Origin: Anaerolineae bacterium
Lineage (GTDB): Bacteria; Chloroflexota; Anaerolineae; Anaerolineales; Villigracilaceae
Direction of reading: 5' to 3'
Assembly: GCA_030123675.1 (NCBI GenBank)
Contig: JASJYH010000004.1
Span: 184 to 64,183 of the forward strand
DNA: 64,000 bases
Position 1 is the stretch's first letter. Each line of letters opens with the position of its first letter. Shown piece after piece: positions 1-64,000 of this stretch. Below the pieces are notes generated by a model. That model was given only the letters and a program-made list of their open reading frames with translations. It made no database searches and was not told where the DNA came from. Position numbers and translations under genes: made by a program.

Positions 1-862
1 TCATCCCAACCGCTGACGAGGCCTTCATCGACTAATTGGCGAAGATAGCGCTTGCTCAGGATTGTGTAATTGATATTCAAGCGCGCAAACTCAATCTGGC
101 GCGGTTTGAATACATTCAACTGATCCAAAAACCATTCGTACAGCGGGCGGTGATTTTCATATTCGAGCGAGCAAAGCGAATGGGTGATGCCTTCCATCGA
201 GTCGTTCTGACCATGCGACCAATCGTACATCGGATAAATTTTCCAGGTGAATCCGGTACGATGATGAGCGGGCTTGTGGATAATGCGATAAAGGACCGGG
301 TCGCGCATATTGAGGTTGGGATGGGCCATATCGATTTTTGCACGCAGCACGCGGGAGCCGTCAGGAAATTCACCCGATTTCATCTTTTCGAGCAGGTCCA
401 AATTCTCTTCCACGGATCGGTTCCGAAATGGGCTTTCAACGCCCGGCTCAGTTAATGTTCCGCGATTAATACGGACTTCATCTGGGGTTTGATCATCGAC
501 ATAGGCTTTTCCATTTTTGACCAGTTTTACTGCCCACTCATAGAGCTCATCGAAATAATCGGATGCGTAGGTTTCCTTGACCCATTCGATACCCAGCCAT
601 TTTGCATCTTCTTTTATGGCCTCCACATATTCCAGATCTTCCTTGACGGGATTGGTATCGTCAAAGCGTAGATAAAGCTCGCCACCTTGTTCTTTTGCGA
701 TCAAATAATCAATTAGGAAGGCCTTAGCATGGCCGATATGCAGGTACCCATTGGGTTCGGGGGGCAGACGCGTACGGACGGTTTTGAAGCGGCCTGCCTT
801 CAAATCTTCTGCGACGGCCTCGCGGATAAAATCAGTTGGTTGGCTGTCTTCGTTTTGGGTCA
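1..862 (-). CDS. glnS: Glutaminyl-tRNA synthetase, N-terminal part (3' end of gene lies beyond the left window edge)
   Basis: Reverse-strand ATG at 862. The translation begins [49 protein letters not shown]...[30 protein letters not shown]. It carries the class I HIGH motif and the LRFDDTNP block typical of GlnRS. The frame stays open to position 1, which is why it is absent from the ORF track. Confidence 0.85.
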
Positions 863-1210
863 TATCCTCAACCTTTAGTGCCTAATATATTTATTGGGCT
901 ATTGGAAACGCTTATTGTCATTACGAACAGCTAGGGACGAGCAGTCTTTGCAGTGGTTGATATCTAATTACCGATTAAAGTGACCCAACCTGCGGGGGAT
1001 AATTCCTCGCCATAAAATATCCGAAATGACATTCCAAATAGTTAGCAATTATCCCACATTCCAAATCCTAAGTTCTCAGTGAAATTGGAGCAGAAAATGG
1101 GATACTAACAATACGAGTGTAGTCCATATCATATTGCCGATTTATTCCCCGAAGTAGGGCTATAGTTTGACTTCTATTTCTGAGCATGGTAAAATTTTGG
1201 CCGCTGAAGG

Positions 1211-1281
1211 TGGGGGCTCGTCTAATGGTAGGACGGCTGTTTCTGGAACAGTAAGTAATGGTTCGAATCCATTGCCCCCAG
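1211..1281 (+). tRNA. tRNA-Gln (anticodon CUG)
   Basis: Cloverleaf by eye: acceptor TGGGGGC/GCCCCCA, anticodon stem GCTGT/ACAGT with loop TTCTGGA (CTG), T arm AATGG-TTCGAAT-CCATT. U1-A72 and G73 match tRNA-Gln. CCA is not encoded. Confidence 0.85.
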
Positions 1282-1302
1282 CATATATGAGTTTTGGGGG
1301 GC

Positions 1303-2295
1303 TTATTTGGGGTCTAATAGATTGATTTCCCATTTAGCATTGCTCACCCGAATCGAAGTCACATTACCAGGCCAATATAAAAATGACCAGTAGCTGGCGC
1401 CCCGTAAGGTAGACGGGTTGCGCCCTGTAGTAATTATTATATGATTGGGGGTGTAATGCGCAAAATATGTTTCTCTGTTGATCGATGCCCGCCCAAGGGT
1501 GGGGTCCAGCGCCACCCAGCCAACTTGGGGCAAATAGACATCCAGCCAGGCGTGCTCGGTCTGAGCTAACCCTTCTTTTTTCTCATTTTCTTTTAAATAC
1601 AACAAGCCTTCATAATAACGGGCCGGGATGCCTTCTGAGCGGCTTAGAGCAATCACAAGCGAAGCATATTCGGTGCAGTCTGATCCCATGCGCCCAAAAG
1701 TTGCTTGGGCACCCCACGCGTTGCGGTTAAAGGTATAAATTAATTCGTCGCCAGCTTGATCGTAAAATGCGCGCACCTGATCGCAGACAGATTCTTTCCC
1801 AATCGAAAGGTCCTTGGCAAGCCCAAATATTTGTGGGTTGGCCGATTCGATGTGCAATTCGGGTTGGGTGAATTGATCTGGGAGATCACCAACGCAGGCG
1901 CCCAGGTTATAAATAATTTCATTTACAGATAGTTGATATTCGATTTCTATCGAAATTTCCTCCCCGGGAGGATGGTCGCTGAGATCGAACTCTGCGTATT
2001 CGTTTCCATATTCGTCAGTCACTAAAGTGTACTTGTCCGTGGAGATTATTCTTGAATGGACCTGCTGGTAGGGTGGAAAATCACGGATGAGTGCAACCCA
2101 CAAGTTCGCTTTTGCGGGCGGCTGGTCGCCTTCATTTACCAAAGTCAATTGTTGTCTAACGGTATACTCTCTGGTTGCGGTAACAGAGGCGAATGATGAG
2201 AGCGTATCCTCCGAAATTATTGGGCTTTCGGAGCCGCAAGCCGAACTAATTAATAGTAATGTGAAAATCCAACTTTTTCCCTTGCTTAAAACCAC
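1303..2295 (-). CDS. Transglutaminase-like (papain-fold) lipoprotein
   Basis: 330 aa. Signal peptide with lipobox LLISSAC. Cys-His-Asp triad context: GSDCTEYASL, TEHAWLDVY, VALDPT. Confidence 0.7.
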   Translation of the reverse strand: MVLSKGKSWIFTLLLISSACGSESPIISEDTLSSFASVTATREYTVRQQLTLVNEGDQPPAKANLWVALIRDFPPYQQVHSRIISTDKYTLVTDEYGNEYAEFDLSDHPPGEEISIEIEYQLSVNEIIYNLGACVGDLPDQFTQPELHIESANPQIFGLAKDLSIGKESVCDQVRAFYDQAGDELIYTFNRNAWGAQATFGRMGSDCTEYASLVIALSRSEGIPARYYEGLLYLKENEKKEGLAQTEHAWLDVYLPQVGWVALDPTLGRASINRETYFAHYTPNHIIITTGRNPSTLRGASYWSFLYWPGNVTSIRVSNAKWEINLLDPK

Positions 2296-2350
2296 TATCT
2301 CATTACTCCAAATTTACAATTGCTGAAACTGAAGAATTGCTATTCCTTCG

Positions 2351-3079
2351 CTATTGATCATTTAACCCAAGGAGTTCTTTTTCTTGCTCGCCCAAGCTCG
2401 CTGCTATTTCAGGCGGAATATGTTGTCTGCGATTGTCTGCGTGGGGTATATCGGCTCTTAAATAATGGGCCAAAATTGCCCGGCGATGTCCATCCGTATT
2501 GTTGGGACGGCCCGCGTGCCAACAATGACCGTTAAATACAAGCACATCTCCAGCCTGGCCCTCGACAATAATTTCTTTTGGATGGACTGCATATAAATCC
2601 TGTAAACCTTCCTTGGGCAGAGCCTCAAACAAATGCGATCCAGGAACGAGACGCGTCGCACCATTTTCGACCGTAAAATCATCTAACATCCAAATGGCTG
2701 TACAAGCGTTAAACCCTAGTTCATCTTGTTTTGTAGCGTTATCCGTGTCGCAGTGATATGGCATTATGGCCCCGGTCTGCGGAGGAACATCCCGTGCATT
2801 TAACATACTTAACCTAATTTCTGGTCCCATAACGAACTCCACAATTTCCAAAATATCAGCGTGCGAATAAATTTTAATGAAAATATTGCCTTTGTTGGCC
2901 AAATTTGCGAGCCGCCGAATGTCGGGCTCGATATAATTTTCAATCCCTGCTGCCTGGCCTTCTTCCTCCCATAATTTTTCAAGCCGTGCTCGCAAATTAA
3001 TCAATTCAGTGGTTGAAACGACATTTTTTAGCAGAAGGTATCCATCTAATTCAAGTTGGGTAATTTGTTTATCGTTCAT
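2351..3079 (-). CDS. Phytanoyl-CoA dioxygenase (PhyH) family Fe(II)/2-oxoglutarate oxygenase
   Basis: 242 aa. HxD motif (PYHCDTD) and distal His (GHCWHAG), with overall PhyH-like sequence. Confidence 0.65.
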   Translation of the reverse strand: MNDKQITQLELDGYLLLKNVVSTTELINLRARLEKLWEEEGQAAGIENYIEPDIRRLANLANKGNIFIKIYSHADILEIVEFVMGPEIRLSMLNARDVPPQTGAIMPYHCDTDNATKQDELGFNACTAIWMLDDFTVENGATRLVPGSHLFEALPKEGLQDLYAVHPKEIIVEGQAGDVLVFNGHCWHAGRPNNTDGHRRAILAHYLRADIPHADNRRQHIPPEIAASLGEQEKELLGLNDQ

Positions 3080-3225
3080 CTCGGCCTCTGATAAAAATAG
3101 GTTCTAACAGTTTATGGGAATATCAACAATATGGCAAGCCTGAAATCTATTTATCAATTATAGGATTGATTGGTGAGAATTAAATTAATTAGAGCGGCTT
3201 ATTCGCTATGGTATAGTAACGGCTT

Positions 3226-3891
3226 GTGAAGCTCAAAATAGACCATCTCATTCGCAGCAAACGAAGGACACTTTCACTCATCGTCGAGACAGACGGGACC
3301 TTGACTGTGCGTGCGCCTCAACGGATGAAAGAAACCGCCATCCGGAAATTTGTCGAGCAGCAGGGGGACTGGATCAAACGGAAGCAAGCTCGAGCCCAGG
3401 AAGATGCGCTGCCTGAGCGTCAGTTTGTCCCTGGGGAATATTTCATGTATCTAGGGGAAGAGTTTCCGCTGCGCCTCGTTCAACGCCAAAAACCTGCTCT
3501 CGTTATGGACAAAGTCTTCAAGCTGAGCGAATCCGCCCAGCCCCAGGCCAAGTCCGTTTTTGAGGCTTGGTACAAAAATCAAGCAGGCACGCTGATTCCG
3601 GAGCGAGTCAATCTATATGCGCGTAGGGATAAGTTCAAGTTTAATAAACTGCGCATTTCGTCGGCCCGGAAGCGTTGGGGCTCGTGTAGTGCCAAAAGGA
3701 CCTTGAGTTTTACCTGGCGATTGGTGATGGCGCCCTTGGATGTGATCGATTATGTGGTCGTGCATGAATTATGCCATCTTATACGCCTGGATCATTCAGA
3801 AAAATATTGGGATTTAGTGGCAGGGATATTGCCCGATTACAAACTGAAGCGGAAATGGTTGAAAGATAACGGCCGCTTTTTGATTTTATAA
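3226..3891 (+). CDS. YgjP/DUF45-like (M48-related) metal-dependent hydrolase
   Basis: 221 aa, GTG start. HELCHL zinc motif followed by DHSEKYW; N-terminal RSKRRTLSL block typical of the family. Confidence 0.7.
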   Translation: MKLKIDHLIRSKRRTLSLIVETDGTLTVRAPQRMKETAIRKFVEQQGDWIKRKQARAQEDALPERQFVPGEYFMYLGEEFPLRLVQRQKPALVMDKVFKLSESAQPQAKSVFEAWYKNQAGTLIPERVNLYARRDKFKFNKLRISSARKRWGSCSAKRTLSFTWRLVMAPLDVIDYVVVHELCHLIRLDHSEKYWDLVAGILPDYKLKRKWLKDNGRFLIL

Positions 3892-4307
3892 CCAATAAAC
3901 TTGTTGAAATTAAACCTCTTCAAAATAATTATTACTCCAAAAAGAGTGTTATCTTAATTCAACGGAGGCGCAATTGGGGGTTAATTGAGCAAATATATCC
4001 CTTAAGGCAACCATCATTCCTCTTGAGATCTCAATCCATACAGATAAGATGGTTTGTTTAAAGAGACAAGACTTCCATACTTCCTCCAAAATTCCTTCAG
4101 AATTTCTCCAGATTTGATATCTATAATTGGATTATTGATCAAATTTAATCCAGCCATAATTGGTTAGTATAAGGAGAAATTTTATGCTTAAGAAAAAATA
4201 TTAGCACTTTATATTAGGAAAACCGTCAGGCTAGCAGGCTAACCCCAAGGGGTTTGAGTCCAGCTTGGCAAGAGAACAATAGATTAGAAATCTGGAGGTA
4301 AATTAAA

Positions 4308-4793
4308 ATGTCAAAACGAAAAACTTTAACGATAGTTGGTTTGCTTAGTGCTATCGCGTTATTCATAATTGGTACGGTTCTGTTTCTCAATCAAAGCAAT
4401 CTCGATCAAGGTGGCAAAGCGCTCACAAATAGGCACTCACGCATCTCAGAGCCATTCCGCTTTTCTTTGGCGGCTGAGTGTGAGGATGACGACGAGGCTG
4501 AATTCGGGGCAAGCCTTGAAGTTGACTGTGTAGAAGGTGATCGTGGCGGCCGCGATGATGATGATCGTGAAGGCTATGATGATGACGATGACGGAATCTT
4601 TTCAAGCCGTGGTTTTAGAGGCGGCTTTGGCAGGGCGATTGGCCCCATGTTATTCTTAGCCCCCGCTCTGTTGGTTGTAGCGGTTTTTGGAGGCGCCTGG
4701 GCCTTTCGGCGAGCACGCAGCAAACCAAATACTTTTACAAATGATGATTCATCGGAAGGTGATGACGAAGAAGAGTACGGCAAAAGTGAGTAA
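4308..4793 (+). CDS. Hypothetical two-TM protein with extremely acidic (Asp/Glu-rich) loop and tail
   Basis: 161 aa. N-terminal TM (LTIVGLLSAIALFIIGTVLFL), then the acidic stretch ECEDDDEAEF...GRDDDDREGYDDDDDG, a second TM (MLFLAPALLVVAVFGGAWAF) and an acidic C-tail. SD-like GGAGG upstream of the ATG. Confidence 0.5.
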   Translation: MSKRKTLTIVGLLSAIALFIIGTVLFLNQSNLDQGGKALTNRHSRISEPFRFSLAAECEDDDEAEFGASLEVDCVEGDRGGRDDDDREGYDDDDDGIFSSRGFRGGFGRAIGPMLFLAPALLVVAVFGGAWAFRRARSKPNTFTNDDSSEGDDEEEYGKSE

Positions 4794-4893
4794 ACAATAG
4801 AAGTTAGTAGCTATAAATAATTAATATATTTCTTAGCTACTAGCCTCGAATTTGCCGTGAGTACCAACCAGCGCTTATTGTATACTTATCCCT

Positions 4894-5592
4894 ATGACTC
4901 AACGAATACTTGTCGTCGATGACGATAAAGAAATAGTCCGATTAATCCGCAGCTATCTTGAGAAATCAGGTTACGAAGTCCTAACAGCCTATACTGGCGA
5001 AACTGCCTTACACACGATCCGTCGGGACAAACCCGATCTGATCGTGCTTGACCTGGTGCTACCCGACCGTGACGGCTGGGATCTGACCCGCATCATCCGC
5101 TCCGATGAAAAGCTGCAGGCTTTGCCTATCATCATGCTGAGCGCGCGGGTTGAGGATACGGATAAAATAGTAGGCCTTGAAATTGGGGCCGATGACTACA
5201 TTACAAAGCCGTTCAACCCACATGAAGTGCTTGCCCGTGTGCGGGCACTGCTGCGGCGAGCACAGCCCGGCCTGACCGCATTGCCGGCCGTGTTATTGAT
5301 AAACGGCCTAAAACTTGACATTGACCAACGGGCGCTTTGGGTTCAGGACAATTCTGTTGACCTAACCCCCACCGAGTTCGAAATATTAAAGGTATTTATG
5401 GAATCCCCCAATTTTGTGTTCACCCGGGATGAATTGATCGAAAAATCAATGGGATATGCTGTTGAAGGATTGGGCCGCACTCTCGACAGCCACATTAAAA
5501 ACCTACGCCAAAAAATTGAACCTGACCCGCATAATCCCGCGTACATCCAAACCGTACACGGGGTAGGCTACAAGATGGTTACACGAGACTAA
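4894..5592 (+). CDS. OmpR/PhoB-family response regulator (REC + winged helix)
   Basis: 232 aa. VVDDD, LIVLDLVLPDRDG and ITKPF receiver motifs; C-terminal LTPTEFEILKVF...VHGVGYKM winged-helix motif. Confidence 0.9.
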   Translation: MTQRILVVDDDKEIVRLIRSYLEKSGYEVLTAYTGETALHTIRRDKPDLIVLDLVLPDRDGWDLTRIIRSDEKLQALPIIMLSARVEDTDKIVGLEIGADDYITKPFNPHEVLARVRALLRRAQPGLTALPAVLLINGLKLDIDQRALWVQDNSVDLTPTEFEILKVFMESPNFVFTRDELIEKSMGYAVEGLGRTLDSHIKNLRQKIEPDPHNPAYIQTVHGVGYKMVTRD

Positions 5593-5596
5593 ACCG

Positions 5597-6739
5597 ATGA
5601 ACCGACTCTGGATTCGGATCAGCCTAACGATTGTAGGCATCATCTTGTTCCTCGTAATCCTGCCTTTGGCTTTCAGCATTGGTCGCCAGACCTTTGATTT
5701 TGACGATAATCGCCTGGGATTCGATGACCGGGGCAGTTTATTCGAGCGGACCTTCTTTATTCGGGAAGAATCAGACGATTCGCATGAAGAAGGATTTGAA
5801 GATGACGATTTATATGCGCCTGTACCGGGCTATCTTGTGCTCCGTTCTGTCCTGCAGATCATGGTTGTGGTAACGATTGTTGCCGTAATCGCAGGCATTG
5901 TGCTCAGCAGGAGTTTGATCAAACCGCTCGACAACTTGGTTAAAGGGGCCCGTGCGCTTGCGGCCCATGATTTAAGTCAGCGGGTTGTCGTTAAGGGCAG
6001 TCTCGAGATGCAATCTGTCGCGCGCGCGTTCAATGAAATGGCCGATGAACTCGAAACAGCAGAGACGCTTCGCAGCAACATGCTGACCGACGTCGCCCAT
6101 GAGCTGCGAACCCCGCTCACGGTGTTACAGGGAAACCTGCGTGCAATTCTTGATGATATCTATGCACTCGACAAATCTGAAATTGCGCGCCTGTATGACC
6201 AGACCCGCCACTTAACCCGGCTGGTCAACGATTTGCGCGAAATAGCCCAGGCAGAAGCGAATCAGCTCAAGCTTGATCTTGTTCCGATTGATTTGGCGAA
6301 GCTGGTTAAAGATGCTGGAATTAACTTTTCGCCTATCGCCGAAGCCGAGGGAATTAATTTGGAGCTGCAGATCCCAGATAAGGTGCCATCCATTCAGGGG
6401 GACGCGGCCCGGCTGACCCAGTGTCTGCATAATCTAATTGATAACGCGTTGAGGCACACACCTCGTGCTGGAACTATTCAAATTAAGCTGCAAGCAGGAA
6501 AGAAATTCGTTAAAATAAGCGTATCCAACGATGGCGATGGAATTAGTGCGGAACACCTGCCCCATGTATTCGACCGCTTTTATCGTTATGTCAATGCCGG
6601 GGATCGCAAGTATTCCGGCTCGGGATTGGGATTAGCAATCGTTAAATCGATGGTTGAATTGCACGGGGGCGACGTACGGGTTGAGAGCCAGGGCTCCGGG
6701 AAAGGGACAGTATTCGTCATCCGATTACCAATAAGTTGA
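5597..6739 (+). CDS. Sensor histidine kinase (2 TM, acidic sensor loop, HAMP, HisKA, HATPase_c)
   Basis: 380 aa. H-box DVAHELRTPLT, N-box NLIDNALRHT, G-boxes SNDGDGI and GSGLGLAIV. Starts 4 nt after the upstream response regulator gene. Confidence 0.9.
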   Translation: MNRLWIRISLTIVGIILFLVILPLAFSIGRQTFDFDDNRLGFDDRGSLFERTFFIREESDDSHEEGFEDDDLYAPVPGYLVLRSVLQIMVVVTIVAVIAGIVLSRSLIKPLDNLVKGARALAAHDLSQRVVVKGSLEMQSVARAFNEMADELETAETLRSNMLTDVAHELRTPLTVLQGNLRAILDDIYALDKSEIARLYDQTRHLTRLVNDLREIAQAEANQLKLDLVPIDLAKLVKDAGINFSPIAEAEGINLELQIPDKVPSIQGDAARLTQCLHNLIDNALRHTPRAGTIQIKLQAGKKFVKISVSNDGDGISAEHLPHVFDRFYRYVNAGDRKYSGSGLGLAIVKSMVELHGGDVRVESQGSGKGTVFVIRLPIS

Positions 6740-6977
6740 CTTGGGGTTCCATCCAATATTTCCCCCTATATTTGGGAGAACAAAGTTAGGCTAAACGTGG
6801 GCAATTATTGTCTATTTACCCCCTTACAATTACATGGATATAGAACTGATCACCATATGTGAGAGTTTTAAGCTTTACAAATGAACCGGAAAGATAGCCG
6901 GGGTTATTGCCCAGCCAGATGATGTCCCAAATAATTTGTAATTCCGGTTTGAGTAAAGAAGTCAGGGTCTTATTGCC

Positions 6978-7319
6978 TTAATCAGCTTGAGAAAAATAGG
7001 CCAAATATTCTTCCCGGACAGGTGAAAAGACCTCGATCACAACCGACTGTTCCAATCCGGTGGCGCTGTGTTCTACATCGCCGGCGATGTTCCAACTGTC
7101 GCCAGGCTTGGCGATGTGTTTTTCTCCCTCTACTTGAAACTCCATTTGGCCGGAGATCAGAAAACCAGTCTGTTCGTGAGGGTGGCTATGAAGCGGCAAA
7201 TGCGCCCCTTTTTCGAAATGAACTTCGACCATTAAGGTTTTATCGCCATATACAAGAGTTTTAATACTAACGCCTTTGACAACTTCGGTGAATCTATTTT
7301 CTTTTTGTTTTTCAAACAT
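6978..7319 (-). CDS. Cupin-domain protein
   Basis: 113 aa. Cupin motifs HSHPHEQTGFLISG and GDSWNIAGDVEHS. Confidence 0.7.
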   Translation of the reverse strand: MFEKQKENRFTEVVKGVSIKTLVYGDKTLMVEVHFEKGAHLPLHSHPHEQTGFLISGQMEFQVEGEKHIAKPGDSWNIAGDVEHSATGLEQSVVIEVFSPVREEYLAYFSQAD

Positions 7320-7420
7320 ATATGGCCTCGATTATTTTGGTCTAAATTTTGATCAATTTTAACAGCTGATCGAATATTGTACAGCTATATGCGTATAGCA
7401 AACGCATTGTTTTTAATAAA

Positions 7421-7457
7421 ATAAGGGCAAAGATACATATTTTATCCTTGCCCTTAT
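7421..7457 (-). terminator. Candidate intrinsic terminator downstream of secF
   Basis: Inverted repeat ATAAGGGCAA ... TTGCCCTTAT, followed on the minus strand by a T-rich run (TTTTATTTTATT). It lies about 20 nt after the secF stop. Confidence 0.45.
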
Positions 7458-7475
7458 TGTTTGGTTTTGCTTATT

Positions 7476-8387
7476 TTACGCTATGGCTTTTTTGGGACGG
7501 AACCAGGTAGTCCACTCTCGATTTTCCCAGACCACCAATATGGGCGCTGCGATGAATATGGATGAGTAGGTGCCGCTCATCAGGCCGACCAGCAGCACTA
7601 TTGAGAACTCTTGCAAACTCTCACCGCCAAACATGGCCAGTGCCAACAACAAGAATTCGACCGTCATTAACTGGGTGTTGATCGAACGTTGCAAGGTCTG
7701 GATGATGGAGTGATTGACCAGCGTTTCGTATTTCAGACGTCGGAAGATGTTGGCGTTCTCACGGATGCGATCGAAGACCACGATCGAATCTTGCATCGAA
7801 AAGCCGATCACGGTTAACAAGGCCGTTAGGAAGAGAGAGTTTATCTCCCAACCAAAGAAATAACTGCCGACCGCAGTTACGCTAAAAATTATGCCAACAT
7901 CATGCAACATTGCAATTATAGCGGAAATGCCATAGCGGAAGGCGTTCTTTATTCCCCGAAACGACCAAGCGATGAACAAAACCACCAAAACGGCAGCCAG
8001 CGCAACGGCTTGAGCGCCGCGGGTGGTCACTTGGGCCCCGATGCTGGGGCCAACGCTGTTGAACCGGAGTACATTTGGCTTGCCGATTGTGTCGCTGATC
8101 GCGGTTAAGATCTCATCCCGGATTTCATTTTCAAGAAATTCCGAACGGATGATGTATAAGTCCAATTCACTGGTTTGCACTTGGACCTCTTGAATGCCTG
8201 CGGATTCGTATATCGCGATAATTTCAGCTGGTTTAGGCCTTTTGCTATCAAAGGTGATTTCAAGTAAACTGCCGCCGATAAAATCGATCGAAAGGGGCAG
8301 TCCGCCTGTAAACAGGATGATTAGTCCAGGAATAATAAAAAGCAGGGACAATCCGAAGAAAAGGTAGCGTTTACCAAGAATATTCAT
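7476..8387 (-). CDS. secF: Protein translocase subunit SecF
   Basis: SecF-like multi-TM protein (FIGGSLLEITF, SIVVFDRIREN). I chose the ATG at 8387 (MNILGKRYLFFG), 13 nt after the secD stop, over the overlapping track start at 8447. Confidence 0.85.
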   Translation of the reverse strand: MNILGKRYLFFGLSLLFIIPGLIILFTGGLPLSIDFIGGSLLEITFDSKRPKPAEIIAIYESAGIQEVQVQTSELDLYIIRSEFLENEIRDEILTAISDTIGKPNVLRFNSVGPSIGAQVTTRGAQAVALAAVLVVLFIAWSFRGIKNAFRYGISAIIAMLHDVGIIFSVTAVGSYFFGWEINSLFLTALLTVIGFSMQDSIVVFDRIRENANIFRRLKYETLVNHSIIQTLQRSINTQLMTVEFLLLALAMFGGESLQEFSIVLLVGLMSGTYSSIFIAAPILVVWENREWTTWFRPKKAIA

Positions 8388-8400
8388 TAAAACTCTATTG

Positions 8401-9765
8401 CTAAATCCCGAACCAGCGTTCCAAGTTCTTGGGTTTGAACCATTCAAGAGCCAGCGCTAGTAAAGTGCGTGTGATATATAAGGCGGAGAACAAACTGATG
8501 AGCACTCCAATTGCCAAGGTTAGTGAAAAGCCTTTTACTATAGTAGCCCCAAATGTATTCCCAAACCAATATAGAATGCCAGAAGTGATTAGAATGGCGA
8601 TGTTTGAATCACGGATGGAAGGCCAAGCCCGAGTCCAGGCCTGGCCAAAAGATTGTTTGAGTGTTTTCCCGTTACGCAACTCTTCTTTAAGGCGTTCGAA
8701 AACCAGGATATTCGCGTCTAAGGCTGAGCCGGTACTGAGCATGATCCCAGCAATACCCGGCAATGTTAGGGTCACGCCAATTAGCTTGAATACTGCCAGC
8801 AAAATAATTGCATACATAATTATCGAAATATTGGCCATGATACCTGGTAGGCGATAGTAGATGCCCATGAATAAAATAACAATAATGATCCCAATTAAGC
8901 CGGCCCGCAGGCTGCGATTGAGCGAATCTTCACCAAGGGTGGGTCCGATGATGCGCGTCTCGACAACCTTCAAAGGAATTGGCAGGGAACCGTAGCGCAA
9001 CTGCACGGCCAGGGCGTTGGCCGAATCGTTTGTAAAATTACCGCTAATTGTGCCACTGCCATCTGGAATGGATCCCTGTATTACTGGGGATGAAATAACT
9101 TGCTTATCAAGAACAATCGAAAGATACTTGCCTATGTTGGCCGCAGTGTATGTGGCAAAAATATCGGTCCCATTGGGTTTAAGTTCGAACGCTACCAAGA
9201 TTTCCCCTGTAAATTGATCTCGGGTTACATTTACCCTAAGCAGATCACTGCCAGTCATAACCGTATGGTAAATGGTAGACTCAGCCGGCTCATCAATCGG
9301 GGTCTCGTTATCTGCTTGCACACCAAAATCTGTCTGGATTACCAAACCGGCTGGTAAAGGAATATCGCCAGCATCAACAAACTCGAGTAAGCCTGTTTGT
9401 TGAATGGTAGCGAGCACATCCTGCGCTTGTTCCAAGCCGGGAAATTCGCCCACAATCAAGCGATCTCCAGCGACCTGAAGAACATTTTCACTCACCCCCA
9501 ACGCGTTGGTTCGATTTTCCAAGATGCGTCTTGCCGTTTCCATTGACTCGGCATCTATGTCGGCATTTTCAGGCAAATCCGCTTCAAGCAGCACTTGCAA
9601 GCCGCCCCGTAAGTCGAGACCCAGCCGGGTGGATATGTTTCGATCAATAAGGCGCTGGTCGTTGAAGGGGTTGTAGAGGATCAGGGTATCATTCAGGTCG
9701 ATCCACAGCCCCAACGCCAATATGGCCAAAATGATGATCAAGCGGTTATAGGCGTTTTGAATCAT
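8401..9765 (-). CDS. secD: Protein translocase subunit SecD
   Basis: 454 aa. LGLDLRGG, VLDKQVISSPVIQ and DANILVFERLKEE blocks are typical of SecD. Confidence 0.85.
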   Translation of the reverse strand: MIQNAYNRLIIILAILALGLWIDLNDTLILYNPFNDQRLIDRNISTRLGLDLRGGLQVLLEADLPENADIDAESMETARRILENRTNALGVSENVLQVAGDRLIVGEFPGLEQAQDVLATIQQTGLLEFVDAGDIPLPAGLVIQTDFGVQADNETPIDEPAESTIYHTVMTGSDLLRVNVTRDQFTGEILVAFELKPNGTDIFATYTAANIGKYLSIVLDKQVISSPVIQGSIPDGSGTISGNFTNDSANALAVQLRYGSLPIPLKVVETRIIGPTLGEDSLNRSLRAGLIGIIIVILFMGIYYRLPGIMANISIIMYAIILLAVFKLIGVTLTLPGIAGIMLSTGSALDANILVFERLKEELRNGKTLKQSFGQAWTRAWPSIRDSNIAILITSGILYWFGNTFGATIVKGFSLTLAIGVLISLFSALYITRTLLALALEWFKPKNLERWFGI

Positions 9766-9942
9766 GTCGTGAAGAGTCTCCGTCCAACAAAATACCAGCC
9801 TCAGGCTGGCGGGGGTGATTATACACCCATTGTATGTCGTTCGGTAGGGCTTATTTGGAAAAACCTGCCTCTAGCGCCCCCACTTGATTTGGAGAGAAGG
9901 ATCCTTGCCCCGCTCGAAGTGGCGCAAGTTAGGTGCGGGCCA

Positions 9943-11481
9943 TTAGGGCGTGACCCATTCCGCATACAAATCCGTCAGGTCACAATTGCAATGCTGCTCT
10001 GCTAAGACCTTTAGGCTACTTCCGGTGCTGAGGCCCCAAGAATTAATCTGAACATATTCTTTTATGAAGGCCTCAAATGAATCTTCGCCCATAATATCAC
10101 GCAAGGCCTCAAAGAAGAATGCTCCACGTCCGTACACAATTGCCCCATATTCTGCGCCATTATACTCCGAGACGGGCAAGCCAATAGGCGTTTCAGGATA
10201 TGCAGTCCTTCTCCAGCGCTCTCGCAACGTATACTCAAATCCAACATCGCCGAATTTGCCATGTTTGTCCACGAAATATTGCCAGGTCACGAACTGGGTT
10301 AATGATTCATCCAGCCAGGGTTCATTAAGCTGGTCATTGCCAACCAGATTGTAAAACCACTGGTGGCCGGCCTCATGCACAACTGTTGCCTCCAAATAAA
10401 GATTATCTGCAGCTTTACTTATCGATCCGTCTCCATAATAAATTCGATCGTTCAGGGCAATAATTCCCGGATATTCGATCCCTAATGCATATGTCGGGGT
10501 CGAAATAATATCGAATTCTGAATAGGGATAAGGCCCTAGCCAATCGCCAAAAAATTCAATAGCTCCCGCAGCCACTTCAATCGCCATCTTGGAGCCGGCC
10601 TGCAGCTCTTTGGGGGCGTAACTATTATAGGTGATTTCCCCAATAGTTTTGGTGATGACTTGGTAATCTGGAGAGGCAGCCATGTAGAAATCCCGAACAG
10701 GGCCCGCAGCGTAGGTGACGATTTGCCTGCTACCGTTATCTTCACGTTTGATTTCTCTTCCAGCTGCGACAAGAACCAAATGTTCCGGTGCATCAACTGT
10801 CACTAGGAAAAAGCTTGCATCCGCATACGTTGGGTCACCTTGCGCAGCCGGTATTTCAGCATTCCAACCTTCGTCATCATACACAGCGATCATGGGATAC
10901 GCATGTGCCAATGTCAAGACACCATCGACAAAGGCCAAGATACCATAGTTGGATGTGATCTTAGTTGGTACAGTGACCGCAAATTCAAGTGTTATCTCAG
11001 CACTCTCACTCGGTTGTAGGGGGTCTGGTAGTGGGACGCGCATCAGGCTGTTTTGTAAGCTATAAATTGGATCAATTGACTCCCCATTCACTTGTAGATT
11101 ATCCACTATCATTTCCCCGTTTAATACATTGGGCAACAGCCGAAAATGAATTTCTTCCAGGGCAACATTCTCCTGATTCGTATATAGAACTTTTTGAGTC
11201 CCATGAATTTGGGTGAGGGAATCAGAAATTGTATATTCTATTGTGTAGAAGCTGGCCTGCCTTAGACTTTCCAAGAAATGCTGGTGAGACTCGATCAAAC
11301 CCTCTCGGAATATTTCCAAAGGACCCTCACCTGTATCCGAACCTGGATCGATTTGGCCTGCTTTCGAACTAGAAGCGGCCGGAATTGTGCTTTCATTTTT
11401 TTGACCGGAGCGAAAGTTAGGATTCAGACAAGCGCTAAGAATCAAGACCCAGAGAGTGAGCCAAAAGAATTGTAATTGCAT
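9943..11481 (-). CDS. M1-family zinc metallopeptidase (aminopeptidase N-like), probable lipoprotein
   Basis: 512 aa. HEAGHQWFYNLVGNDQLNEPWLDESL gives HEXXH plus the distal Glu. N-terminal signal peptide with LILSAC lipobox. Confidence 0.8.
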   Translation of the reverse strand: MQLQFFWLTLWVLILSACLNPNFRSGQKNESTIPAASSSKAGQIDPGSDTGEGPLEIFREGLIESHQHFLESLRQASFYTIEYTISDSLTQIHGTQKVLYTNQENVALEEIHFRLLPNVLNGEMIVDNLQVNGESIDPIYSLQNSLMRVPLPDPLQPSESAEITLEFAVTVPTKITSNYGILAFVDGVLTLAHAYPMIAVYDDEGWNAEIPAAQGDPTYADASFFLVTVDAPEHLVLVAAGREIKREDNGSRQIVTYAAGPVRDFYMAASPDYQVITKTIGEITYNSYAPKELQAGSKMAIEVAAGAIEFFGDWLGPYPYSEFDIISTPTYALGIEYPGIIALNDRIYYGDGSISKAADNLYLEATVVHEAGHQWFYNLVGNDQLNEPWLDESLTQFVTWQYFVDKHGKFGDVGFEYTLRERWRRTAYPETPIGLPVSEYNGAEYGAIVYGRGAFFFEALRDIMGEDSFEAFIKEYVQINSWGLSTGSSLKVLAEQHCNCDLTDLYAEWVTP

Positions 11482-11505
11482 ATTGTGCTTCTCAAGCTAG
11501 TAGCG

Positions 11506-11886
11506 TTAGGTTGATCTATCGTGCTGGCCTTTTTTGATAAAGGCCAAAGCATGATTGATTACTTCTTGGATGGTTAAGTTATCAGTTTCAAGAAACAAAT
11601 CGGCGTACTTTTTGGCATGTGCCAACCGACGTTGCTGCTCTTCGTAGTCGACTTCGGTCCAATAAATCATTTGGCTTCGTCTCTGTTTTGTAACCGCAAA
11701 AGAGGCTTGCAGGAATATCAAAACATCCGGGTTGGTGAGCCGTTTCCACATGTCTTTTACATAGGAATGCTCTTGGGCAATCTGGCGAGTAGGATACCCT
11801 AAATCATCAAGTTTTTGGGTTAGGGTAGATTTCCCAGATCCGCACGGCCCAACCACTCCAATGAAAGGCAGGTTACTGACTGTCAT
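11506..11886 (-). CDS. Small P-loop NTPase / kinase-like protein
   Basis: 126 aa. Walker A motif GPCGSGKST close to the N-terminus. No further family assignment is possible by eye. Confidence 0.5.
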   Translation of the reverse strand: MTVSNLPFIGVVGPCGSGKSTLTQKLDDLGYPTRQIAQEHSYVKDMWKRLTNPDVLIFLQASFAVTKQRRSQMIYWTEVDYEEQQRRLAHAKKYADLFLETDNLTIQEVINHALAFIKKGQHDRST

Positions 11887-12010
11887 GAATTAATTTGTGC
11901 AACCTATCCGGGCGGCCCAACCCTCCCAATGGGTCATTGCCAAGAATAGGATGGGCGTCTAGCGGGTGAAAATTTAAATTGCGATCCTGTCGCAATAATA
12001 TTATGCTCAT
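11873..12010 (-). CDS. Possible 45-aa ORF translationally coupled to the P-loop gene
   Basis: ATG at 12010, preceded by AAGAGG with a 7-nt spacer. Translation: MSIILLRQDRNLNFHPLDAHPILGNDPLGGLGRPDRLHKLIHDSQ. It overlaps the downstream ATG by 14 nt. Too short for the ORF track and I recognise no homology. Confidence 0.2.
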   Translation of the reverse strand: MSIILLRQDRNLNFHPLDAHPILGNDPLGGLGRPDRLHKLIHDSQ

Positions 12011-12210
12011 GTAGTAACCTCTTTGATTGCTCCTCTTGTCTGGTGTTCAAGCGCACAGCCGGGAGTAATCTGTATCCCAGCCAGGCTGTAAGCTGCAGCC
12101 TCGATCCTAACAGGAGGGCTGACTTCAGGTTCAGGTTCCGATAAGTAATAGTAACCTATCGCGCCCTGAAGCCCTTAACATTCTCCGTCTCGATTTGCTC
12201 ACACTCAAGC

Positions 12211-12915
12211 CTACCTAATAGGTAATCGGACACTCATCCGGCGAACAGCATCACCGACTCCTGAACGTACTTTCAATACAACGACACTGATATCATCAGC
12301 CGGGCGACCTTTGTCCAGGGAAACTGCATGTGCTAGCAGCGCATCCGATAATTCATTTGGGCTTGGATCACCCTCTTCGAGTACAGCCCGAATTTTATTG
12401 TATACATCCATAGGATGACCGTGCCGCTTTCCGGCATGGGTCAATCCATCGGTGTACATTACAATGGTAAGCCCAGGTGTGAGCTCTAATTCAGTGATGA
12501 CCGGGCGAATGTCCCTGCGAATCCCTAATGAAGAACTGGCTGTGTCCAACCAATCGACTCGGTCTGCATGGCAGATGAAAATCGGAACAGGGTTATTACG
12601 TGATAACACCACGGTATTCGATTCTAAATCGATAGAAGCGATGTTCATGGTGCAAGAAACCTTTCCATTTTTGTCAGTATAAAGCGCGTCAGAGACAGCC
12701 CGTGCGTCCGCACCATCCCGGACGCCTTCGGCCAGCAAGCCAATCACTTTCCGAACCACCATCATTGATACCGCTTTGGCTCCCCGCCCTGAGGTTTGTC
12801 CATCAGCCAGTACCACCGATACCCCGCCTTTGGGGCGCTCAACTACTTCAAGAGTATCCCCACTCTCTGAAGAGGCATACTTATTTATTTTTGCCACCGC
12901 AATTTGAACTTCCAT
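12211..12915 (-). CDS. SpoIIE/PP2C-family serine phosphatase (stand-alone catalytic domain)
   Basis: 234 aa. SpoIIE-type motifs SESGDTLEV, LADGQTSGRGAKA, MYTDGLTHA and ADDISVVVLKV. Confidence 0.65.
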   Translation of the reverse strand: MEVQIAVAKINKYASSESGDTLEVVERPKGGVSVVLADGQTSGRGAKAVSMMVVRKVIGLLAEGVRDGADARAVSDALYTDKNGKVSCTMNIASIDLESNTVVLSRNNPVPIFICHADRVDWLDTASSSLGIRRDIRPVITELELTPGLTIVMYTDGLTHAGKRHGHPMDVYNKIRAVLEEGDPSPNELSDALLAHAVSLDKGRPADDISVVVLKVRSGVGDAVRRMSVRLPIR

Positions 12916-12940
12916 AAGGATATTCTACATTGTTTCAAGC

Positions 12941-12969
12941 TTGACGTCATCCCTTGAAAAAGCTATAAT
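12941..12969 (+). promoter_or_regulatory. Candidate sigma-70-type promoter for rpmF
   Basis: TTGACG (12941-12946), 17-nt spacer, TATAAT (12964-12969), about 90 nt upstream of the rpmF ATG. Confidence 0.55.
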
Positions 12970-13058
12970 TCGCCCGTTAATACTTCCAATAACAGATAGA
13001 TTTAAATTTATTATGCTCGGCAAGTTGCCTGGTAAAGGGTACGAATAAGGAGAAAGAC

Positions 13059-13256
13059 ATGACCCCTCAACCGAAAAGAAAGATATCCAAGGGTCGCCGC
13101 AATCGGCGTCGTGCACATCACAGCCTAACGGCACGTAATTTAGTATCGTGTAGCAATTGCGGATCATTGCGATTGCCACATATTGTTTGTCAAAATTGTG
13201 GTCATTACAAGGGCCGCGAGGTGATCGAAATCGAGAGTGAAAAACAGGCCGAATAA
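13059..13256 (+). CDS. rpmF: 50S ribosomal protein L32
   Basis: 65 aa. PKRKISKGRRNRRRAH plus the CxxC...CxxC zinc ribbon (CSNCG...CQNCG). AAGGAG SD upstream. Confidence 0.9.
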   Translation: MTPQPKRKISKGRRNRRRAHHSLTARNLVSCSNCGSLRLPHIVCQNCGHYKGREVIEIESEKQAE

Positions 13257-13262
13257 CAAACC

Positions 13263-13295
13263 ACGAGCCGTGAAAATCACGGCTCGTTTGTGTTT
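13263..13295 (+). terminator. Intrinsic terminator after rpmF
   Basis: Stem ACGAGCCGTG / CACGGCTCGT with loop AAAAT, followed by TTGTGTTT. Confidence 0.65.
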
Positions 13296-13315
13296 AATGG
13301 CCTTTAGGTGAAAAA

Positions 13316-14260
13316 ATGGATCTTGATTCAAAAACCACAACTTTCGTTTTTCCCGGTCAGGGTTCCCAAACCCTTGGCATGGGGCGAGATTTAGCAAATG
13401 AATATTCTGCTGCAAAACATACTTTTGAGGAAGCCAATGATATCCTCGGATTTGATCTGTCAAAGATTTTATGGGATGGGCCGGCCGACGATCTAAATGA
13501 CACCATAAATACCCAACCAGCACTTTATGTTCATTCAATCGCAGCCCTAAATGTATTCACGCATCATTATCCTGACTTTAGGCCTGCTTCCGTTGCAGGA
13601 CATTCCCTCGGCGAACTTACTGCTCTAACCGCGGCAGGGGCACTGTCCTTTTCAAATGGATTGAAACTGGTTTGTAAACGGGGTGAGCTTATGAAACTCG
13701 CTGGAGAAAAATCTCCCGGGAGTATGGCTGCAATCCTTGGACTAGATATTGCTACGCTCGATAAAGTATGTGCAGATGCAAGCACACAACAGGAAATCGT
13801 CCAAGTCGCAAATGATAACTGTCCTGGGCAAGTGGTAATCTCTGGTTCGAAAGACGCAGTTGCGCGTGCCATTGAAGCTGCGAAATCTTCTGGTGCAAAG
13901 CGTGGCATTTTATTGGCAGTAAGTATTGCAGCACATTCCCCCTTAATGGATTCGATCAGTGCTGAATGGAATGAAGCAGTAATTTTAAGTGGAATGCTTG
14001 AACCGGAAATTCCGGTAATTGGCAATGTACACGCAAAGCAGATGAATACCAAAACTGAACTTCAGGAAGACATTAAATCTCAAATGCATTCACGAGTCCG
14101 TTGGACAGAATCGGTGCAGGAAATGCTGAAATCAGGTACTAAGGCGTTTCTCGAAATTGGAACTGGAAATGTATTGATAGGTATGATTCGGCGGATTGAT
14201 TCTACTGTAGTCAGGCATGCGTTAGGAAACCCAATCGATTTTTCTAATCTTGCTGATTAA
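13316..14260 (+). CDS. fabD: Malonyl CoA-ACP transacylase
   Basis: 314 aa. FPGQGSQ and active-site GHSLGE motifs. Confidence 0.9.
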   Translation: MDLDSKTTTFVFPGQGSQTLGMGRDLANEYSAAKHTFEEANDILGFDLSKILWDGPADDLNDTINTQPALYVHSIAALNVFTHHYPDFRPASVAGHSLGELTALTAAGALSFSNGLKLVCKRGELMKLAGEKSPGSMAAILGLDIATLDKVCADASTQQEIVQVANDNCPGQVVISGSKDAVARAIEAAKSSGAKRGILLAVSIAAHSPLMDSISAEWNEAVILSGMLEPEIPVIGNVHAKQMNTKTELQEDIKSQMHSRVRWTESVQEMLKSGTKAFLEIGTGNVLIGMIRRIDSTVVRHALGNPIDFSNLAD

Positions 14261-14299
14261 ACCCAAAACATCCCTATAACGAGCAATAGGGACCTGATG

Positions 14300-15211
14300 C
14301 GTGCAGAAGAAGGAGATATTTCAAATCCTATTCTAAGGAAAAGCTTCGTCGTGTTCAGGAATCGATCCTTGAGAACGAATCACTCGGGTATTCGTCAGAT
14401 GAAGCTGGTGCCAGTGAACTGCTTTCATTGGGGCTTAAAACTGCTAAAGCAATCGTAAGGTCTACGGGAAATTTGAAATGCTGGACGATGTGTGTAATGA
14501 GATCGAAGATGGTGACCGTAGCGCATTGATGCATAATAAAATTTGGATATTTTATAGCAAAACAGTTTCGACAGGGTCAACTAACATTACTAAAAATGGG
14601 ATTTTTAAGCAGAACAACAATGTGATTGTCCTGCATTCACCTGAAGTTGCTGCATTTTATGAGCGTGAATTTGAAGAATGTGGGCGGGGGAACATGGTTC
14701 ACTCTCGCCCTCAACCGTTGATCAACAAACTGTAAAAGTAAATGGCAACAAAGTACGAGCTTTGTTTGCTCCTGAAGATGAGATTGTTTCTAAAATTTAA
14801 TCCTATTTGGATAACGCACAAACCAATATCCGATTTTTGGCCTTCAGCTTTACCCATGACGAATTGGGCGATGCAATGTTGGCACGTGCAATTGCCGGTG
14901 TGGATGAATCCGGTGTCTTTGAAAAAGTAGGCAGTCAAACACAGCATGCAGAGCTGACCAAACTTTTTTGTGCAAATATTCCAGTTCGTCAGGATGGTAA
15001 GCCTTCCTTCTTAAACCGCAAATATATCGTCGTTGATGATCAAATTGTGATTACAAGTTCACTAAATTTCTCGAACAACGCCAATACAAGCAACGCTGAA
15101 AATGTAGTAATAGTAGACACTTCAGATATTGCGGCGTTATATATTCAGGAATTTGACCGCGTATGGACCCAGGGTAAGGTTCCAGATCCTGCTAAATTGA
15201 AATGTAACTAG
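14300..15211 (+). pseudogene. Decayed phospholipase D (HKD) superfamily gene: 5'-truncated, frameshifted, with an in-frame TAA
   Basis: PLD-like pieces occur in different frames:
- ALMHNKIWIFYSKTVSTGSTNITKNG: first HKD motif, with the motif Asp replaced by Tyr.
- The frame switches near 14690-14705 (EFEECGRGN... versus ...TVDQQTVKVNGNKVRALFAPEDEIVSKI).
- An in-frame TAA at 14798-14800 comes just before SYLDNAQTNIRFLAFSFT.
- The second motif is degenerate (LNRKYIVVDDQIVITSSLNFSNNA: the His is lost). Confidence 0.6.
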
Positions 15212-15347
15212 ACCATAACTAAATCCTTCAGGTTTCAGAAATATTAGAAAATTTAAATTGATCACTAACTTAATGTATAATCAGCACATGAAAATATCGA
15301 CTGACAAGTCTGTTTGTCAGCCCCGCATACTCAGCGGTCGATGAAGC

Positions 15348-15381
15348 ATATCTGATCAGAGAAATCTGATCAGATATTTTT
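15348..15381 (+). terminator. Hairpin with GAAA tetraloop and T-run (candidate terminator)
   Basis: Perfect 13-bp inverted repeat ATATCTGATCAGA / TCTGATCAGATAT with GAAA loop, then TTTT. A second hairpin, CTGACAA-GTCTGT-TTGTCAG, lies at 15301-15320. Confidence 0.45.
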
Positions 15382-15610
15382 AACCTACACAGGATGGTTT
15401 ATGTACCTATGCAATTCAGCCAACTAAATTGCCAAAACGCTTCCCTTGGCGTTAAACCAAGAGATTACCCCATGTTTCGCTCACAGGAACGGTCAATGAT
15501 GCTGCGGATGGACTCGCCCGCAAAAAAATGGGAGAAATGTCCGACCCGCCCAAGTTGAAGAAATATTTAAGGCAGGTAGTTAATTCGCGATTGACTGTAG
15601 GAGAAATACT

Positions 15611-17257
15611 ATGAAAAGATCACTTAATAACAAGAAACCAACCGAAACTATCATAAAAACTCGATTATCAAATTATGATCTTTCCAATCATGGTATTAGC
15701 AATTTGCGGCAAGCATATTGGAATTTACCAGGAGAAGAATTGCAAGAAGAGGCCATTTTTCGTGGTGAGGGCTCAATAGTTAATAATGGTCCCTTTGCGG
15801 CATTTACTGGGTTGCATACTGGTAGATCTGCGAACGACAGATATTTGGTTCGAGAACCCAGTACAGATAATCGAATCTGGTGGGGGCAGTACAATCGGCC
15901 GATGAATGAAGAGAATTTTGAAAGTTTGTATAATCGCTTACTAGGATATTTACAAGGAAGGGATTTATTTATTCAGGATGTTTATAGCGGCGCAGATGAG
16001 AATTACCGCTTACCTACCAGAATATTAACCGAGTATGCTTGGCACAGTATGTTTGTTCGAAATATGTTTATATTGCCTGAATCTACAGAGGAACACAAGC
16101 TGTTTGTGCCAGACTTTACAATTATCTCTGTTCCTGGTTTTAAAGCAAATCCGAGCGTTGATAATACAAACTCCGAAACTTTTATAGTTCTTAATTTTGG
16201 AAAGAAGGTCGCGATTATTGGCAACAGCGCATATGCCGGCGAAATTAAGAAATCGGTCTTTTCCGTTTTGAATTATTTGCTGCCATTAGAGGGTGTGCTT
16301 CCGATGCATTGTTCAGGTAATGCGGATCCCATTGACAGAAACGATGTGGCGCTATTTTTTGGGCTGTCCGGTACTGGAAAAACGACGCTCTCTGCTGACC
16401 CCAGCCGCAGCCTTATCGGGGATGACGAACATGGATGGAGTGATGAAGGCGTTTTTAATTTTGAGGGTGGCTGTTACGCCAAGGTAATTGGATTATCAGA
16501 AAAAGCTGAACCTGAAATATATGCTACTACCAGTATGTCCGGAACAATTTTGGAAAATGTTCCTTATGACCCTGTAACCCGATTGATTGATCTGAACGAT
16601 AACTCACTTACAGAAAATACACGCGCATCTTATCCGTTGGAATATATCAAGAATGCGATCCCTGAGAAAAAAGCTGGACACCCAAAAAACATATTCATGC
16701 TAACTTGTGATGCCAGTGGTGTCATGCCGCCTATCGCACGCTTAAATCCCGACCAGGCATTGTATCAATTTATTTCAGGCTACACAGCAAAAGTAGGTGG
16801 TACTGAGATTGGGATGGGAGCTGAGCCCGAGATAACCTTTTCTGCATGTTTTGGGGCACCGTTTATGGTCCATCACCCCTCGGTATATGCTGAATTATTA
16901 CGTAAAAAGATCGAGCAATATGAAGCTAGTTGTTGGTTGGTCAACACGGGATGGGTCGGTGGCCCCTTTGGTGTCGGTAAACGGATCAAAATTAGGTATA
17001 CGCGGGCCTTACTCAAGGCTGCTATTACTAAAGAATTCGATCAGGTTGAATTTTATATCGATCCGGTTTTTGGATTTGAGGTGCCCAAATCCTGTCCAGA
17101 TGTGCCTGCTGAAGTACTTGAACCTTGGTCATCTTGGCCAAGCCGAACAGAATATGATCTGCGTTATAAAGATCTGGCCAATCTATTCATCGAAAATTTT
17201 TCAAAATTTATGGACAAGACCAAACCGGAGGTCCTGGCAGCCGGCCCCAAGATGTAG
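15611..17257 (+). CDS. pckA: Phosphoenolpyruvate carboxykinase (ATP)
   Basis: 548 aa. GLSGTGKTTLS kinase-1a motif and IGDDEHGW, with overall PckA-like sequence. Confidence 0.9.
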   Translation: MKRSLNNKKPTETIIKTRLSNYDLSNHGISNLRQAYWNLPGEELQEEAIFRGEGSIVNNGPFAAFTGLHTGRSANDRYLVREPSTDNRIWWGQYNRPMNEENFESLYNRLLGYLQGRDLFIQDVYSGADENYRLPTRILTEYAWHSMFVRNMFILPESTEEHKLFVPDFTIISVPGFKANPSVDNTNSETFIVLNFGKKVAIIGNSAYAGEIKKSVFSVLNYLLPLEGVLPMHCSGNADPIDRNDVALFFGLSGTGKTTLSADPSRSLIGDDEHGWSDEGVFNFEGGCYAKVIGLSEKAEPEIYATTSMSGTILENVPYDPVTRLIDLNDNSLTENTRASYPLEYIKNAIPEKKAGHPKNIFMLTCDASGVMPPIARLNPDQALYQFISGYTAKVGGTEIGMGAEPEITFSACFGAPFMVHHPSVYAELLRKKIEQYEASCWLVNTGWVGGPFGVGKRIKIRYTRALLKAAITKEFDQVEFYIDPVFGFEVPKSCPDVPAEVLEPWSSWPSRTEYDLRYKDLANLFIENFSKFMDKTKPEVLAAGPKM

Positions 17258-17278
17258 GTTTCCGTGAGTTAATAAAAT

Positions 17279-17317
17279 AAATGCATCCAAATAATTATTT
17301 GGATGCATTTTGTTTTT
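17279..17317. terminator. Bidirectional terminator between convergent pckA and the PD40 gene
   Basis: 32-nt perfect palindrome AAATGCATCCAAATAATTATTTGGATGCATTT, flanked by a T-run (TGTTTTT) on the plus strand and an A-rich tract on the other side. Confidence 0.6.
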
Positions 17318-17352
17318 CCGCTGTTTCGATTAAAATGTCAATGCTTCGTGCT

Positions 17353-18411
17353 TTACGGTTCCCATTGCGGTTGCCAATCGGGTTCTGGATCATTCGTCAA
17401 CTGACTTTCATCGGAGCCATCCGCCCGCATAATGTAAATGTCGGCTTGATTGTTGTTTCGGAGGGAATTGTAGGCGATAAAATCTCCCTCTGGAGAATAA
17501 GAGGGGGAGTTGTTATTGCCGCCAAATGTTAACCTGCTAATTACGTTCTGTTGGGTATCAATCGTATAAATATCTTTATCACCTGGTGGACCCGCGGAAA
17601 GCAATAGGTAGCGGCCGTCGGGAGACCAATCTATACTTCCGGTAATGCCCAGCAAGCCTGTTGTCAGTTTTTGAGGCGCTGAATCCCCATCTGGTTTAAT
17701 GAGAAATATTTCGTATTCAAATAATTCCGAGGTGCTCATCGCAAATCCAATGGTGTCTCCAACAGGAGACCAAGCGGCGCCAACAATACTGGTAGGCCCG
17801 GAGAATTTTGGGCCTTCAAATAACAGGCGTAAGTTTTCACCTGTGCGATCCACAATGTAAAGGGAAGTCTGGCCTAGCTCATCTCGATTAGCGAAGACGA
17901 CCTGCTCGCCATCAGGTGAAAAATCAGGGGAGAATGCGTTTCCGATTTCATTAGTCAAGCCTACTATGGAAGAGGTGCTGAAGACCAAGAAGTACAAATC
18001 GAAAGTTCCCAATTCACGATTAGATGCGAACGCAATTGCGCCCCCACCCGGGGAATATGCCGGATAATAGTCATTTACAAAATTATCCGTGAGACGCAGC
18101 AGGCCGGAACCATCCTGATTGATGATACATAGATGGTTATAGTCCCCACGTGTGCATGTAAATATGATGCGATTTCCATGGAATCCAGTAGGGAATGGGG
18201 CCGGAGTACTTGGTGGTAGTTTTGGCGGGAGTGCAGTTGCAATTGAGATTGTGCTCGTTACGGAAACCGCTAAAGGGAAAAATTCATCTGGAGTGTAGGT
18301 TGGGACTGAGATAAAAATAATCGCGAGCAGTATTAGGATGATCAGACCAAGTGGAAGTTGTAAACCTTTTTTTTTGCTAAATATATTTTTGGGTCGTTTT
18401 CTCGGGGTCAT
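17353..18411 (-). CDS. Membrane-anchored TolB-like PD40 beta-propeller repeat protein
   Basis: 352 aa. N-terminal TM, then repeated PD40-type units (AYSPGGGAIAFAS, FSPDFSPDGEQVVFA, DWSPDGRYLLLSA, SYSPEGDFIAYNS). Confidence 0.7.
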   Translation of the reverse strand: MTPRKRPKNIFSKKKGLQLPLGLIILILLAIIFISVPTYTPDEFFPLAVSVTSTISIATALPPKLPPSTPAPFPTGFHGNRIIFTCTRGDYNHLCIINQDGSGLLRLTDNFVNDYYPAYSPGGGAIAFASNRELGTFDLYFLVFSTSSIVGLTNEIGNAFSPDFSPDGEQVVFANRDELGQTSLYIVDRTGENLRLLFEGPKFSGPTSIVGAAWSPVGDTIGFAMSTSELFEYEIFLIKPDGDSAPQKLTTGLLGITGSIDWSPDGRYLLLSAGPPGDKDIYTIDTQQNVISRLTFGGNNNSPSYSPEGDFIAYNSLRNNNQADIYIMRADGSDESQLTNDPEPDWQPQWEP

Positions 18412-18604
18412 TATCTAGGGAGTGTTGACATTTTGGTTTTTGTGTCCTTTCGATGAGCGAAGCGAACTCCCTTGAGTATCTGCTTGCAAACGATCGTTTC
18501 AAGGATTTCACGCTCCTGTCATCGCTCAAAATGACATGATCGCGTGGCTTTCTGCAAATGTCAACAGAACCTAGTCACATCAATTTTCCCGAGATTGAGA
18601 AAAT

Positions 18605-18811
18605 TTATAATGCCCAGGCTAACAGCATTCCAAATATGGCTGAGACGATACCAGCATGAAGGAAGAGATTGCTGCTTGCCAACCAATGTCCAGATGGCAT
18701 CACAAACTGTAAAATGAAATTGATTAAAACAAATAGTATTCCGATCAAGGGTAATAAACCCTTACGATGGACGAGAAAATTTGAGAGCCAATCAAGAAGT
18801 TTCGAGATCAT
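18605..18811 (-). CDS. Small two-TM membrane protein
   Basis: 68 aa with two hydrophobic helices. Its start overlaps the hflX stop by 4 nt, suggesting coupling. Confidence 0.45.
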   Translation of the reverse strand: MISKLLDWLSNFLVHRKGLLPLIGILFVLINFILQFVMPSGHWLASSNLFLHAGIVSAIFGMLLAWAL

Positions 18812-20193
18812 ATGGTTTCCTCTTCGAAGGTCGAAATTATACTACTTGAGTTGATTCCGTTGGATAGCCAGGGAGAAAATTGTGCCATAAACCGTCCGGG
18901 AATCTTGCCCATCATGTGGACGCCACCTCGGCCATGTTTGATAAAATCTACTTGGCCCATTTCGTGAAATATCGATATAAGAGCTCCTTGCTTATAGGGA
19001 AGATGAACGTCGATGGAGGTATATTTTTCATACAGCTCCTGGTGGATCAAACGTAGTAGATCGGATAAACCGCTTCCGTTCAGACCCGAAATTGCTATCG
19101 CTTGTGGATAGTCTTCAAGCGATTTTTGGATAAGTTCTTGATCCTTAAACCGGTCTATTTTATTTAATGCTGTGATCATTGGAATGTGACCAGCGCCAAT
19201 TTCATCTATAGTTTGCTGGACGGATTCGAACTGGTTTAAAGCATTTGGGTGAGATATATCGACCATTTGAAGCAATAAATCTGCCTCCGCGATCTCCTCC
19301 AGGGTGGCTTGAAAAGCGGCCACCAAAGTTGTTGGCAATTTTTGAATAAACCCAACCGTGTCTGTGAATAAAGCTTGGTAGCCTCCTGGTAGCTTAACAC
19401 GCCGTGTGGTTGGATCTAAGGTTGCAAAAAGTTGATTTGCCACATGCACATCCGCTTTCGCCAACCGGTTAAGCAACGTGGACTTGCCGGCGTTTGTGTA
19501 TCCGACCATAGCTACAGTTGGGATTCTTGCTCGTTTCCGTTTGGCGCGGTAGCGTTCTCGGTGTGCACGAACCTTTTCGATCTGTTTTTTCAAACTGGAG
19601 ATTCGGTTCCTTATTTGGCGGCGATCCACCTCAAGTTGGGTCTCACCTGGGCCGCGAAGTCCAACGCCGCCGACAGAACCCGTTCGACCAGCACCCCCAC
19701 CTGCCTGACGGGCAAGATGCGTCCATTGGCGTGTCAATCGTGGAAGATAATATTCACATTGCGCGAGTTCAACTTGAAGCATGCCTTCGCTGGTCTTGGC
19801 GTGCTGGGCAAAAATATCAAGGATTAAAGCGGTGCGATCGAGTATCCGGATATTAGTACCTAATGCCTTTTCTAACTCTCGCTGGTGACGTGGTGACAAC
19901 TCATCATCGATAACTACAACTTGGCTCAAACTGTCCTCCGCCAAAGCTTTTAATTCTTCAACCTTACCCGGACCAATATAGGTTTCTACATGGGGGTGTT
20001 TAAGTTTTTGGGTTAGTTCACCTACTACCTCTAAGCCGGCAGTTTCAGAGAGAAGAGTTAATTCAGCCAATGAATCATTCATTGTCAAAAATCCTGGCTT
20101 TTGATATATCTCTACGCCAACAAGGAATACCCGCTCTTTCATTGGTTTGGTAGGTTTAGGAATTCTATTGGACATGAATATTTTTTCGATCAA
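18808..20193 (-). CDS. hflX: GTPase HflX
   Basis: GYTNAGKSTLLN (G1), FTDTVGFIQKLP and NKID motifs, with an HflX N-terminal domain. The start is uncertain: TTG at 20193 overlaps the upstream stop, or ATG at 20175. Confidence 0.85.
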   Translation of the reverse strand: MIEKIFMSNRIPKPTKPMKERVFLVGVEIYQKPGFLTMNDSLAELTLLSETAGLEVVGELTQKLKHPHVETYIGPGKVEELKALAEDSLSQVVVIDDELSPRHQRELEKALGTNIRILDRTALILDIFAQHAKTSEGMLQVELAQCEYYLPRLTRQWTHLARQAGGGAGRTGSVGGVGLRGPGETQLEVDRRQIRNRISSLKKQIEKVRAHRERYRAKRKRARIPTVAMVGYTNAGKSTLLNRLAKADVHVANQLFATLDPTTRRVKLPGGYQALFTDTVGFIQKLPTTLVAAFQATLEEIAEADLLLQMVDISHPNALNQFESVQQTIDEIGAGHIPMITALNKIDRFKDQELIQKSLEDYPQAIAISGLNGSGLSDLLRLIHQELYEKYTSIDVHLPYKQGALISIFHEMGQVDFIKHGRGGVHMMGKIPGRFMAQFSPWLSNGINSSSIISTFEEETI

Positions 20194-21401
20194 TTATTTA
20201 TGTGAAATAGTTTATCAACTTTCGGATCTGCAGCTTCAGTCCGGATTGGAAGTAAGATATGAAAAATTGATCCTGGATTAGTCTCTTCATCCCTGCCTTG
20301 AGATTCTACCCAAATAGTACCTCCATGTGCCTCTATTATGCCACGCGCTATTGGCAATCCCAATCCAGGACCGCCGCCTTTAAATTTGGTTTTTCCACTG
20401 GAGTGCAAATTCAATTCGCTAAATTGTGCAAACTTTTCAAAGAGTATGCTTTGATGTTCGATCGCGATCCCAATGCCATTATCCTTTACAGTTATTTCGA
20501 TAAAGCCTGGCAAGAGTCGGCCATCCATGCTTATCTTTCCGTTGTCTGGTGTGTATTTTATAGCGTTGACCAAAACATTTCGTATAGCTTGAAAAAGGCG
20601 CTCCGGATCGGCATATAACCAAGTCTCAATTCCTTGAAATTCATTAATTTCCAATTTTTGCTTACGAGCTTTAAATGATTTTTCTAAATCAGTTCTTAGC
20701 ATTTTCAAGACATGGTTTAGCGTAATGTATTGAATGTTGAGTGACAACAAATTATTGTCAATGACCGAAACATCGATCATATCGTTAATTATCTCTTGTA
20801 ATCGATCAACACCTTTGTCCATGCCGATCATTAAATTTTCTAACTGAGCTTCTTCAGATTTTTCCAGCAGCTCTCGGATCATTGCGGTATAGCCTTCTAT
20901 GAGGGTCAAGGGAGTTTTTAACTCATGTGCAGCAACTGAGATAAAGTTTGATTTGGTCTTGTCTAATTGTTCGAGCTTTTGTTGAACATCATACAGTTCA
21001 TTGGAAACAAAGGAAACGCGGTTGTCCATTTCAAGCCGGGCGGCTTTATCTAGTGCATACGTGAAAATGGGAATAATTACTGTTAGTAACTTTAATGACT
21101 CTTTATCCGATAGTTTTTCTTGGGCAATTTCATTGGTTTTTGCAAGCATAATGCCCAAAAGGCGTGAGACGTTTTTTGTTTCTTGCTCTAGATCTGTTTG
21201 AGTTGGTGATGAAACCCAGGTAGTCAAGATTGGATCTAACGATGTTGGATCATCGTTAGCGATAGCTGCTATGAGAAGGGAGAAGAACTCCCCTAATTCC
21301 TTCTCGAAGTTGGTACGCACGGCCGCGTCAAGTTCCATGCTATGTGAAATATGTTGCAGCCAATTGACTCGAAGTTTAATTAATGAATCTTTTGGGTTCA
21401 T
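20190..21401 (-). CDS. Cytoplasmic sensor histidine kinase
   Basis: 403 aa. H-box SVAAHELKTPLT, N-box VLVNAIKYT, G-boxes KDNGIGI and GGGPGLGLPIA. No TM segments. Confidence 0.8.
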   Translation of the reverse strand: MNPKDSLIKLRVNWLQHISHSMELDAAVRTNFEKELGEFFSLLIAAIANDDPTSLDPILTTWVSSPTQTDLEQETKNVSRLLGIMLAKTNEIAQEKLSDKESLKLLTVIIPIFTYALDKAARLEMDNRVSFVSNELYDVQQKLEQLDKTKSNFISVAAHELKTPLTLIEGYTAMIRELLEKSEEAQLENLMIGMDKGVDRLQEIINDMIDVSVIDNNLLSLNIQYITLNHVLKMLRTDLEKSFKARKQKLEINEFQGIETWLYADPERLFQAIRNVLVNAIKYTPDNGKISMDGRLLPGFIEITVKDNGIGIAIEHQSILFEKFAQFSELNLHSSGKTKFKGGGPGLGLPIARGIIEAHGGTIWVESQGRDEETNPGSIFHILLPIRTEAADPKVDKLFHINN

Positions 21402-21441
21402 TAATTATAGTGTACGCGTTCTCCTAATTTTTGGCAAATAG

Positions 21442-22344
21442 TTAGCGAGGGTTATTTCGACTTAAAACCCAACTTAGCAATACGTCCCCGATGATATTTA
21501 GGCTGGTTGCTGATACCTTGTCGAAGGAATCACTTGTTGTATGCCAGTATGGATAATCAAAATCAATGATATCAATTGCAGAAATGCCCTGTTCCAAAAA
21601 TGGGGTGTGATCATCGAGAATAGAGTATTTCTCTTCAGAGATAAAAAACTCTTCATATCCTAAGTCAGAGGCAATATCCCAAATTTCATTTACCAATTCC
21701 TGATCAGAGTTTCGTTCTTTGTAAATATTTAAATCAACGTCACCAATCATATCCACAATCACAACAGCCTCAGGAATAAATTCCAATTCTTCTAAGAAAG
21801 CCCTTGACCCTAGAATCCAATCCCAACCCTGAATGCGTCCATTATCTTCTGCATCGAAAAAAACTAACCAGATCGGAAGAGAATCAATTGGTAACACGCG
21901 TCCTAGCTCGAGTAAGACAGCCACACCTGAGGCGCCATCATTTGCGCCGGGAACTGGTTCTAGCCACTTGGATGGATCGGGATCTTGATCGGCATATATG
22001 CGTGTGTCATAATGGGCTGCAATTATTATCGTCGGTTGATCTGGTCCTCGAAAGGCGACGATATTATTTATCGGATGGTCAAGCACTTCAGCGGATTGGA
22101 TGCGGGTCTCCCATCCTGCAGCGCTTAACTCGGAACGGATCCATTCTATAGCCCTGGCGTGCCCGGCAGATCCAGGTATCCGAGGCCCGAAAGCGAGTTG
22201 TGTTTCCACTGCGGACAATGCTCTTTGCCCGTCAAATTTACTTGTTGTGGGTTGTGAAATAAATGCTGATGTATACCAACCAAAGGTGATGAGAAACAAA
22301 ATTCCTATCGTCGATAAATAAATGGCAATATTTCTTTTACTCAT
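21442..22344 (-). CDS. M28-family zinc peptidase (aminopeptidase / glutaminyl-cyclase-like), membrane anchored
   Basis: 300 aa. [16 protein letters not shown] and FFDAEDNG metal-ligand motifs, plus an N-terminal TM. Confidence 0.75.
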
Positions 22345-23698
22345 AACCTTTTATTGGCATTAAGTATTCTTGTAGATCAGTCAGCGCTCGTTCAGCGTAA
22401 GCCTTTCCGCGTTCTCTTTTGCCTCGTTTCTTGCCAGTGTTTTCCAAAGCAGGCAATATCCCAAAATTTGCTTTCATTGGTTGAAAATCGGCCATATCTG
22501 CATGGGTGACATAATGTGCGAGGGCACCCAGCATTGTAGTTTTTGGAAGAGTTAGGAGAGGTTGACGATAAATTTGGCGAGCTGCATTTATTCCTGCCAA
22601 TAATCCTGTCGCAATATTGCCAATATATCCTTCTACTCCTGTAATTTGGCCTGCAAGGAACAAATCATCCCGTATATTGAATTGAAGCGTAGGACGCAAA
22701 AGTTTTGGACTAGCCAGGAAGGTGTTGCGATGCATCTGGCCATAACGTTCAAAATCTGCCGTTTCAAGACCTGGGATTAATCGAAATACACGCCGCTGGT
22801 CTGGAAATTTCAGATTTGTTTGAAAACCAACCAAATTGTATAAATCACCAGCGAGATTATCTTGTCGTAATTGCACGACTGCATGAGGGCGCTGCCCATC
22901 GCGGGGATCAATTAGCCCAACAGGGCGCATAGGACCAAATGCCAGAGAGGCAAGCCCGCGTTCAGCGATGATTTCAACAGGCAAACAGCCTTCAAAGAAA
23001 TGATGTGCGCCTGCTTTCACACCACTTCGAATGGTTTCTTCAAAGGATCGCAATTCAATTCGTTCCGCCTCGAGCAAGGCCTTTACAAAATTTTCGTATT
23101 CAACCTTGTTGTATGGACAGTTTATATAATCCCCTTCGACTTGATCACTCTTATCATTTCGTGATGCTCTGAACGCGATCTCATGATTTATCGTGTCGTA
23201 GTTAATGATTGGAGAGATTGCATCGAAGAAATATAAGTGATCTTCGCCGAATAATTTTTTAAGATATTCAGAAAGATTTTGTGATGTTAAAGGGCCTGTC
23301 GCTATTATCGTGGGCGAATCGGGAATAGTAGTTACTTCCTCCCTTATTACATTTATCAAGGGATGGGAATAAATTTTGTCTGAAACTTTTTGTGAAAATA
23401 ATTGCCTGTCTACCGCCAATGCTGCCCCAGCCGGTACGGCAGTTTCCTCTGCAGTTTCAAGTAGCATTGAGCCAAAATGACGTAACTCATTCTTTAACAA
23501 ACCTGCTGCGCGATCTGGTAAGTTAGAGCCTAATGAATTGGAGCAAATTAGTTCGGCTAGATCGCTTGTTTGATGTGCCCCTGTGGATTTGACTGGACGC
23601 ATTTCGTATAGTGAAACAGAAATTCCCAATTCCGCTGATTGCCATGCAGCTTCACTGCCGGCCAGCCCACCACCGATAATTGTCAGTTTATTTTCCAT
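22337..23698 (-). CDS. trmFO: Methylenetetrahydrofolate--tRNA-(uracil-5-)-methyltransferase TrmFO
   Basis: 453 aa. [16 protein letters not shown] motif and [10 protein letters not shown], with overall TrmFO/Gid-like sequence. Confidence 0.9.
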
Positions 23699-23761
23699 GA
23701 TTCCGAGCTATTGTACCATTCGTTTATTTGTACTTTACTGCTGTATAATAATGTAACAATT

Positions 23762-26392
23762 ATGGTTGATAAGAACGGAACAGGTTATCGGCTGAAGGAG
23801 GCCACCCAGATTGCGGGGTCATCTTGGGTTGTGCATTTAGATCGTCAAGTGGGGAAGTGGAAATTCGTAAATTCATACAAACTTACCAAACCACGAACTA
23901 CAAATTTGGTTGATTATCTGTCTCAATCTTCGGTTGATTCATGGTTATGTGGCGCGCTAGGTAGTCGCTCTAGCCGTTCGCGTGCGATAATCAAAGAAAT
24001 TAACATCGGATGTAGTCGCTTATTCGCATTCCCGATCGAGGGAAGTACTGGAGTTCTGCTTGTTGGTGGGGACGAACAGAATGGGATCGCACAACGAGTT
24101 TGGAAATTGGTAGCAAGTACATTATCCGAACCCGAGGCGGGGGATCCGGAAGTTTCACCGGTCGTGTCGGATACGCTGGTGTCTGCTATGCAGGAGGGGG
24201 TCCCCTATGATTTACCTGCTGCATTAGATCAGATGCTAGCATCGATTGCACTCCAAGTCCCGTGTCAGGGAGCTTGGTTGGCTGTTCGAAGGGGTGATGT
24301 TTTAGAGATTCAAACTCATTGGCGGACTCCACAGAGTAAAGGTACTGCTCTTAATATTGATAACTATGAAGTTCTACAGGAAATCAGCAAGACCCAAACT
24401 GGGCTGAGGATTGAACGTGATGCCGAGCACCAATGGGAAGAACTCCCTCAAATCGGGTTAAAGACAACTACAGGTGCTTGGGGATGCGTGCCACTAGTTG
24501 TCGGTCAAAGACTTATTGGTATGATCGCTTTGTGGCGATTACGATCCTTTAATGATCAAGAGTGGAAACAATTTGTTGATATGGTTGTACGGGCTGCCCC
24601 TTCTGTTGAAGTCATCATAACGTTCACCGAATTAAGCGGTCATTTACACCGTTTGGCAATGTTAAATGATTTCGTTTTGACACTATCATCCGGGAAAAAC
24701 ATAGATCAAATTGCACAACGGGTCTTCGCTCTGTTAGCGCGCGCATTTCGAACTGAGGTGTGTGGATTATATCTAATCTCTACTGATGAACGGACGATTC
24801 GAGAATATCGAAATGTCAATGGGAATGTAAATTTGAACATAACGGGATTAAGCAATCATCCCGTTATCAAATTATCCAATAGAGAACAAATCAGACAACT
24901 GAGTCGAAATGAAAAAACAGAAGTTTTATTTGCTTCTGAGAATTCTCAAGATTTGGTGCTGGTTCCCTTGCGCTATCGTGGACGAACAAATGGTTGGCTA
25001 GCACTTGAGATTTCATCGTCAGAAGGCTTTTCAGTTTACGACACACGTTTAATTACTGTAATTGCAGGCCACCTTGCAGGTTTATTGGAATATACCCGTT
25101 TGCGAGAGGAGGCAATTGGTAGGGCAAGGAATTTGGGGCTGATCCATGAAGTTGTCCAAGAAGTCATCGGTCTACTAGATAAACAAGAAGTAATCCAAAT
25201 CACTGCAGAATTATTGGTTCGTTATTTTGGTTATGAATTTGCTGTTATTTTATTGGTCGACGATGATAATAAACCGATACATTGCGGATCTGGAGGCTCG
25301 CAAGCCCCATCAACTGAAAATTTGATTTCTGAGTTTGCATATCTGGTTGATGAAAATAAAGGGGGTATAACACATCACGTTTTGGATACGGGTGAAAGCC
25401 TTTTGGTTAATGATGTAACCACTTCATCAATTTATATATCCATCGAAGGTTGGGATGCAGGTTCGGAGCTATGCGTTCCGCTGAAAGACGGTGGCCGCGT
25501 AGTGGGCTTGATGGATATTGAGAGTAGCTCGAAAAACGCATTCGACCAAAATGATATTATGGTGCTTGAATCACTTGCCGGTATTATATCCAGTGTGATT
25601 TCAAATGCGGATCAATATCAACATTCTCAGGAAAATGTACGGAAATTAAGACAAACGCAACAAGAACTTCAATCCAGAATTGAATCCCAATTAGAAGCTG
25701 AACGCAGGCTGATACAGGCCGAGAAATTGGCAGCAGTAGGTGAAATGGCGGCCGGTATTGCCCATGAATTAAATAACCCGCTAACTACGGTTAATGGATT
25801 CACAGAAATTGTCTTAGATGAAATACCTAAAGATTCTAAAAACCGCAGTGATTTAGAACTTGTTTTGCAAGAGGCCAGACGTGCACGTGATGTAGTCCGG
25901 CGCTTACTTGATTTTTCGCGACGGAGTGAAAGTGAACGGACAAAGGCAGATATTAACGAAATTTTAAATGATGTATTATCGTTGACAAATCATTTAATGC
26001 AATCTAGCGCTGTGGAATTGGATGTATCCCTGGAGGAGAATTTACCCTGGGTTTCCATTGATCGAAATCAAATGAAACAAGTTTTCCTAAATCTGATCCA
26101 CAATGCAATCCAGGCTATGCCTTCGGGTGGACAATTACTCATTAAATCCGCTACGCTGCTACATGAAGGTCGAAAATGGGTTACCGCCTCAGTTAGTGAT
26201 TCCGGAGAAGGTATTGTGCCGGAAGCCCAAGCGCGCATTTTTGAGCCGTTTTTTACGACCAAGTCGAATGAAGGTGGTACAGGCCTTGGCTTATCCATTA
26301 CCTTTGGAATTGTATCTGATCATGGGGGTGATATAGAAGTCTTTAGTAAAATAAGAAAAGGATCAAAGTTTATAGTCCGGCTTCCAATTTAA
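23762..26392 (+). CDS. Multi-GAF sensor histidine kinase
   Basis: I chose the ATG at 23762 (MVDKNGTGYR); the longer track ORF from 23639 would overlap trmFO. Several GAF-like modules are followed by H-box AAGIAHELNNPLT, N-box LIHNAIQAM and G-box GGTGLGLSI. Confidence 0.85.
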   Translation: MVDKNGTGYRLKEATQIAGSSWVVHLDRQVGKWKFVNSYKLTKPRTTNLVDYLSQSSVDSWLCGALGSRSSRSRAIIKEINIGCSRLFAFPIEGSTGVLLVGGDEQNGIAQRVWKLVASTLSEPEAGDPEVSPVVSDTLVSAMQEGVPYDLPAALDQMLASIALQVPCQGAWLAVRRGDVLEIQTHWRTPQSKGTALNIDNYEVLQEISKTQTGLRIERDAEHQWEELPQIGLKTTTGAWGCVPLVVGQRLIGMIALWRLRSFNDQEWKQFVDMVVRAAPSVEVIITFTELSGHLHRLAMLNDFVLTLSSGKNIDQIAQRVFALLARAFRTEVCGLYLISTDERTIREYRNVNGNVNLNITGLSNHPVIKLSNREQIRQLSRNEKTEVLFASENSQDLVLVPLRYRGRTNGWLALEISSSEGFSVYDTRLITVIAGHLAGLLEYTRLREEAIGRARNLGLIHEVVQEVIGLLDKQEVIQITAELLVRYFGYEFAVILLVDDDNKPIHCGSGGSQAPSTENLISEFAYLVDENKGGITHHVLDTGESLLVNDVTTSSIYISIEGWDAGSELCVPLKDGGRVVGLMDIESSSKNAFDQNDIMVLESLAGIISSVISNADQYQHSQENVRKLRQTQQELQSRIESQLEAERRLIQAEKLAAVGEMAAGIAHELNNPLTTVNGFTEIVLDEIPKDSKNRSDLELVLQEARRARDVVRRLLDFSRRSESERTKADINEILNDVLSLTNHLMQSSAVELDVSLEENLPWVSIDRNQMKQVFLNLIHNAIQAMPSGGQLLIKSATLLHEGRKWVTASVSDSGEGIVPEAQARIFEPFFTTKSNEGGTGLGLSITFGIVSDHGGDIEVFSKIRKGSKFIVRLPI

Positions 26393-26399
26393 ATCATTC

Positions 26400-27983
26400 A
26401 TGAATGAGCATATACTAATTCTTGATGATGAACCAGGCATAACTAAATTATGTACTAGGTTATTAATACGAGCCGGGTACAATGTTTCTGCATTCACGGA
26501 GTCATCCCCAGCTTATCAACATTTGCGGTCGAATGAAATTGATATGCTTTTGGTTGATATTCGAATGCCAGGTACCGATGGATTTGAAGTAATAAATCAC
26601 GCGAAAAAATTACAACCCGATATTGCGGTACTTGTTATGACAGGATATGGAACTGTGGAGACCGCTATTCATGCACTTCGACAAGGTGTAGATGGATTGT
26701 TACTCAAGCCATTTGAACATGGCGCTGAGTTGGTAGACACTGTCAAACAAGCGCTATTGGATAGTGAGCGCAAGCGTGATGCAGCCCGAATTAATACACT
26801 AAGACCGCTATTCAATGTGACCGAATCTTTGCTATCTGAAACGCGCAGAGATAAATTAATGATATTGATCCAAAAATCGATTCAGGCACATTTGCGCTGT
26901 AAAAATGTGGGCTATTATCAGGTTGGAGGAGATCAAACGGTAAAATTGTTATCTGGCATCGGTAACGTACCCGCAATTAGTTCCGAAAATTCAAAAAATG
27001 GATTTTTGGATAAAATTGTAAATCTAAAAAAACCAATAATTATTAATGCAAGTGGTCCTGGATCAAAAGATTTTGGGTCAGAGTTGCAAAAACTTAATTT
27101 AAATGCGGCAATGTTCACACTAGTGAAAGGAATTAATGGGGATAGCTTACTTTTCGCAGGAAGAGACGAAAACGAGAATCCGTTCAGGGAAGCAGACTTG
27201 GAAATGTTCCTCATTCTTTCAAATCAATCTGCCATTGCACTTGAGAATGCGCGCTTGTACGCGGAATTGCGAGATTATGTAAAACAGGTTGAAGATTCTC
27301 AACAAGCCTTACTTCGTGCCGAGAAAATGGCTACCTCTGGTCGGTTGTCTGTTTCGATCGCGCATGAAGTCAATAACCCGTTACAAGCTGTTCAGAATTG
27401 CTTACACCTTGCAGGCAGGGAAGATTTACCGGAGGAAAAAAGAAAAGAATATTTTGACCTTGCAAATACAGAGCTCGACCGACTTATGATTACGGTTCAA
27501 AGAATGTTAGATTTTTATCGTCCAGGGGCTGTTCCTGCCTCGAAGGTTAAATTGGATGCTATCCTTAAACATGTTCTGGATCTATTAGCGCAACAACTTG
27601 ATAAGCAAAAGATATCAGTCAGTGTGAATCTGGCAAAAAGGTTGCCTGAAGTTTTTGTGGTTGATAATCAAATTCAACAAGTATTTATTAATTTGATCTT
27701 GAACTCAACAGATGCTATGCCAGATGGGGGAGAGCTTGGAATAATTGCAAAACCGGTAAAAGATGGAATTGAAATCCTTATTCAAGATAACGGTCCTGGC
27801 ATTCCTGATGAAAGCCTCCCGCATATATTTGAACCTTTTTTTAGTACGAAGGAGGGCGGAACAGGACTTGGATTAACTGTCAGTTACAATATAATAACTG
27901 CGCATGCAGGTACTCTCGAAATAATTTCGGATAATGGCCCCGGGACTTGCTTCCGTTTATTTCTGCCGATTGGAGGAAAATAA
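26400..27983 (+). CDS. Hybrid REC-GAF-histidine kinase
   Basis: 527 aa. N-terminal receiver (ILDDEPG, LLVDIRMPGTDG, LLKPF), a central GAF-like region, H-box VSIAHEVNNPL and G-box GGTGLGLTV. Confidence 0.85.
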   Translation: MNEHILILDDEPGITKLCTRLLIRAGYNVSAFTESSPAYQHLRSNEIDMLLVDIRMPGTDGFEVINHAKKLQPDIAVLVMTGYGTVETAIHALRQGVDGLLLKPFEHGAELVDTVKQALLDSERKRDAARINTLRPLFNVTESLLSETRRDKLMILIQKSIQAHLRCKNVGYYQVGGDQTVKLLSGIGNVPAISSENSKNGFLDKIVNLKKPIIINASGPGSKDFGSELQKLNLNAAMFTLVKGINGDSLLFAGRDENENPFREADLEMFLILSNQSAIALENARLYAELRDYVKQVEDSQQALLRAEKMATSGRLSVSIAHEVNNPLQAVQNCLHLAGREDLPEEKRKEYFDLANTELDRLMITVQRMLDFYRPGAVPASKVKLDAILKHVLDLLAQQLDKQKISVSVNLAKRLPEVFVVDNQIQQVFINLILNSTDAMPDGGELGIIAKPVKDGIEILIQDNGPGIPDESLPHIFEPFFSTKEGGTGLGLTVSYNIITAHAGTLEIISDNGPGTCFRLFLPIGGK

Positions 27984-28738
27984 TGAAGACGAGCATACTA
28001 ATTGTCGATGATGAGCCTGTTGCCCGAAAATCTTTAACAGATATATTGCGCTTGGAAGGATACTCTGTTTCATCTGTTCCAAATGGACAAGCCGCGATAG
28101 AGCATATTCGTACTAACCAAATTGACTTAATGATTGTTGATTTACGTATGCCTGGAATGGATGGCCTCGAGGTAGTCCAAGTTGTAAATCAGCTTGCGCC
28201 AGATACCGAAATTGTCCTTTTGACAGCCTACGCTTCTACTGAAACTGCTATTCAAGCCTTACGTTTGCGAATCCACGATTATTTGCAAAAACCAGCTTCC
28301 CCGGCACAGGTATTGGCCAGTGTAAAAAGGGGCATTGAACGACGAGAAATAAGATTACAAGCAAAGGAAAATGGTGGGGATTCATCCGATGCAAGTAAAG
28401 CCTTTGACGCACTAAGCCTAGACGATGGAACAGAAATCGATTTGTCCCGCCGACAAATCAAATTAAACAATACAATAGTAAGCTTAACCCCAGCCGAAGG
28501 GAGATTATTACGTGTTCTATTAGCTAACGAGGGAAAGGTATTTGCGCACCGTGAATTGGTCTTGCTTGTTCAAGGTTATGATACTTCGCAACGAGAAGCA
28601 CCAGAAATTCTTAGACCTTTGGTAAGTCGTTTACGTCACAAATTAGAGGTCTTTCCAGCTCTTGCAGATCATATCGTTAGTATCCGAGGAACTGGGTATG
28701 TCTACGAGGGCATAAAAGATGATATTAGCAGTCGTTAG
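27983..28738 (+). CDS. Response regulator, REC + OmpR-type winged helix
   Basis: The ATG at 27983 overlaps the upstream TAA (TAATG) and follows GGAGG. MKTSILIVDDEP, MIVDLRMPGMDG; C-terminal LTPAEGRLLRVL...IRGTGYVY. Confidence 0.8.
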   Translation: MKTSILIVDDEPVARKSLTDILRLEGYSVSSVPNGQAAIEHIRTNQIDLMIVDLRMPGMDGLEVVQVVNQLAPDTEIVLLTAYASTETAIQALRLRIHDYLQKPASPAQVLASVKRGIERREIRLQAKENGGDSSDASKAFDALSLDDGTEIDLSRRQIKLNNTIVSLTPAEGRLLRVLLANEGKVFAHRELVLLVQGYDTSQREAPEILRPLVSRLRHKLEVFPALADHIVSIRGTGYVYEGIKDDISSR

Positions 28739-29700
28739 CGATTCTTGGATTCGGGTTGTGGTTGACGAAAAGTCAAGTCATTTGGTATACCGGGTGGAGT
28801 AAGCCAGCTTAACCAACTTCCACGCCCGATATTTTTCTGATTCTCTTTAAATTTATCAAAATATACTAAAAATATGCTGGCAAAGAGAATTCCAGCACCG
28901 ACCCATTGTATTGGGGTTAAACTTTCCTTAAGCCATACAATACTTAATCCAATAGCTACTAAAAGCTCTAGCAACCCAAGTAACGAAGTTTGCATACCAC
29001 CCAAATGTTTTACTCCGAGAAACAGGAATAAACGAGATAAAAAAGTGACCAAGGTTAATGCAATAACAGGCCACCAAAGACCTGGACCGGGAAGTGTTCG
29101 ATCAAATATTAAATATGCTGGAAATACAACTAAGCTCATTGCCAGAAGAGTATAAAGAGTTACCGTTGGAGCAGGGATATCATACAAGACCTTCTGATTG
29201 ATAGGGATATGAAGCGCATAAAGTACGGAAGCTAATAACATTTGAGCGACCCCGATAATGTCTATGCTACCGGTTGAAGTATAGGTTAATAATATTACAG
29301 CGACAGTCGCTAGAAATATACGCGCTATTGTAAATCGACTAGGGGGTTGCGAATCTAAAATTAGGACAATTGCAACAATTAAGGGATAAAGGGAGAAGAG
29401 CAGCTGCCCAACTGATGCAGTAACCCGGCCAAGTGCAGCATAATAAAATATAGAACCTACTCCATTTAATAAACCGGCGATTCCGCAACCTAGTAACCCC
29501 GCAGGATAAATATATAAATATTTCCGACGAAAAATAACCATTATTGCGAGTAATAAAATCGTAGCCAGAAATGTTCTTAACCCAACTACCGCTAATGGCG
29601 TGATGTTCAGGTTTATTGCCTGCTTACCAAAAACAGGCGCCAACCCTAAAAACACTGTAGACAGCAGCGCTGCTTGTAAACCTGTCTTGCGTTTCTGCAT
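28735..29700 (-). CDS. EamA/DMT-superfamily transporter (10 TM)
   Basis: 321 aa. Two EamA-like halves of 5 TM each. Sits 6 nt downstream of the ThrC-like-REC gene. Its stop overlaps the stop of the convergent response regulator gene. Confidence 0.8.
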   Translation of the reverse strand: MQKRKTGLQAALLSTVFLGLAPVFGKQAINLNITPLAVVGLRTFLATILLLAIMVIFRRKYLYIYPAGLLGCGIAGLLNGVGSIFYYAALGRVTASVGQLLFSLYPLIVAIVLILDSQPPSRFTIARIFLATVAVILLTYTSTGSIDIIGVAQMLLASVLYALHIPINQKVLYDIPAPTVTLYTLLAMSLVVFPAYLIFDRTLPGPGLWWPVIALTLVTFLSRLFLFLGVKHLGGMQTSLLGLLELLVAIGLSIVWLKESLTPIQWVGAGILFASIFLVYFDKFKENQKNIGRGSWLSWLTPPGIPNDLTFRQPQPESKNR

Positions 29701-29706
29701 TATTTA

Positions 29707-31377
29707 TTATTTTAAAAGCGCACGTACTTCCCCTAGAAATTCATCATTCAAGAACTCCCCTTTTTGCATTAGTGTTTGAATTTGGCCTTTTAGTCTATTT
29801 TTTTCATTGGGTGTTAGTTCCTTGGCTGATGCAACAATGACTGGAATATTTGCAGTGTCTTGATTACGTTTAAGAATTTCAATTACCTCGAAGCCGTCCA
29901 TCTCAGGCATCACAAGATCTAAAATGATCAGATCAGGTTTTTCTTTTTCGATCATAGCAAGTAATTCTTTACCATCCCCAGCTTCAAAAATTGTAAATTC
30001 TCCCTGAGATTGAAGGATTCGACGTATCAGGCGGCGTGATTCAAGACTATCATCAGCGATTGCAATTCGTGGAAATCGTTCCGGTGCAACCCGATTGAGT
30101 GCAGCGAGAAGGCCATCTTGTTGAGGAGTTTCCTCATAACTTGGCAATTCGATATCACGTGACCAATCATCACCAAGCAACCATTGCTCAGCTGGCATTG
30201 TGTGTCCGGTACAATTTATTACTACTGTATCGGTTGATTTGATGACGCCATTTCGAATTAATTTGAACAAGCCAGCGAATGCAACTCCTGCGGCTGGTTC
30301 GAATGAGAGACCCTCCATTTTTGCAATTATATGCATTGCTCGGAAGGCCTCTTCATCACTTACGCTTTCAAAGCAACCACCAGTTTTATCTATACTCTGT
30401 TTGAGTAATATGTAGGTTCGACCAGGGTCACCTGTTGCAAGTGTCTCAATGTGGGTTTGTGGGTGCATTACCGTCAAAGGTTCGTCTAATCCCTTCTTCC
30501 AACTTTCAACCATTGGTGCACACCCATCTGTTTGGATAATCGCAATTGAAGGCAGTTTATCTACCACCCCCATTTCCTTTAATTCCCTGAACCCCTTTGT
30601 GACCCCCAAGGGTCCCATACCACCACTAACTGCTTGAACGTACCAATCAGGACTTCGCCATTTTAAGGATTTGTGAATATTATCCGTTTTGGGGCTCAAC
30701 ATTCTTGTGAGCTGTTCAGCAATCTCAAATGAGATAGTTTTCATTGCTTCGACAGATGATATTGTCCTAGTACCCATGTCTAGGGTAAGATTTCTTTGTC
30801 GGGCAAATTCAGAAGCCATTTTCTTGGTTTGGTCATATGTTCCAGTTACTTTAACGACTTGACTGCCATATAATGCAATCTCATGCATTTTGACTGCGGG
30901 GACGAGACTAGTTAGAAATGCCCAAAGTTTAATTCCCGCTCGGGCAGCATAAGCTGAATAGGATATAGCCACATTCCCCGTAGAAGCCGCGACCAGCTCA
31001 GTGATACCAGCTTCTTTCAATGCCGAAATAGTAACCGCCGCTTGGCGATCTTTAAATGATGATGTCGGTCCTTGGCGCTCGTCCTTAATGAAAATGTTTG
31101 GGCACCCTACCATCATGCCAAGATTTTCAGCCTTAATTAAGGGTGTCCCACCTTCGCCCAAACTAATTAATGGATCTGGATTTTTAATGGGTAACAATTC
31201 GTGATAACGCCAAAGGTCGAATTGCCGATTTTTTAATTGCTTCCCCCATATCTCTGCCACATTACTTAAATCATATTCGGCAATCATCCATTCACTTTTG
31301 CAATTTTCGCAATTTGTGGATGTTGGGTGATAAGCAGAAATACCATTACAATCGAGGCATCTTATTTTAAATGACAT
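29707..31377 (-). CDS. Threonine-synthase-like fold-type II PLP enzyme fused to a C-terminal response-regulator receiver domain
   Basis: 556 aa. N-terminal zinc ribbon (CLDCNG...CENCKS), LGEGGTPL, PLP-lysine motif TSSFKDRQ and ASTGN. The C-terminal ~120 aa form a receiver (IAIADDS, LIILDLVMPEMDG, VIVASAK). Confidence 0.8.
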   Translation of the reverse strand: MSFKIRCLDCNGISAYHPTSTNCENCKSEWMIAEYDLSNVAEIWGKQLKNRQFDLWRYHELLPIKNPDPLISLGEGGTPLIKAENLGMMVGCPNIFIKDERQGPTSSFKDRQAAVTISALKEAGITELVAASTGNVAISYSAYAARAGIKLWAFLTSLVPAVKMHEIALYGSQVVKVTGTYDQTKKMASEFARQRNLTLDMGTRTISSVEAMKTISFEIAEQLTRMLSPKTDNIHKSLKWRSPDWYVQAVSGGMGPLGVTKGFRELKEMGVVDKLPSIAIIQTDGCAPMVESWKKGLDEPLTVMHPQTHIETLATGDPGRTYILLKQSIDKTGGCFESVSDEEAFRAMHIIAKMEGLSFEPAAGVAFAGLFKLIRNGVIKSTDTVVINCTGHTMPAEQWLLGDDWSRDIELPSYEETPQQDGLLAALNRVAPERFPRIAIADDSLESRRLIRRILQSQGEFTIFEAGDGKELLAMIEKEKPDLIILDLVMPEMDGFEVIEILKRNQDTANIPVIVASAKELTPNEKNRLKGQIQTLMQKGEFLNDEFLGEVRALLK

Positions 31378-31389
31378 ACCAGAGATGTA

Positions 31390-34300
31390 TTAATTGGGAT
31401 CGACGCTTACGCGATTTAGGGCATTTTCTATACTATTTATTAAATCTTTCTCTTTAAGTGAACTTTTTTGAAGCAATCGATTGCCTAAATTGTCTACCTG
31501 TTTTTGTTCCTCTGCGGAGAGGTCTGCTCCGGTGATAATTATAACCGGCAAGTCTTTTAATTTTTCATCTTTTCGTAAGTTTTCAAGTATATTAAAACCA
31601 TTCATCTCTGGCATAAAGAGGTCCAATATAACCGCATGGGGTGGGTTGGAGGATAAAGAATTCCAACCAGCAGGCCCACCCTCAGCTAAGATCGGTTTAT
31701 ATTTCCCTTGCTCGGAGAGCATTTTCCCTAACAAACGCAAGTCATTTGGGTTATCGTCAATTATTAGGACTTCTCGAATACTTCCATCACCGTTTAAGCG
31801 GTCAAGAGAACTTACCAGGTCATCTTCAAGGACAGGTTTTACTAAATAGTCGGTTGCACCCAGGTTATATCCTTTATCTTCATCTTCTACAATGCTGCAA
31901 ATTATGACAGGGATGTCTCGAGTTTCGGCCGAAGATTTAAGGTTTGACAAGATTTGCCATCCATCGTAATCTGGCATCATAATATCCAATGTTATCGCAA
32001 AAGGATTTAGGTCTTTCACTTGTTCCGTTACTTTAGAAGGGTCTTTCAAACCAATAACCTTATATCCTTTTGGTTCTAGATACCGTTTATACATGCTGAT
32101 AACTTTAGGGTCATCATCAATCGCAAGAATTAATCGCCCATCTTCAGGTCTAGTGGATTCAATTTTGGTTTGAGAAATAGGTATCGAGAAATAAAATGTA
32201 CTGCCCTTTCCTAATGAGCTATGGACACCGATTTGACCCCCGTGCATTTCGATTAAGTGGTTACAAATTGAAAGCCCAAGACCTGTACCTCCTGCTTTTC
32301 TAGTAAACGAATCGTCTACTTGGGAGAAAGGCTTAAAAAGTTTATCATGATCTTTTTTTGCAATACCTTCCCCGGTATCCGAAACGCTTACCAACACTAA
32401 GGGTTCTTTGCCGGCACCTTCTTCAATTGTAACTTTAACGGTGATTTCACCTTCTTCTGTAAACTTAGCTGCATTTGAAAGGAAGTTGATCAAAACTTGA
32501 CGTATCCGCATTGCGTCCGCGCGAACGATAAGGGGTTTTTCTGGGATGTCCCGTTTAAGCTCTATTGGTTTATCCTTTATCAAACCAGCTGCAGTGGACA
32601 TCACACTGATAATCAATTCGTTGATATTTACATCTTCGAAAGTAAGTTCCATTTTCCCCGCATCAATTCGCGAGAGATCAAGAATATCATTGATGAGACC
32701 TAATAAATGTTGACCAGAGTTGAAAATTGCTGTCAGATCTTGCTGTTGTAATTCGGTAATAGGTCCATCGATTCCCTTGAGAATTACACGTGCAAAACCA
32801 ATGATCGAATTCAATGGAGTGCGCAATTCATGACTCATATTAGCCAGAAATTGACTTTTCAAGCGGTCTACCTCGCGCATTTCCTCTACCGCTTGTTGCG
32901 CGATATTATAGGATCTCGCATTATCGATTCCAACCGCAATTTGGTCTGCTAAAAGTTGTAAAATGGCAATATTATCATCGGTGAAGGCGTTAATTTCTGT
33001 CGAGTGAATATCAATGGTGCCGATAACGCGTTTACCACTTTTTAGCGGGATGGCTGCTTCAGATCGAGTTTCCGATAAAAGGGGGGAAGGATTAACAATA
33101 GATTCAAGGGCTGTATTGTTGTTAATTACTGTTTCGCCACTGGCACTTGATTTACCAACCAAGGATTTTGAATCAATAGCGATTGAATGTTTTTGTTGTT
33201 TTAATTTTTCGCCTACTTCACCAGTAGATTCTTTCAAAACTGCATTAAATCCAGACTCATCAATGATGAAAATTGAGGTGTGATAAAACCCAAATCGCTC
33301 TACAATAAGATTTACTGATCGGTCGTAGATTACGTTCAAATCCAATGTAGAGGTAACTAAGGTTCCGATCTCCCCAGAAGCTGCTAAATATTCATTCCTT
33401 CTATTGAGAGCTTCCTCAGCCTCTTTTCGGACGGTAATATCACTGTGAATGGCCAAAAACCCGAGAATGTTATCGTTTGCATCTAAGATAGGGCTATTTG
33501 TCCCATCTATTGGAATTAGTTTGCCATCTTTTCTTTTATTGATTATTTCCCAGGAAACCGTCTCCTTATTCAGCAGGGTATCCCAAAATATTTTAAATTC
33601 CTCTTTTGGAACCTGCCCTGATTTAATAATCCGTGGATTTTTCCCAAGCACCTCTTCTACGGAATAACCATACACTGTTTTAAAACTAGGATTTGCATAA
33701 ACAATATTTCCTTGAATATCGGTCATGAACACTGCGTCTGCAGAGCGTTCCAATCCCAATCGAAATTTACGACTTTCATCAAATAATTGTGCGTTTTCAA
33801 TTGTAAAACCTAATTGGTTTGCAATAGCTTGTGCTAATGATAATTCTTCTTTTGTTAAGCCAACGGTGGAGTTTCGATAAAGACTAAGGGTCCCAAGTGT
33901 TTTCCCCTTTACAATTAAAGGAACACCATAGAAGCCATAGAGACCAGCTTTAATTTCAGATTTCACATCACAAGGGGCGCCCTTTCGCAAATCATTTATG
34001 GCTAAACTTTCACCGGTGTTGTACACAATTCCACTTAGAGATTTTTCAAGCATCTTCTCTAAATCGTCAGTACCCTTACCTGGCATTCCAATCCGTTCAG
34101 CAAGCTCTAATTTCGCTCTAGCTTCATTAAAAATAGAAATTAATCCGCCTTCAAATTTAAGAACTTCGAGGACTTTCTTTAATACGATGGAAAGAATTTC
34201 TTTAATGTCTATTGATTGGTTTGCAGCAGCCAAAACGGCATTTAAGGCGGCTTGTTCTTCAGCACTCCTTTGGGTTTCTTGAAACAAGCGTGCATTTTCT

Positions 34301-34659
34301 AGCGCTTGAGAAAGTTGATCAGCTACTTGTTTGATGAGTAATTGTTCTTCTGTCCCCCATTTACGTTCCTCTAATTCATCAATTACTTTCAGCGTTGCCC
34401 AGCTATTTTCATCTGTGCGAAATGCAGTCGAGAGCATTGCCGAAGATGATTTGCGATTCCCAGCTGGGATCGTTGAAGTTTCTTTAAGGATTGAAAGATC
34501 CCTTGTGCCAAAATTGGTCGGCTGTTCTTTAACTGTGAGTTTAGAACTTTGAGGCGGTTTGGTTCCATTCTTTTTTGACCGCTTTGATTTCGCTTCAGGT
34601 TCTTTATCGAAATCGCCAAATAACTTATCAAGCCTGTTGTTTAATTTCTTCTTTGACAT
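31390..34659 (-). CDS. Hybrid sensor histidine kinase: GAF-PAS-GAF-HisKA-HATPase_c-REC-REC
   Basis: 1089 aa. PAS (DAVFMTDIQGNIVYANPSFKTVYGYS), H-box ANMSHELRTPLN, G-box GGTGLGLSIC, and two receivers (LAIDDDP...LDIMMPDYDG; LIIDDNP...LDLFMPEMNG). AGGAG sits 10 nt before the ATG. The start overlaps the 3' end of parA by 32 nt. Confidence 0.85.
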   Translation of the reverse strand: MSKKKLNNRLDKLFGDFDKEPEAKSKRSKKNGTKPPQSSKLTVKEQPTNFGTRDLSILKETSTIPAGNRKSSSAMLSTAFRTDENSWATLKVIDELEERKWGTEEQLLIKQVADQLSQALENARLFQETQRSAEEQAALNAVLAAANQSIDIKEILSIVLKKVLEVLKFEGGLISIFNEARAKLELAERIGMPGKGTDDLEKMLEKSLSGIVYNTGESLAINDLRKGAPCDVKSEIKAGLYGFYGVPLIVKGKTLGTLSLYRNSTVGLTKEELSLAQAIANQLGFTIENAQLFDESRKFRLGLERSADAVFMTDIQGNIVYANPSFKTVYGYSVEEVLGKNPRIIKSGQVPKEEFKIFWDTLLNKETVSWEIINKRKDGKLIPIDGTNSPILDANDNILGFLAIHSDITVRKEAEEALNRRNEYLAASGEIGTLVTSTLDLNVIYDRSVNLIVERFGFYHTSIFIIDESGFNAVLKESTGEVGEKLKQQKHSIAIDSKSLVGKSSASGETVINNNTALESIVNPSPLLSETRSEAAIPLKSGKRVIGTIDIHSTEINAFTDDNIAILQLLADQIAVGIDNARSYNIAQQAVEEMREVDRLKSQFLANMSHELRTPLNSIIGFARVILKGIDGPITELQQQDLTAIFNSGQHLLGLINDILDLSRIDAGKMELTFEDVNINELIISVMSTAAGLIKDKPIELKRDIPEKPLIVRADAMRIRQVLINFLSNAAKFTEEGEITVKVTIEEGAGKEPLVLVSVSDTGEGIAKKDHDKLFKPFSQVDDSFTRKAGGTGLGLSICNHLIEMHGGQIGVHSSLGKGSTFYFSIPISQTKIESTRPEDGRLILAIDDDPKVISMYKRYLEPKGYKVIGLKDPSKVTEQVKDLNPFAITLDIMMPDYDGWQILSNLKSSAETRDIPVIICSIVEDEDKGYNLGATDYLVKPVLEDDLVSSLDRLNGDGSIREVLIIDDNPNDLRLLGKMLSEQGKYKPILAEGGPAGWNSLSSNPPHAVILDLFMPEMNGFNILENLRKDEKLKDLPVIIITGADLSAEEQKQVDNLGNRLLQKSSLKEKDLINSIENALNRVSVDPN

Positions 34660-35413
34660 ATTCTATTAACTCCTGAGCCAGTAAGCGATATTGTTGAGAG
34701 CCGCGGGTACTCGATTTATATTGTGTAATTGGCATTCCTGCGATTGGGCTTTCACGCAGCTTGGTGTCGATTTCTATGACCGTATTAAAAAGGCCTTTGC
34801 CAAAGGTGGATTTCAATTGTTCTTCAATATTGCGATGTGTACGGTTTCGCCGATCTAACATTGTTATAAGTATTCGATATGCTAGATCTGGATTGGTATC
34901 ATCTCTCAAGCGCTTTATTAACCCCATCATATTTCGGAGGGCATAGGCAGAGAAAAATTCAGCTTGCGTAGGAATAATTAATAGGTCGGCTGCTCCTAAC
35001 GCATTTTGAGTTATTGCACCAAGAAAGGGAGGGCAATCGAAAATCAAATAGTCATATGGTAATGGTGCTGCATTTTCAATTGCCTCACGCAAAATTCGGG
35101 TATAGTTTGTGCGAATTGGGAGGTATTGTTCGGCACTCTCGATGTTAGGATGCGCAGGAATAATATCAATTTCTTCGATATCTGTTGATTGCTTAGCGCT
35201 CATTAATGATGCTGCTTCTATAAGGATATTACTTGAAGAAATAGACACCTCATTTATTTCTAACCCTGCGGCCAGGGTTAAGTTTGCTTGTGGGTCTAAA
35301 TCTATCAGTAAAATTTTATTTCCTGCCTCTGCTAAGCCTGCGCCTAGTGACATGGTCGTTGTTGTCTTGGCTACGCCTCCCTTTTCATTTGAAACTGCAA
35401 TTGTATAGGTCAT
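34628..35413 (-). CDS. Orphan ParA/MinD-family ATPase (deviant Walker A)
   Basis: 261 aa. AVSNEKGGVAKTTT deviant Walker A and LLIDLDPQANLT. No ParB-like gene is adjacent. Its ATG overlaps the upstream TAA by 1 nt (TAATG). Confidence 0.85.
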   Translation of the reverse strand: MTYTIAVSNEKGGVAKTTTTMSLGAGLAEAGNKILLIDLDPQANLTLAAGLEINEVSISSSNILIEAASLMSAKQSTDIEEIDIIPAHPNIESAEQYLPIRTNYTRILREAIENAAPLPYDYLIFDCPPFLGAITQNALGAADLLIIPTQAEFFSAYALRNMMGLIKRLRDDTNPDLAYRILITMLDRRNRTHRNIEEQLKSTFGKGLFNTVIEIDTKLRESPIAGMPITQYKSSTRGSQQYRLLAQELIEYVKEEIKQQA

Positions 35414-37734
35414 TACTTCTCTCCTACGCTTTTTATGGTTTGGGGAGCATTGTTATTATCTGGATTGGGTGTCCTATCTTTAGACATAGGCGGACTTTCT
35501 GGCCCTTGAAGGACATGGGGTATCAATTGAACATGGGTTGCACCCAATGCAATTTTTAATTCTTCAATGGCAGTTTGGATAATTTTATCGGGATCATTTG
35601 TGCTGCGAATTTTACCGGAGATGTCTGATACTAAGCGTTCACGTTCAGCACGTCTTGTTATTTCTTCAAATAGGCGTGCGTTTTCTGCCGAAAGAGCTAC
35701 ACGTTCTGCAACCGCATTTACCAACTCCATTTGGTCTTCCCCGAGATCGTAATTTTCAGGAACTTGAACAGTCAATGTTCCAATTGGTTCACCACGAATT
35801 TTAATAGGGACTGATACACGTTTCGTCTCATTATTGCTATCGCTTTGGCCTCCATCTGACAATATTGCATCTATATTGTCAGATGATTCCAATGGAGTGG
35901 CACCGCGAGCATCGTAACGATAGCCTGCAAGGTCTTGTTCCCTTGATAGCTTGCTCCATGCCTGGCGAATGTACTGTCTATATAATGTTTCAGATTCTGC
36001 TAGGGATCTGCGTGTTTGATCAAAAAGACGTGCGTTTTCGATTGCTAAGCTTACTTGATCTGCCAATAGAGTTAGCACATTGATATCCTCATCATTAAAT
36101 GCAGCTTCTACTGTACTTTGAACATCCAATGCACCGATAATTTGGTCTCCAAATTTTAATGGAAGGGCCATTTCTGATCGCGTATCCGGCAATTCTGGAT
36201 TGTCGAAGAACACGGCATCCTCACCAACGTCTAGGGCTATGCGGGGTCTTCCAAGCGCGATGGAATATCCTACTATACCTTGCTCACCGATTTTGAGTTG
36301 ATGCCCACGTTCCAACATTTTTTTACCACCCTCACTATTGGCCGCACTTAGAACTGCATACTCATCAGTAGAATTGTTAAGGAAAATACCTACCTGGTAA
36401 TAACCAAATTGTTGGCTGATCACTTCAGTAATTTTGGGCAATACGTTCTCAATGGAGCGGACAGAAGTAATTGCGCTACCAACCAGGGTAATTGCTTTGA
36501 GCTGATTTGCACGTTGTTCAATCTGCTCATTTGCTTTTTCTAATTCAATAGTACGTTCTGATACCCTGTCTTCCAAACCGCTAAATAGCTCTTGTATTTG
36601 ATCAGCCATAGTATTGAAAGAATTTGCGAGGCTGACCAACTCAATACCACCAGTGATTTGCACTGATTGGTTTAAATCACCTTGCCCTAGCTTTTGAGCT
36701 GTATCTCTGAGCTGGTTCAACGGCCCAATGATGCGCCGCGTTAACACGAATGCGGCCAATGATCCTACTCCTAGGGCCACCAAAGATATTATTATCAAAG
36801 CCAATCTACCATTTCCACTGACAGATTGCAGTTGGAAACCTACCCGATTAAGAGCTTCAGTGCTTTCTTGGCGGATGTGGTTTGTGGTTTTGTTAATCTT
36901 TAGTAATTCTTCTCTTAAAATAATTGTGTTGGCTTCAATATTTGCGTCTAGCACTGCCAAGCCTGTTAGATTGTTTCGAATTACCTTGATAGATTCGACC
37001 AAATTTGAGGCAGGTATTGGTATTGTATTTGCCATCAAATCATCCTCCGAACTGTTTTGTACCAGTTCACCAAAATCTATGGTTAATAATTGAAGGTTGT
37101 CATAATATTGGCTCTGGCCTGTGTTTAAGAATGATTGTGAATCAGCCTGAATTTTCAAAACAAGTTGATATAGCTCAGGATTATCAAGAGGGAGAACAGA
37201 GTGTTCAAGTTCGTTAAGCGTTGTTTTTAATGTGATCTCTGGACCATCAGGAGCACTGCGCTTTTCAATATCAGTAACAATAGCTTGAAAGGCAGTTTCA
37301 TAGGCGTCTACCGAAAGACCCAGGCCTGCGGTTTCAGATAGAATATGTTCTATTTCTGGATTGTCGGATCTTTGAATAAAATCGTCTAATTCCCTTAGCG
37401 AACTGCGGGCTAACCCAAGGTGCGATTCAAAAGGAATGAGATAATCTGTTTGAACTCTCTCGAATCCAAGAGTGCGCCATGCAGACAGGAAATTTGTTTG
37501 ATCATGGCGGGCCAGCATGAACTCAGGTTCGATTTCGTGATTCAAGACACTAATATTTTTGGCTTCTTCCAGAGGAATACTTACATTGGTGCTCAAGGTC
37601 TGCAAGCTAAAATAACCGACCCCTGCAATAATTAGGGCCAAACCAAGAATGACCCCGAACATCAATCCGAGTTGGGATCTAATTGAGCCAGTTACACGGT
37701 TAGGATTTGATGAAGTTCTTGAAGATAATGTCAT
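35413..37734 (-). CDS. Receptor-like paralog 1: TM, ~265-aa extracytoplasmic helical domain, TM, HAMP, S-helix, GAF, conserved C-terminal module. No recognisable output domain.
   Basis: 773 aa. HAMP (IIGPLNQLRDTAQKLGQGDL...), S-helix LEDRVSERTIEL, GAF core FGYYQVGIFL...FDNPELPDTRSEMALPL...IGALDVQS...LADQVSLAIENARLF, and tail ...AERVALSAENARLFEE..RRAERE..ISGKIRS....IIQTAIEEL. Confidence 0.85.
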   Translation of the reverse strand: MTLSSRTSSNPNRVTGSIRSQLGLMFGVILGLALIIAGVGYFSLQTLSTNVSIPLEEAKNISVLNHEIEPEFMLARHDQTNFLSAWRTLGFERVQTDYLIPFESHLGLARSSLRELDDFIQRSDNPEIEHILSETAGLGLSVDAYETAFQAIVTDIEKRSAPDGPEITLKTTLNELEHSVLPLDNPELYQLVLKIQADSQSFLNTGQSQYYDNLQLLTIDFGELVQNSSEDDLMANTIPIPASNLVESIKVIRNNLTGLAVLDANIEANTIILREELLKINKTTNHIRQESTEALNRVGFQLQSVSGNGRLALIIISLVALGVGSLAAFVLTRRIIGPLNQLRDTAQKLGQGDLNQSVQITGGIELVSLANSFNTMADQIQELFSGLEDRVSERTIELEKANEQIEQRANQLKAITLVGSAITSVRSIENVLPKITEVISQQFGYYQVGIFLNNSTDEYAVLSAANSEGGKKMLERGHQLKIGEQGIVGYSIALGRPRIALDVGEDAVFFDNPELPDTRSEMALPLKFGDQIIGALDVQSTVEAAFNDEDINVLTLLADQVSLAIENARLFDQTRRSLAESETLYRQYIRQAWSKLSREQDLAGYRYDARGATPLESSDNIDAILSDGGQSDSNNETKRVSVPIKIRGEPIGTLTVQVPENYDLGEDQMELVNAVAERVALSAENARLFEEITRRAERERLVSDISGKIRSTNDPDKIIQTAIEELKIALGATHVQLIPHVLQGPESPPMSKDRTPNPDNNNAPQTIKSVGEK

Positions 37735-37812
37735 AGTTTTTGCTTCCCGATACCTATTTAGAGGTATCTAGAGATTTCATTGCATAATAGAAACGCAATA
37801 TATTGAATCTTA

Positions 37813-40620
37813 TTAGATTTGTTCTTCCGCTTTATTGGTACCATTACTGTCAGAATTGAATTGAATGATTATCTCAGAACCCGGTATACCGCGTCCAAGT
37901 TCTTCAACAGCAGTTTCTAGCACATTTCGTAGATTGATTGATGAGCCGATCTTTGCCGTTATTTCGCTAACAATATTTTCTTTTAAGGCTCTGCGGGTTG
38001 TTTCTTCAAGCAATGTGGCGTTTTCTATAGCAGTTCCAACTCTTTCAGCAAGCACCTCAAGTATTTCTGTCTCGTCTTGATTCAACTTTCTGTTTCCAGG
38101 GAGGTTAATGTTTATCGAACCGATCAATTGATCTCGAAGTTTAATTGCGAGGGCTTGTGTTGAATCATTTGATTTTGTCGGCGTATCCAGTGAACGGACG
38201 GTTGTCCCAGAAAGCTCGTAACCAACTACTTTACGCTTACCGGCTATTTTCTGCCAGGCTTCTAGCGTGTACTCTGCTACGACTGTTTGCGCATCAGTCA
38301 GTAGGCGTTGGGAAACTTCAAAAAGGCGAGCGTTTTCAATTGCCACACTAATTTCGTCAGCAAGAATTGAAAGGACTTCAATATCCTCTTCAGTGAAGGC
38401 ATCTGCTTCAAGACTCTGCACATCTAATGCGCCAATAATTTTTGAACCTACTAGTAGCGGAAGGGCCATTTCAGAACGGGTGTCTGGAAGTTCGGGGTTA
38501 TCAAAGTGAATAGCGTCATATCCCGTATCTAATGCGATTCTAGCTTCGCCAGTGGAGGTTACGTAGCCCACAATACTGGTTTGTTCAACTTTTAAGCGGT
38601 GTTTTCGTTCTAGCATTTTTTTCCCACCTTCACTGCTTGCGGCATTAAGAACAGCATACTCTCCGCTTTCATCTAGTAAGAACAATCCTACTTGATAGAA
38701 ACCGAATTCTTTACTAACTAAATCTACTGTTTTAGGGAGCAATGTATCCAATTGTTGAACGGTAGCAATCGTACGAGCGAGTTGAGCGACAGTTTTGAAC
38801 TGACCTGCTCGGGTTTCGATTTGACTTGCACTTATTTCAAGTTCCTCTGTACGGTCGGCTACACGTTGTTCTAACTCAGATAGATTATCTTGCAATTTAG
38901 TATTCATAATATTAAATGCAGACGCGAGCTGCCCAATCTCATCGTTCGATTCGATAACCGCGCGAGCGCTTAAATTGCCTCCCGAAACTTCATTTGCAGT
39001 TTCGGTAAGGTTAAGGATTGGATTAGCCAGAACCTGAGCAACTAAAAAGGACAGTAAGGTTGCAATTCCAACTATGATGGTTCCGATGAAACTGGTTAAA
39101 CGCACTTGTTGGCGGACGGGAATGAGGGCTTCATCCTTATTTAAATGAATAATGGTGAACCAATTCAAGTCATTAACTTCTGGCACATCGGCAACAGTTG
39201 TGACTTTAGCGGTTGAGAAAATATTTTCTTCGCCCTGAAATTCCCTGATGTCATAAACCTGATTGGATTCTTGAAGCTCAACAATATGTGTAATAACAAC
39301 CGGCGAGACAATTTCAAGTTGACCTGTATTTGTTTGAAATTCAAGATTTTGCTCGCCAGTAAAAATAATATCCAACATAGCTGGATCATCAATGAGTTCT
39401 TCACCAAGGGTTGATTGTATTAATTTTTTTAATGATATTGTAGTTTTTAAAATACCGTTTACTTCGGAATTAGTTTCATCGAGAATTGGCACAGCAATTA
39501 ATATTATATGATTGTTTGTATTTTCATCGAGAACAGGAGAACCAATATAAACTCCCCCCTTGCCATCGTTATAGGCTGATTGCCACCATAATTCCTCGGC
39601 ATGATAGTAAACTGGCGGTACATTATTAGCGCCTACTAGTGCACCTTTTTTATCTGTAACCAAAGTGTCGATGTTGTTTGGGAAGATTGCCCGATATCTC
39701 TCAAGGTTTTGAGCTACAGCATTATTTGACAGTAGATTTAGGATACGGTTAGTAGTAGATAAATCGACAATAGCGGCTTGATACTCTTGATCAATTTTTT
39801 GAATATTGTTGAGATTTTCAGCTTCATTGTCTGAATAGGTTACGTTTTTCTGGTCAATAGCAACTTGAAGAGTATCATTTAAGGCCAATGATTTTAATGA
39901 CTGAACTTGGTTGCTCAGTAAATCGCCAACAGCCTTACCGCGTGACTCGACAAGGGCATGTAATTGTTCTCCAACTTGATTTGTCAACGTTCTGGATGTT
40001 AATGTAACCATCACAATGTTGAATGTCGTACTGATTAAAACTACAACTGCTAAAATTGTGATTAAAACTTTACTGGCAAGCCTTAATTCTGCAAATTGAT
40101 ATATGGCCTGAACTAAAAATATTACCGTAGTACCTCGAGCTGCCCATATAATGACTGCCTCACCAATAGCATCACCAGTCTGGAGAATAGGTGAATAAAA
40201 TGCCAAAATACCCGATATAAGGCTTATTGCCAGAGCGATTACAAGACTTCGAATAACGAGATTGGTCGGTAGACATTGAATACCAATAACAAGAATAATG
40301 ATCAGGATAGCCAATCCAACTTCAGAACCAACGTTAGCCTGAGTAGCTGATATGAGCAAACCCGTTAAAATTATTGCCGCCATCAAATGCCAAACACCGA
40401 TAGCTGGGTTCTCTTCATCTCTTGTTCGGATAATTGTTTGGGAGATAGTTGCTATTATATAAAATGTTCCTGCGATAATAAAACTGAACAAGTTTTGAGT
40501 TGAGGTGCCTCGGAAGAAGAAAAGGATGGCTCCGAACGGGGCCAGAATAATAGGAATTCTAGCAAGGCGAGCAAGATTATCTCCAAGATTATCCCCTAAA
40601 CCAATAGGATTAAAACTCAT
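37813..40620 (-). CDS. Receptor-like paralog 2: ~6-7 TM, Cache-like extracytoplasmic domain, TM, HAMP, S-helix, GAF, C-terminal module
   Basis: 935 aa. Cache-like WWQSAYNDGKGGVYIGSPVLDE...LIAVPILDE, HAMP, LEQRVADRTEEL, GAF core FGFYQVGLFL...FDNPELPDTRSEMALPL...IGALDVQS, and tail LAERVGTAIENATLLEE..RRALKE..EITAKIGSSINLRNVLETAVEELG. Confidence 0.85.
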   Translation of the reverse strand: MSFNPIGLGDNLGDNLARLARIPIILAPFGAILFFFRGTSTQNLFSFIIAGTFYIIATISQTIIRTRDEENPAIGVWHLMAAIILTGLLISATQANVGSEVGLAILIIILVIGIQCLPTNLVIRSLVIALAISLISGILAFYSPILQTGDAIGEAVIIWAARGTTVIFLVQAIYQFAELRLASKVLITILAVVVLISTTFNIVMVTLTSRTLTNQVGEQLHALVESRGKAVGDLLSNQVQSLKSLALNDTLQVAIDQKNVTYSDNEAENLNNIQKIDQEYQAAIVDLSTTNRILNLLSNNAVAQNLERYRAIFPNNIDTLVTDKKGALVGANNVPPVYYHAEELWWQSAYNDGKGGVYIGSPVLDENTNNHIILIAVPILDETNSEVNGILKTTISLKKLIQSTLGEELIDDPAMLDIIFTGEQNLEFQTNTGQLEIVSPVVITHIVELQESNQVYDIREFQGEENIFSTAKVTTVADVPEVNDLNWFTIIHLNKDEALIPVRQQVRLTSFIGTIIVGIATLLSFLVAQVLANPILNLTETANEVSGGNLSARAVIESNDEIGQLASAFNIMNTKLQDNLSELEQRVADRTEELEISASQIETRAGQFKTVAQLARTIATVQQLDTLLPKTVDLVSKEFGFYQVGLFLLDESGEYAVLNAASSEGGKKMLERKHRLKVEQTSIVGYVTSTGEARIALDTGYDAIHFDNPELPDTRSEMALPLLVGSKIIGALDVQSLEADAFTEEDIEVLSILADEISVAIENARLFEVSQRLLTDAQTVVAEYTLEAWQKIAGKRKVVGYELSGTTVRSLDTPTKSNDSTQALAIKLRDQLIGSININLPGNRKLNQDETEILEVLAERVGTAIENATLLEETTRRALKENIVSEITAKIGSSINLRNVLETAVEELGRGIPGSEIIIQFNSDSNGTNKAEEQI

Positions 40621-40663
40621 ATTTTCTCCAAATTAAAAGTCCACTTTTCATTTTTTTCGAATG

Positions 40664-42367
40664 TTAATCTTTATCAACCTGTATGGTGATATCTGCGCCT
40701 GGAAGAATACTTCCTATTTCTCGCAGAGTTGTCTGTAGAATATTTTCTAAATTAATCGATTGAGTAATCTTAGATGTTATTTCACCAATGACTTGTTCCT
40801 TGGCACCACGGCGTTGTGCGTCTTCCAATAACCGTGCCCCTTCAAGCGCCAGGGCAGTACGGTCAGCTGCCGCTTTGGTTAAGGAAATTTCATCATCTGA
40901 CCACTCATAATCTGGATTGGCAGGCTCAAGTACCAGGGTAGCTACTTCTTGGCCGCGGTAACTGATAGGAATTTTGAATGAGCCCTTTACAGGTGAAATT
41001 CCCGCTTCTGTCAAAGGCTGTGCCTTGTTTCCGTCATATCGATATCCTTTTAAAGCCGTAATTTGAGTGTATTCTTTCCAGGCCCGACCAGTTAATTGAC
41101 GGGTTGCAAAATCGGCCTCATGTAATGCGCGCTGTGCCTGGTCTAAAGATTGTGCGTTTTGAATAGCAACAGAGACTTGGTCAGCTAAAATTGAGAAAAT
41201 TCCTACATCTTCTTGAGAAAATGCATTTATTTCTTTAGACTGGATATCCAGTGCGCCTACAATTTCCTGGCCTAACATAAGGGGCAGTGCCACTTCAGAG
41301 TGTGTATCTGGTAATTCGGGATTGTCAAAAAATTCTGATTCTTCACCTACATCCAAAGCGATGCGGGCCTGGCCTCGAGAAGTAACAAAACCAACAATAC
41401 CCTCCTGACCAACTTGCAATCGATGTTGACGTGCAAGCATTTTTTGACCACCTTCACTATTTGCAGCGCGCATAATAGCAAATTGTTTTTTATCATCCAG
41501 CAAAAAGATGCCCACATGATAGAAACCAAAACGTTCACTGATCAAATTGGTAATTTCGGGCAGCAATTGGTCTACACCACGAAGGGTGGCGATTGAACTC
41601 GCAACATCTGCAATGGCCTCTAGCTGCTCTGTGCGTCCTTTTAGGTCTTGTGTCCTGTCAATTACTCTCTGCTCTAATGTATCGATCAGTTCACGCATTT
41701 GATTATCCCTCTCGGAAATTTGTTCAGCCATTTCGTTTGCGCGTTGGGCAATTACATCGATATCACCTTGTTTCACAGTTGGTATTTTGTATTTGTAATC
41801 GCCACCTGCGAATACCTCTAAGCCTTCAGTCAATTGAGTTAATGGTTTTATTAAAAGTCTTCGTAGTAAAAATCGGGTAACCACCTGTACAGCTACTATA
41901 AGCGCCAATCCTACCCATAAATTTACCAACAAAATATTGATTTGATCAGAAGTGTCTTTTTCAAAAGATACTTCAACGCTTCCTACTGGATTATCTTCAA
42001 AATTAATTGTGCGCTGTTCGGATAATATTCCTGTCTGCTCACCTAAATCTTCTTGAGGAAATTTATATATTACTTGATGAGTTTCATCAAATATATTCAA
42101 AATGACAACACCATCAATTTGTTGATAGCCATTCGCAATTTGTTCAATTCCGGGCGAATCATTAATTCTTAATGGAGAAGCCAGAACTTGGGCTAAGTTG
42201 TCGGCAATCTTGGTGGCCCTATTTTCTAAATCGGCTGTTGCCTGGTTTACAGCGCGAAAATAGTTGTAGATACTTATTCCGCTGATGACTATAATTATTG
42301 TGAAAGCCAGACCGATCGTTAAATCTCTTGTTACTGTTCGTCGCCTACCACTGATCAAATTACTCAT
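40664..42367 (-). CDS. Receptor-like paralog 3: TM, ~130-aa extracytoplasmic domain, TM, HAMP, S-helix, GAF, C-terminal module
   Basis: 567 aa. LEQRVIDRTQDL; GAF core FGFYHVGIFLLD...FDNPELPDTHSEVALPL...VGALDIQS; GYRYDG linker motif; tail AADRTALALEGARLLED..RRGAKE..EITSKITQSINLENILQTTLREIG. Confidence 0.85.
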   Translation of the reverse strand: MSNLISGRRRTVTRDLTIGLAFTIIIVISGISIYNYFRAVNQATADLENRATKIADNLAQVLASPLRINDSPGIEQIANGYQQIDGVVILNIFDETHQVIYKFPQEDLGEQTGILSEQRTINFEDNPVGSVEVSFEKDTSDQINILLVNLWVGLALIVAVQVVTRFLLRRLLIKPLTQLTEGLEVFAGGDYKYKIPTVKQGDIDVIAQRANEMAEQISERDNQMRELIDTLEQRVIDRTQDLKGRTEQLEAIADVASSIATLRGVDQLLPEITNLISERFGFYHVGIFLLDDKKQFAIMRAANSEGGQKMLARQHRLQVGQEGIVGFVTSRGQARIALDVGEESEFFDNPELPDTHSEVALPLMLGQEIVGALDIQSKEINAFSQEDVGIFSILADQVSVAIQNAQSLDQAQRALHEADFATRQLTGRAWKEYTQITALKGYRYDGNKAQPLTEAGISPVKGSFKIPISYRGQEVATLVLEPANPDYEWSDDEISLTKAAADRTALALEGARLLEDAQRRGAKEQVIGEITSKITQSINLENILQTTLREIGSILPGADITIQVDKD

Positions 42368-42469
42368 ACATAGCCTCGTAAAGGAATATTAGTTCGATTT
42401 TGAGTATTGTTCTTTACTCTAAAAACTTCCATCAATATTATTTTTAGACTTCTAAATCAGATACAAAGA

Positions 42470-43855
42470 TTATTTATTGTTCCTGTTATCCGGTTCTAGC
42501 GAAGGCGCCTCAGTTATGTTTGCCATTTCGATGGTGACGCCGCTGGCTCCAGAAAGGCGACGGCCAAGTTCTTCTACAGTCGTTTGCAAGATTGACTCGA
42601 CATCCCTGGCTGCATTAATGCTGGCTGAGATTTCTCCAATAACCTGTTCTTTGGAAACAGAGTTTCGTGCATCTTCGATCAAGCGGGCAATCTCCAGCGC
42701 CAAGCCAGTTCGGTCAGCAACTGCTTTTGCCATCAATAATTCATTATTAGACCATTCACGATTTGGATCTAATGCGTTTAGGTGAATGCGGCCGATAGTA
42801 TTTCCGCGAATTTTAATTGGGATCGAGAGTTGGTCACTAGACACTAATTTCTTGTGTTGTTTTTCCGTATATGGTTTGGGTGTGAGACCATCATAAATGT
42901 AGCCCTTAACCTTAACTCCAGGTAGATAGCTTTTCCAAATTAGGCCGGATTCACGTTTGCTGGTAGCCTCTTTCAATTTCAGAGCCAATTCTGCCTCTTC
43001 CACAAAGCGAGTACTTTGAATTGATATGGCAACTTGGTCGGCGAGAATTGAGAGCACATCGACATCATCTTGTGTAAAGGCATTTCGTTCTTTTGATTGT
43101 AAGTCCAATGCGCCAATGATTTCGCCCGCTATTTTTAATGGAAGAGCCATTTCGGAATGGGTTTCGGGTAAGTCAGGATTGTCAAAAATAACGGAACCAA
43201 CCCCAACGTCTAGGGCGATGCGGTGTTTTCCGATAAATGTCACGTTTCCTACGATACCTTGTCTGCCAATTTTTATCCGGTGTCCATTATTGATCATCTT
43301 TTTTCCGCCCTCACTACTAGCTGCTCTTAATATGGCAAACTCACGATTTTCGTCTACCAAGAAAATGCCTATATGGTAATACTCGAATCTCTGACTTATC
43401 AATAAAGCGATTGAATCAAGTAATTGTTTCAAATCTTTTACTGTAGCCCCTGAACGGGCTACATCTGCAACAATTCGGAGTTGATTTACTTTCTCACTAA
43501 TTTTCTCGTTAGCGGCTCCCAGTTCAGAAGTGCGTTCTAAGACTCGCTGCTCTAATTCTTCACCCGATGCTTGAAGTTCATCGTTTGCTAATTCAATAAT
43601 TTCGTTCGCCTCATATAGGCGGTCTTCACGAATTCCGACAAAAAAGGCCAACAGACCAAGAAAAATGGGTGCTGTGTCAATGATATTAATTAATTGGTTC
43701 GTTTGATGTAGCACAATTACATTTAGTAATGTAAGTTGTAATCCACTTTGTGATAATTCTATTACTGTTCCAATTAGTGGAAATAAAAAGCCGAACCCAA
43801 CCCCTATTAGGGTAAATTTATTTCGTTTATCGTTGCTAATTGATTTTTTTGTCAT
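42470..43855 (-). CDS. Receptor-like paralog 4: short TM N-terminus, coiled coil/S-helix, GAF, C-terminal module (no HAMP seen)
   Basis: 461 aa. LEQRVLERTSEL; GAF core FEYYHIGIFLVD...FDNPDLPETHSEMALPL...IGALDLQS; tail VADRTGLALEIARLIED...EISASINAARDVESILQTTVEELG. Confidence 0.85.
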   Translation of the reverse strand: MTKKSISNDKRNKFTLIGVGFGFLFPLIGTVIELSQSGLQLTLLNVIVLHQTNQLINIIDTAPIFLGLLAFFVGIREDRLYEANEIIELANDELQASGEELEQRVLERTSELGAANEKISEKVNQLRIVADVARSGATVKDLKQLLDSIALLISQRFEYYHIGIFLVDENREFAILRAASSEGGKKMINNGHRIKIGRQGIVGNVTFIGKHRIALDVGVGSVIFDNPDLPETHSEMALPLKIAGEIIGALDLQSKERNAFTQDDVDVLSILADQVAISIQSTRFVEEAELALKLKEATSKRESGLIWKSYLPGVKVKGYIYDGLTPKPYTEKQHKKLVSSDQLSIPIKIRGNTIGRIHLNALDPNREWSNNELLMAKAVADRTGLALEIARLIEDARNSVSKEQVIGEISASINAARDVESILQTTVEELGRRLSGASGVTIEMANITEAPSLEPDNRNNK

Positions 43856-43940
43856 TCTATTTTTCCATGCAGATTTATTATGATTTTAGCCAATCGGTCA
43901 GAAGATTTGATATTTTTGATCGTGCATATCCATATTCTTA

Positions 43941-46427
43941 TTAAATGTCTGACCTTAAATCTGATTCTAATTCAAGAAGTACATTTGTTCCACCAAGTTG
44001 TCGACCTAATTCTTGCACTGTTGTGCGTAGTATTTCTTCAATATTCGTCGTTGCACCAATTTTTAATGCCATTTCGCCAATAGATTGCTCAAGAGAGGCA
44101 CTGCGCTGGGCATCTTCAAATAAACGAGCGCTATCTAATGTATTACCGATTTCACCAGAAAATGAAACAACATCTGAAATCTCATCGGGTGACCAAGGAT
44201 CATTTGAAGATTGTTTTTCGAGACGCATCATACCGATTGTTATGCCGCGGGAGGAAATGGGTACACTTAAGGTTCTTTGGTCTTTGCTGAGAACAGGTTT
44301 TCCCTTATTAAGCTCTTTCTTAACTTCTGGATCTAAAGTTCCATTTGATTCAGACAACTCACCGTGAATAGAACTGATATACCCTGGGGCCGATTGGCCT
44401 TGTAGCAATAATCTCCATCCGCTCTGGCTGAGCTTGCCAGTGGCCCTGTGAGACCTGGAGAGTGCCTCTTGTATTTCATTCAGCAAAAGTGCGTTTTGGA
44501 TTGCTATGGCCAATTGATCGGCTAATATTTGGAGGGTTGGAATATCATAATCTGAAAATGCATCCGACTCGTTGCTCTGGACGTCTAATACTCCAAAGAT
44601 TTCGCCACCAGAAACGAGGGGTAAGGCTGCTTGTGAATGTGTTTCTGGCAAATCCGGATTGTCAAATTTCACTGCATCTTCGCCAATGTCTAAAGCAATT
44701 TTTGCAACACGATCACTTGCTGCCGTACCCACAATTCCTTCAACCCCAACCTTTAATTTATATTTGCTGGCAAGCATTTTTTCGCCCCCTTTACTGTTGG
44801 CTGCTCTCAGGATCACATAATCATTGAGAGAGTCGACCAAAAATATTCCTACATGATAATATCCAAACCTATTGCTAATGAGGTGTACCGCTCGAGGTAA
44901 GAGATCTTCCAAAGTTCGTTGCTCAGCGATTGCCTTGCCAACTTCTGCTACTGCTTGTATATGTCCAGCGCGTCTTTCTATGTCCCTCGTGCGTTCCGCA
45001 ACAGCACCTTCGAGATTTGTGATTAACCCTTGGGCGGTTGTTGTAACGCTATTTAGCGTTCTCCCCAAGACACCTATTTCATCCCCAGATTTAACTTCGG
45101 CTCTCTTATCGAGATTGCCTGCAGCAACCTCATTTGCCACCTTTGTTAGTCTATCTAACGGTGAGATTATGGAGGTACCTATTCCGTAGGAGGCTAATGC
45201 TGATACAGCGAGCATAATTAATATTATTCCAACTGCACTTGTGAGAGTTTCTTGAGTTTGGGTTTCTATGATTGTATTTGTTGCTACAAAATCTTCAAGC
45301 AATTCATTTTCAGGGACAATTAAACCTAGGCTGAAACCGACTATAGGAATTGGCTTATAAGCGATATAACGATTGCTGCCATTAATATTTATAAGACGCA
45401 CTCCTGACTGACCACTTGTCATTTGCGTGAGCACCTCATTAACCTCTGAAGAGACGCGACCTATTAATGACAGCTCGGCAATATTTACGCTTTGAACTTC
45501 TTCAAGGGTCAAATTGAAATCTTGATACGCAGTTTCTGGCATCTCGAGCAATCTACCTTCCGAATCAATAAGGATGCTATATCCTGAATTTCCTATAGAC
45601 AATGCGCCTACTCGATCAGTTATTGAAGAAAGGTTGAAGTCTATTCCGGCAACACCTCTAAACTCACCGTTGGTATCATAAACTGGAACACTACTGGTTA
45701 CAAACAATCCGGTTTGTGCTGAATTTTGCCAAGGTATCGACCAAACTGCCTTATTGTCAAGTTGTGATACTTTCAATGAACTTTGATACCAAGGAGTGCT
45801 TGTAACACTATAATCCAAGGGTAGGGTAGCAGCTAAATTAATATTCGGGTAATACACGGTTTCCCCTAGATTTCCACCAAAATATACTGCTTCAATTTCC
45901 GGATTTTCAATAAATAATCCTTCTACAAAAAGATCAAGTCCTTTTAGGGCAGCCAACTCAATCGCGATGCTGTCATTTAGCGGAATTGTGCCCGGAAGGA
46001 AAATTGATGAAGCCTCTGAGTTTGAATTATCAAGGGATCCGTTAGGTAGTTGTTTCAATTCCAAATAAGGATTCCACGGACTTTCATCTGAAAGGGGAGA
46101 TCCATTATTGGAGATTACTGTTCCAGTGATAGTACCAAAAATTTCGGTTACATTTTTCAATGATGAGAACAAAAATGCAATATCACTAGCTTCATCTGAA
46201 GCAATCACGGCCAACCGATTTTCGATCTCTTGAGTCACACTCATATCAAATTGATCTACTAAAAAATTATTGGTTTCTCGTGAGCGCGAAAGAACAAAAT
46301 ATCCCATAATTGAAACTGTAATGAGAACGATAAATAAGTTGCCTAATAGGATTTTCGTTTTCAACGAAAAGGAATAACGCAGTTTGGGATTAATTGCTGT
46401 ACCCGTTGAACCTTGATCATCGGTCAT
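43941..46427 (-). CDS. Receptor-like paralog 5: TM, double-Cache-like sensor, TM, HAMP, S-helix, GAF, C-terminal module
   Basis: 828 aa. dCache-like WYQSSLK...VTSSVPVYDTNGEFRGVAGIDFNLSSI...GYSILIDSEGRLL; HAMP; LEGAVAERTRDI; GAF core FGYYHVGIFLVD...FDNPDLPETHSQAALPL...FGVLDVQS. Start overlaps the upstream stop (ATGA). Confidence 0.85.
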   Translation of the reverse strand: MTDDQGSTGTAINPKLRYSFSLKTKILLGNLFIVLITVSIMGYFVLSRSRETNNFLVDQFDMSVTQEIENRLAVIASDEASDIAFLFSSLKNVTEIFGTITGTVISNNGSPLSDESPWNPYLELKQLPNGSLDNSNSEASSIFLPGTIPLNDSIAIELAALKGLDLFVEGLFIENPEIEAVYFGGNLGETVYYPNINLAATLPLDYSVTSTPWYQSSLKVSQLDNKAVWSIPWQNSAQTGLFVTSSVPVYDTNGEFRGVAGIDFNLSSITDRVGALSIGNSGYSILIDSEGRLLEMPETAYQDFNLTLEEVQSVNIAELSLIGRVSSEVNEVLTQMTSGQSGVRLININGSNRYIAYKPIPIVGFSLGLIVPENELLEDFVATNTIIETQTQETLTSAVGIILIMLAVSALASYGIGTSIISPLDRLTKVANEVAAGNLDKRAEVKSGDEIGVLGRTLNSVTTTAQGLITNLEGAVAERTRDIERRAGHIQAVAEVGKAIAEQRTLEDLLPRAVHLISNRFGYYHVGIFLVDSLNDYVILRAANSKGGEKMLASKYKLKVGVEGIVGTAASDRVAKIALDIGEDAVKFDNPDLPETHSQAALPLVSGGEIFGVLDVQSNESDAFSDYDIPTLQILADQLAIAIQNALLLNEIQEALSRSHRATGKLSQSGWRLLLQGQSAPGYISSIHGELSESNGTLDPEVKKELNKGKPVLSKDQRTLSVPISSRGITIGMMRLEKQSSNDPWSPDEISDVVSFSGEIGNTLDSARLFEDAQRSASLEQSIGEMALKIGATTNIEEILRTTVQELGRQLGGTNVLLELESDLRSDI

Positions 46428-48106
46428 ATGTTGTTTTCCTCTTTAGGTTTTGATGAAGGTGCCTTACCATTTTTCTTGCTGGCATCTACATTATCCTCTT
46501 GCAGCAAGCGCACTTCAGCTTCTTGTAAATTAAATGCTTGTTGGATTTCACGAGCAGTCGTTTTAAGTACCGTCTCTAAATCTAAAGTTTCCCGTATTTT
46601 AGAGGTTGCATTTGATATTAATTTGTCTCGATTTGTGCTTTCTCTGGATCGTTCAATATGCCGAATGTTTTCTAATGCAAGAGCGGCCTGATCTGCAACT
46701 TCTTTAGCAATTATCTCTTCTTCCTTGGTCCATTTTTGAAAATCAGATTTACGGTGTAAAGAGATTATTCCAATTTTTTGGCCTCTAAGTACCAAAGGTA
46801 CGTCCACACTGTTTTTTCCTTTTTGAGATTTTGTTTTTGTTATGGGACGAACACCAGAGTTTGAATACTGGTATGCCAATTTTCCGGTTTCTAATTCAAC
46901 TTTCCAGTTCTTTCGAATGTTTTCTCCAGATATTTTCTCTAGTTGCTTTATTACTAATTCAGTCTCACCGATAACTCGGGCATTTTCAATGGCTACCGCC
47001 ATATGATCTGCAAGGGTTTGATATATGTCTAGGTCTTCATATTTAAATGCTTCAAGCTCAGAAGAATGTATATCTAACACTCCTATCACTTTATTTCGAA
47101 CAATGAGTGGTACTGCTATTTCTGAACGTGTCCTAGAAAATTCTAGGTTTTCTAAAATCATGGGGTCTTTGTCGGTTTCTTGAGAAATTCGAGCTTTCCT
47201 CTCAGCGGCAACGAAACCTACAATCCCCTGGGTTCCAACTCCTAGTCTGTAGCCCTTCTCGATAAGTTGTTTTCCACTTTCCGATGAGGCGGCTTGCAGT
47301 TCCGCGTAGTCTCCACGTTCATTAATTAAGTAAATCCCAACGTGATAATAATTAAATTGCTTTGCTATTAGATCTACGCTGCTATTTAATAACTCTTCAA
47401 GTTCTTTTATTTCAGCAGTCTGGCGTGCAACAAAAGCAGAAGTTATTAATTTATTTGTTCTTTGGGTTAATTCTTTTGTTCTTTCGATGACACGGTTTTC
47501 CAATTCAGTTTGTGATTTGTGTAATGTGGCTAGAATACTTTCGGCACGCATTTTAACCTTATTGAAACCCTCATACATCATTGAAATGCCCAACAGAACC
47601 ACTAATGTAATTAGTAAATGAATCGAGCCTGCGCCAACCCAATCTAAAATAGTTCCTTCAACCATCAGCTTGTCAGCAAGTGAAAGATAATTGTTGAGCT
47701 GTAGAAATCCCATCCCAATGATAACGATCTCGCTAAGTATTATTGCAGTCCAACCAGCACGAGTGCCAATTAACAGAGCAGATAGGGTTACAAATGCCAA
47801 CAAAAAGAATAACCCATCTCCTCGAATCCCGGTTTCTAACAAATCGCCAACCCCAATTATTAAGGGCAAGGAAACGAATAAAGTTGCTTTAAGCTTATAT
47901 GGGATATTAATGATGATCGAAAAAACCAGCGTTATATATACCCCAATGTAAATACTCTGTAAATAAAAATCAGTGGCGCTCATTACTGCTGGTATTAATG
48001 CAAATAACCCAAGGATTGCGGAAATGACGAGAATCTTTTGGAGGAAACTTTTCCGCCAATTATCTTGCTCAAGTGTGTGTTCTTGTTTTAGTGATTCCAA
48101 TGTCAT
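46424..48106 (-). CDS. Receptor-like paralog 6: polytopic membrane N-terminus, S-helix, GAF, C-terminal module
   Basis: 560 aa. About 5-6 TM, LENRVIERTKEL, GAF core FNYYHVGIYLIN...SRTRSEIAVPL...IGVLDIHS, and tail VADQAALALENIRHIE...ATSKIRETLDLETVLKTTAREI. ATGA overlaps at both ends. Confidence 0.85.
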   Translation of the reverse strand: MTLESLKQEHTLEQDNWRKSFLQKILVISAILGLFALIPAVMSATDFYLQSIYIGVYITLVFSIIINIPYKLKATLFVSLPLIIGVGDLLETGIRGDGLFFLLAFVTLSALLIGTRAGWTAIILSEIVIIGMGFLQLNNYLSLADKLMVEGTILDWVGAGSIHLLITLVVLLGISMMYEGFNKVKMRAESILATLHKSQTELENRVIERTKELTQRTNKLITSAFVARQTAEIKELEELLNSSVDLIAKQFNYYHVGIYLINERGDYAELQAASSESGKQLIEKGYRLGVGTQGIVGFVAAERKARISQETDKDPMILENLEFSRTRSEIAVPLIVRNKVIGVLDIHSSELEAFKYEDLDIYQTLADHMAVAIENARVIGETELVIKQLEKISGENIRKNWKVELETGKLAYQYSNSGVRPITKTKSQKGKNSVDVPLVLRGQKIGIISLHRKSDFQKWTKEEEIIAKEVADQAALALENIRHIERSRESTNRDKLISNATSKIRETLDLETVLKTTAREIQQAFNLQEAEVRLLQEDNVDASKKNGKAPSSKPKEENNI

Positions 48107-50037
48107 GATTTGCTCTTTTCCCCATTAACCTCAATCTCGATAGTTGCTTCAGAAGCATCTAACACTAGACCCAATTCTTTAACCACGGTTTGAAGTATTC
48201 CATCGATTGTTGTTGAACCCCAGATTTTATTTGTAATCTCATTAATAATATTTTCTCGGATAACAGTGGTTTGACTTTCTTTTATTAATCGGGCATTTTC
48301 AAGTGCAATAGCAGTCTGGGTACCAATTGCCTGCATCCAGGTTTCATCTTCTGGTGATAATCTTTTTTCCCCTGAGAGACTAAGCTTACCAATAACTTGA
48401 CCTCGAAGTGCTACCGGCACTTCAATTTTGGTCCCTTTTGACTTATCTGGTTCATTACCAACGGATATTGATAAGTCCCCAGGGGGTATATTTTTCTCGA
48501 GCCATGCTTCATGTAAATATTGTTTTTGATCTTTTCGCATTTCTTGTAAGCCCTGACTTATCTCTTGATACAGTGATGAATTTCCTATTGCTATTGCAAG
48601 CTGGTTTGCTAAGCCCTGCAAAGTATCAAGGTCTTTTTCGTTAAAATCAGCCTCTTTTGTTGATTGCAGATCGAGCGCACCAATAATGCGATCACCAATT
48701 ATTAATGGCAAAGATACTTCCGATCTTGTATATGGAAGCAGTGGATTGTTAAATTTTATTGCTTTTTCCCCAATGTCGAGTGCAATCTGTGCCTTTCGCG
48801 AACGAATACTTAACGCGATGAGGCCTTGGTCGTTTATGTCGAAGCGATGATTGCTTTCCACCAATACCCGACCGGCTTCGCCGCTCGCGCCCTTGAGCTC
48901 AATGTGTCGGCCGTTAGGGTCGGTAAGATAGATTGCAGCATAGTAGTACTCAAATTCTTCAACTATTATATTTACAACCTGATTAATAAGCTCCTTTGTG
49001 TCAAGAGTTGAAGTTGCAACAAGGCCAACTTTCATTATTGATTTTAACTGTGCTGTTCGGTCTACGATTTCCTTATCTAAACTAGTTTGCAAGCTCTCTA
49101 ACCTTGTGGCTAATCGATTGAAGTAAATAGCTAAGTCAGATATTTCATCTGACGAGGTTATATTGGCCCGTTGTGAGAGATCACCCAAATCAAACTTTTT
49201 AAAGGTTTCATTAATATTTTTTACCTGATCTGAAATAGATCGTGAAACAATTAGTGAAAGTAATAGCCCTAATAGAAGGATAACTCCACTCATCAAAATA
49301 AATTGAAATTGAAGGTCTTGTAATACCTTTTGGGCTGACACTTCTTGATTTAATGCTATAACTGCTTGGTTGTAACCTATTGGGCCAATTATTAATATAC
49401 TTGCCAAAAGAAGCAAAGAAACGAGTGCTTGTACTTTTATTCCTAATAATGGTACCGTCCGGTCTGATAATTGATACTCAAATTTTGTAGGAAATAATGC
49501 CAGTCTAGCCGGTATGAGCATTCGTTCAAGCAAATAAGTAGCTAGTAAGACTGTAGTGATAACCGAAACAATCCCACCGGTTAATGAAAAAATTACTTGG
49601 TCGAGAGACGAATTAAGTACATAATAATGATAAGAAGTGATTCCCGATACAATGATGATTAATGAAAAAAAACCTGATGTAAGTCCATAGCGCCAAGTAA
49701 ATCCTGTAATTTGTTTCCAGGCATTTTTTTGGAATTCGAAATCATCGTCTGATTTACCAATTTTCTTAATTTGTGTTAATCGCTTTCGTGCTATTTTGGA
49801 GGTCCCGATTGCATATATGAAGAGAATGAATGAGGTAACCAAAATCAACACTGGCAATAAGGTTGTGATTGAACTAAGCTGTTGAGCCCCAAAACTACTG
49901 TTCATTTGAATTGAAGCAACACCTAATATGGTTCCAGGAATGCCAATTAATTGTGAAATGGCTACACAAATAATCAGATACCAGCCCCCAGTTCTGTAAA
50001 ATATTTTGTTGAAAAAAGAACTCAATATTCGAATCAT
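48103..50037 (-). CDS. Receptor-like paralog 7: ~6 TM, HAMP, S-helix, GAF, C-terminal module
   Basis: 644 aa. HAMP (ISDQVKNINETFKKFDLGDL...), LDKEIVDRTAQL, GAF core FEYYYAAIYLTD...LPYTRSEVSLPL...IGALDLQS, and tail IGTQTAIALENARLIKE...EITNKIWGSTTIDGILQTVVKELG. Confidence 0.85.
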   Translation of the reverse strand: MIRILSSFFNKIFYRTGGWYLIICVAISQLIGIPGTILGVASIQMNSSFGAQQLSSITTLLPVLILVTSFILFIYAIGTSKIARKRLTQIKKIGKSDDDFEFQKNAWKQITGFTWRYGLTSGFFSLIIIVSGITSYHYYVLNSSLDQVIFSLTGGIVSVITTVLLATYLLERMLIPARLALFPTKFEYQLSDRTVPLLGIKVQALVSLLLLASILIIGPIGYNQAVIALNQEVSAQKVLQDLQFQFILMSGVILLLGLLLSLIVSRSISDQVKNINETFKKFDLGDLSQRANITSSDEISDLAIYFNRLATRLESLQTSLDKEIVDRTAQLKSIMKVGLVATSTLDTKELINQVVNIIVEEFEYYYAAIYLTDPNGRHIELKGASGEAGRVLVESNHRFDINDQGLIALSIRSRKAQIALDIGEKAIKFNNPLLPYTRSEVSLPLIIGDRIIGALDLQSTKEADFNEKDLDTLQGLANQLAIAIGNSSLYQEISQGLQEMRKDQKQYLHEAWLEKNIPPGDLSISVGNEPDKSKGTKIEVPVALRGQVIGKLSLSGEKRLSPEDETWMQAIGTQTAIALENARLIKESQTTVIRENIINEITNKIWGSTTIDGILQTVVKELGLVLDASEATIEIEVNGEKSKS

Positions 50038-50066
50038 TTTATTCCCTGTATTTTAAGCATCCACAA

Positions 50067-52172
50067 TTAGTCATCGGATTGAAATGTGCCAATTTCTATT
50101 TGTACATTCTGTGCGCCCGTAGCTCTAATTAGTTCATTAACAGTGGTTGAAATAATCGTTCTCATATCAGTAGAATGACGAATTTTACTCGTAATTTCAT
50201 TTAGCTGTCGCTCTCGATCTGCCTGCTTCCGTATCTGTTCAATTAATCTCGCATTTGCGATAATCGCTGCAAGACTTCCAGCTAGCGTTCCTAGCATTTC
50301 TTCGTCATTTTTTGTGTAGGCACCAACTTGTTCACTTTCAACATTTATTACCCCAAGTATGTCATTCCTAAATATTAGGGGAATTGCTAATTCTGATTTG
50401 GTGTTCGGGCTAACTTTTATATAACGTGAGTCTTGCGTGACATCCTCAATCCGCAATGTCTTACGGTGCTCAGCCACCCACCCAGTAATTCCATCACCGA
50501 ATGGTATTGATACAGCTGTTGATTCCTCAGAATATCCAACCCATGCCTTTGTAAGCAAATTTTTATGGTCCGAATCAGATAGCAATATAGCGACTCGATC
50601 CCCCCCCAAAGTCACTTGTAAACCATTAACTGTGCTTGATAAAGCCTCTTCAAGGGTTGTACCTGAAGCAGCCGATGTTGTGATGTGGTGAAGCAACCTG
50701 TGCTGTGAGAGATGTTCTTGAGTTTCTGCAAACAACTCAGAATTGTTGACTGCTATAGCCAGTTGATCGGCGAGGATTTGAAATGTTTCAATATCGTTGG
50801 TGCTAAATGAATATGGGATTGTGCTTTGCACGTCAAGCACACCAAGTATTCTATCTCCTATTTTTAATGGAATGGCTGCTTCGGCTTGTGTGTCTGGGAG
50901 TAAGGGATTAAGTTTATGTGTAGCATCCTTTGAGATGTCGTTCACAACTAAGGCTTCACCTTGGCCTGCAACATAACCAACGGTAGATTTTGATCCAACT
51001 GCGAGTTTATGAGCTTCGCGTTTCATCTTTATGCCGGCATCGCCAGTTGCCTCGCGCACAATTGCATTATTAGATAAGGGATCTATTAGAAATACGGCCG
51101 CATGATAAAAGTTGAATCTGTCCCGGATCAAATTAACTGCTCGCAACAAGAGCTCATTTAAATCAAGAGCGCTACTGATATCGCGAGCAATCTTAGCAGC
51201 GACTTGCACCTGTGAAAGTCGACGTTTTAGACTGTCGAAGCTACGTGCATTTTGCAAAAACCATGCGATTTTTTGAGCAAACTTTTCAAATTCACTTAAA
51301 TCTGATTTTCTAAACGCATTTTCATTCTTGGAGTCCTGCAAAAATAATGCCCCAACTACGTGGGTATCAATGATTAACGGAACACCCATCCATGATTTTG
51401 AGGGAGCGCCGATCCTTTTTGCCCCTGATTTTTCAATCTGTTCTTGGTTTTCTAGCAATAATGGCTTTTTTGTACGTATGATTATTGAAGCAAGTCCTTT
51501 TCCTAATGGGAACGGATCGATTGAACGAGTTACGCCATCTTCAACCATAAAAGGTATGCTGATAGTTTGTTTATTCTCATCGTAAAATGCGATGGTAAAG
51601 TCATCGTGGTTTAATAATATTTTTACTTGTTCATGTAGTGAGTTAAACACAACACTGATATCTTCAAAAGAACCTATAGCTTGGGTTTTATCGCTACCTG
51701 ATATTGAGTCTGAAGATGATTTGGAAATTTCCTCAATTAAATTCGCTTGGTTGAATATTGTTGTAACCAATCTCGCAGAATTGATATAAGGCTGTAAAGC
51801 AGTCTTCGTCAGCTTATGAACACCATTCCCACCAATGAGCAAAACCCCCTGGATCTTTCCTTGGCTTTCGATTTTAATTAAAGACAAATTTTCGGCCCCT
51901 ATTTGGGTTGCGAAATTGAAAATTTCAGGAATGTTAGTTTTTGTAGAGACCGAATCGATTTTTATTTTGTCTTCAAAAAAGTCATTGAAATATTCTGTAT
52001 TGACAGAAATACTTTTGGGTAGGTTTTCTTGGGTAACTTCCCCTGGAATGTTAGATACACTGATGAGTGATAAAGTCTCATTTTCAACCTTAAACACCGC
52101 TATTGGGAATTCTAAAGCTCCCAATGATTTTGATAGAGTTTTTAGGGTGGATGAAACAATATCAGTTCTCAT
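50067..52172 (-). CDS. Receptor-like paralog 8: soluble protein of about four GAF-like domains ending in the same C-terminal tail
   Basis: 701 aa, no TM. Third GAF FNFYHAAVFLID...LPDTQAEAAIPL...LGVLDVQS, fourth GAF ...TKSELAIPL...LGVINVES...IANARLIEQ, and tail RKQADRERQLNEITSKIRHSTDMRTIISTTVNEL. Confidence 0.85.
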   Translation of the reverse strand: MRTDIVSSTLKTLSKSLGALEFPIAVFKVENETLSLISVSNIPGEVTQENLPKSISVNTEYFNDFFEDKIKIDSVSTKTNIPEIFNFATQIGAENLSLIKIESQGKIQGVLLIGGNGVHKLTKTALQPYINSARLVTTIFNQANLIEEISKSSSDSISGSDKTQAIGSFEDISVVFNSLHEQVKILLNHDDFTIAFYDENKQTISIPFMVEDGVTRSIDPFPLGKGLASIIIRTKKPLLLENQEQIEKSGAKRIGAPSKSWMGVPLIIDTHVVGALFLQDSKNENAFRKSDLSEFEKFAQKIAWFLQNARSFDSLKRRLSQVQVAAKIARDISSALDLNELLLRAVNLIRDRFNFYHAAVFLIDPLSNNAIVREATGDAGIKMKREAHKLAVGSKSTVGYVAGQGEALVVNDISKDATHKLNPLLPDTQAEAAIPLKIGDRILGVLDVQSTIPYSFSTNDIETFQILADQLAIAVNNSELFAETQEHLSQHRLLHHITTSAASGTTLEEALSSTVNGLQVTLGGDRVAILLSDSDHKNLLTKAWVGYSEESTAVSIPFGDGITGWVAEHRKTLRIEDVTQDSRYIKVSPNTKSELAIPLIFRNDILGVINVESEQVGAYTKNDEEMLGTLAGSLAAIIANARLIEQIRKQADRERQLNEITSKIRHSTDMRTIISTTVNELIRATGAQNVQIEIGTFQSDD

Positions 52173-52178
52173 GGAAAA

Positions 52179-52628
52179 TTAACTCAATTCCCAAACAGGC
52201 GCACCCTCTAATATTTGGCGAATTTGTTCTGGAAAATGATCGGGGTCTAGAGGTTTTCCTAGGAATCCATCGAACCCTGCGGAACGTGCTTTCGCAAGCT
52301 GTTCGCTACTGGATTCAGCTGTGACTGCGACAATAGGGATGGATTTTAAGTGTTCTGTAGCGCGGATTTTTTTCAAAGCCCCATAACCATCTTCATATGG
52401 AAGGCGAATATCCATAAGAATTAAATCAAGACGAGGAAGAGTATCAGCATATTCTACTACCTCATAGCCTGAGGTTTTCCACTCACAATGAATACCAAGA
52501 TAACCGAGCATGCGAGCAATTAATACGAAATTAGATACATTATCTTCTACTACGAGGACAGTTGTATCCTTTGGAATTGCTGGTCTTCTGGGTTTTGTAT
52601 TAGTAGTTTTTGATTCAGTGTCTGCCAT
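52179..52628 (-). CDS. Single-domain CheY-like response regulator (receiver only)
   Basis: 149 aa. VLVVEDN, LILMDIRLPYEDG and FLGKPL motifs. Lies 6 nt upstream of paralog 8. Confidence 0.85.
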   Translation of the reverse strand: MADTESKTTNTKPRRPAIPKDTTVLVVEDNVSNFVLIARMLGYLGIHCEWKTSGYEVVEYADTLPRLDLILMDIRLPYEDGYGALKKIRATEHLKSIPIVAVTAESSSEQLAKARSAGFDGFLGKPLDPDHFPEQIRQILEGAPVWELS

Positions 52629-53004
52629 CTAAGCTCCTCAGGAAGTGCTCAATTTGACTCGAGAGCAAATCAATGTCTATTGGTTTTTGTATGTATCCAT
52701 CACATCCAGCTTCTAATGAGCGTTCGCGATCTCCCCGCATTACATTAGCCGTTAAGGCTATGATGGGAATATATTCAAGACCAGGTGTTTTTTTTATCTT
52801 GGAGGTTAGAGAATACCCATCCATATCCGGCATATTGATATCCATGAGAATTAGGTTAGGCTTGGTTTCGTTTAATATCTCCATAGCTTGAGCAGCATCT
52901 GTTGCTTCTAAAAGATCATATCCTTCAGACATTAGTATCCTTCTAACAAGTGTTCGGTTGTCGATATTATCCTCGACATATAAGATTGTGGCATTGTTTG
53001 ACAT
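52615..53004 (-). CDS. Single-domain CheY-like response regulator (receiver only)
   Basis: 129 aa. ILYVEDN, LILMDINMPDMDG, IALTAN and YIQKPI motifs. GGAG SD upstream. Overlaps the next receiver gene by 14 nt. Confidence 0.85.
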   Translation of the reverse strand: MSNNATILYVEDNIDNRTLVRRILMSEGYDLLEATDAAQAMEILNETKPNLILMDINMPDMDGYSLTSKIKKTPGLEYIPIIALTANVMRGDRERSLEAGCDGYIQKPIDIDLLSSQIEHFLRSLDGRH

Positions 53005-53604
53005 ATACCTTTTCTCCGCTAATGATTTTACATGTTGTGATTTTCATCTTTCATATCAGGTGCCTTGCAAATTAATTTCCTATAAAAATTATAGACAACT
53101 TGTATATAATCGGTTCGTTAATCTAAGAGGTTAATGAGGTTTTAGGCTTTGTCAAATAAATTATCGTACCGATAAGTGCTCATTTTCTCCTAATTAATTA
53201 TTGGATGGACCTTTGAATACGATCAGATTTTCTGAATAGGGAATATATAAGATTTATTAAGCCGCCCTTATGTAGGCCCGCTAGTTCTTAGTTGACTATA
53301 TAACATACCATTAATTGATGCATTATGCGATACCAATATTTTGTTGTACTGTTGGGTTTTGAAGCTAAAATTACATTACCTGCTAAGGCACACAACAATA
53401 TTTTATAGATACTGCCGGCTTTATATCCAGATGGGAAATTGTATTGTTGGGTAAAAAAATGGATCACCAATTTGATTGGGCAGAATTGAAGTGTCCATAT
53501 TTTCGATTGGAGTTAAGAGTGAAATTATGGGGAGCCTATTTTTCGACTAATCTGACGTCCCTACAGATCCAGTCGATGTCTGGCTATTCCCCCAATTCCT
53601 TTTA

Positions 53605-54099
53605 TTATTGCAGCCTTTCTTTGATAGCAAGAATTATTTGTTTTGCTTCAGCTTTTTCAAGTTCAATCCCAAATCGAAATGTTTTTGGACCATAATCAAA
53701 AGCCACCATGCCATTTAAGTCTAAGATATTTTGGAAACTTCTTATTATGTTAAACCGTGACCGTTTGTCAGCTACCCTTAAATCTTTAACTTTGCTCGCA
53801 GCGTATTCTCGTTTTCTTTCCCATCCGAATATTTATTTAGAAACCTTCAATACATTTGAATTTGCTTCTACTATTTCTCTTCCTGCAATTAACCAAAAAA
53901 ATGTGTAAAGACCTGCTACACACAACCCCAGCAGCGCGACGAGAAAGAGCAAAAGAATAATGCTAAATATGATAAAGACAGTTAGTGTTAGATACCCAGG
54001 CGGAGTATATTTTCCAATACCTACCGCTTGATACAGCCTCACAAAAAAAATGCCGTAAACTATATAGCCCCAAACAATTAACCAAAGGCCATGCCCCAA
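53605..54099 (-). pseudogene. Small membrane protein ORF interrupted by one in-frame TAA (possible pseudogene, or two adjacent small ORFs)
   Basis: The 88-aa two-TM ORF (53833-54099) ends ...NSNVLKVSK-TAA. The same frame then continues protein-like for another 75 codons (IFGWERKREYAASKVKDLRV...MVAFDYGPKTFRFGIELEKAEAKQIILAIKERLQ) to the TAA at 53605-53607. Confidence 0.35.
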
Positions 54100-54840
54100 T
54101 ATTTGAAGAGCATTTTTTTACTTGGAATGCTCAGACTAACGAGATTGTCTGATTTATTTATCGAGTGTCTTGAAGCTGGTAATGGAAGGGGCATAGGCTG
54201 ACCTTTGTCATATAGATAACAAAGCCTGTAGATGATCAATGAGTTTTAATTTCCACATAATTTTGCAACCAAAATCTTCGTGAGGTTCATTATCTCATAA
54301 TAAATTATTAAACAAATATACATTTCGTATTTTCAATAGTATTGTCATACTTAACTTATTAAGTTCACTTTTATGACCAACAATTAGCTGCAAGAACTAT
54401 GCCCGTCCAAGTTGATTTTGAATGGTGAAGTATCCATTTGCGTTAAGCAATTTCAGCCATCATTATTATGTTGTCCGGGTACAAGACAAGCTATAACTCC
54501 CCCGAATTTGAATGTAGGGAAAACCAGTAATGACAATTTAATATTTTACCTATAAAATAATTTCAACAAAGCGGATTATCTAAAGGAACCAAGAGCAGGT
54601 TGAATCTTTCGCCACAAGCCCTTCTGCGGGTGGCCTCTTTTAAAATTGTTTATCCCTTGAAGCTTACTTTGAAGCCCAGTGTTGTTTAATATCTGTAAAG
54701 AATTACGGATAGGAAAAATCGTTACAAATCACCTAGGATAAGTCCACATTCAATAATGAATCTACTTGACATTGTAGTTTAGATCATTTACGAAAGATTT
54801 GCGCTGGTGTTTACTTGGAGAAAGGTGAAAACCCAGCGAG

Positions 54841-54867
54841 GCCCGCCCCATCATGACCGGGGCGGGC
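54841..54867. terminator. GC-rich hairpin in an AT-rich spacer (possible terminator downstream of tRNA-Gly; orientation ambiguous)
   Basis: Stem GCCCGCCCC / GGGGCGGGC with a 9-nt loop. Short T-runs follow on both strands (CTTT on plus; GGGTTTT 7 nt away on minus). Confidence 0.35.
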
Positions 54868-55002
54868 TGCTTTAATTGTCAAATTCTAAGGATTTCGAAA
54901 AATTTATGGGATTAACTTCCGCTCATCGCAAGTGTAGTCGACATGGCGTGCTTGTTAAACACCCTAATTAGAGTAAGTCGATCTGTACAAGTGGGGATAA
55001 AG

Positions 55003-55074
55003 AGCGGGTGGTGGGGTTCGAACCCACGCATGGTAGCTTGGGAAGCTACTGCCTTACCACTTGGCTACACCCGC
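55003..55074 (-). tRNA. tRNA-Gly (anticodon CCC)
   Basis: Reverse complement: GCGGGTG-TA-GCCAAGTGGTAAGGC-A-GTAGC-TTCCCAA-GCTAC-CATGC-GTGGG-TTCGAAC-CCCAC-CACCCGC-T. The anticodon loop carries CCC and the discriminator is U. CCA is not encoded. Confidence 0.85.
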
Positions 55075-55277
55075 AGTAATTTTACCCGCCTCATTTCAAT
55101 AGCGCGATTATAGCCATCGGATTGGCCTGTGTCAAGTTGATGATTTTTGGATGTTTAATCAATATTTAACCGCCTCGAACTACAGAGTGCTGCGTAAATA
55201 GCAGAATTAAATATCTGTTGTATTAGAGTCGACCTGATAAGCAAGATTAGAGTATTATTCGAAAAGCAGTAACCTGG

Positions 55278-56291
55278 TTATTGCTCCCGATATATCAACT
55301 TATTGGCCAGTTCCATAAGGACTGCACCTGCCTCGCCTTGTGGATCGGCCTCTCGTAAACTGTTAAGCGCAAGGGTTGTCATTTGACGTGAGATTGCATG
55401 GGTGTACTCATAGGAACCTTCGGTGGCTAACAATTTTGCCAATCCTTCTACTTCGTCTGGTTTAATGTTTCCTTTTTTCCAGCGCTCAGCAAAGTCTCCT
55501 GATTGATTTATTCCATGAATGACTGGTAAAGATTTTTTCCCATTCAACAAATCGTTTGCCGCTGATTTCCCAGTAATTGCTTCATCGCCCCAGATTCCTA
55601 AAATGTCGTCCTGAACTTGAAATGCAATCCCGACCGAATGGCCAAATGAGCGGTAGGCATCGCACTGATTTTCATCAGCGCCTCCCAAAATTGCCCCAAG
55701 ATGGCAACTTGCCCTTAATAATGCTGCAGTTTTCCCAGCAACCATTGGCCAGTAATCTTCGACAGTTAAATCATCCCGTTCTTCGAATGACATATCAAGA
55801 AATTGGCCGCTAGTCAGATCGAGACTGGAGCCGTGTAATATGGTTGCCGCCTGTATGACTGTCTCGGCCGGGTAATCCTTTTTCAAATCCATTATTGCTT
55901 GGTTAGATAAAACAAACAATCCATCGCCTACATTTATCGCCATTGGCATGCCCCATTTCTTCCAGGTTGTAGTTCGTCCTCGGCGTGTGCCTGAGTTGTC
56001 TTGAATATCATCATGGACAAGGGAAAAATTATGTACCAATTCAATTGCACAGGCAGCCGGCAGTGCGTTTTCCCATTGTCCTTCACAAGCGGCGGTTACA
56101 AGTAATACGATTAGGGGACGTAGACGTTTGCCGCCCGCTTGTGAATTTGCTCCCTCCCCAGTCCACCCTAAATGGTAGGTGAGCATATCGTAAAATGGAC
56201 GCGTGTGTGGTTTATCTAATCTCGCAACTTGACTCTTGAGTTCTGACTCAATAGCAGGGAGCATTTCTTTTGAGAATTTCTCCAGACTCAT
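55278..56291 (-). CDS. Polyprenyl diphosphate synthase (trans-isoprenyl diphosphate synthase family)
   Basis: 337 aa. First Asp-rich motif LVHDDIQD and second QVQDDILG. Confidence 0.8.
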   Translation of the reverse strand: MSLEKFSKEMLPAIESELKSQVARLDKPHTRPFYDMLTYHLGWTGEGANSQAGGKRLRPLIVLLVTAACEGQWENALPAACAIELVHNFSLVHDDIQDNSGTRRGRTTTWKKWGMPMAINVGDGLFVLSNQAIMDLKKDYPAETVIQAATILHGSSLDLTSGQFLDMSFEERDDLTVEDYWPMVAGKTAALLRASCHLGAILGGADENQCDAYRSFGHSVGIAFQVQDDILGIWGDEAITGKSAANDLLNGKKSLPVIHGINQSGDFAERWKKGNIKPDEVEGLAKLLATEGSYEYTHAISRQMTTLALNSLREADPQGEAGAVLMELANKLIYREQ

Positions 56292-56382
56292 TGCTTAATC
56301 TCCTTGCTTAATCTCATCACTGGAATGAAAAGGGATTGATAAACAGGTTTCATGCGTGCGATTTTATCAGGTTTCTTCTCAT

Positions 56383-57300
56383 TTAATGAGTTGATTTTAT
56401 TCGCCAAATCTCAATTCCTGCAAACCCTGTTGCGCCTGAATGCGCGTATGGGCGGGTCGTCCATACTGGAAATAAGCCTACGTTAGGATTGGAAGGGTTA
56501 TACAGTAGTGCTTCCGTGATAATAAACCCTTCAGAGCTTAGGTGATTGGTGACAGAATACGCACGGCCGAATTTGTCAACCCTGTTTACAACTAACATAT
56601 GTTCAAAGTTTCCCTCACTTCCTGCATAGATATAAATGAAGTCACCAGGCAGCAGAGGCGTTTCCAGCCAGTCGATTTTATTGAGTTTTGTTTTCAGGCG
56701 AATATTTTCAAAACTGTCTTTCGGAAAGACTTTCGCGAGCGTTTGACGATCAGTCGGCAGATCAGGATTTAGTAACCAAAATCTGTACGGATCAATACCT
56801 TTGTTTATAAGGCCAGCCTCCTGGAGAATTGCGATTGAGAGCGGGCCGCATATATCCGTGGGGGAGCCATAGCCTTTGCCATTTATATCTTCACCTAGTT
56901 GTCGGCTTTCATCCGTGGTTTTGCGTACAAATATAATGGAAGATTCGTAAACCTGGAATTGTTGTTTTACAGATAGAGGGCCAATTGGTAGTAAGTGGCC
57001 ACTCTCAACAAGCCCCAGTAATGTGTCCGTTAGTGTTGGAGTAGAGCTTGGTTTGGTTGGGGCGGGGGTGTTTGTTTTGATTCTGATTAGGGTAGGGGTG
57101 GGAGTGAATGTTTTGGTGGGTGGCCGTATTGTAGCGCTGGGCTGCGGTGTATTCGTAGATTGAGTGGGTGTTGATGTCGGTGAGGGTGTCGGGATCAAGG
57201 CGGAGATAGAGGCTGACAGCAAAAAGCCAGCCAGCAATAGTAAAGTAAGAATTAACCCAAGAAAGAGACCAAACCCTAGATATTTTTGCTCAGTGCGCAT
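56383..57300 (-). CDS. Membrane-anchored protein with Pro/Thr-rich linker and a C-terminal domain of unknown function (possible papain-fold Cys/His)
   Basis: 305 aa. N-terminal TM and a PT-rich low-complexity stretch (PTPSPTSTPTQSTNTPQP...TPTPT...TPAPTKPSSTPT). The C-domain has TDICGPLS and GDFIYIYAG..GNFEHMLVV, reminiscent of NlpC/P60-like Cys...His spacing. Weak call. Confidence 0.4.
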   Translation of the reverse strand: MRTEQKYLGFGLFLGLILTLLLLAGFLLSASISALIPTPSPTSTPTQSTNTPQPSATIRPPTKTFTPTPTLIRIKTNTPAPTKPSSTPTLTDTLLGLVESGHLLPIGPLSVKQQFQVYESSIIFVRKTTDESRQLGEDINGKGYGSPTDICGPLSIAILQEAGLINKGIDPYRFWLLNPDLPTDRQTLAKVFPKDSFENIRLKTKLNKIDWLETPLLPGDFIYIYAGSEGNFEHMLVVNRVDKFGRAYSVTNHLSSEGFIITEALLYNPSNPNVGLFPVWTTRPYAHSGATGFAGIEIWRIKSTH

Positions 57301-57474
57301 GTGGGCTCGAAGGTAAGCTGGAATTAATTAAATAGAATGGGTTAAAAGTAATCTAATTGTAAATATAGGTCAACAGGTAATGCGCATTGATCCAATTATT
57401 TCTTCGATTTGTACCTATCGAAGTTGGTACCAACAAATTGGGAATAAACGGTTTCTTGAATAAAGGTCTGGCTA

Positions 57475-58509
57475 TTATGTATTATCGTGTAGCCTGGCAT
57501 TTGTCAGATTTTCAAGGGTATTAACGCCTGTGGAGAACATGGTGACTTCTATCTGGCGTTTTGTCAACATCATTCTCTCTACAATTTTTTCTGTGGAAAC
57601 CGCAGCGGCCTTTAGAAATTGACCGGCCATGCCTCCTAAAGTAGCGCCTAGGGCCACACATTTGGCAATATCGAGTCCATCTTTCAAGCCCCCACTGGCG
57701 AAGATCGTCATTTCAGGGAGAGTGTGTTTAATATTCAATATAGACTCTGTGGTGGGGATGCCCCAGCCTACAAAGGTAGCGGCCAACATGCGGGTGAATT
57801 CATCTGGGGCACGGTGCATCTCGACTTGTGACCAGCTTGTGCCGCCGGCTCCGGCCACGTCAATAGCGGTAATGCCAGAGTCGGCCAAAAGCCTGGCAGT
57901 ACGCTCGGATATGCCCCAGCCAACTTCTTTGGCTATGACGGGAACACCTAGATTTTTACATATTTCTTCGATCTTATTAACCAGACCTGAGAAGTTGGTA
58001 TCCCCCGCATCTTGAACCGCTTCTTGCAATGGATTTAAATGCAGGACGAGCGCATCTGCCTCGATCATATCTACGGCCCGGTGACATTCATCGATGCTAT
58101 ATCCGTAGTTTAATTGAACAGCACCCAGGTTGGCAAAAAGCAAAATATCAGGTGCCACTTCGCGCGTGACAGAAAAGGTTTGGATTTGTTCGGGATGTTC
58201 TATAGCAGCGCGCTGACTGCCGACTCCCATAGCAATGCCTACTTCTTGCGCGGCTTCAGCCAAACGACGATTTATTTGACCGGCTTCTTCTGTCCCGCCG
58301 GTCATGGAACTGATCAGGATTGGAGCGGCCAGTTGTTTACCCAGCAGGCTGAGGCTGGGATCGACGCGGGTTAAATCTACTTCGGGTAGGGCTTCATGGA
58401 CGAATTGATAATTCTCGAGCCCTGTGGTCAATCCAGAGCGGACATCTTGCTCCAAGTTGATTTTAATATGCTCAGATTTTCGCTTATCGATCGGCGCAAC
58501 TTTTGTCAT
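57475..58509 (-). CDS. fni: Isopentenyl-diphosphate delta-isomerase, type 2 (FMN-dependent)
   Basis: [15 protein letters not shown] and GGLKDGLD motifs. I chose the ATG at 58509 ([14 protein letters not shown]), preceded by AAGGA, over the GTG at 58539. Confidence 0.85.
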
Positions 58510-58561
58510 AAGGCAGTGTTCCTTTGTGTATATTCCCACTTAAGGGAGTTTGCTGGCACGC

Positions 58562-58589
58562 TTGACACAATGGTAAGAAAGAGTAAAAT
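58562..58589 (+). promoter_or_regulatory. Candidate sigma-70-type promoter for acpP
   Basis: TTGACA (58562-58567), 16-nt spacer, TAAAAT (58584-58589). AGGAGG SD lies before the ATG at 58632. Confidence 0.5.
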
Positions 58590-58631
58590 TGGCCAGTTAT
58601 AAATACTGATATTTAGTGCAGGAGGTTTATT

Positions 58632-58865
58632 ATGTCTGATACATATGCTGATATTAAGGCGATTATTGTAGATCTGCTTGGTGCGGATGAGAGCAAAGTA
58701 ACTATGGAAGCCAATTTTCGTGATGATCTCGAAGCTGATTCACTCGATCTTGTTGAGTTGATCATGGCTTTTGAGGACAAGTTTGGCACGGAAATTTCTG
58801 ATGATGATGCACAGACAATCATCACTGTTGGGGGTGCAGTCAAATACATTGACGCAAATAAGTAA
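58632..58865 (+). CDS. acpP: Acyl carrier protein
   Basis: 77 aa. [20 protein letters not shown], including the phosphopantetheine-attachment serine in DSLD. Confidence 0.9.
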
Positions 58866-58887
58866 TTCAATTTAAATTATACTTGCA

Positions 58888-58914
58888 AAGACGCCCTAAA
58901 GGGCGTCTTTTTTG
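58888..58914. terminator. Intrinsic terminator between convergent acpP and sucD
   Basis: Stem AAAGACGCCC / GGGCGTCTTT with loop TAAA, followed by TTTTG on the plus strand. Confidence 0.65.
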
Positions 58915-58958
58915 ATTCTTATAATATTGCGCGGATATAAATTTTCAGCCTTAGATTA

Positions 58959-59822
58959 TTAATTTAATAACGTTGGTATTTCTTCCGGGTGCTTGGCAAC
59001 TTTGACACCAGCAGCTTCGAGCGCCTTGATTTTGTCGGCGGCTGTACCCGCGCCACCTTCGATTATAGCGCCTGCATGACCCATCCGCTTGCCCCTAGGC
59101 GCAGTTAGACCGGCGATGAACCCGGCTACAGGCTTGGTCATATTTGAAGAAATAAATTCGGCGGCATTTTCTTCATCTGAACCACCTATTTCTCCAATCA
59201 TGATTACTTTTTCAGTTTGCGGGTCATGTTCAAACATATTTAACACGTCAACAAAATTGGTACCGCTGATCGGGTCGCCGCCAATGCCCACACAAGTTGA
59301 GGCGCCCATTTTTAGATTTTTCATTGCATTCAATACTTCGTAAGTCAATGTCCCCGATCGAGATACTACCCCCACGTTCCCAGGGATGGCTATATTGCCA
59401 GGGATGATGCCTACTTTTGCTTGGCCGGGCGTCAGCAAACCAGGGCAGTTTGGGCCGATTAATCTCACCTTTCTCTGGTCGAGGTAATTGCGCACACGCA
59501 TCATGTCTTGAACCGGGACACCTTCTGTAATGCAAATGATAAGCTCGATGCCCGCGTCTGAGGCTTCGAGCATAGCCTCAGCTGCAAAACGAGCTGGCAC
59601 AAATATGATCGAAGTATTTGCTTCTGTTGCCTCAACAGCAATTTTTACCGAATCAAATACTGGCACTTTGCCATTTAAAACCCAATCACCGCCCTTGCCT
59701 GGGGTGACGCCGGCAATAACATTGGTGCCATAATCAATCATCTGGGAGGTATGGAATAGTCCTTCCTTGCCTGTAATCCCTTGCACCACGAGGCGTGTAT
59801 TCTTATCTATTAATATACTCAT
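58959..59822 (-). CDS. sucD: Succinyl-CoA synthetase alpha subunit
   Basis: 287 aa. [18 protein letters not shown] and MGHAGAI motifs. Confidence 0.9.
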
Positions 59823-60988
59823 TGTGAAGCCCCTACTTTCTCGGTTCCTTTCGTACTGACTTTCGCGGCAGCAACCACTTTCTCTGCTGCGCCAGCTAGG
59901 GTGTCGGCAGTGATCATATTCGCATTTGAAAGCAACGCACGACCCTGCTCCGCGTTTGTGCCTACCAAGCGGACCACCATCGGCACTTTTGGTTTTACAT
60001 CTTCCATGGCTGCTAGAATGCCTCTTGCGACTTCATCACAACGGGTAATGCCGCCGAATATGTTATAAAGCACGGCCTTGACATTTTTATCAGATAAGAT
60101 GATGCGCATTGCCGCGGCGACTTTGTCAGCATCCGCACCACCGCCAATGTCGAGAAAGTTGGCTGGTTCACCCCCGAAATGTTTAATGACATCCATACAG
60201 GTCATGGCCAAACCGGCGCCATTAACCATACAGCCAATGTTTCCATCTAACTTGATGAACGACAAGCCATACTTTCGAGCTCGGGTTTCAGAAGGGGCTT
60301 CCTCATCCGTGTCGCGCATTTCAGCCAATTCCGGTAACCGGAAAAGAGCATTATTGTCGATTACCATTTTTCCATCGAGCGCAATCAGGTGCTTTGATTT
60401 AGTAATAACCAATGGATTTATTTCAGCCAGTGTGGCATCCGAGCCCTTGTAAGCGTCCCATAATCCTTTTGTGATCATACCGAATTCCTGCCAATTTTCA
60501 CGTGGCAGATAAATCCCAGCGGCTATGTTCCTGGCTTGATACGGTTGCAAACCAAGTAAGGGATCGATATACACCTTTACGATCTTATCGGGAGTCTTTG
60601 CTGCAACCTCTTCAATATCCACACCTCCTTCTGCGGAAGCCATAAGCACGGGTTTTTTTTGGGTTCTATCGTTGGTGATGCCCAAATATATTTCTTGTTC
60701 GATAATGGCAGCCGTCTCAACAAGGACTTTCTTGACTGTCAAACCTTTGATTTCCATCGCCAAGATTTGGGTAGCAATCTTTTCGGCATCCTCGACATTC
60801 TTGGCTATTTTAATGCCGCCTGCTTTGCCGCGACCGCCAACTAAGACTTGAGCCTTTATCACTACATATCCACCTAACTCCTTGGCGAATTGTCTGGCCT
60901 CATTTGCGGTAGAAACAACGCGCCCCTGTGGAATAGGGACGTTATATTTTGATAATACGAGCTTGGATTGGTATTCGTGGAGTTTCAT
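59819..60988 (-). CDS. sucC: Succinyl-CoA synthetase beta subunit
   Basis: 389 aa. MKLHEYQSK start, ATP-grasp N-terminal domain, and [14 protein letters not shown] motif. Overlaps sucD by 4 nt. Confidence 0.9.
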
Positions 60989-61035
60989 TTACCCTCACAA
61001 TGAGAATGGGATTTAGCCCGAAAATAGCAAACCGG

Positions 61036-61044
61036 ATTATACCA
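61036..61044 (-). promoter_or_regulatory. Candidate extended -10 promoter for sucCD
   Basis: The minus strand reads TGGTATAAT (TG-N-TATAAT) about 45 nt upstream of the sucC ATG. No good -35 element. Confidence 0.4.
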
Positions 61045-61087
61045 TTAGGGAAATTTGCATGGATATTTTGCTATATTAACGAGATTG

Positions 61088-64000
61088 TTATTCAGGCAAA
61101 GAAAAGCGAAGGATACGATTATATAAACTGTCTGTTACCCAAACATTATCTTGTGCATCGATAACAATACCGGAGGCTAAACCGAATGTGGAGGCTGTCT
61201 CACCAAAATCTCCCCAGGTTCGAACCACCTCACCCGCAGAAGTGAATTCAATAATTCGATATTGTTCCGGGTCGGTTACAAATACATGTCCTTGTGAATT
61301 TACCGCAATGAAGGGCTTATTATCAAGTGATTGTCCATACCAACCGAACACATCCCATTGCCGTACGGGTAGGAATACCGATAAATCTTCTGTGGGCTTA
61401 AATGTTTGGATGCGCTTGTTCCAGGTGTCAGTGACATAAACTGTTCCATCTTTAGCCACGGTAATGCCTACTGGTTCATCAAATTGACCGGGATCAAAGC
61501 CGGCTGTACCGAATTCGGATATAAATTCACCTTGCGCATCGAATACAACGATACGTTTGTTTCCGGTATCGGCAACATAGACATACCCCTCAGCGTCAAC
61601 CGCCAAACCACGCGGACCGTAGAATCCGTATTCCAGATCTAATTCAGACGGATCATAATGTCCCCAAGTTAGAATGGAGCTGCCGTCCGACGAAAATTTT
61701 TGGATGCGGTGATTCCATGTGTCGCTGACATAAACCGAGCCATCCGGGCCAACCGCCACGCCCCAGGGTTCATTGAATGTACCCTTTGGAGGCGGTTCGC
61801 CATTTTCTTCTTCAGCAAATATGCCCCAGGTTTCAATTAACTGCCCATCTTCGTCCAGGTGTAGAATCCGATGATTACGAGAATCTGCCACATATAAGCT
61901 GCCATCTGGGGCTATGGCAATTGAGCGGGGTGCGTTCATATCAACAGGTTGGGGCTGATTTGAATCGAGGACCAAATTAGCAGGTAATGTAATATCTTTG
62001 CCCTCGGTTGGATCTTCTATTTCAATGGGCGCGGCCGGAACTGCCCCGTAATTCCAAATTTGTGAGGCGATATCTTTGCGAATGTAGAGCCGCATTTTGT
62101 CTGATGGTTCCCAGGTTGCGGGCGATAATGAATTGCTATTTGGTTTCGTGGCTGCGGCGTAGCTAGCGAAATCACGGTTGAACCAAATATCCCAGATTCC
62201 ATTTCTTATTTGTGGATTTTGGATTGCATTAATAATCCGGTCTTTGGTTAGCCCGAAATAATCCTGGTTGGGCCACCACATCCGAATGTAATCAAAACGA
62301 TAGAAGCTTGGACCAAGCGCCGGTTCGATCTTATCGAAATTCTTAGCGTCAACAATCACAAATAATGAATCTCTTAATGCCCTGGTTGGTTTGTCGAAGG
62401 ATTGTTTGCTATTGAAATCACGTAAGTACCATACAAAAGGCCAAGAAACGCCTGTATCAGGCGCACTGGCATCATAATGTAAAGCTAGGTCCATGCCACC
62501 AGTAGTGCGCTCTGAAATTTCTTTGGCTTGGGCTATAATTTGCTTAATCCCGGTTGCCCCATGTGCATATACCAAATACTCTTTGGCACTATCGTAATTG
62601 ATAAACGAAGCTCGGAAAGAGGCTCTCATCGTTAAAATGGTGGCAGAGCCAAATAAAGCCAAAGTAATCAAATAGGGAAAATTGCCGGTATTCCGGTTTC
62701 GCAACAAATACAGCCCCACTACGCAAGCAATTGTAATTAATATAATAATGCTAAGATTCAACCATATCGTATTGACCACGTTTTCGACAGCCAATGGACC
62801 AGTCGGGATACCCAAATAGACAATCAAGGCCCCCATAAAACCCATACCAACAACTGCCACTAGTGCAACCTTTACAAAGCCAGTTATTTCATCATCTAAC
62901 AATTTGAGCATGCCTACAATGCTCCCAATGGTAAGTATGACCGGCAATAAGAAAGCGACAGTTGCCTGAAGTTGCTCTAAATTTTTTCCTGCAAAAGGCG
63001 GGTTTGGACCGAGAATGGATCCAACGCTTAAACCCAAACCCAGTACAAATAATATAGGCAGGGTAAGTGAAACCGCTGTCCTGGAAGAACGCAATTTTTC
63101 CCATTCAATTCGTTTAATCAATTGACTTATGCCCCAGCCGGTTATTAAAATCATAGGCCAGGCCATGTGATAGGTTAACCAGGGCATGCGCTCGCCAGCG
63201 TAACTCAGTATGAGGATGCTTGAGATGATCCACCAAATTAGCAGACTGAATGTCAAAGGGAAGTTTCTTTCTACTGAACCATGCTCAAGCTCGTATTCGA
63301 TGTCCTTCTCAGTAGCAGGTTCGAGCTCGGGTGTGGAGGCTATATCGGGTAGTTCGGGGGATAAAGTTTCTTTGGCATCAATGTTCACTGGTTTAGCCGG
63401 TGACTTTTTATTCAATTTCTTAATTCCAAAATATGCTGCAAGAATTGTGCCGATCGCCGGTAGGAACTCGTATATTGGTATTTGGATTAACACATAGTAA
63501 TACCAAGGTTGACTACCGCGTTCGACTCCTTGTTGCGCCAACCAATACCCGAGTGATCCGACCAGGCCTGTGAAAAATCCATCACTATTGGTGAAGACGG
63601 AAGTGTAAAGAACCGTGAATATTCCCCAGAACAATATGGCCGGTTTCCACCAATCCCGATTCCAGGATAAGCCGACCCATGCGGATATTGCAAACATAAG
63701 CGCGATAAAAATTCCTATAATAACTAGATCACGCGGCAGGCCTAATATTAATTCTGGGCTGGCCATTATTGTGTTTATTTCTGCTGCCGAGGTAGGCAGG
63801 CTAATTTTCAGCCAGCCTTCGAGGAATTTTATAGGGAAGGGGGCTAATAAAGGCAGTACGAGGGTACCGATCAATATGATCAAACCAAACGAGCGTACCT
63901 TTTTCAGTTTTCCCCAACCATAGCCTGTGATTAGGGAAACTATTGCGCCAATAAGCACTAGGATACCGGAAAGGATAAATATATTAGTTCCGGATAAATC
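61088..64000 (-). CDS. Polytopic TIGR03663-like (glycosyltransferase-C-fold-like) membrane protein fused to a C-terminal NHL-repeat beta-propeller; 5' end lies beyond the right window edge
   Basis: Many TM segments with a QPWYYY block. The C-terminal ~300 aa hold repeated NHL units (YVADSRNHRILHL, YVSDTWNHRIQKF, YVADTGNKRIVVF, YVTDTWNKRIQTF, WVTDSLYNRILRF). The reading frame is still open upstream of the track start at 63958. Confidence 0.75.
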   Translation of the reverse strand, partial: DLSGTNIFILSGILVLIGAIVSLITGYGWGKLKKVRSFGLIILIGTLVLPLLAPFPIKFLEGWLKISLPTSAAEINTIMASPELILGLPRDLVIIGIFIALMFAISAWVGLSWNRDWWKPAILFWGIFTVLYTSVFTNSDGFFTGLVGSLGYWLAQQGVERGSQPWYYYVLIQIPIYEFLPAIGTILAAYFGIKKLNKKSPAKPVNIDAKETLSPELPDIASTPELEPATEKDIEYELEHGSVERNFPLTFSLLIWWIISSILILSYAGERMPWLTYHMAWPMILITGWGISQLIKRIEWEKLRSSRTAVSLTLPILFVLGLGLSVGSILGPNPPFAGKNLEQLQATVAFLLPVILTIGSIVGMLKLLDDEITGFVKVALVAVVGMGFMGALIVYLGIPTGPLAVENVVNTIWLNLSIIILITIACVVGLYLLRNRNTGNFPYLITLALFGSATILTMRASFRASFINYDSAKEYLVYAHGATGIKQIIAQAKEISERTTGGMDLALHYDASAPDTGVSWPFVWYLRDFNSKQSFDKPTRALRDSLFVIVDAKNFDKIEPALGPSFYRFDYIRMWWPNQDYFGLTKDRIINAIQNPQIRNGIWDIWFNRDFASYAAATKPNSNSLSPATWEPSDKMRLYIRKDIASQIWNYGAVPAAPIEIEDPTEGKDITLPANLVLDSNQPQPVDMNAPRSIAIAPDGSLYVADSRNHRILHLDEDGQLIETWGIFAEEENGEPPPKGTFNEPWGVAVGPDGSVYVSDTWNHRIQKFSSDGSSILTWGHYDPSELDLEYGFYGPRGLAVDAEGYVYVADTGNKRIVVFDAQGEFISEFGTAGFDPGQFDEPVGITVAKDGTVYVTDTWNKRIQTFKPTEDLSVFLPVRQWDVFGWYGQSLDNKPFIAVNSQGHVFVTDPEQYRIIEFTSAGEVVRTWGDFGETASTFGLASGIVIDAQDNVWVTDSLYNRILRFSLPE

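Follow-up and report, generated by a model that had tools for sequence, protein, structure and literature searches.

How eight sensor proteins with no output domain reach the kinase encoded beside them is the central question raised by a locus in the window analyzed here (the whole stretch of 64,000 nucleotides from a contig of an Anaerolineae bacterium). The eight paralogs are encoded as close neighbors, all on the minus strand, and the only domains detected in them were dCache, MASE11, HAMP, and GAF. MCPsignal (PF00015) was found in none of the eight, so that they do not qualify as MCPs by their signaling domain, and HisKA/DHp and HATPase_c were likewise absent from all eight, both being found in the adjoining kinase. 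The operon is conserved and occurs in Anaerolineales, which are abundant in metagenomes of wastewater, sediment, and groundwater; the organisms concerned are uncultured. It comprises, in order, two receivers, 5–11 output-less sensors (eight here and 5–11 in other genomes), ParA, the hybrid kinase, a receiver-fused PLP enzyme, and an exporter. We found no description of this operon in the literature searched, including that on Anaerolineae GAF/ParA systems, and searches on split, truncated, or incomplete GAFs, on MASE11, and on Villigracilis gave nothing relevant. All eight sensors end within what looks like the beginning of a GAF. When a protein ends in part of a domain, the fragment is usually written off as annotation noise; the positions of those considered here are given in Table 1.

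Table 1. Positions in the window of the kinase, the ParA-type gene, and the C-terminal modules of the paralogs
Feature	Position	Strand	Basis or remark
Hybrid histidine kinase	31390..34659	(-)	head-GAF-PAS-GAF-HisKA-HATPase-REC-REC
Kinase N-terminal junction, aa 97-167, aligning with receptor module	34159..34371	(-)	HMM, hhalign, AF2
Kinase head	34270..34437	(-)	AF2; conservation; Pfam GAF match confined to profile 88-133
Kinase N-terminal basic peptide MSKKKLNNRLDKLFGDFDKE, predicted helix 4-13	34600..34659	(-)	overlaps end of ParA gene
ParA/MinD-type ATPase gene	34628..35413	(-)	between receptor array and kinase; synteny
Paralog 1 module (linker helix, mini-GAF, tail, ~30-aa variable extension)	35416..36024	(-)	HMM
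Paralog 1 tail RRAERERLVSDISGKIRSTNDPDKIIQTAIEELKIALGATHVQLIP	35515..35655	(-)	helix-helix-strand stub
Paralog 2 module	37816..38322	(-)	tail 37855-37995
Paralog 3 module, 162 aa	40667..41152	(-)	AF2-modeled
Paralog 3 fold-back helix 135-149 (ILQTT..E.G) and strand-like segment 150-160	40673..40750	(-)	AF2, couplings
Paralog 3 single continuous helix, residues 86-132	40757..40897	(-)	AF2
Paralog 3 mini-GAF sheet	40928..41047	(-)	AF2 strands 36-39, 44-47, 59-65, 68-75; couplings
Paralog 3 connecting helix, module residues 2-31, ending in invariant W	41060..41149	(-)	AF2
Paralog 4 module	42473..43003	(-)	tail 42524-42664
Paralog 5 module	43944..44483	(-)	tail 43965-44105
Paralog 6 module	46427..46972	(-)	tail 46499-46642
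Paralog 7 module	48106..48570	(-)	tail 48130-48270
Paralog 8 tail, without mini-GAF, right after complete GAF	50079..50228	(-)	HMM

The C-terminal module and its mini-GAF

After the canonical GAF, paralogs 1–7 carry a 30-residue helix, then a pocket-less four-stranded mini-GAF, and then a tail of ~48 residues. The sequence-only reading had described this arrangement as a half-GAF followed by the start of another GAF, and both the Pfam GAF models and PDB profile matches support that description quantitatively. It had placed the module at 35413-35904, a range that is indeed the last 163 aa of paralog 1 plus the stop but starts past the W...GY linker. The motif strings it listed for paralogs 1–7 are all present, but not every motif occurs in every paralog. 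The linker W (also present in at least 90% of 150 homologs), the A.R.ALALENARL helix, and the RR..E..I.EI..KI...ILQT..E.G tail are found in all seven, whereas the linker GY occurs in five (paralog 6 has AY and paralog 7 deviates), the complete P..RG..IG hairpin in five (paralogs 2 and 3 deviate), and W[ST]..E in only four. The paralog 1 module matches HMM positions 1-164 with an i-E of 4.4e-62, the match lying 10 aa before the stop. Paralog 8, a naturally soluble protein, ends, as had been claimed, in the same tail after a complete GAF (Pfam GAF 505-638), with a match to HMM positions 47-157 (i-E 2.4e-23) that lies 7 aa before the stop.

An AF2 monomer of the paralog 3 module, built from 150 sequences (mean pLDDT 89.3, pTM 0.66), predicts a mini-GAF of four strands and two flanking helices without pocket helices (pLDDT 91-97). 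The sheet, in which GY.Y is the first strand and P..RG..IG the last hairpin, packs in this model on the connecting helix and on the canonical last GAF helix, and it is supported by couplings 64-69, 65-70, 65-100, and 59-84. Compared with a canonical GAF, the mini-GAF is missing the first strand together with its helix, and also the helices that form the pocket; the five- or six-stranded antiparallel sheet and ligand pocket of a GAF are absent from the AF2 model. Comparison with three Pfam GAF models (PF01590, PF13185, and PF13492) gave matches to the module only at the last ~40 positions (profile 91-133 of 133), scoring 22.0 bits for the paralog 3 module against a cut-off of 22.4 and 24.7 bits, as a partial match, for that of paralog 1; the mini-GAF gave no full-length GAF profile match above the curated cut-off. 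In a PDB profile search, positions 54-110 of the seven-tail profile matched the C-terminal hairpin and helix of DosS/DosT, PDE, and CBCR GAFs, and this part of the model fits onto GAF structures with an rmsd of 1.3-2.0 Å over ~50 columns. Foldseek detected no global GAF fold similarity for the paralog 3 module (E 0.75-5, TM ~0.3, ~50 aligned columns), whereas the complete kinase GAF, used as a control, gave E 2e-10 and TM 0.8. In the mini-GAF, no more than the last hairpin and helix can still be recognized as GAF. In addition, mini-GAFs are found internally with complete GAFs after them, so the mini-GAF does not need the tail.

Shape, spread, and proposed role of the tail

Positions 110-157 of the seven-tail profile match the N-terminal helix-helix-strand of phytochrome/cyanobacteriochrome GAFs in the PDB (6oap, 1.2e-11; 8k9o, 4.7e-07; 8w26 domain 1, 2.4e-05) and align with residues ~10-57 of single CBCR GAFs. 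What would make this a complete phytochrome/CBCR-type GAF, namely the other strands, the pocket, and the last helix, does not follow the tail. Searched alone (~48-49 aa), it had no match among the Pfam models, and NCBIfam holds no specific family for the tail or for the head of the kinase described below.

In the AF2 monomer, the continuous helix of paralog 3 is the last GAF helix (A.R.ALALENARL) running unbroken into the first tail helix, and no hairpin-type couplings were seen around residue 113. The terminal segment (150-160) is modeled as unpaired coil with a pLDDT of about 80 and with both edges free. The tail had been called open, and it can be so described because its last strand is unpaired in the monomer. 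It is neither a complete known small domain (the best Foldseek hit has E 0.75 with about 50 columns aligned) nor a plain coiled coil.

Covariation was analyzed by pseudo-likelihood DCA, solved as one matrix problem, in the module alignment and in a 352-column alignment that includes GAF1. Intra-tail couplings, among them 118-157, 122-138, 144-153, and 141-157, rank among the strongest of the whole 352-column alignment, and the top 150 couplings of the module alignment contain 13 between helix A and helix B, 13 between helix B and the terminal strand, and 8 between helix A and the terminal strand. Nearly all conserved tail residues have an intra-tail partner, such as K128 with E145 and I157 with 118, 122, 138, and 141. 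None of the top 150 couplings joins the tail strand to the last mini-GAF strand. Packing of the tail on GAF1, as in a chain-reversal model, was rejected, the best tail-GAF1 pair ranking only 104 in the 352-column analysis. The AF2 monomer leaves unsatisfied a small number of weak couplings that link the last GAF helix (94-112) to the fold-back helix (135-141). Collectively, AF2 and covariation agree on a predicted tail shape with neither closure in cis nor coupling to the mini-GAF or GAF1.

These data bear on the idea that the module is a circularly permuted GAF, in which the tail would give the mini-GAF its missing first strand and helix in cis and form one closed domain. The elements that the mini-GAF is missing N-terminally do occur after its last helix, circular permutation is a classic outcome of duplication followed by truncation, and two very weak couplings would fit, 103-125 at rank 143 and 108-119 at rank 151. 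However, the same tail also follows complete GAFs, Foldseek similarity to GAFs is confined to the columns given above, and cis closure is contradicted by the unbroken helix, the unpaired terminal segment, and the absence from the top 150 of any coupling between the tail strand and the last mini-GAF strand. We consider this explanation very improbable.

Relatives were gathered as related loci with a 79-aa tail alignment. In 163 sequence sources, 832 ORFs end with the tail, 780 of them with a mini-GAF and 52 after a complete GAF, and the 501 ORFs taken from the first 82 sources end a median of 6 residues past the tail. Homologs from the protein database stop at the same point too. Given that more than 800 relatives share this end point, the tail is a conserved end piece and not a leftover of random truncation. 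A functionless remnant of a decayed downstream GAF would also be homologous to a GAF start and stop early, but the end point, sequence pattern, and strong internal covariation are kept across many genomes (more than 800 ORFs) and across ancient paralogs whose synteny is conserved; we give this view almost no credence.

Nor does the tail depend on the part of the protein before it. Giant multi-GAF proteins (P0043, P0169, and P0083) carry it, like paralog 8, after a complete GAF, and in loci L009 and L026 a full GAF stands between the mini-GAF and the tail. In another locus (L092), a 550-aa split-off kinase fragment ends with the tail, and the downstream ORF starts with PAS and offers no acceptor.

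Our best reading, to which we give an even chance, is that the tail caps the GAF spine as an autonomous, family-wide end piece. The preceding GAF would pass its last helix without a break into the first tail helix, the second tail helix would fold back on the first, and the terminal segment would rest on both, creating a small hydrophobic core of its own and neither completing the mini-GAF nor contacting GAF1. In a receptor dimer, two such helical hairpins may seal the spine at its C-terminus in the manner of a four-helix bundle, and proteins without enzymatic output may thereby have a defined and stable end to their GAF array. The resemblance to the kinase N-terminus would then reflect common descent from GAF-to-GAF junctions. 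Several points weigh against an end cap: the dimeric bundle is extrapolated from monomer models, the terminal strand has both edges free in a model of modest pTM, the weak couplings to the fold-back helix are left unsatisfied, and the route by which eight output-less receptors reach the kinase is not explained. Moreover, the kinase itself starts with an orphan hairpin and helix, the very GAF piece with which such a strand would pair.

The kinase N-terminus and possible contacts of the tail

The kinase string noted earlier at 34149-34404 is as quoted and continues into a full GAF, which reaches to aa ~309. Its claimed similarity to the receptor module is significant (hhalign E 5.2e-10 over 87 columns; HMM i-E 4.2e-13). 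However, the internal GAF-to-GAF junction of paralog 8 scores better than the kinase with the same HMM (i-E 3.3e-14), and PDB junctions reach 1e-12, a value that comes from other search sets and is not directly comparable. The kinase match is a case of generic GAF-to-GAF junction homology and not unique to the kinase. The proposal that the receptors derive from truncated kinase sensor modules holds insofar as they end just inside the next GAF, but descent from a multi-GAF array fits better, because the same tail ends output-less giants and the acceptor-less split-off kinase fragment.

The part of the kinase that we call the head corresponds to the last third of a GAF, preceded in the AF2 model only by a disordered linker. 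It consists of an orphan beta-hairpin (aa 75-81 and 87-93) and part of a helix (aa 103-130) that runs to 148. No other part of the first 310 aa is as conserved as the head, in which W87, Q115, L116, A119, N122, A123, L125, and F126 are invariant in 55 orthologs, whereas the adjoining complete GAF is poorly conserved. Among 102 genes located downstream of ParA, 101 start with the head, always after an array of tail-bearing receptors. This conserved orphan hairpin and helix, topologically complementary to the tail, is new here.

Such complementarity lends circumstantial support to the docking idea of the sequence-only reading, made specific here as split-GAF docking, in which receptor tail and kinase head would assemble in trans into a minimal GAF-like joint, coupling the helical spines of receptor and kinase and letting eight sensors share one kinase. 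The tail stops after the first strand and the kinase starts at the last hairpin, past its disordered linker; the conservation and gene position of the head agree with docking, as does the absence of output domains from the receptors, and the giant proteins contain natural minimal GAFs of ~110 aa with nearly the composition of tail plus head. Against this, the tail is far more widely spread than the head: the giants and two clusters (L082 and L083) have tails and no head-bearing kinase, and the split-off kinase fragment ends with a tail even though the next ORF begins with PAS. Across five head clades, no tail column showed a clade-specific change common to the paralogs, the one column changing in concert with head variants being an F/Y column in GAF1. 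Among the window paralogs the terminal strand is 20% and the tail helices 34-39% identical, below the 48% of GAF1; by this measure the tail is not the most conserved receptor part. Neither a natural fusion of tail with head nor a head signature at an internal position turned up when searched for. We regard docking as doubtful. It is similarly unlikely that a split GAF formed in trans acts as a detachable joint between eight membrane sensors and one soluble hybrid kinase, with ParA positioning the assembly via the basic peptide.

The tail might instead be donated between receptors. Since a rigid continuous helix would block self-complementation, the tail of one receptor dimer would insert into the mini-GAF of another, the chain ending on the kinase head and paralog 8, with its complete GAF and tail, acting as donor only. 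What the tail could supply, a fold-back helix and a first strand, is exactly what the mini-GAF is missing, the AF2 helix excludes cis closure, and some of the weak couplings to the fold-back helix that the monomer leaves unsatisfied might be met in this way; the window holds 8 donors versus 8 potential acceptors (7 mini-GAFs and 1 head), and the ParA-type ATPase suggests a large positioned assembly. We nevertheless judge these donor-strand-type arrays quite improbable: the idea is wholly inferential, none of the top 150 couplings joins the tail strand to the last mini-GAF strand, internal mini-GAFs followed by complete GAFs are stable without a donor, and AF2 builds the mini-GAF confidently with no extra strand.

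Hundreds of signaling proteins thus end in one third of a GAF, a structural unit that is conserved and co-evolving but missed by current domain libraries. Together with the complementary orphan half-GAF of the kinase, it provides a concrete hypothesis for sensor-kinase communication. If docking were true, it would be a new mode of sensor-kinase coupling and a natural split-domain pair of possible engineering use, amounting to chemoreceptor-array-like logic built from GAF parts through a fragment-complementation interface that is not known to be described for two-component signaling.

Comparison with known systems

The best sequence matches to the module are GAF-GAF (GAF-PHY) junctions of phytochrome and cyanobacteriochrome sensor kinases (8w26 and 6oap, with the single CBCR GAFs 8k9o, 2lb5, and 6bhn). 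The elements come in the same order in both, with the hairpin and last helix leading through a continuous linker helix to the short helix (ILQTTV.E) and the first strand, and the continuous helix predicted across the junction is as in tandem GAFs. In phytochromes and CBCRs, however, the second GAF is complete and often bilin-binding, whereas here the protein stops after the first strand, and the preceding GAF is, unlike in those junctions, a four-stranded pocket-less unit.

For the docking idea alone, chaperone-usher pili provide an analogy. In donor-strand complementation, the incomplete fold of a pilus subunit takes up a spare strand from another protein; fold, compartment, and function all differ, and strand exchange would be hypothetical here.

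ParA-like ATPases are known to position chemoreceptor arrays, as with PpfA/TlpT in Rhodobacter and ParC/ParP in Vibrio. Unlike MCP arrays, the present system has no MCP signaling domain, CheW, or CheA, and relies on a HisKA-type hybrid kinase and a conserved, GAF-based cytoplasmic body. Like MCP arrays, it combines many dCache/HAMP-type receptors that have no enzymatic output with one shared kinase and a ParA-type ATPase in the cluster, and the protein encoded beside ParA bears a basic N-terminal peptide.

Gene cluster and receptor anatomy

The eight sensor paralogs (p1-p8) belong to one co-directional cluster on the minus strand, extending from ~53004 to 28735 of the window. In Pfam searches, p1-p7 combine dCache, MASE11 or HAMP inputs with one canonical GAF each (GAF1), p8 is soluble with three GAFs, and no output domain was detected in any of the eight. 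In other genomes, too, a receptor array is followed by ParA, the kinase, and the PLP enzyme-receiver in this order.

Features of the receptor cluster and of the kinase start
Feature	Coordinates	Strand	Remarks
Receiver-only gene	52615-53004	-	first in cluster order
Receiver-only gene	52179-52628	-	second in cluster order
Eight paralogs, p8 to p1	p8 50067-52172 down to p1 35413-37734	-	
ParA/MinD-type ATPase	34628-35413	-	after paralogs
Kinase basic peptide	34600-34659	-	also at kinase starts in loci L001-L162
Hybrid histidine kinase	31390-34659	-	after ParA/MinD-type ATPase
Threonine-synthase-like enzyme fused to receiver	29707-31377	-	after hybrid kinase
EamA exporter		-	last in cluster order

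A more distant Chloroflexota cluster (L082, contig CAYLZO010000033.1) retains a dCache-HAMP-GAF receptor, ParA, PLP enzyme-receiver, and EamA, additionally encodes a SpoIIAA-like and a periplasmic binding protein, and has a kinase with its own dCache-HAMP input that lacks the orphan hairpin and helix (the head) found near the N-terminus of the window's hybrid kinase. On a 5-Mb Anaerolineales contig (L001), one array receptor gene is split mid-GAF into two ORFs (777-1820 and 1829-2482), owing to a frameshift, pseudogene formation, or an assembly error.

Alignment of the post-GAF regions of p1-p7 revealed the collinear module that a sequence-only reading had described: a linker with an invariant W (GY in 5/7), a P..RG..IG hairpin (complete in 5/7), W[ST]..E (4/7), and, in all seven, the ENARL helix and the tail RR..E..I.EI..KI...ILQT..E.G. 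As claimed, p8 ends in the same tail, placed directly behind a complete GAF. The coordinates quoted in that reading translate as described, but 35413-35904 begins past the W...GY linker; the full p1 module spans 35416-36024.

The anatomical reading of the module as half a GAF (the mini-GAF) plus the start of another is right. Only the last ~40 positions of the Pfam GAF models find a match, in the module as well as at the kinase N-terminus, and the 49-aa tail alone gave no match to these models. When a profile of the seven tails was searched against PDB sequences, its matches split in two: positions 54-110 match the hairpin and helix at the C-terminus of many GAFs (DosS, DosT, PDEs), and positions 110-157 the N-terminal helix-helix-strand of phytochrome/cyanobacteriochrome GAFs (e.g., 8k9o residues 12-57, 8w26 residues 10-53, and 6oap residues 117-181). 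Taken whole, the profile is best matched by a GAF-to-GAF junction (8w26, residues 149-251; i-E 1e-12). In the database protein P0113, the element following the "tail" goes on as strand-strand...hairpin-helix; this continuation identifies GY.Y as the counterpart of strand two in a small GAF and shows that what the mini-GAF is missing is precisely the short helix and the first strand.

GAF1 is the most conserved segment of p1-p7, with a mean identity of 48% versus 20-39% elsewhere (in p3, aa 263-405, 41153-41581, minus strand). Motifs such as FGFYHVGIFL and NPDLPDTRSEMALPL are kept in it although the sensor domains differ entirely, and this conservation suggests a ligand or partner common to all receptors.

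The tail as a recurrent end point

Homologues terminate at the same point. In database relatives of p3, coverage of the module is 96-100%, and the proteins stop no more than a few residues from its end. Two collection scans yielded 157 loci; almost all carry the label Anaerolineales or Chloroflexota, with Candidatus Villigracilis among them. Within the first 82 sources, the tail closes 501 ORFs, their stops lying a median of 6 residues past the profile end; across all 163 sources the count is 832, made up of 780 ORFs that have the mini-GAF and 52 built like p8. Searching 1.84 billion representative proteins gave 72,427 matches, headed by giant multi-GAF proteins (1,100-3,950 aa) whose repeats are spaced at 160-190 aa; among the best 150 of these matches, 35 end with the tail, 16 of them with the full module.

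The tail is independent of the mini-GAF. Complete GAFs precede it in p8 and in three giant proteins (P0043, P0169, and P0083), and in loci L009 (14997-17204) and L026 (10261-12474) orthologues of the receptor immediately preceding ParA have an extra complete GAF between mini-GAF and tail. The W...GY mini-GAF is also found at internal positions of giant proteins, with complete GAFs after it.

The giant output-less multi-GAF proteins P0043-P0192 reach 3,952 aa, and a single one can have as many as 21 matched stretches. In some of them there are minimal GAF-like units of ~110 aa (ELDCLNDIGRKID...YIAYTE...ENRRL), in which just 17-20 residues separate the first strand from the last hairpin.

Predicted structure and covariation

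The p3 module, modelled as a monomer with 150 diverse homologues (mean pLDDT 89.3, pTM 0.66), is predicted to comprise helix 2-31, strands 36-39, 44-47, 59-65, and 68-75, one unbroken helix 86-132, and helix 135-149. The terminal segment is not assigned as a strand (pLDDT ~80, falling to 50 at the extreme end). Against PDB, Foldseek returned only weak GAF matches over ~50 columns of hairpin and helix (E 0.75-5, TM ~0.3). The first 310 kinase residues, modelled as a control, gave a short helix 4-13, a disordered stretch 14-74, hairpin 75-81/87-93 (pLDDT 77-87), an unbroken helix 103-148 and a further helix 152-167, followed by a complete GAF, which matches solved GAFs (E 2e-10, TM 0.8). The two helices of the common string are thus arranged in the same way in both models, and its terminal strand is paired only in the kinase model, where a whole GAF comes next.

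Mean-field DCA (453 modules) and pseudo-likelihood DCA (748 modules) gave concordant results, at a modest depth (Meff 340-455). Couplings among the two tail helices and the strand account for 34 of the top 150 (e.g., 122-138, 144-153, 118-157, 141-157, and K128-E145), and the tail is a self-contained unit. Mini-GAF contacts (65-100, 59-84, 64-69, 19-100, and 31-91) are consistent with the model.

Two arrangements were rejected by these analyses. Closure in cis, as a circularly permuted GAF, is contradicted by the module DCA, in which the tail strand shows no couplings to the final strand of the mini-GAF and the region around residue 113 gives no hairpin signal. For packing of the tail on GAF1, the best pair ranks 104th in a 352-column alignment including GAF1. 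Within GAF1, alignment columns 114 and 157 (p3 T331 and A374 by offset) couple exceptionally strongly (score 7.1 versus 3.3 for the next pair), which may reflect either a contact that determines specificity or an artefact of the alignment.

The kinase head and the role of the tail

The loci contain 109 ParA homologues, 102 with a downstream ORF, and 101 of these 102 ORFs start with three elements in fixed order: a basic peptide (M[SP]KKK...KRL.KLF.DI), a disordered Pro/Lys-rich linker of ~60 aa, and the orphan hairpin and helix, ..F[RQ]T....WATL.V.DE...R.W..EEQ.LVKQV.DQLSLALENARLFQE. Within kinase residues 1-310, conservation is highest in this head, and the complete GAF behind it is poorly conserved. 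In one metagenome contig (L092), the "kinase" is split into ORFs at 12351-14003 and 14007-15242; the first comprises basic peptide, head, two GAFs, and tail, and the second starts 4 nt later.

The similarity between module and kinase N-terminus is statistically real (hhalign of the tail profile, E 5.2e-10 over 87 columns; module HMM against kinase residues 76-167, i-E 4.2e-13). The same HMM scores an internal p8 junction at 3.3e-14 and a junction in a neighbouring, unrelated multi-GAF kinase (23639-26392, plus strand) at 1.5e-07, and hhalign places other GAF C-termini of the hybrid kinase at 5e-08 and 2e-05. These matches make the similarity generic: it reflects homology of GAF junctions inside a related GAF lineage and is no signature particular to receptor and kinase. 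The unrelated kinase has neither a terminal tail nor an orphan head.

Docking of the tail onto the kinase head as a split GAF, a more specific form of the docking idea in the sequence-only reading, would be a live and attractive alternative, though one that we consider unlikely. Its strongest argument is that the head is the topological complement of the tail. As a general role, however, it is at odds with loci L082 and L083, where tail-bearing receptors and soluble multi-GAF proteins co-occur with head-less kinases, and with L092, where a 550-aa head-GAF-GAF-tail protein follows ParA and the next ORF begins directly with PAS, so that the tail merely marks where the GAF protein ends. Moreover, across five head clades no tail column carries a change common to the paralogs, the window paralogs are less alike in the tail helices (34-39%) and terminal strand (20%) than in GAF1 (48%), and the data contain no tail-head fusion. 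Array formation through trans-complementation of mini-GAFs is less probable than docking, and we regard it as improbable.

The reading we prefer, with roughly even confidence, is that the tail is a conserved, autonomous end cap. Such a cap would have originated from a GAF-to-GAF junction and would lengthen and close the helical spine of the GAF array, sitting in p1-p7 behind a reduced, pocket-less GAF.

Pfam, NCBIfam, and the literature searched yielded no description of tail, head, or operon. A peptide related to the basic one, MADDELK.LL.GLFS, starts the post-ParA protein of L082 and the giant protein P0046. In the kinase basic peptide, R9 and L10 are nearly invariant and F14 is invariant, with an AF2 helix at 4-13, and the peptide always lies on the gene overlapping the ParA gene end. 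It is similar to the N-terminal peptides with which ParA partners stimulate ATPase activity.
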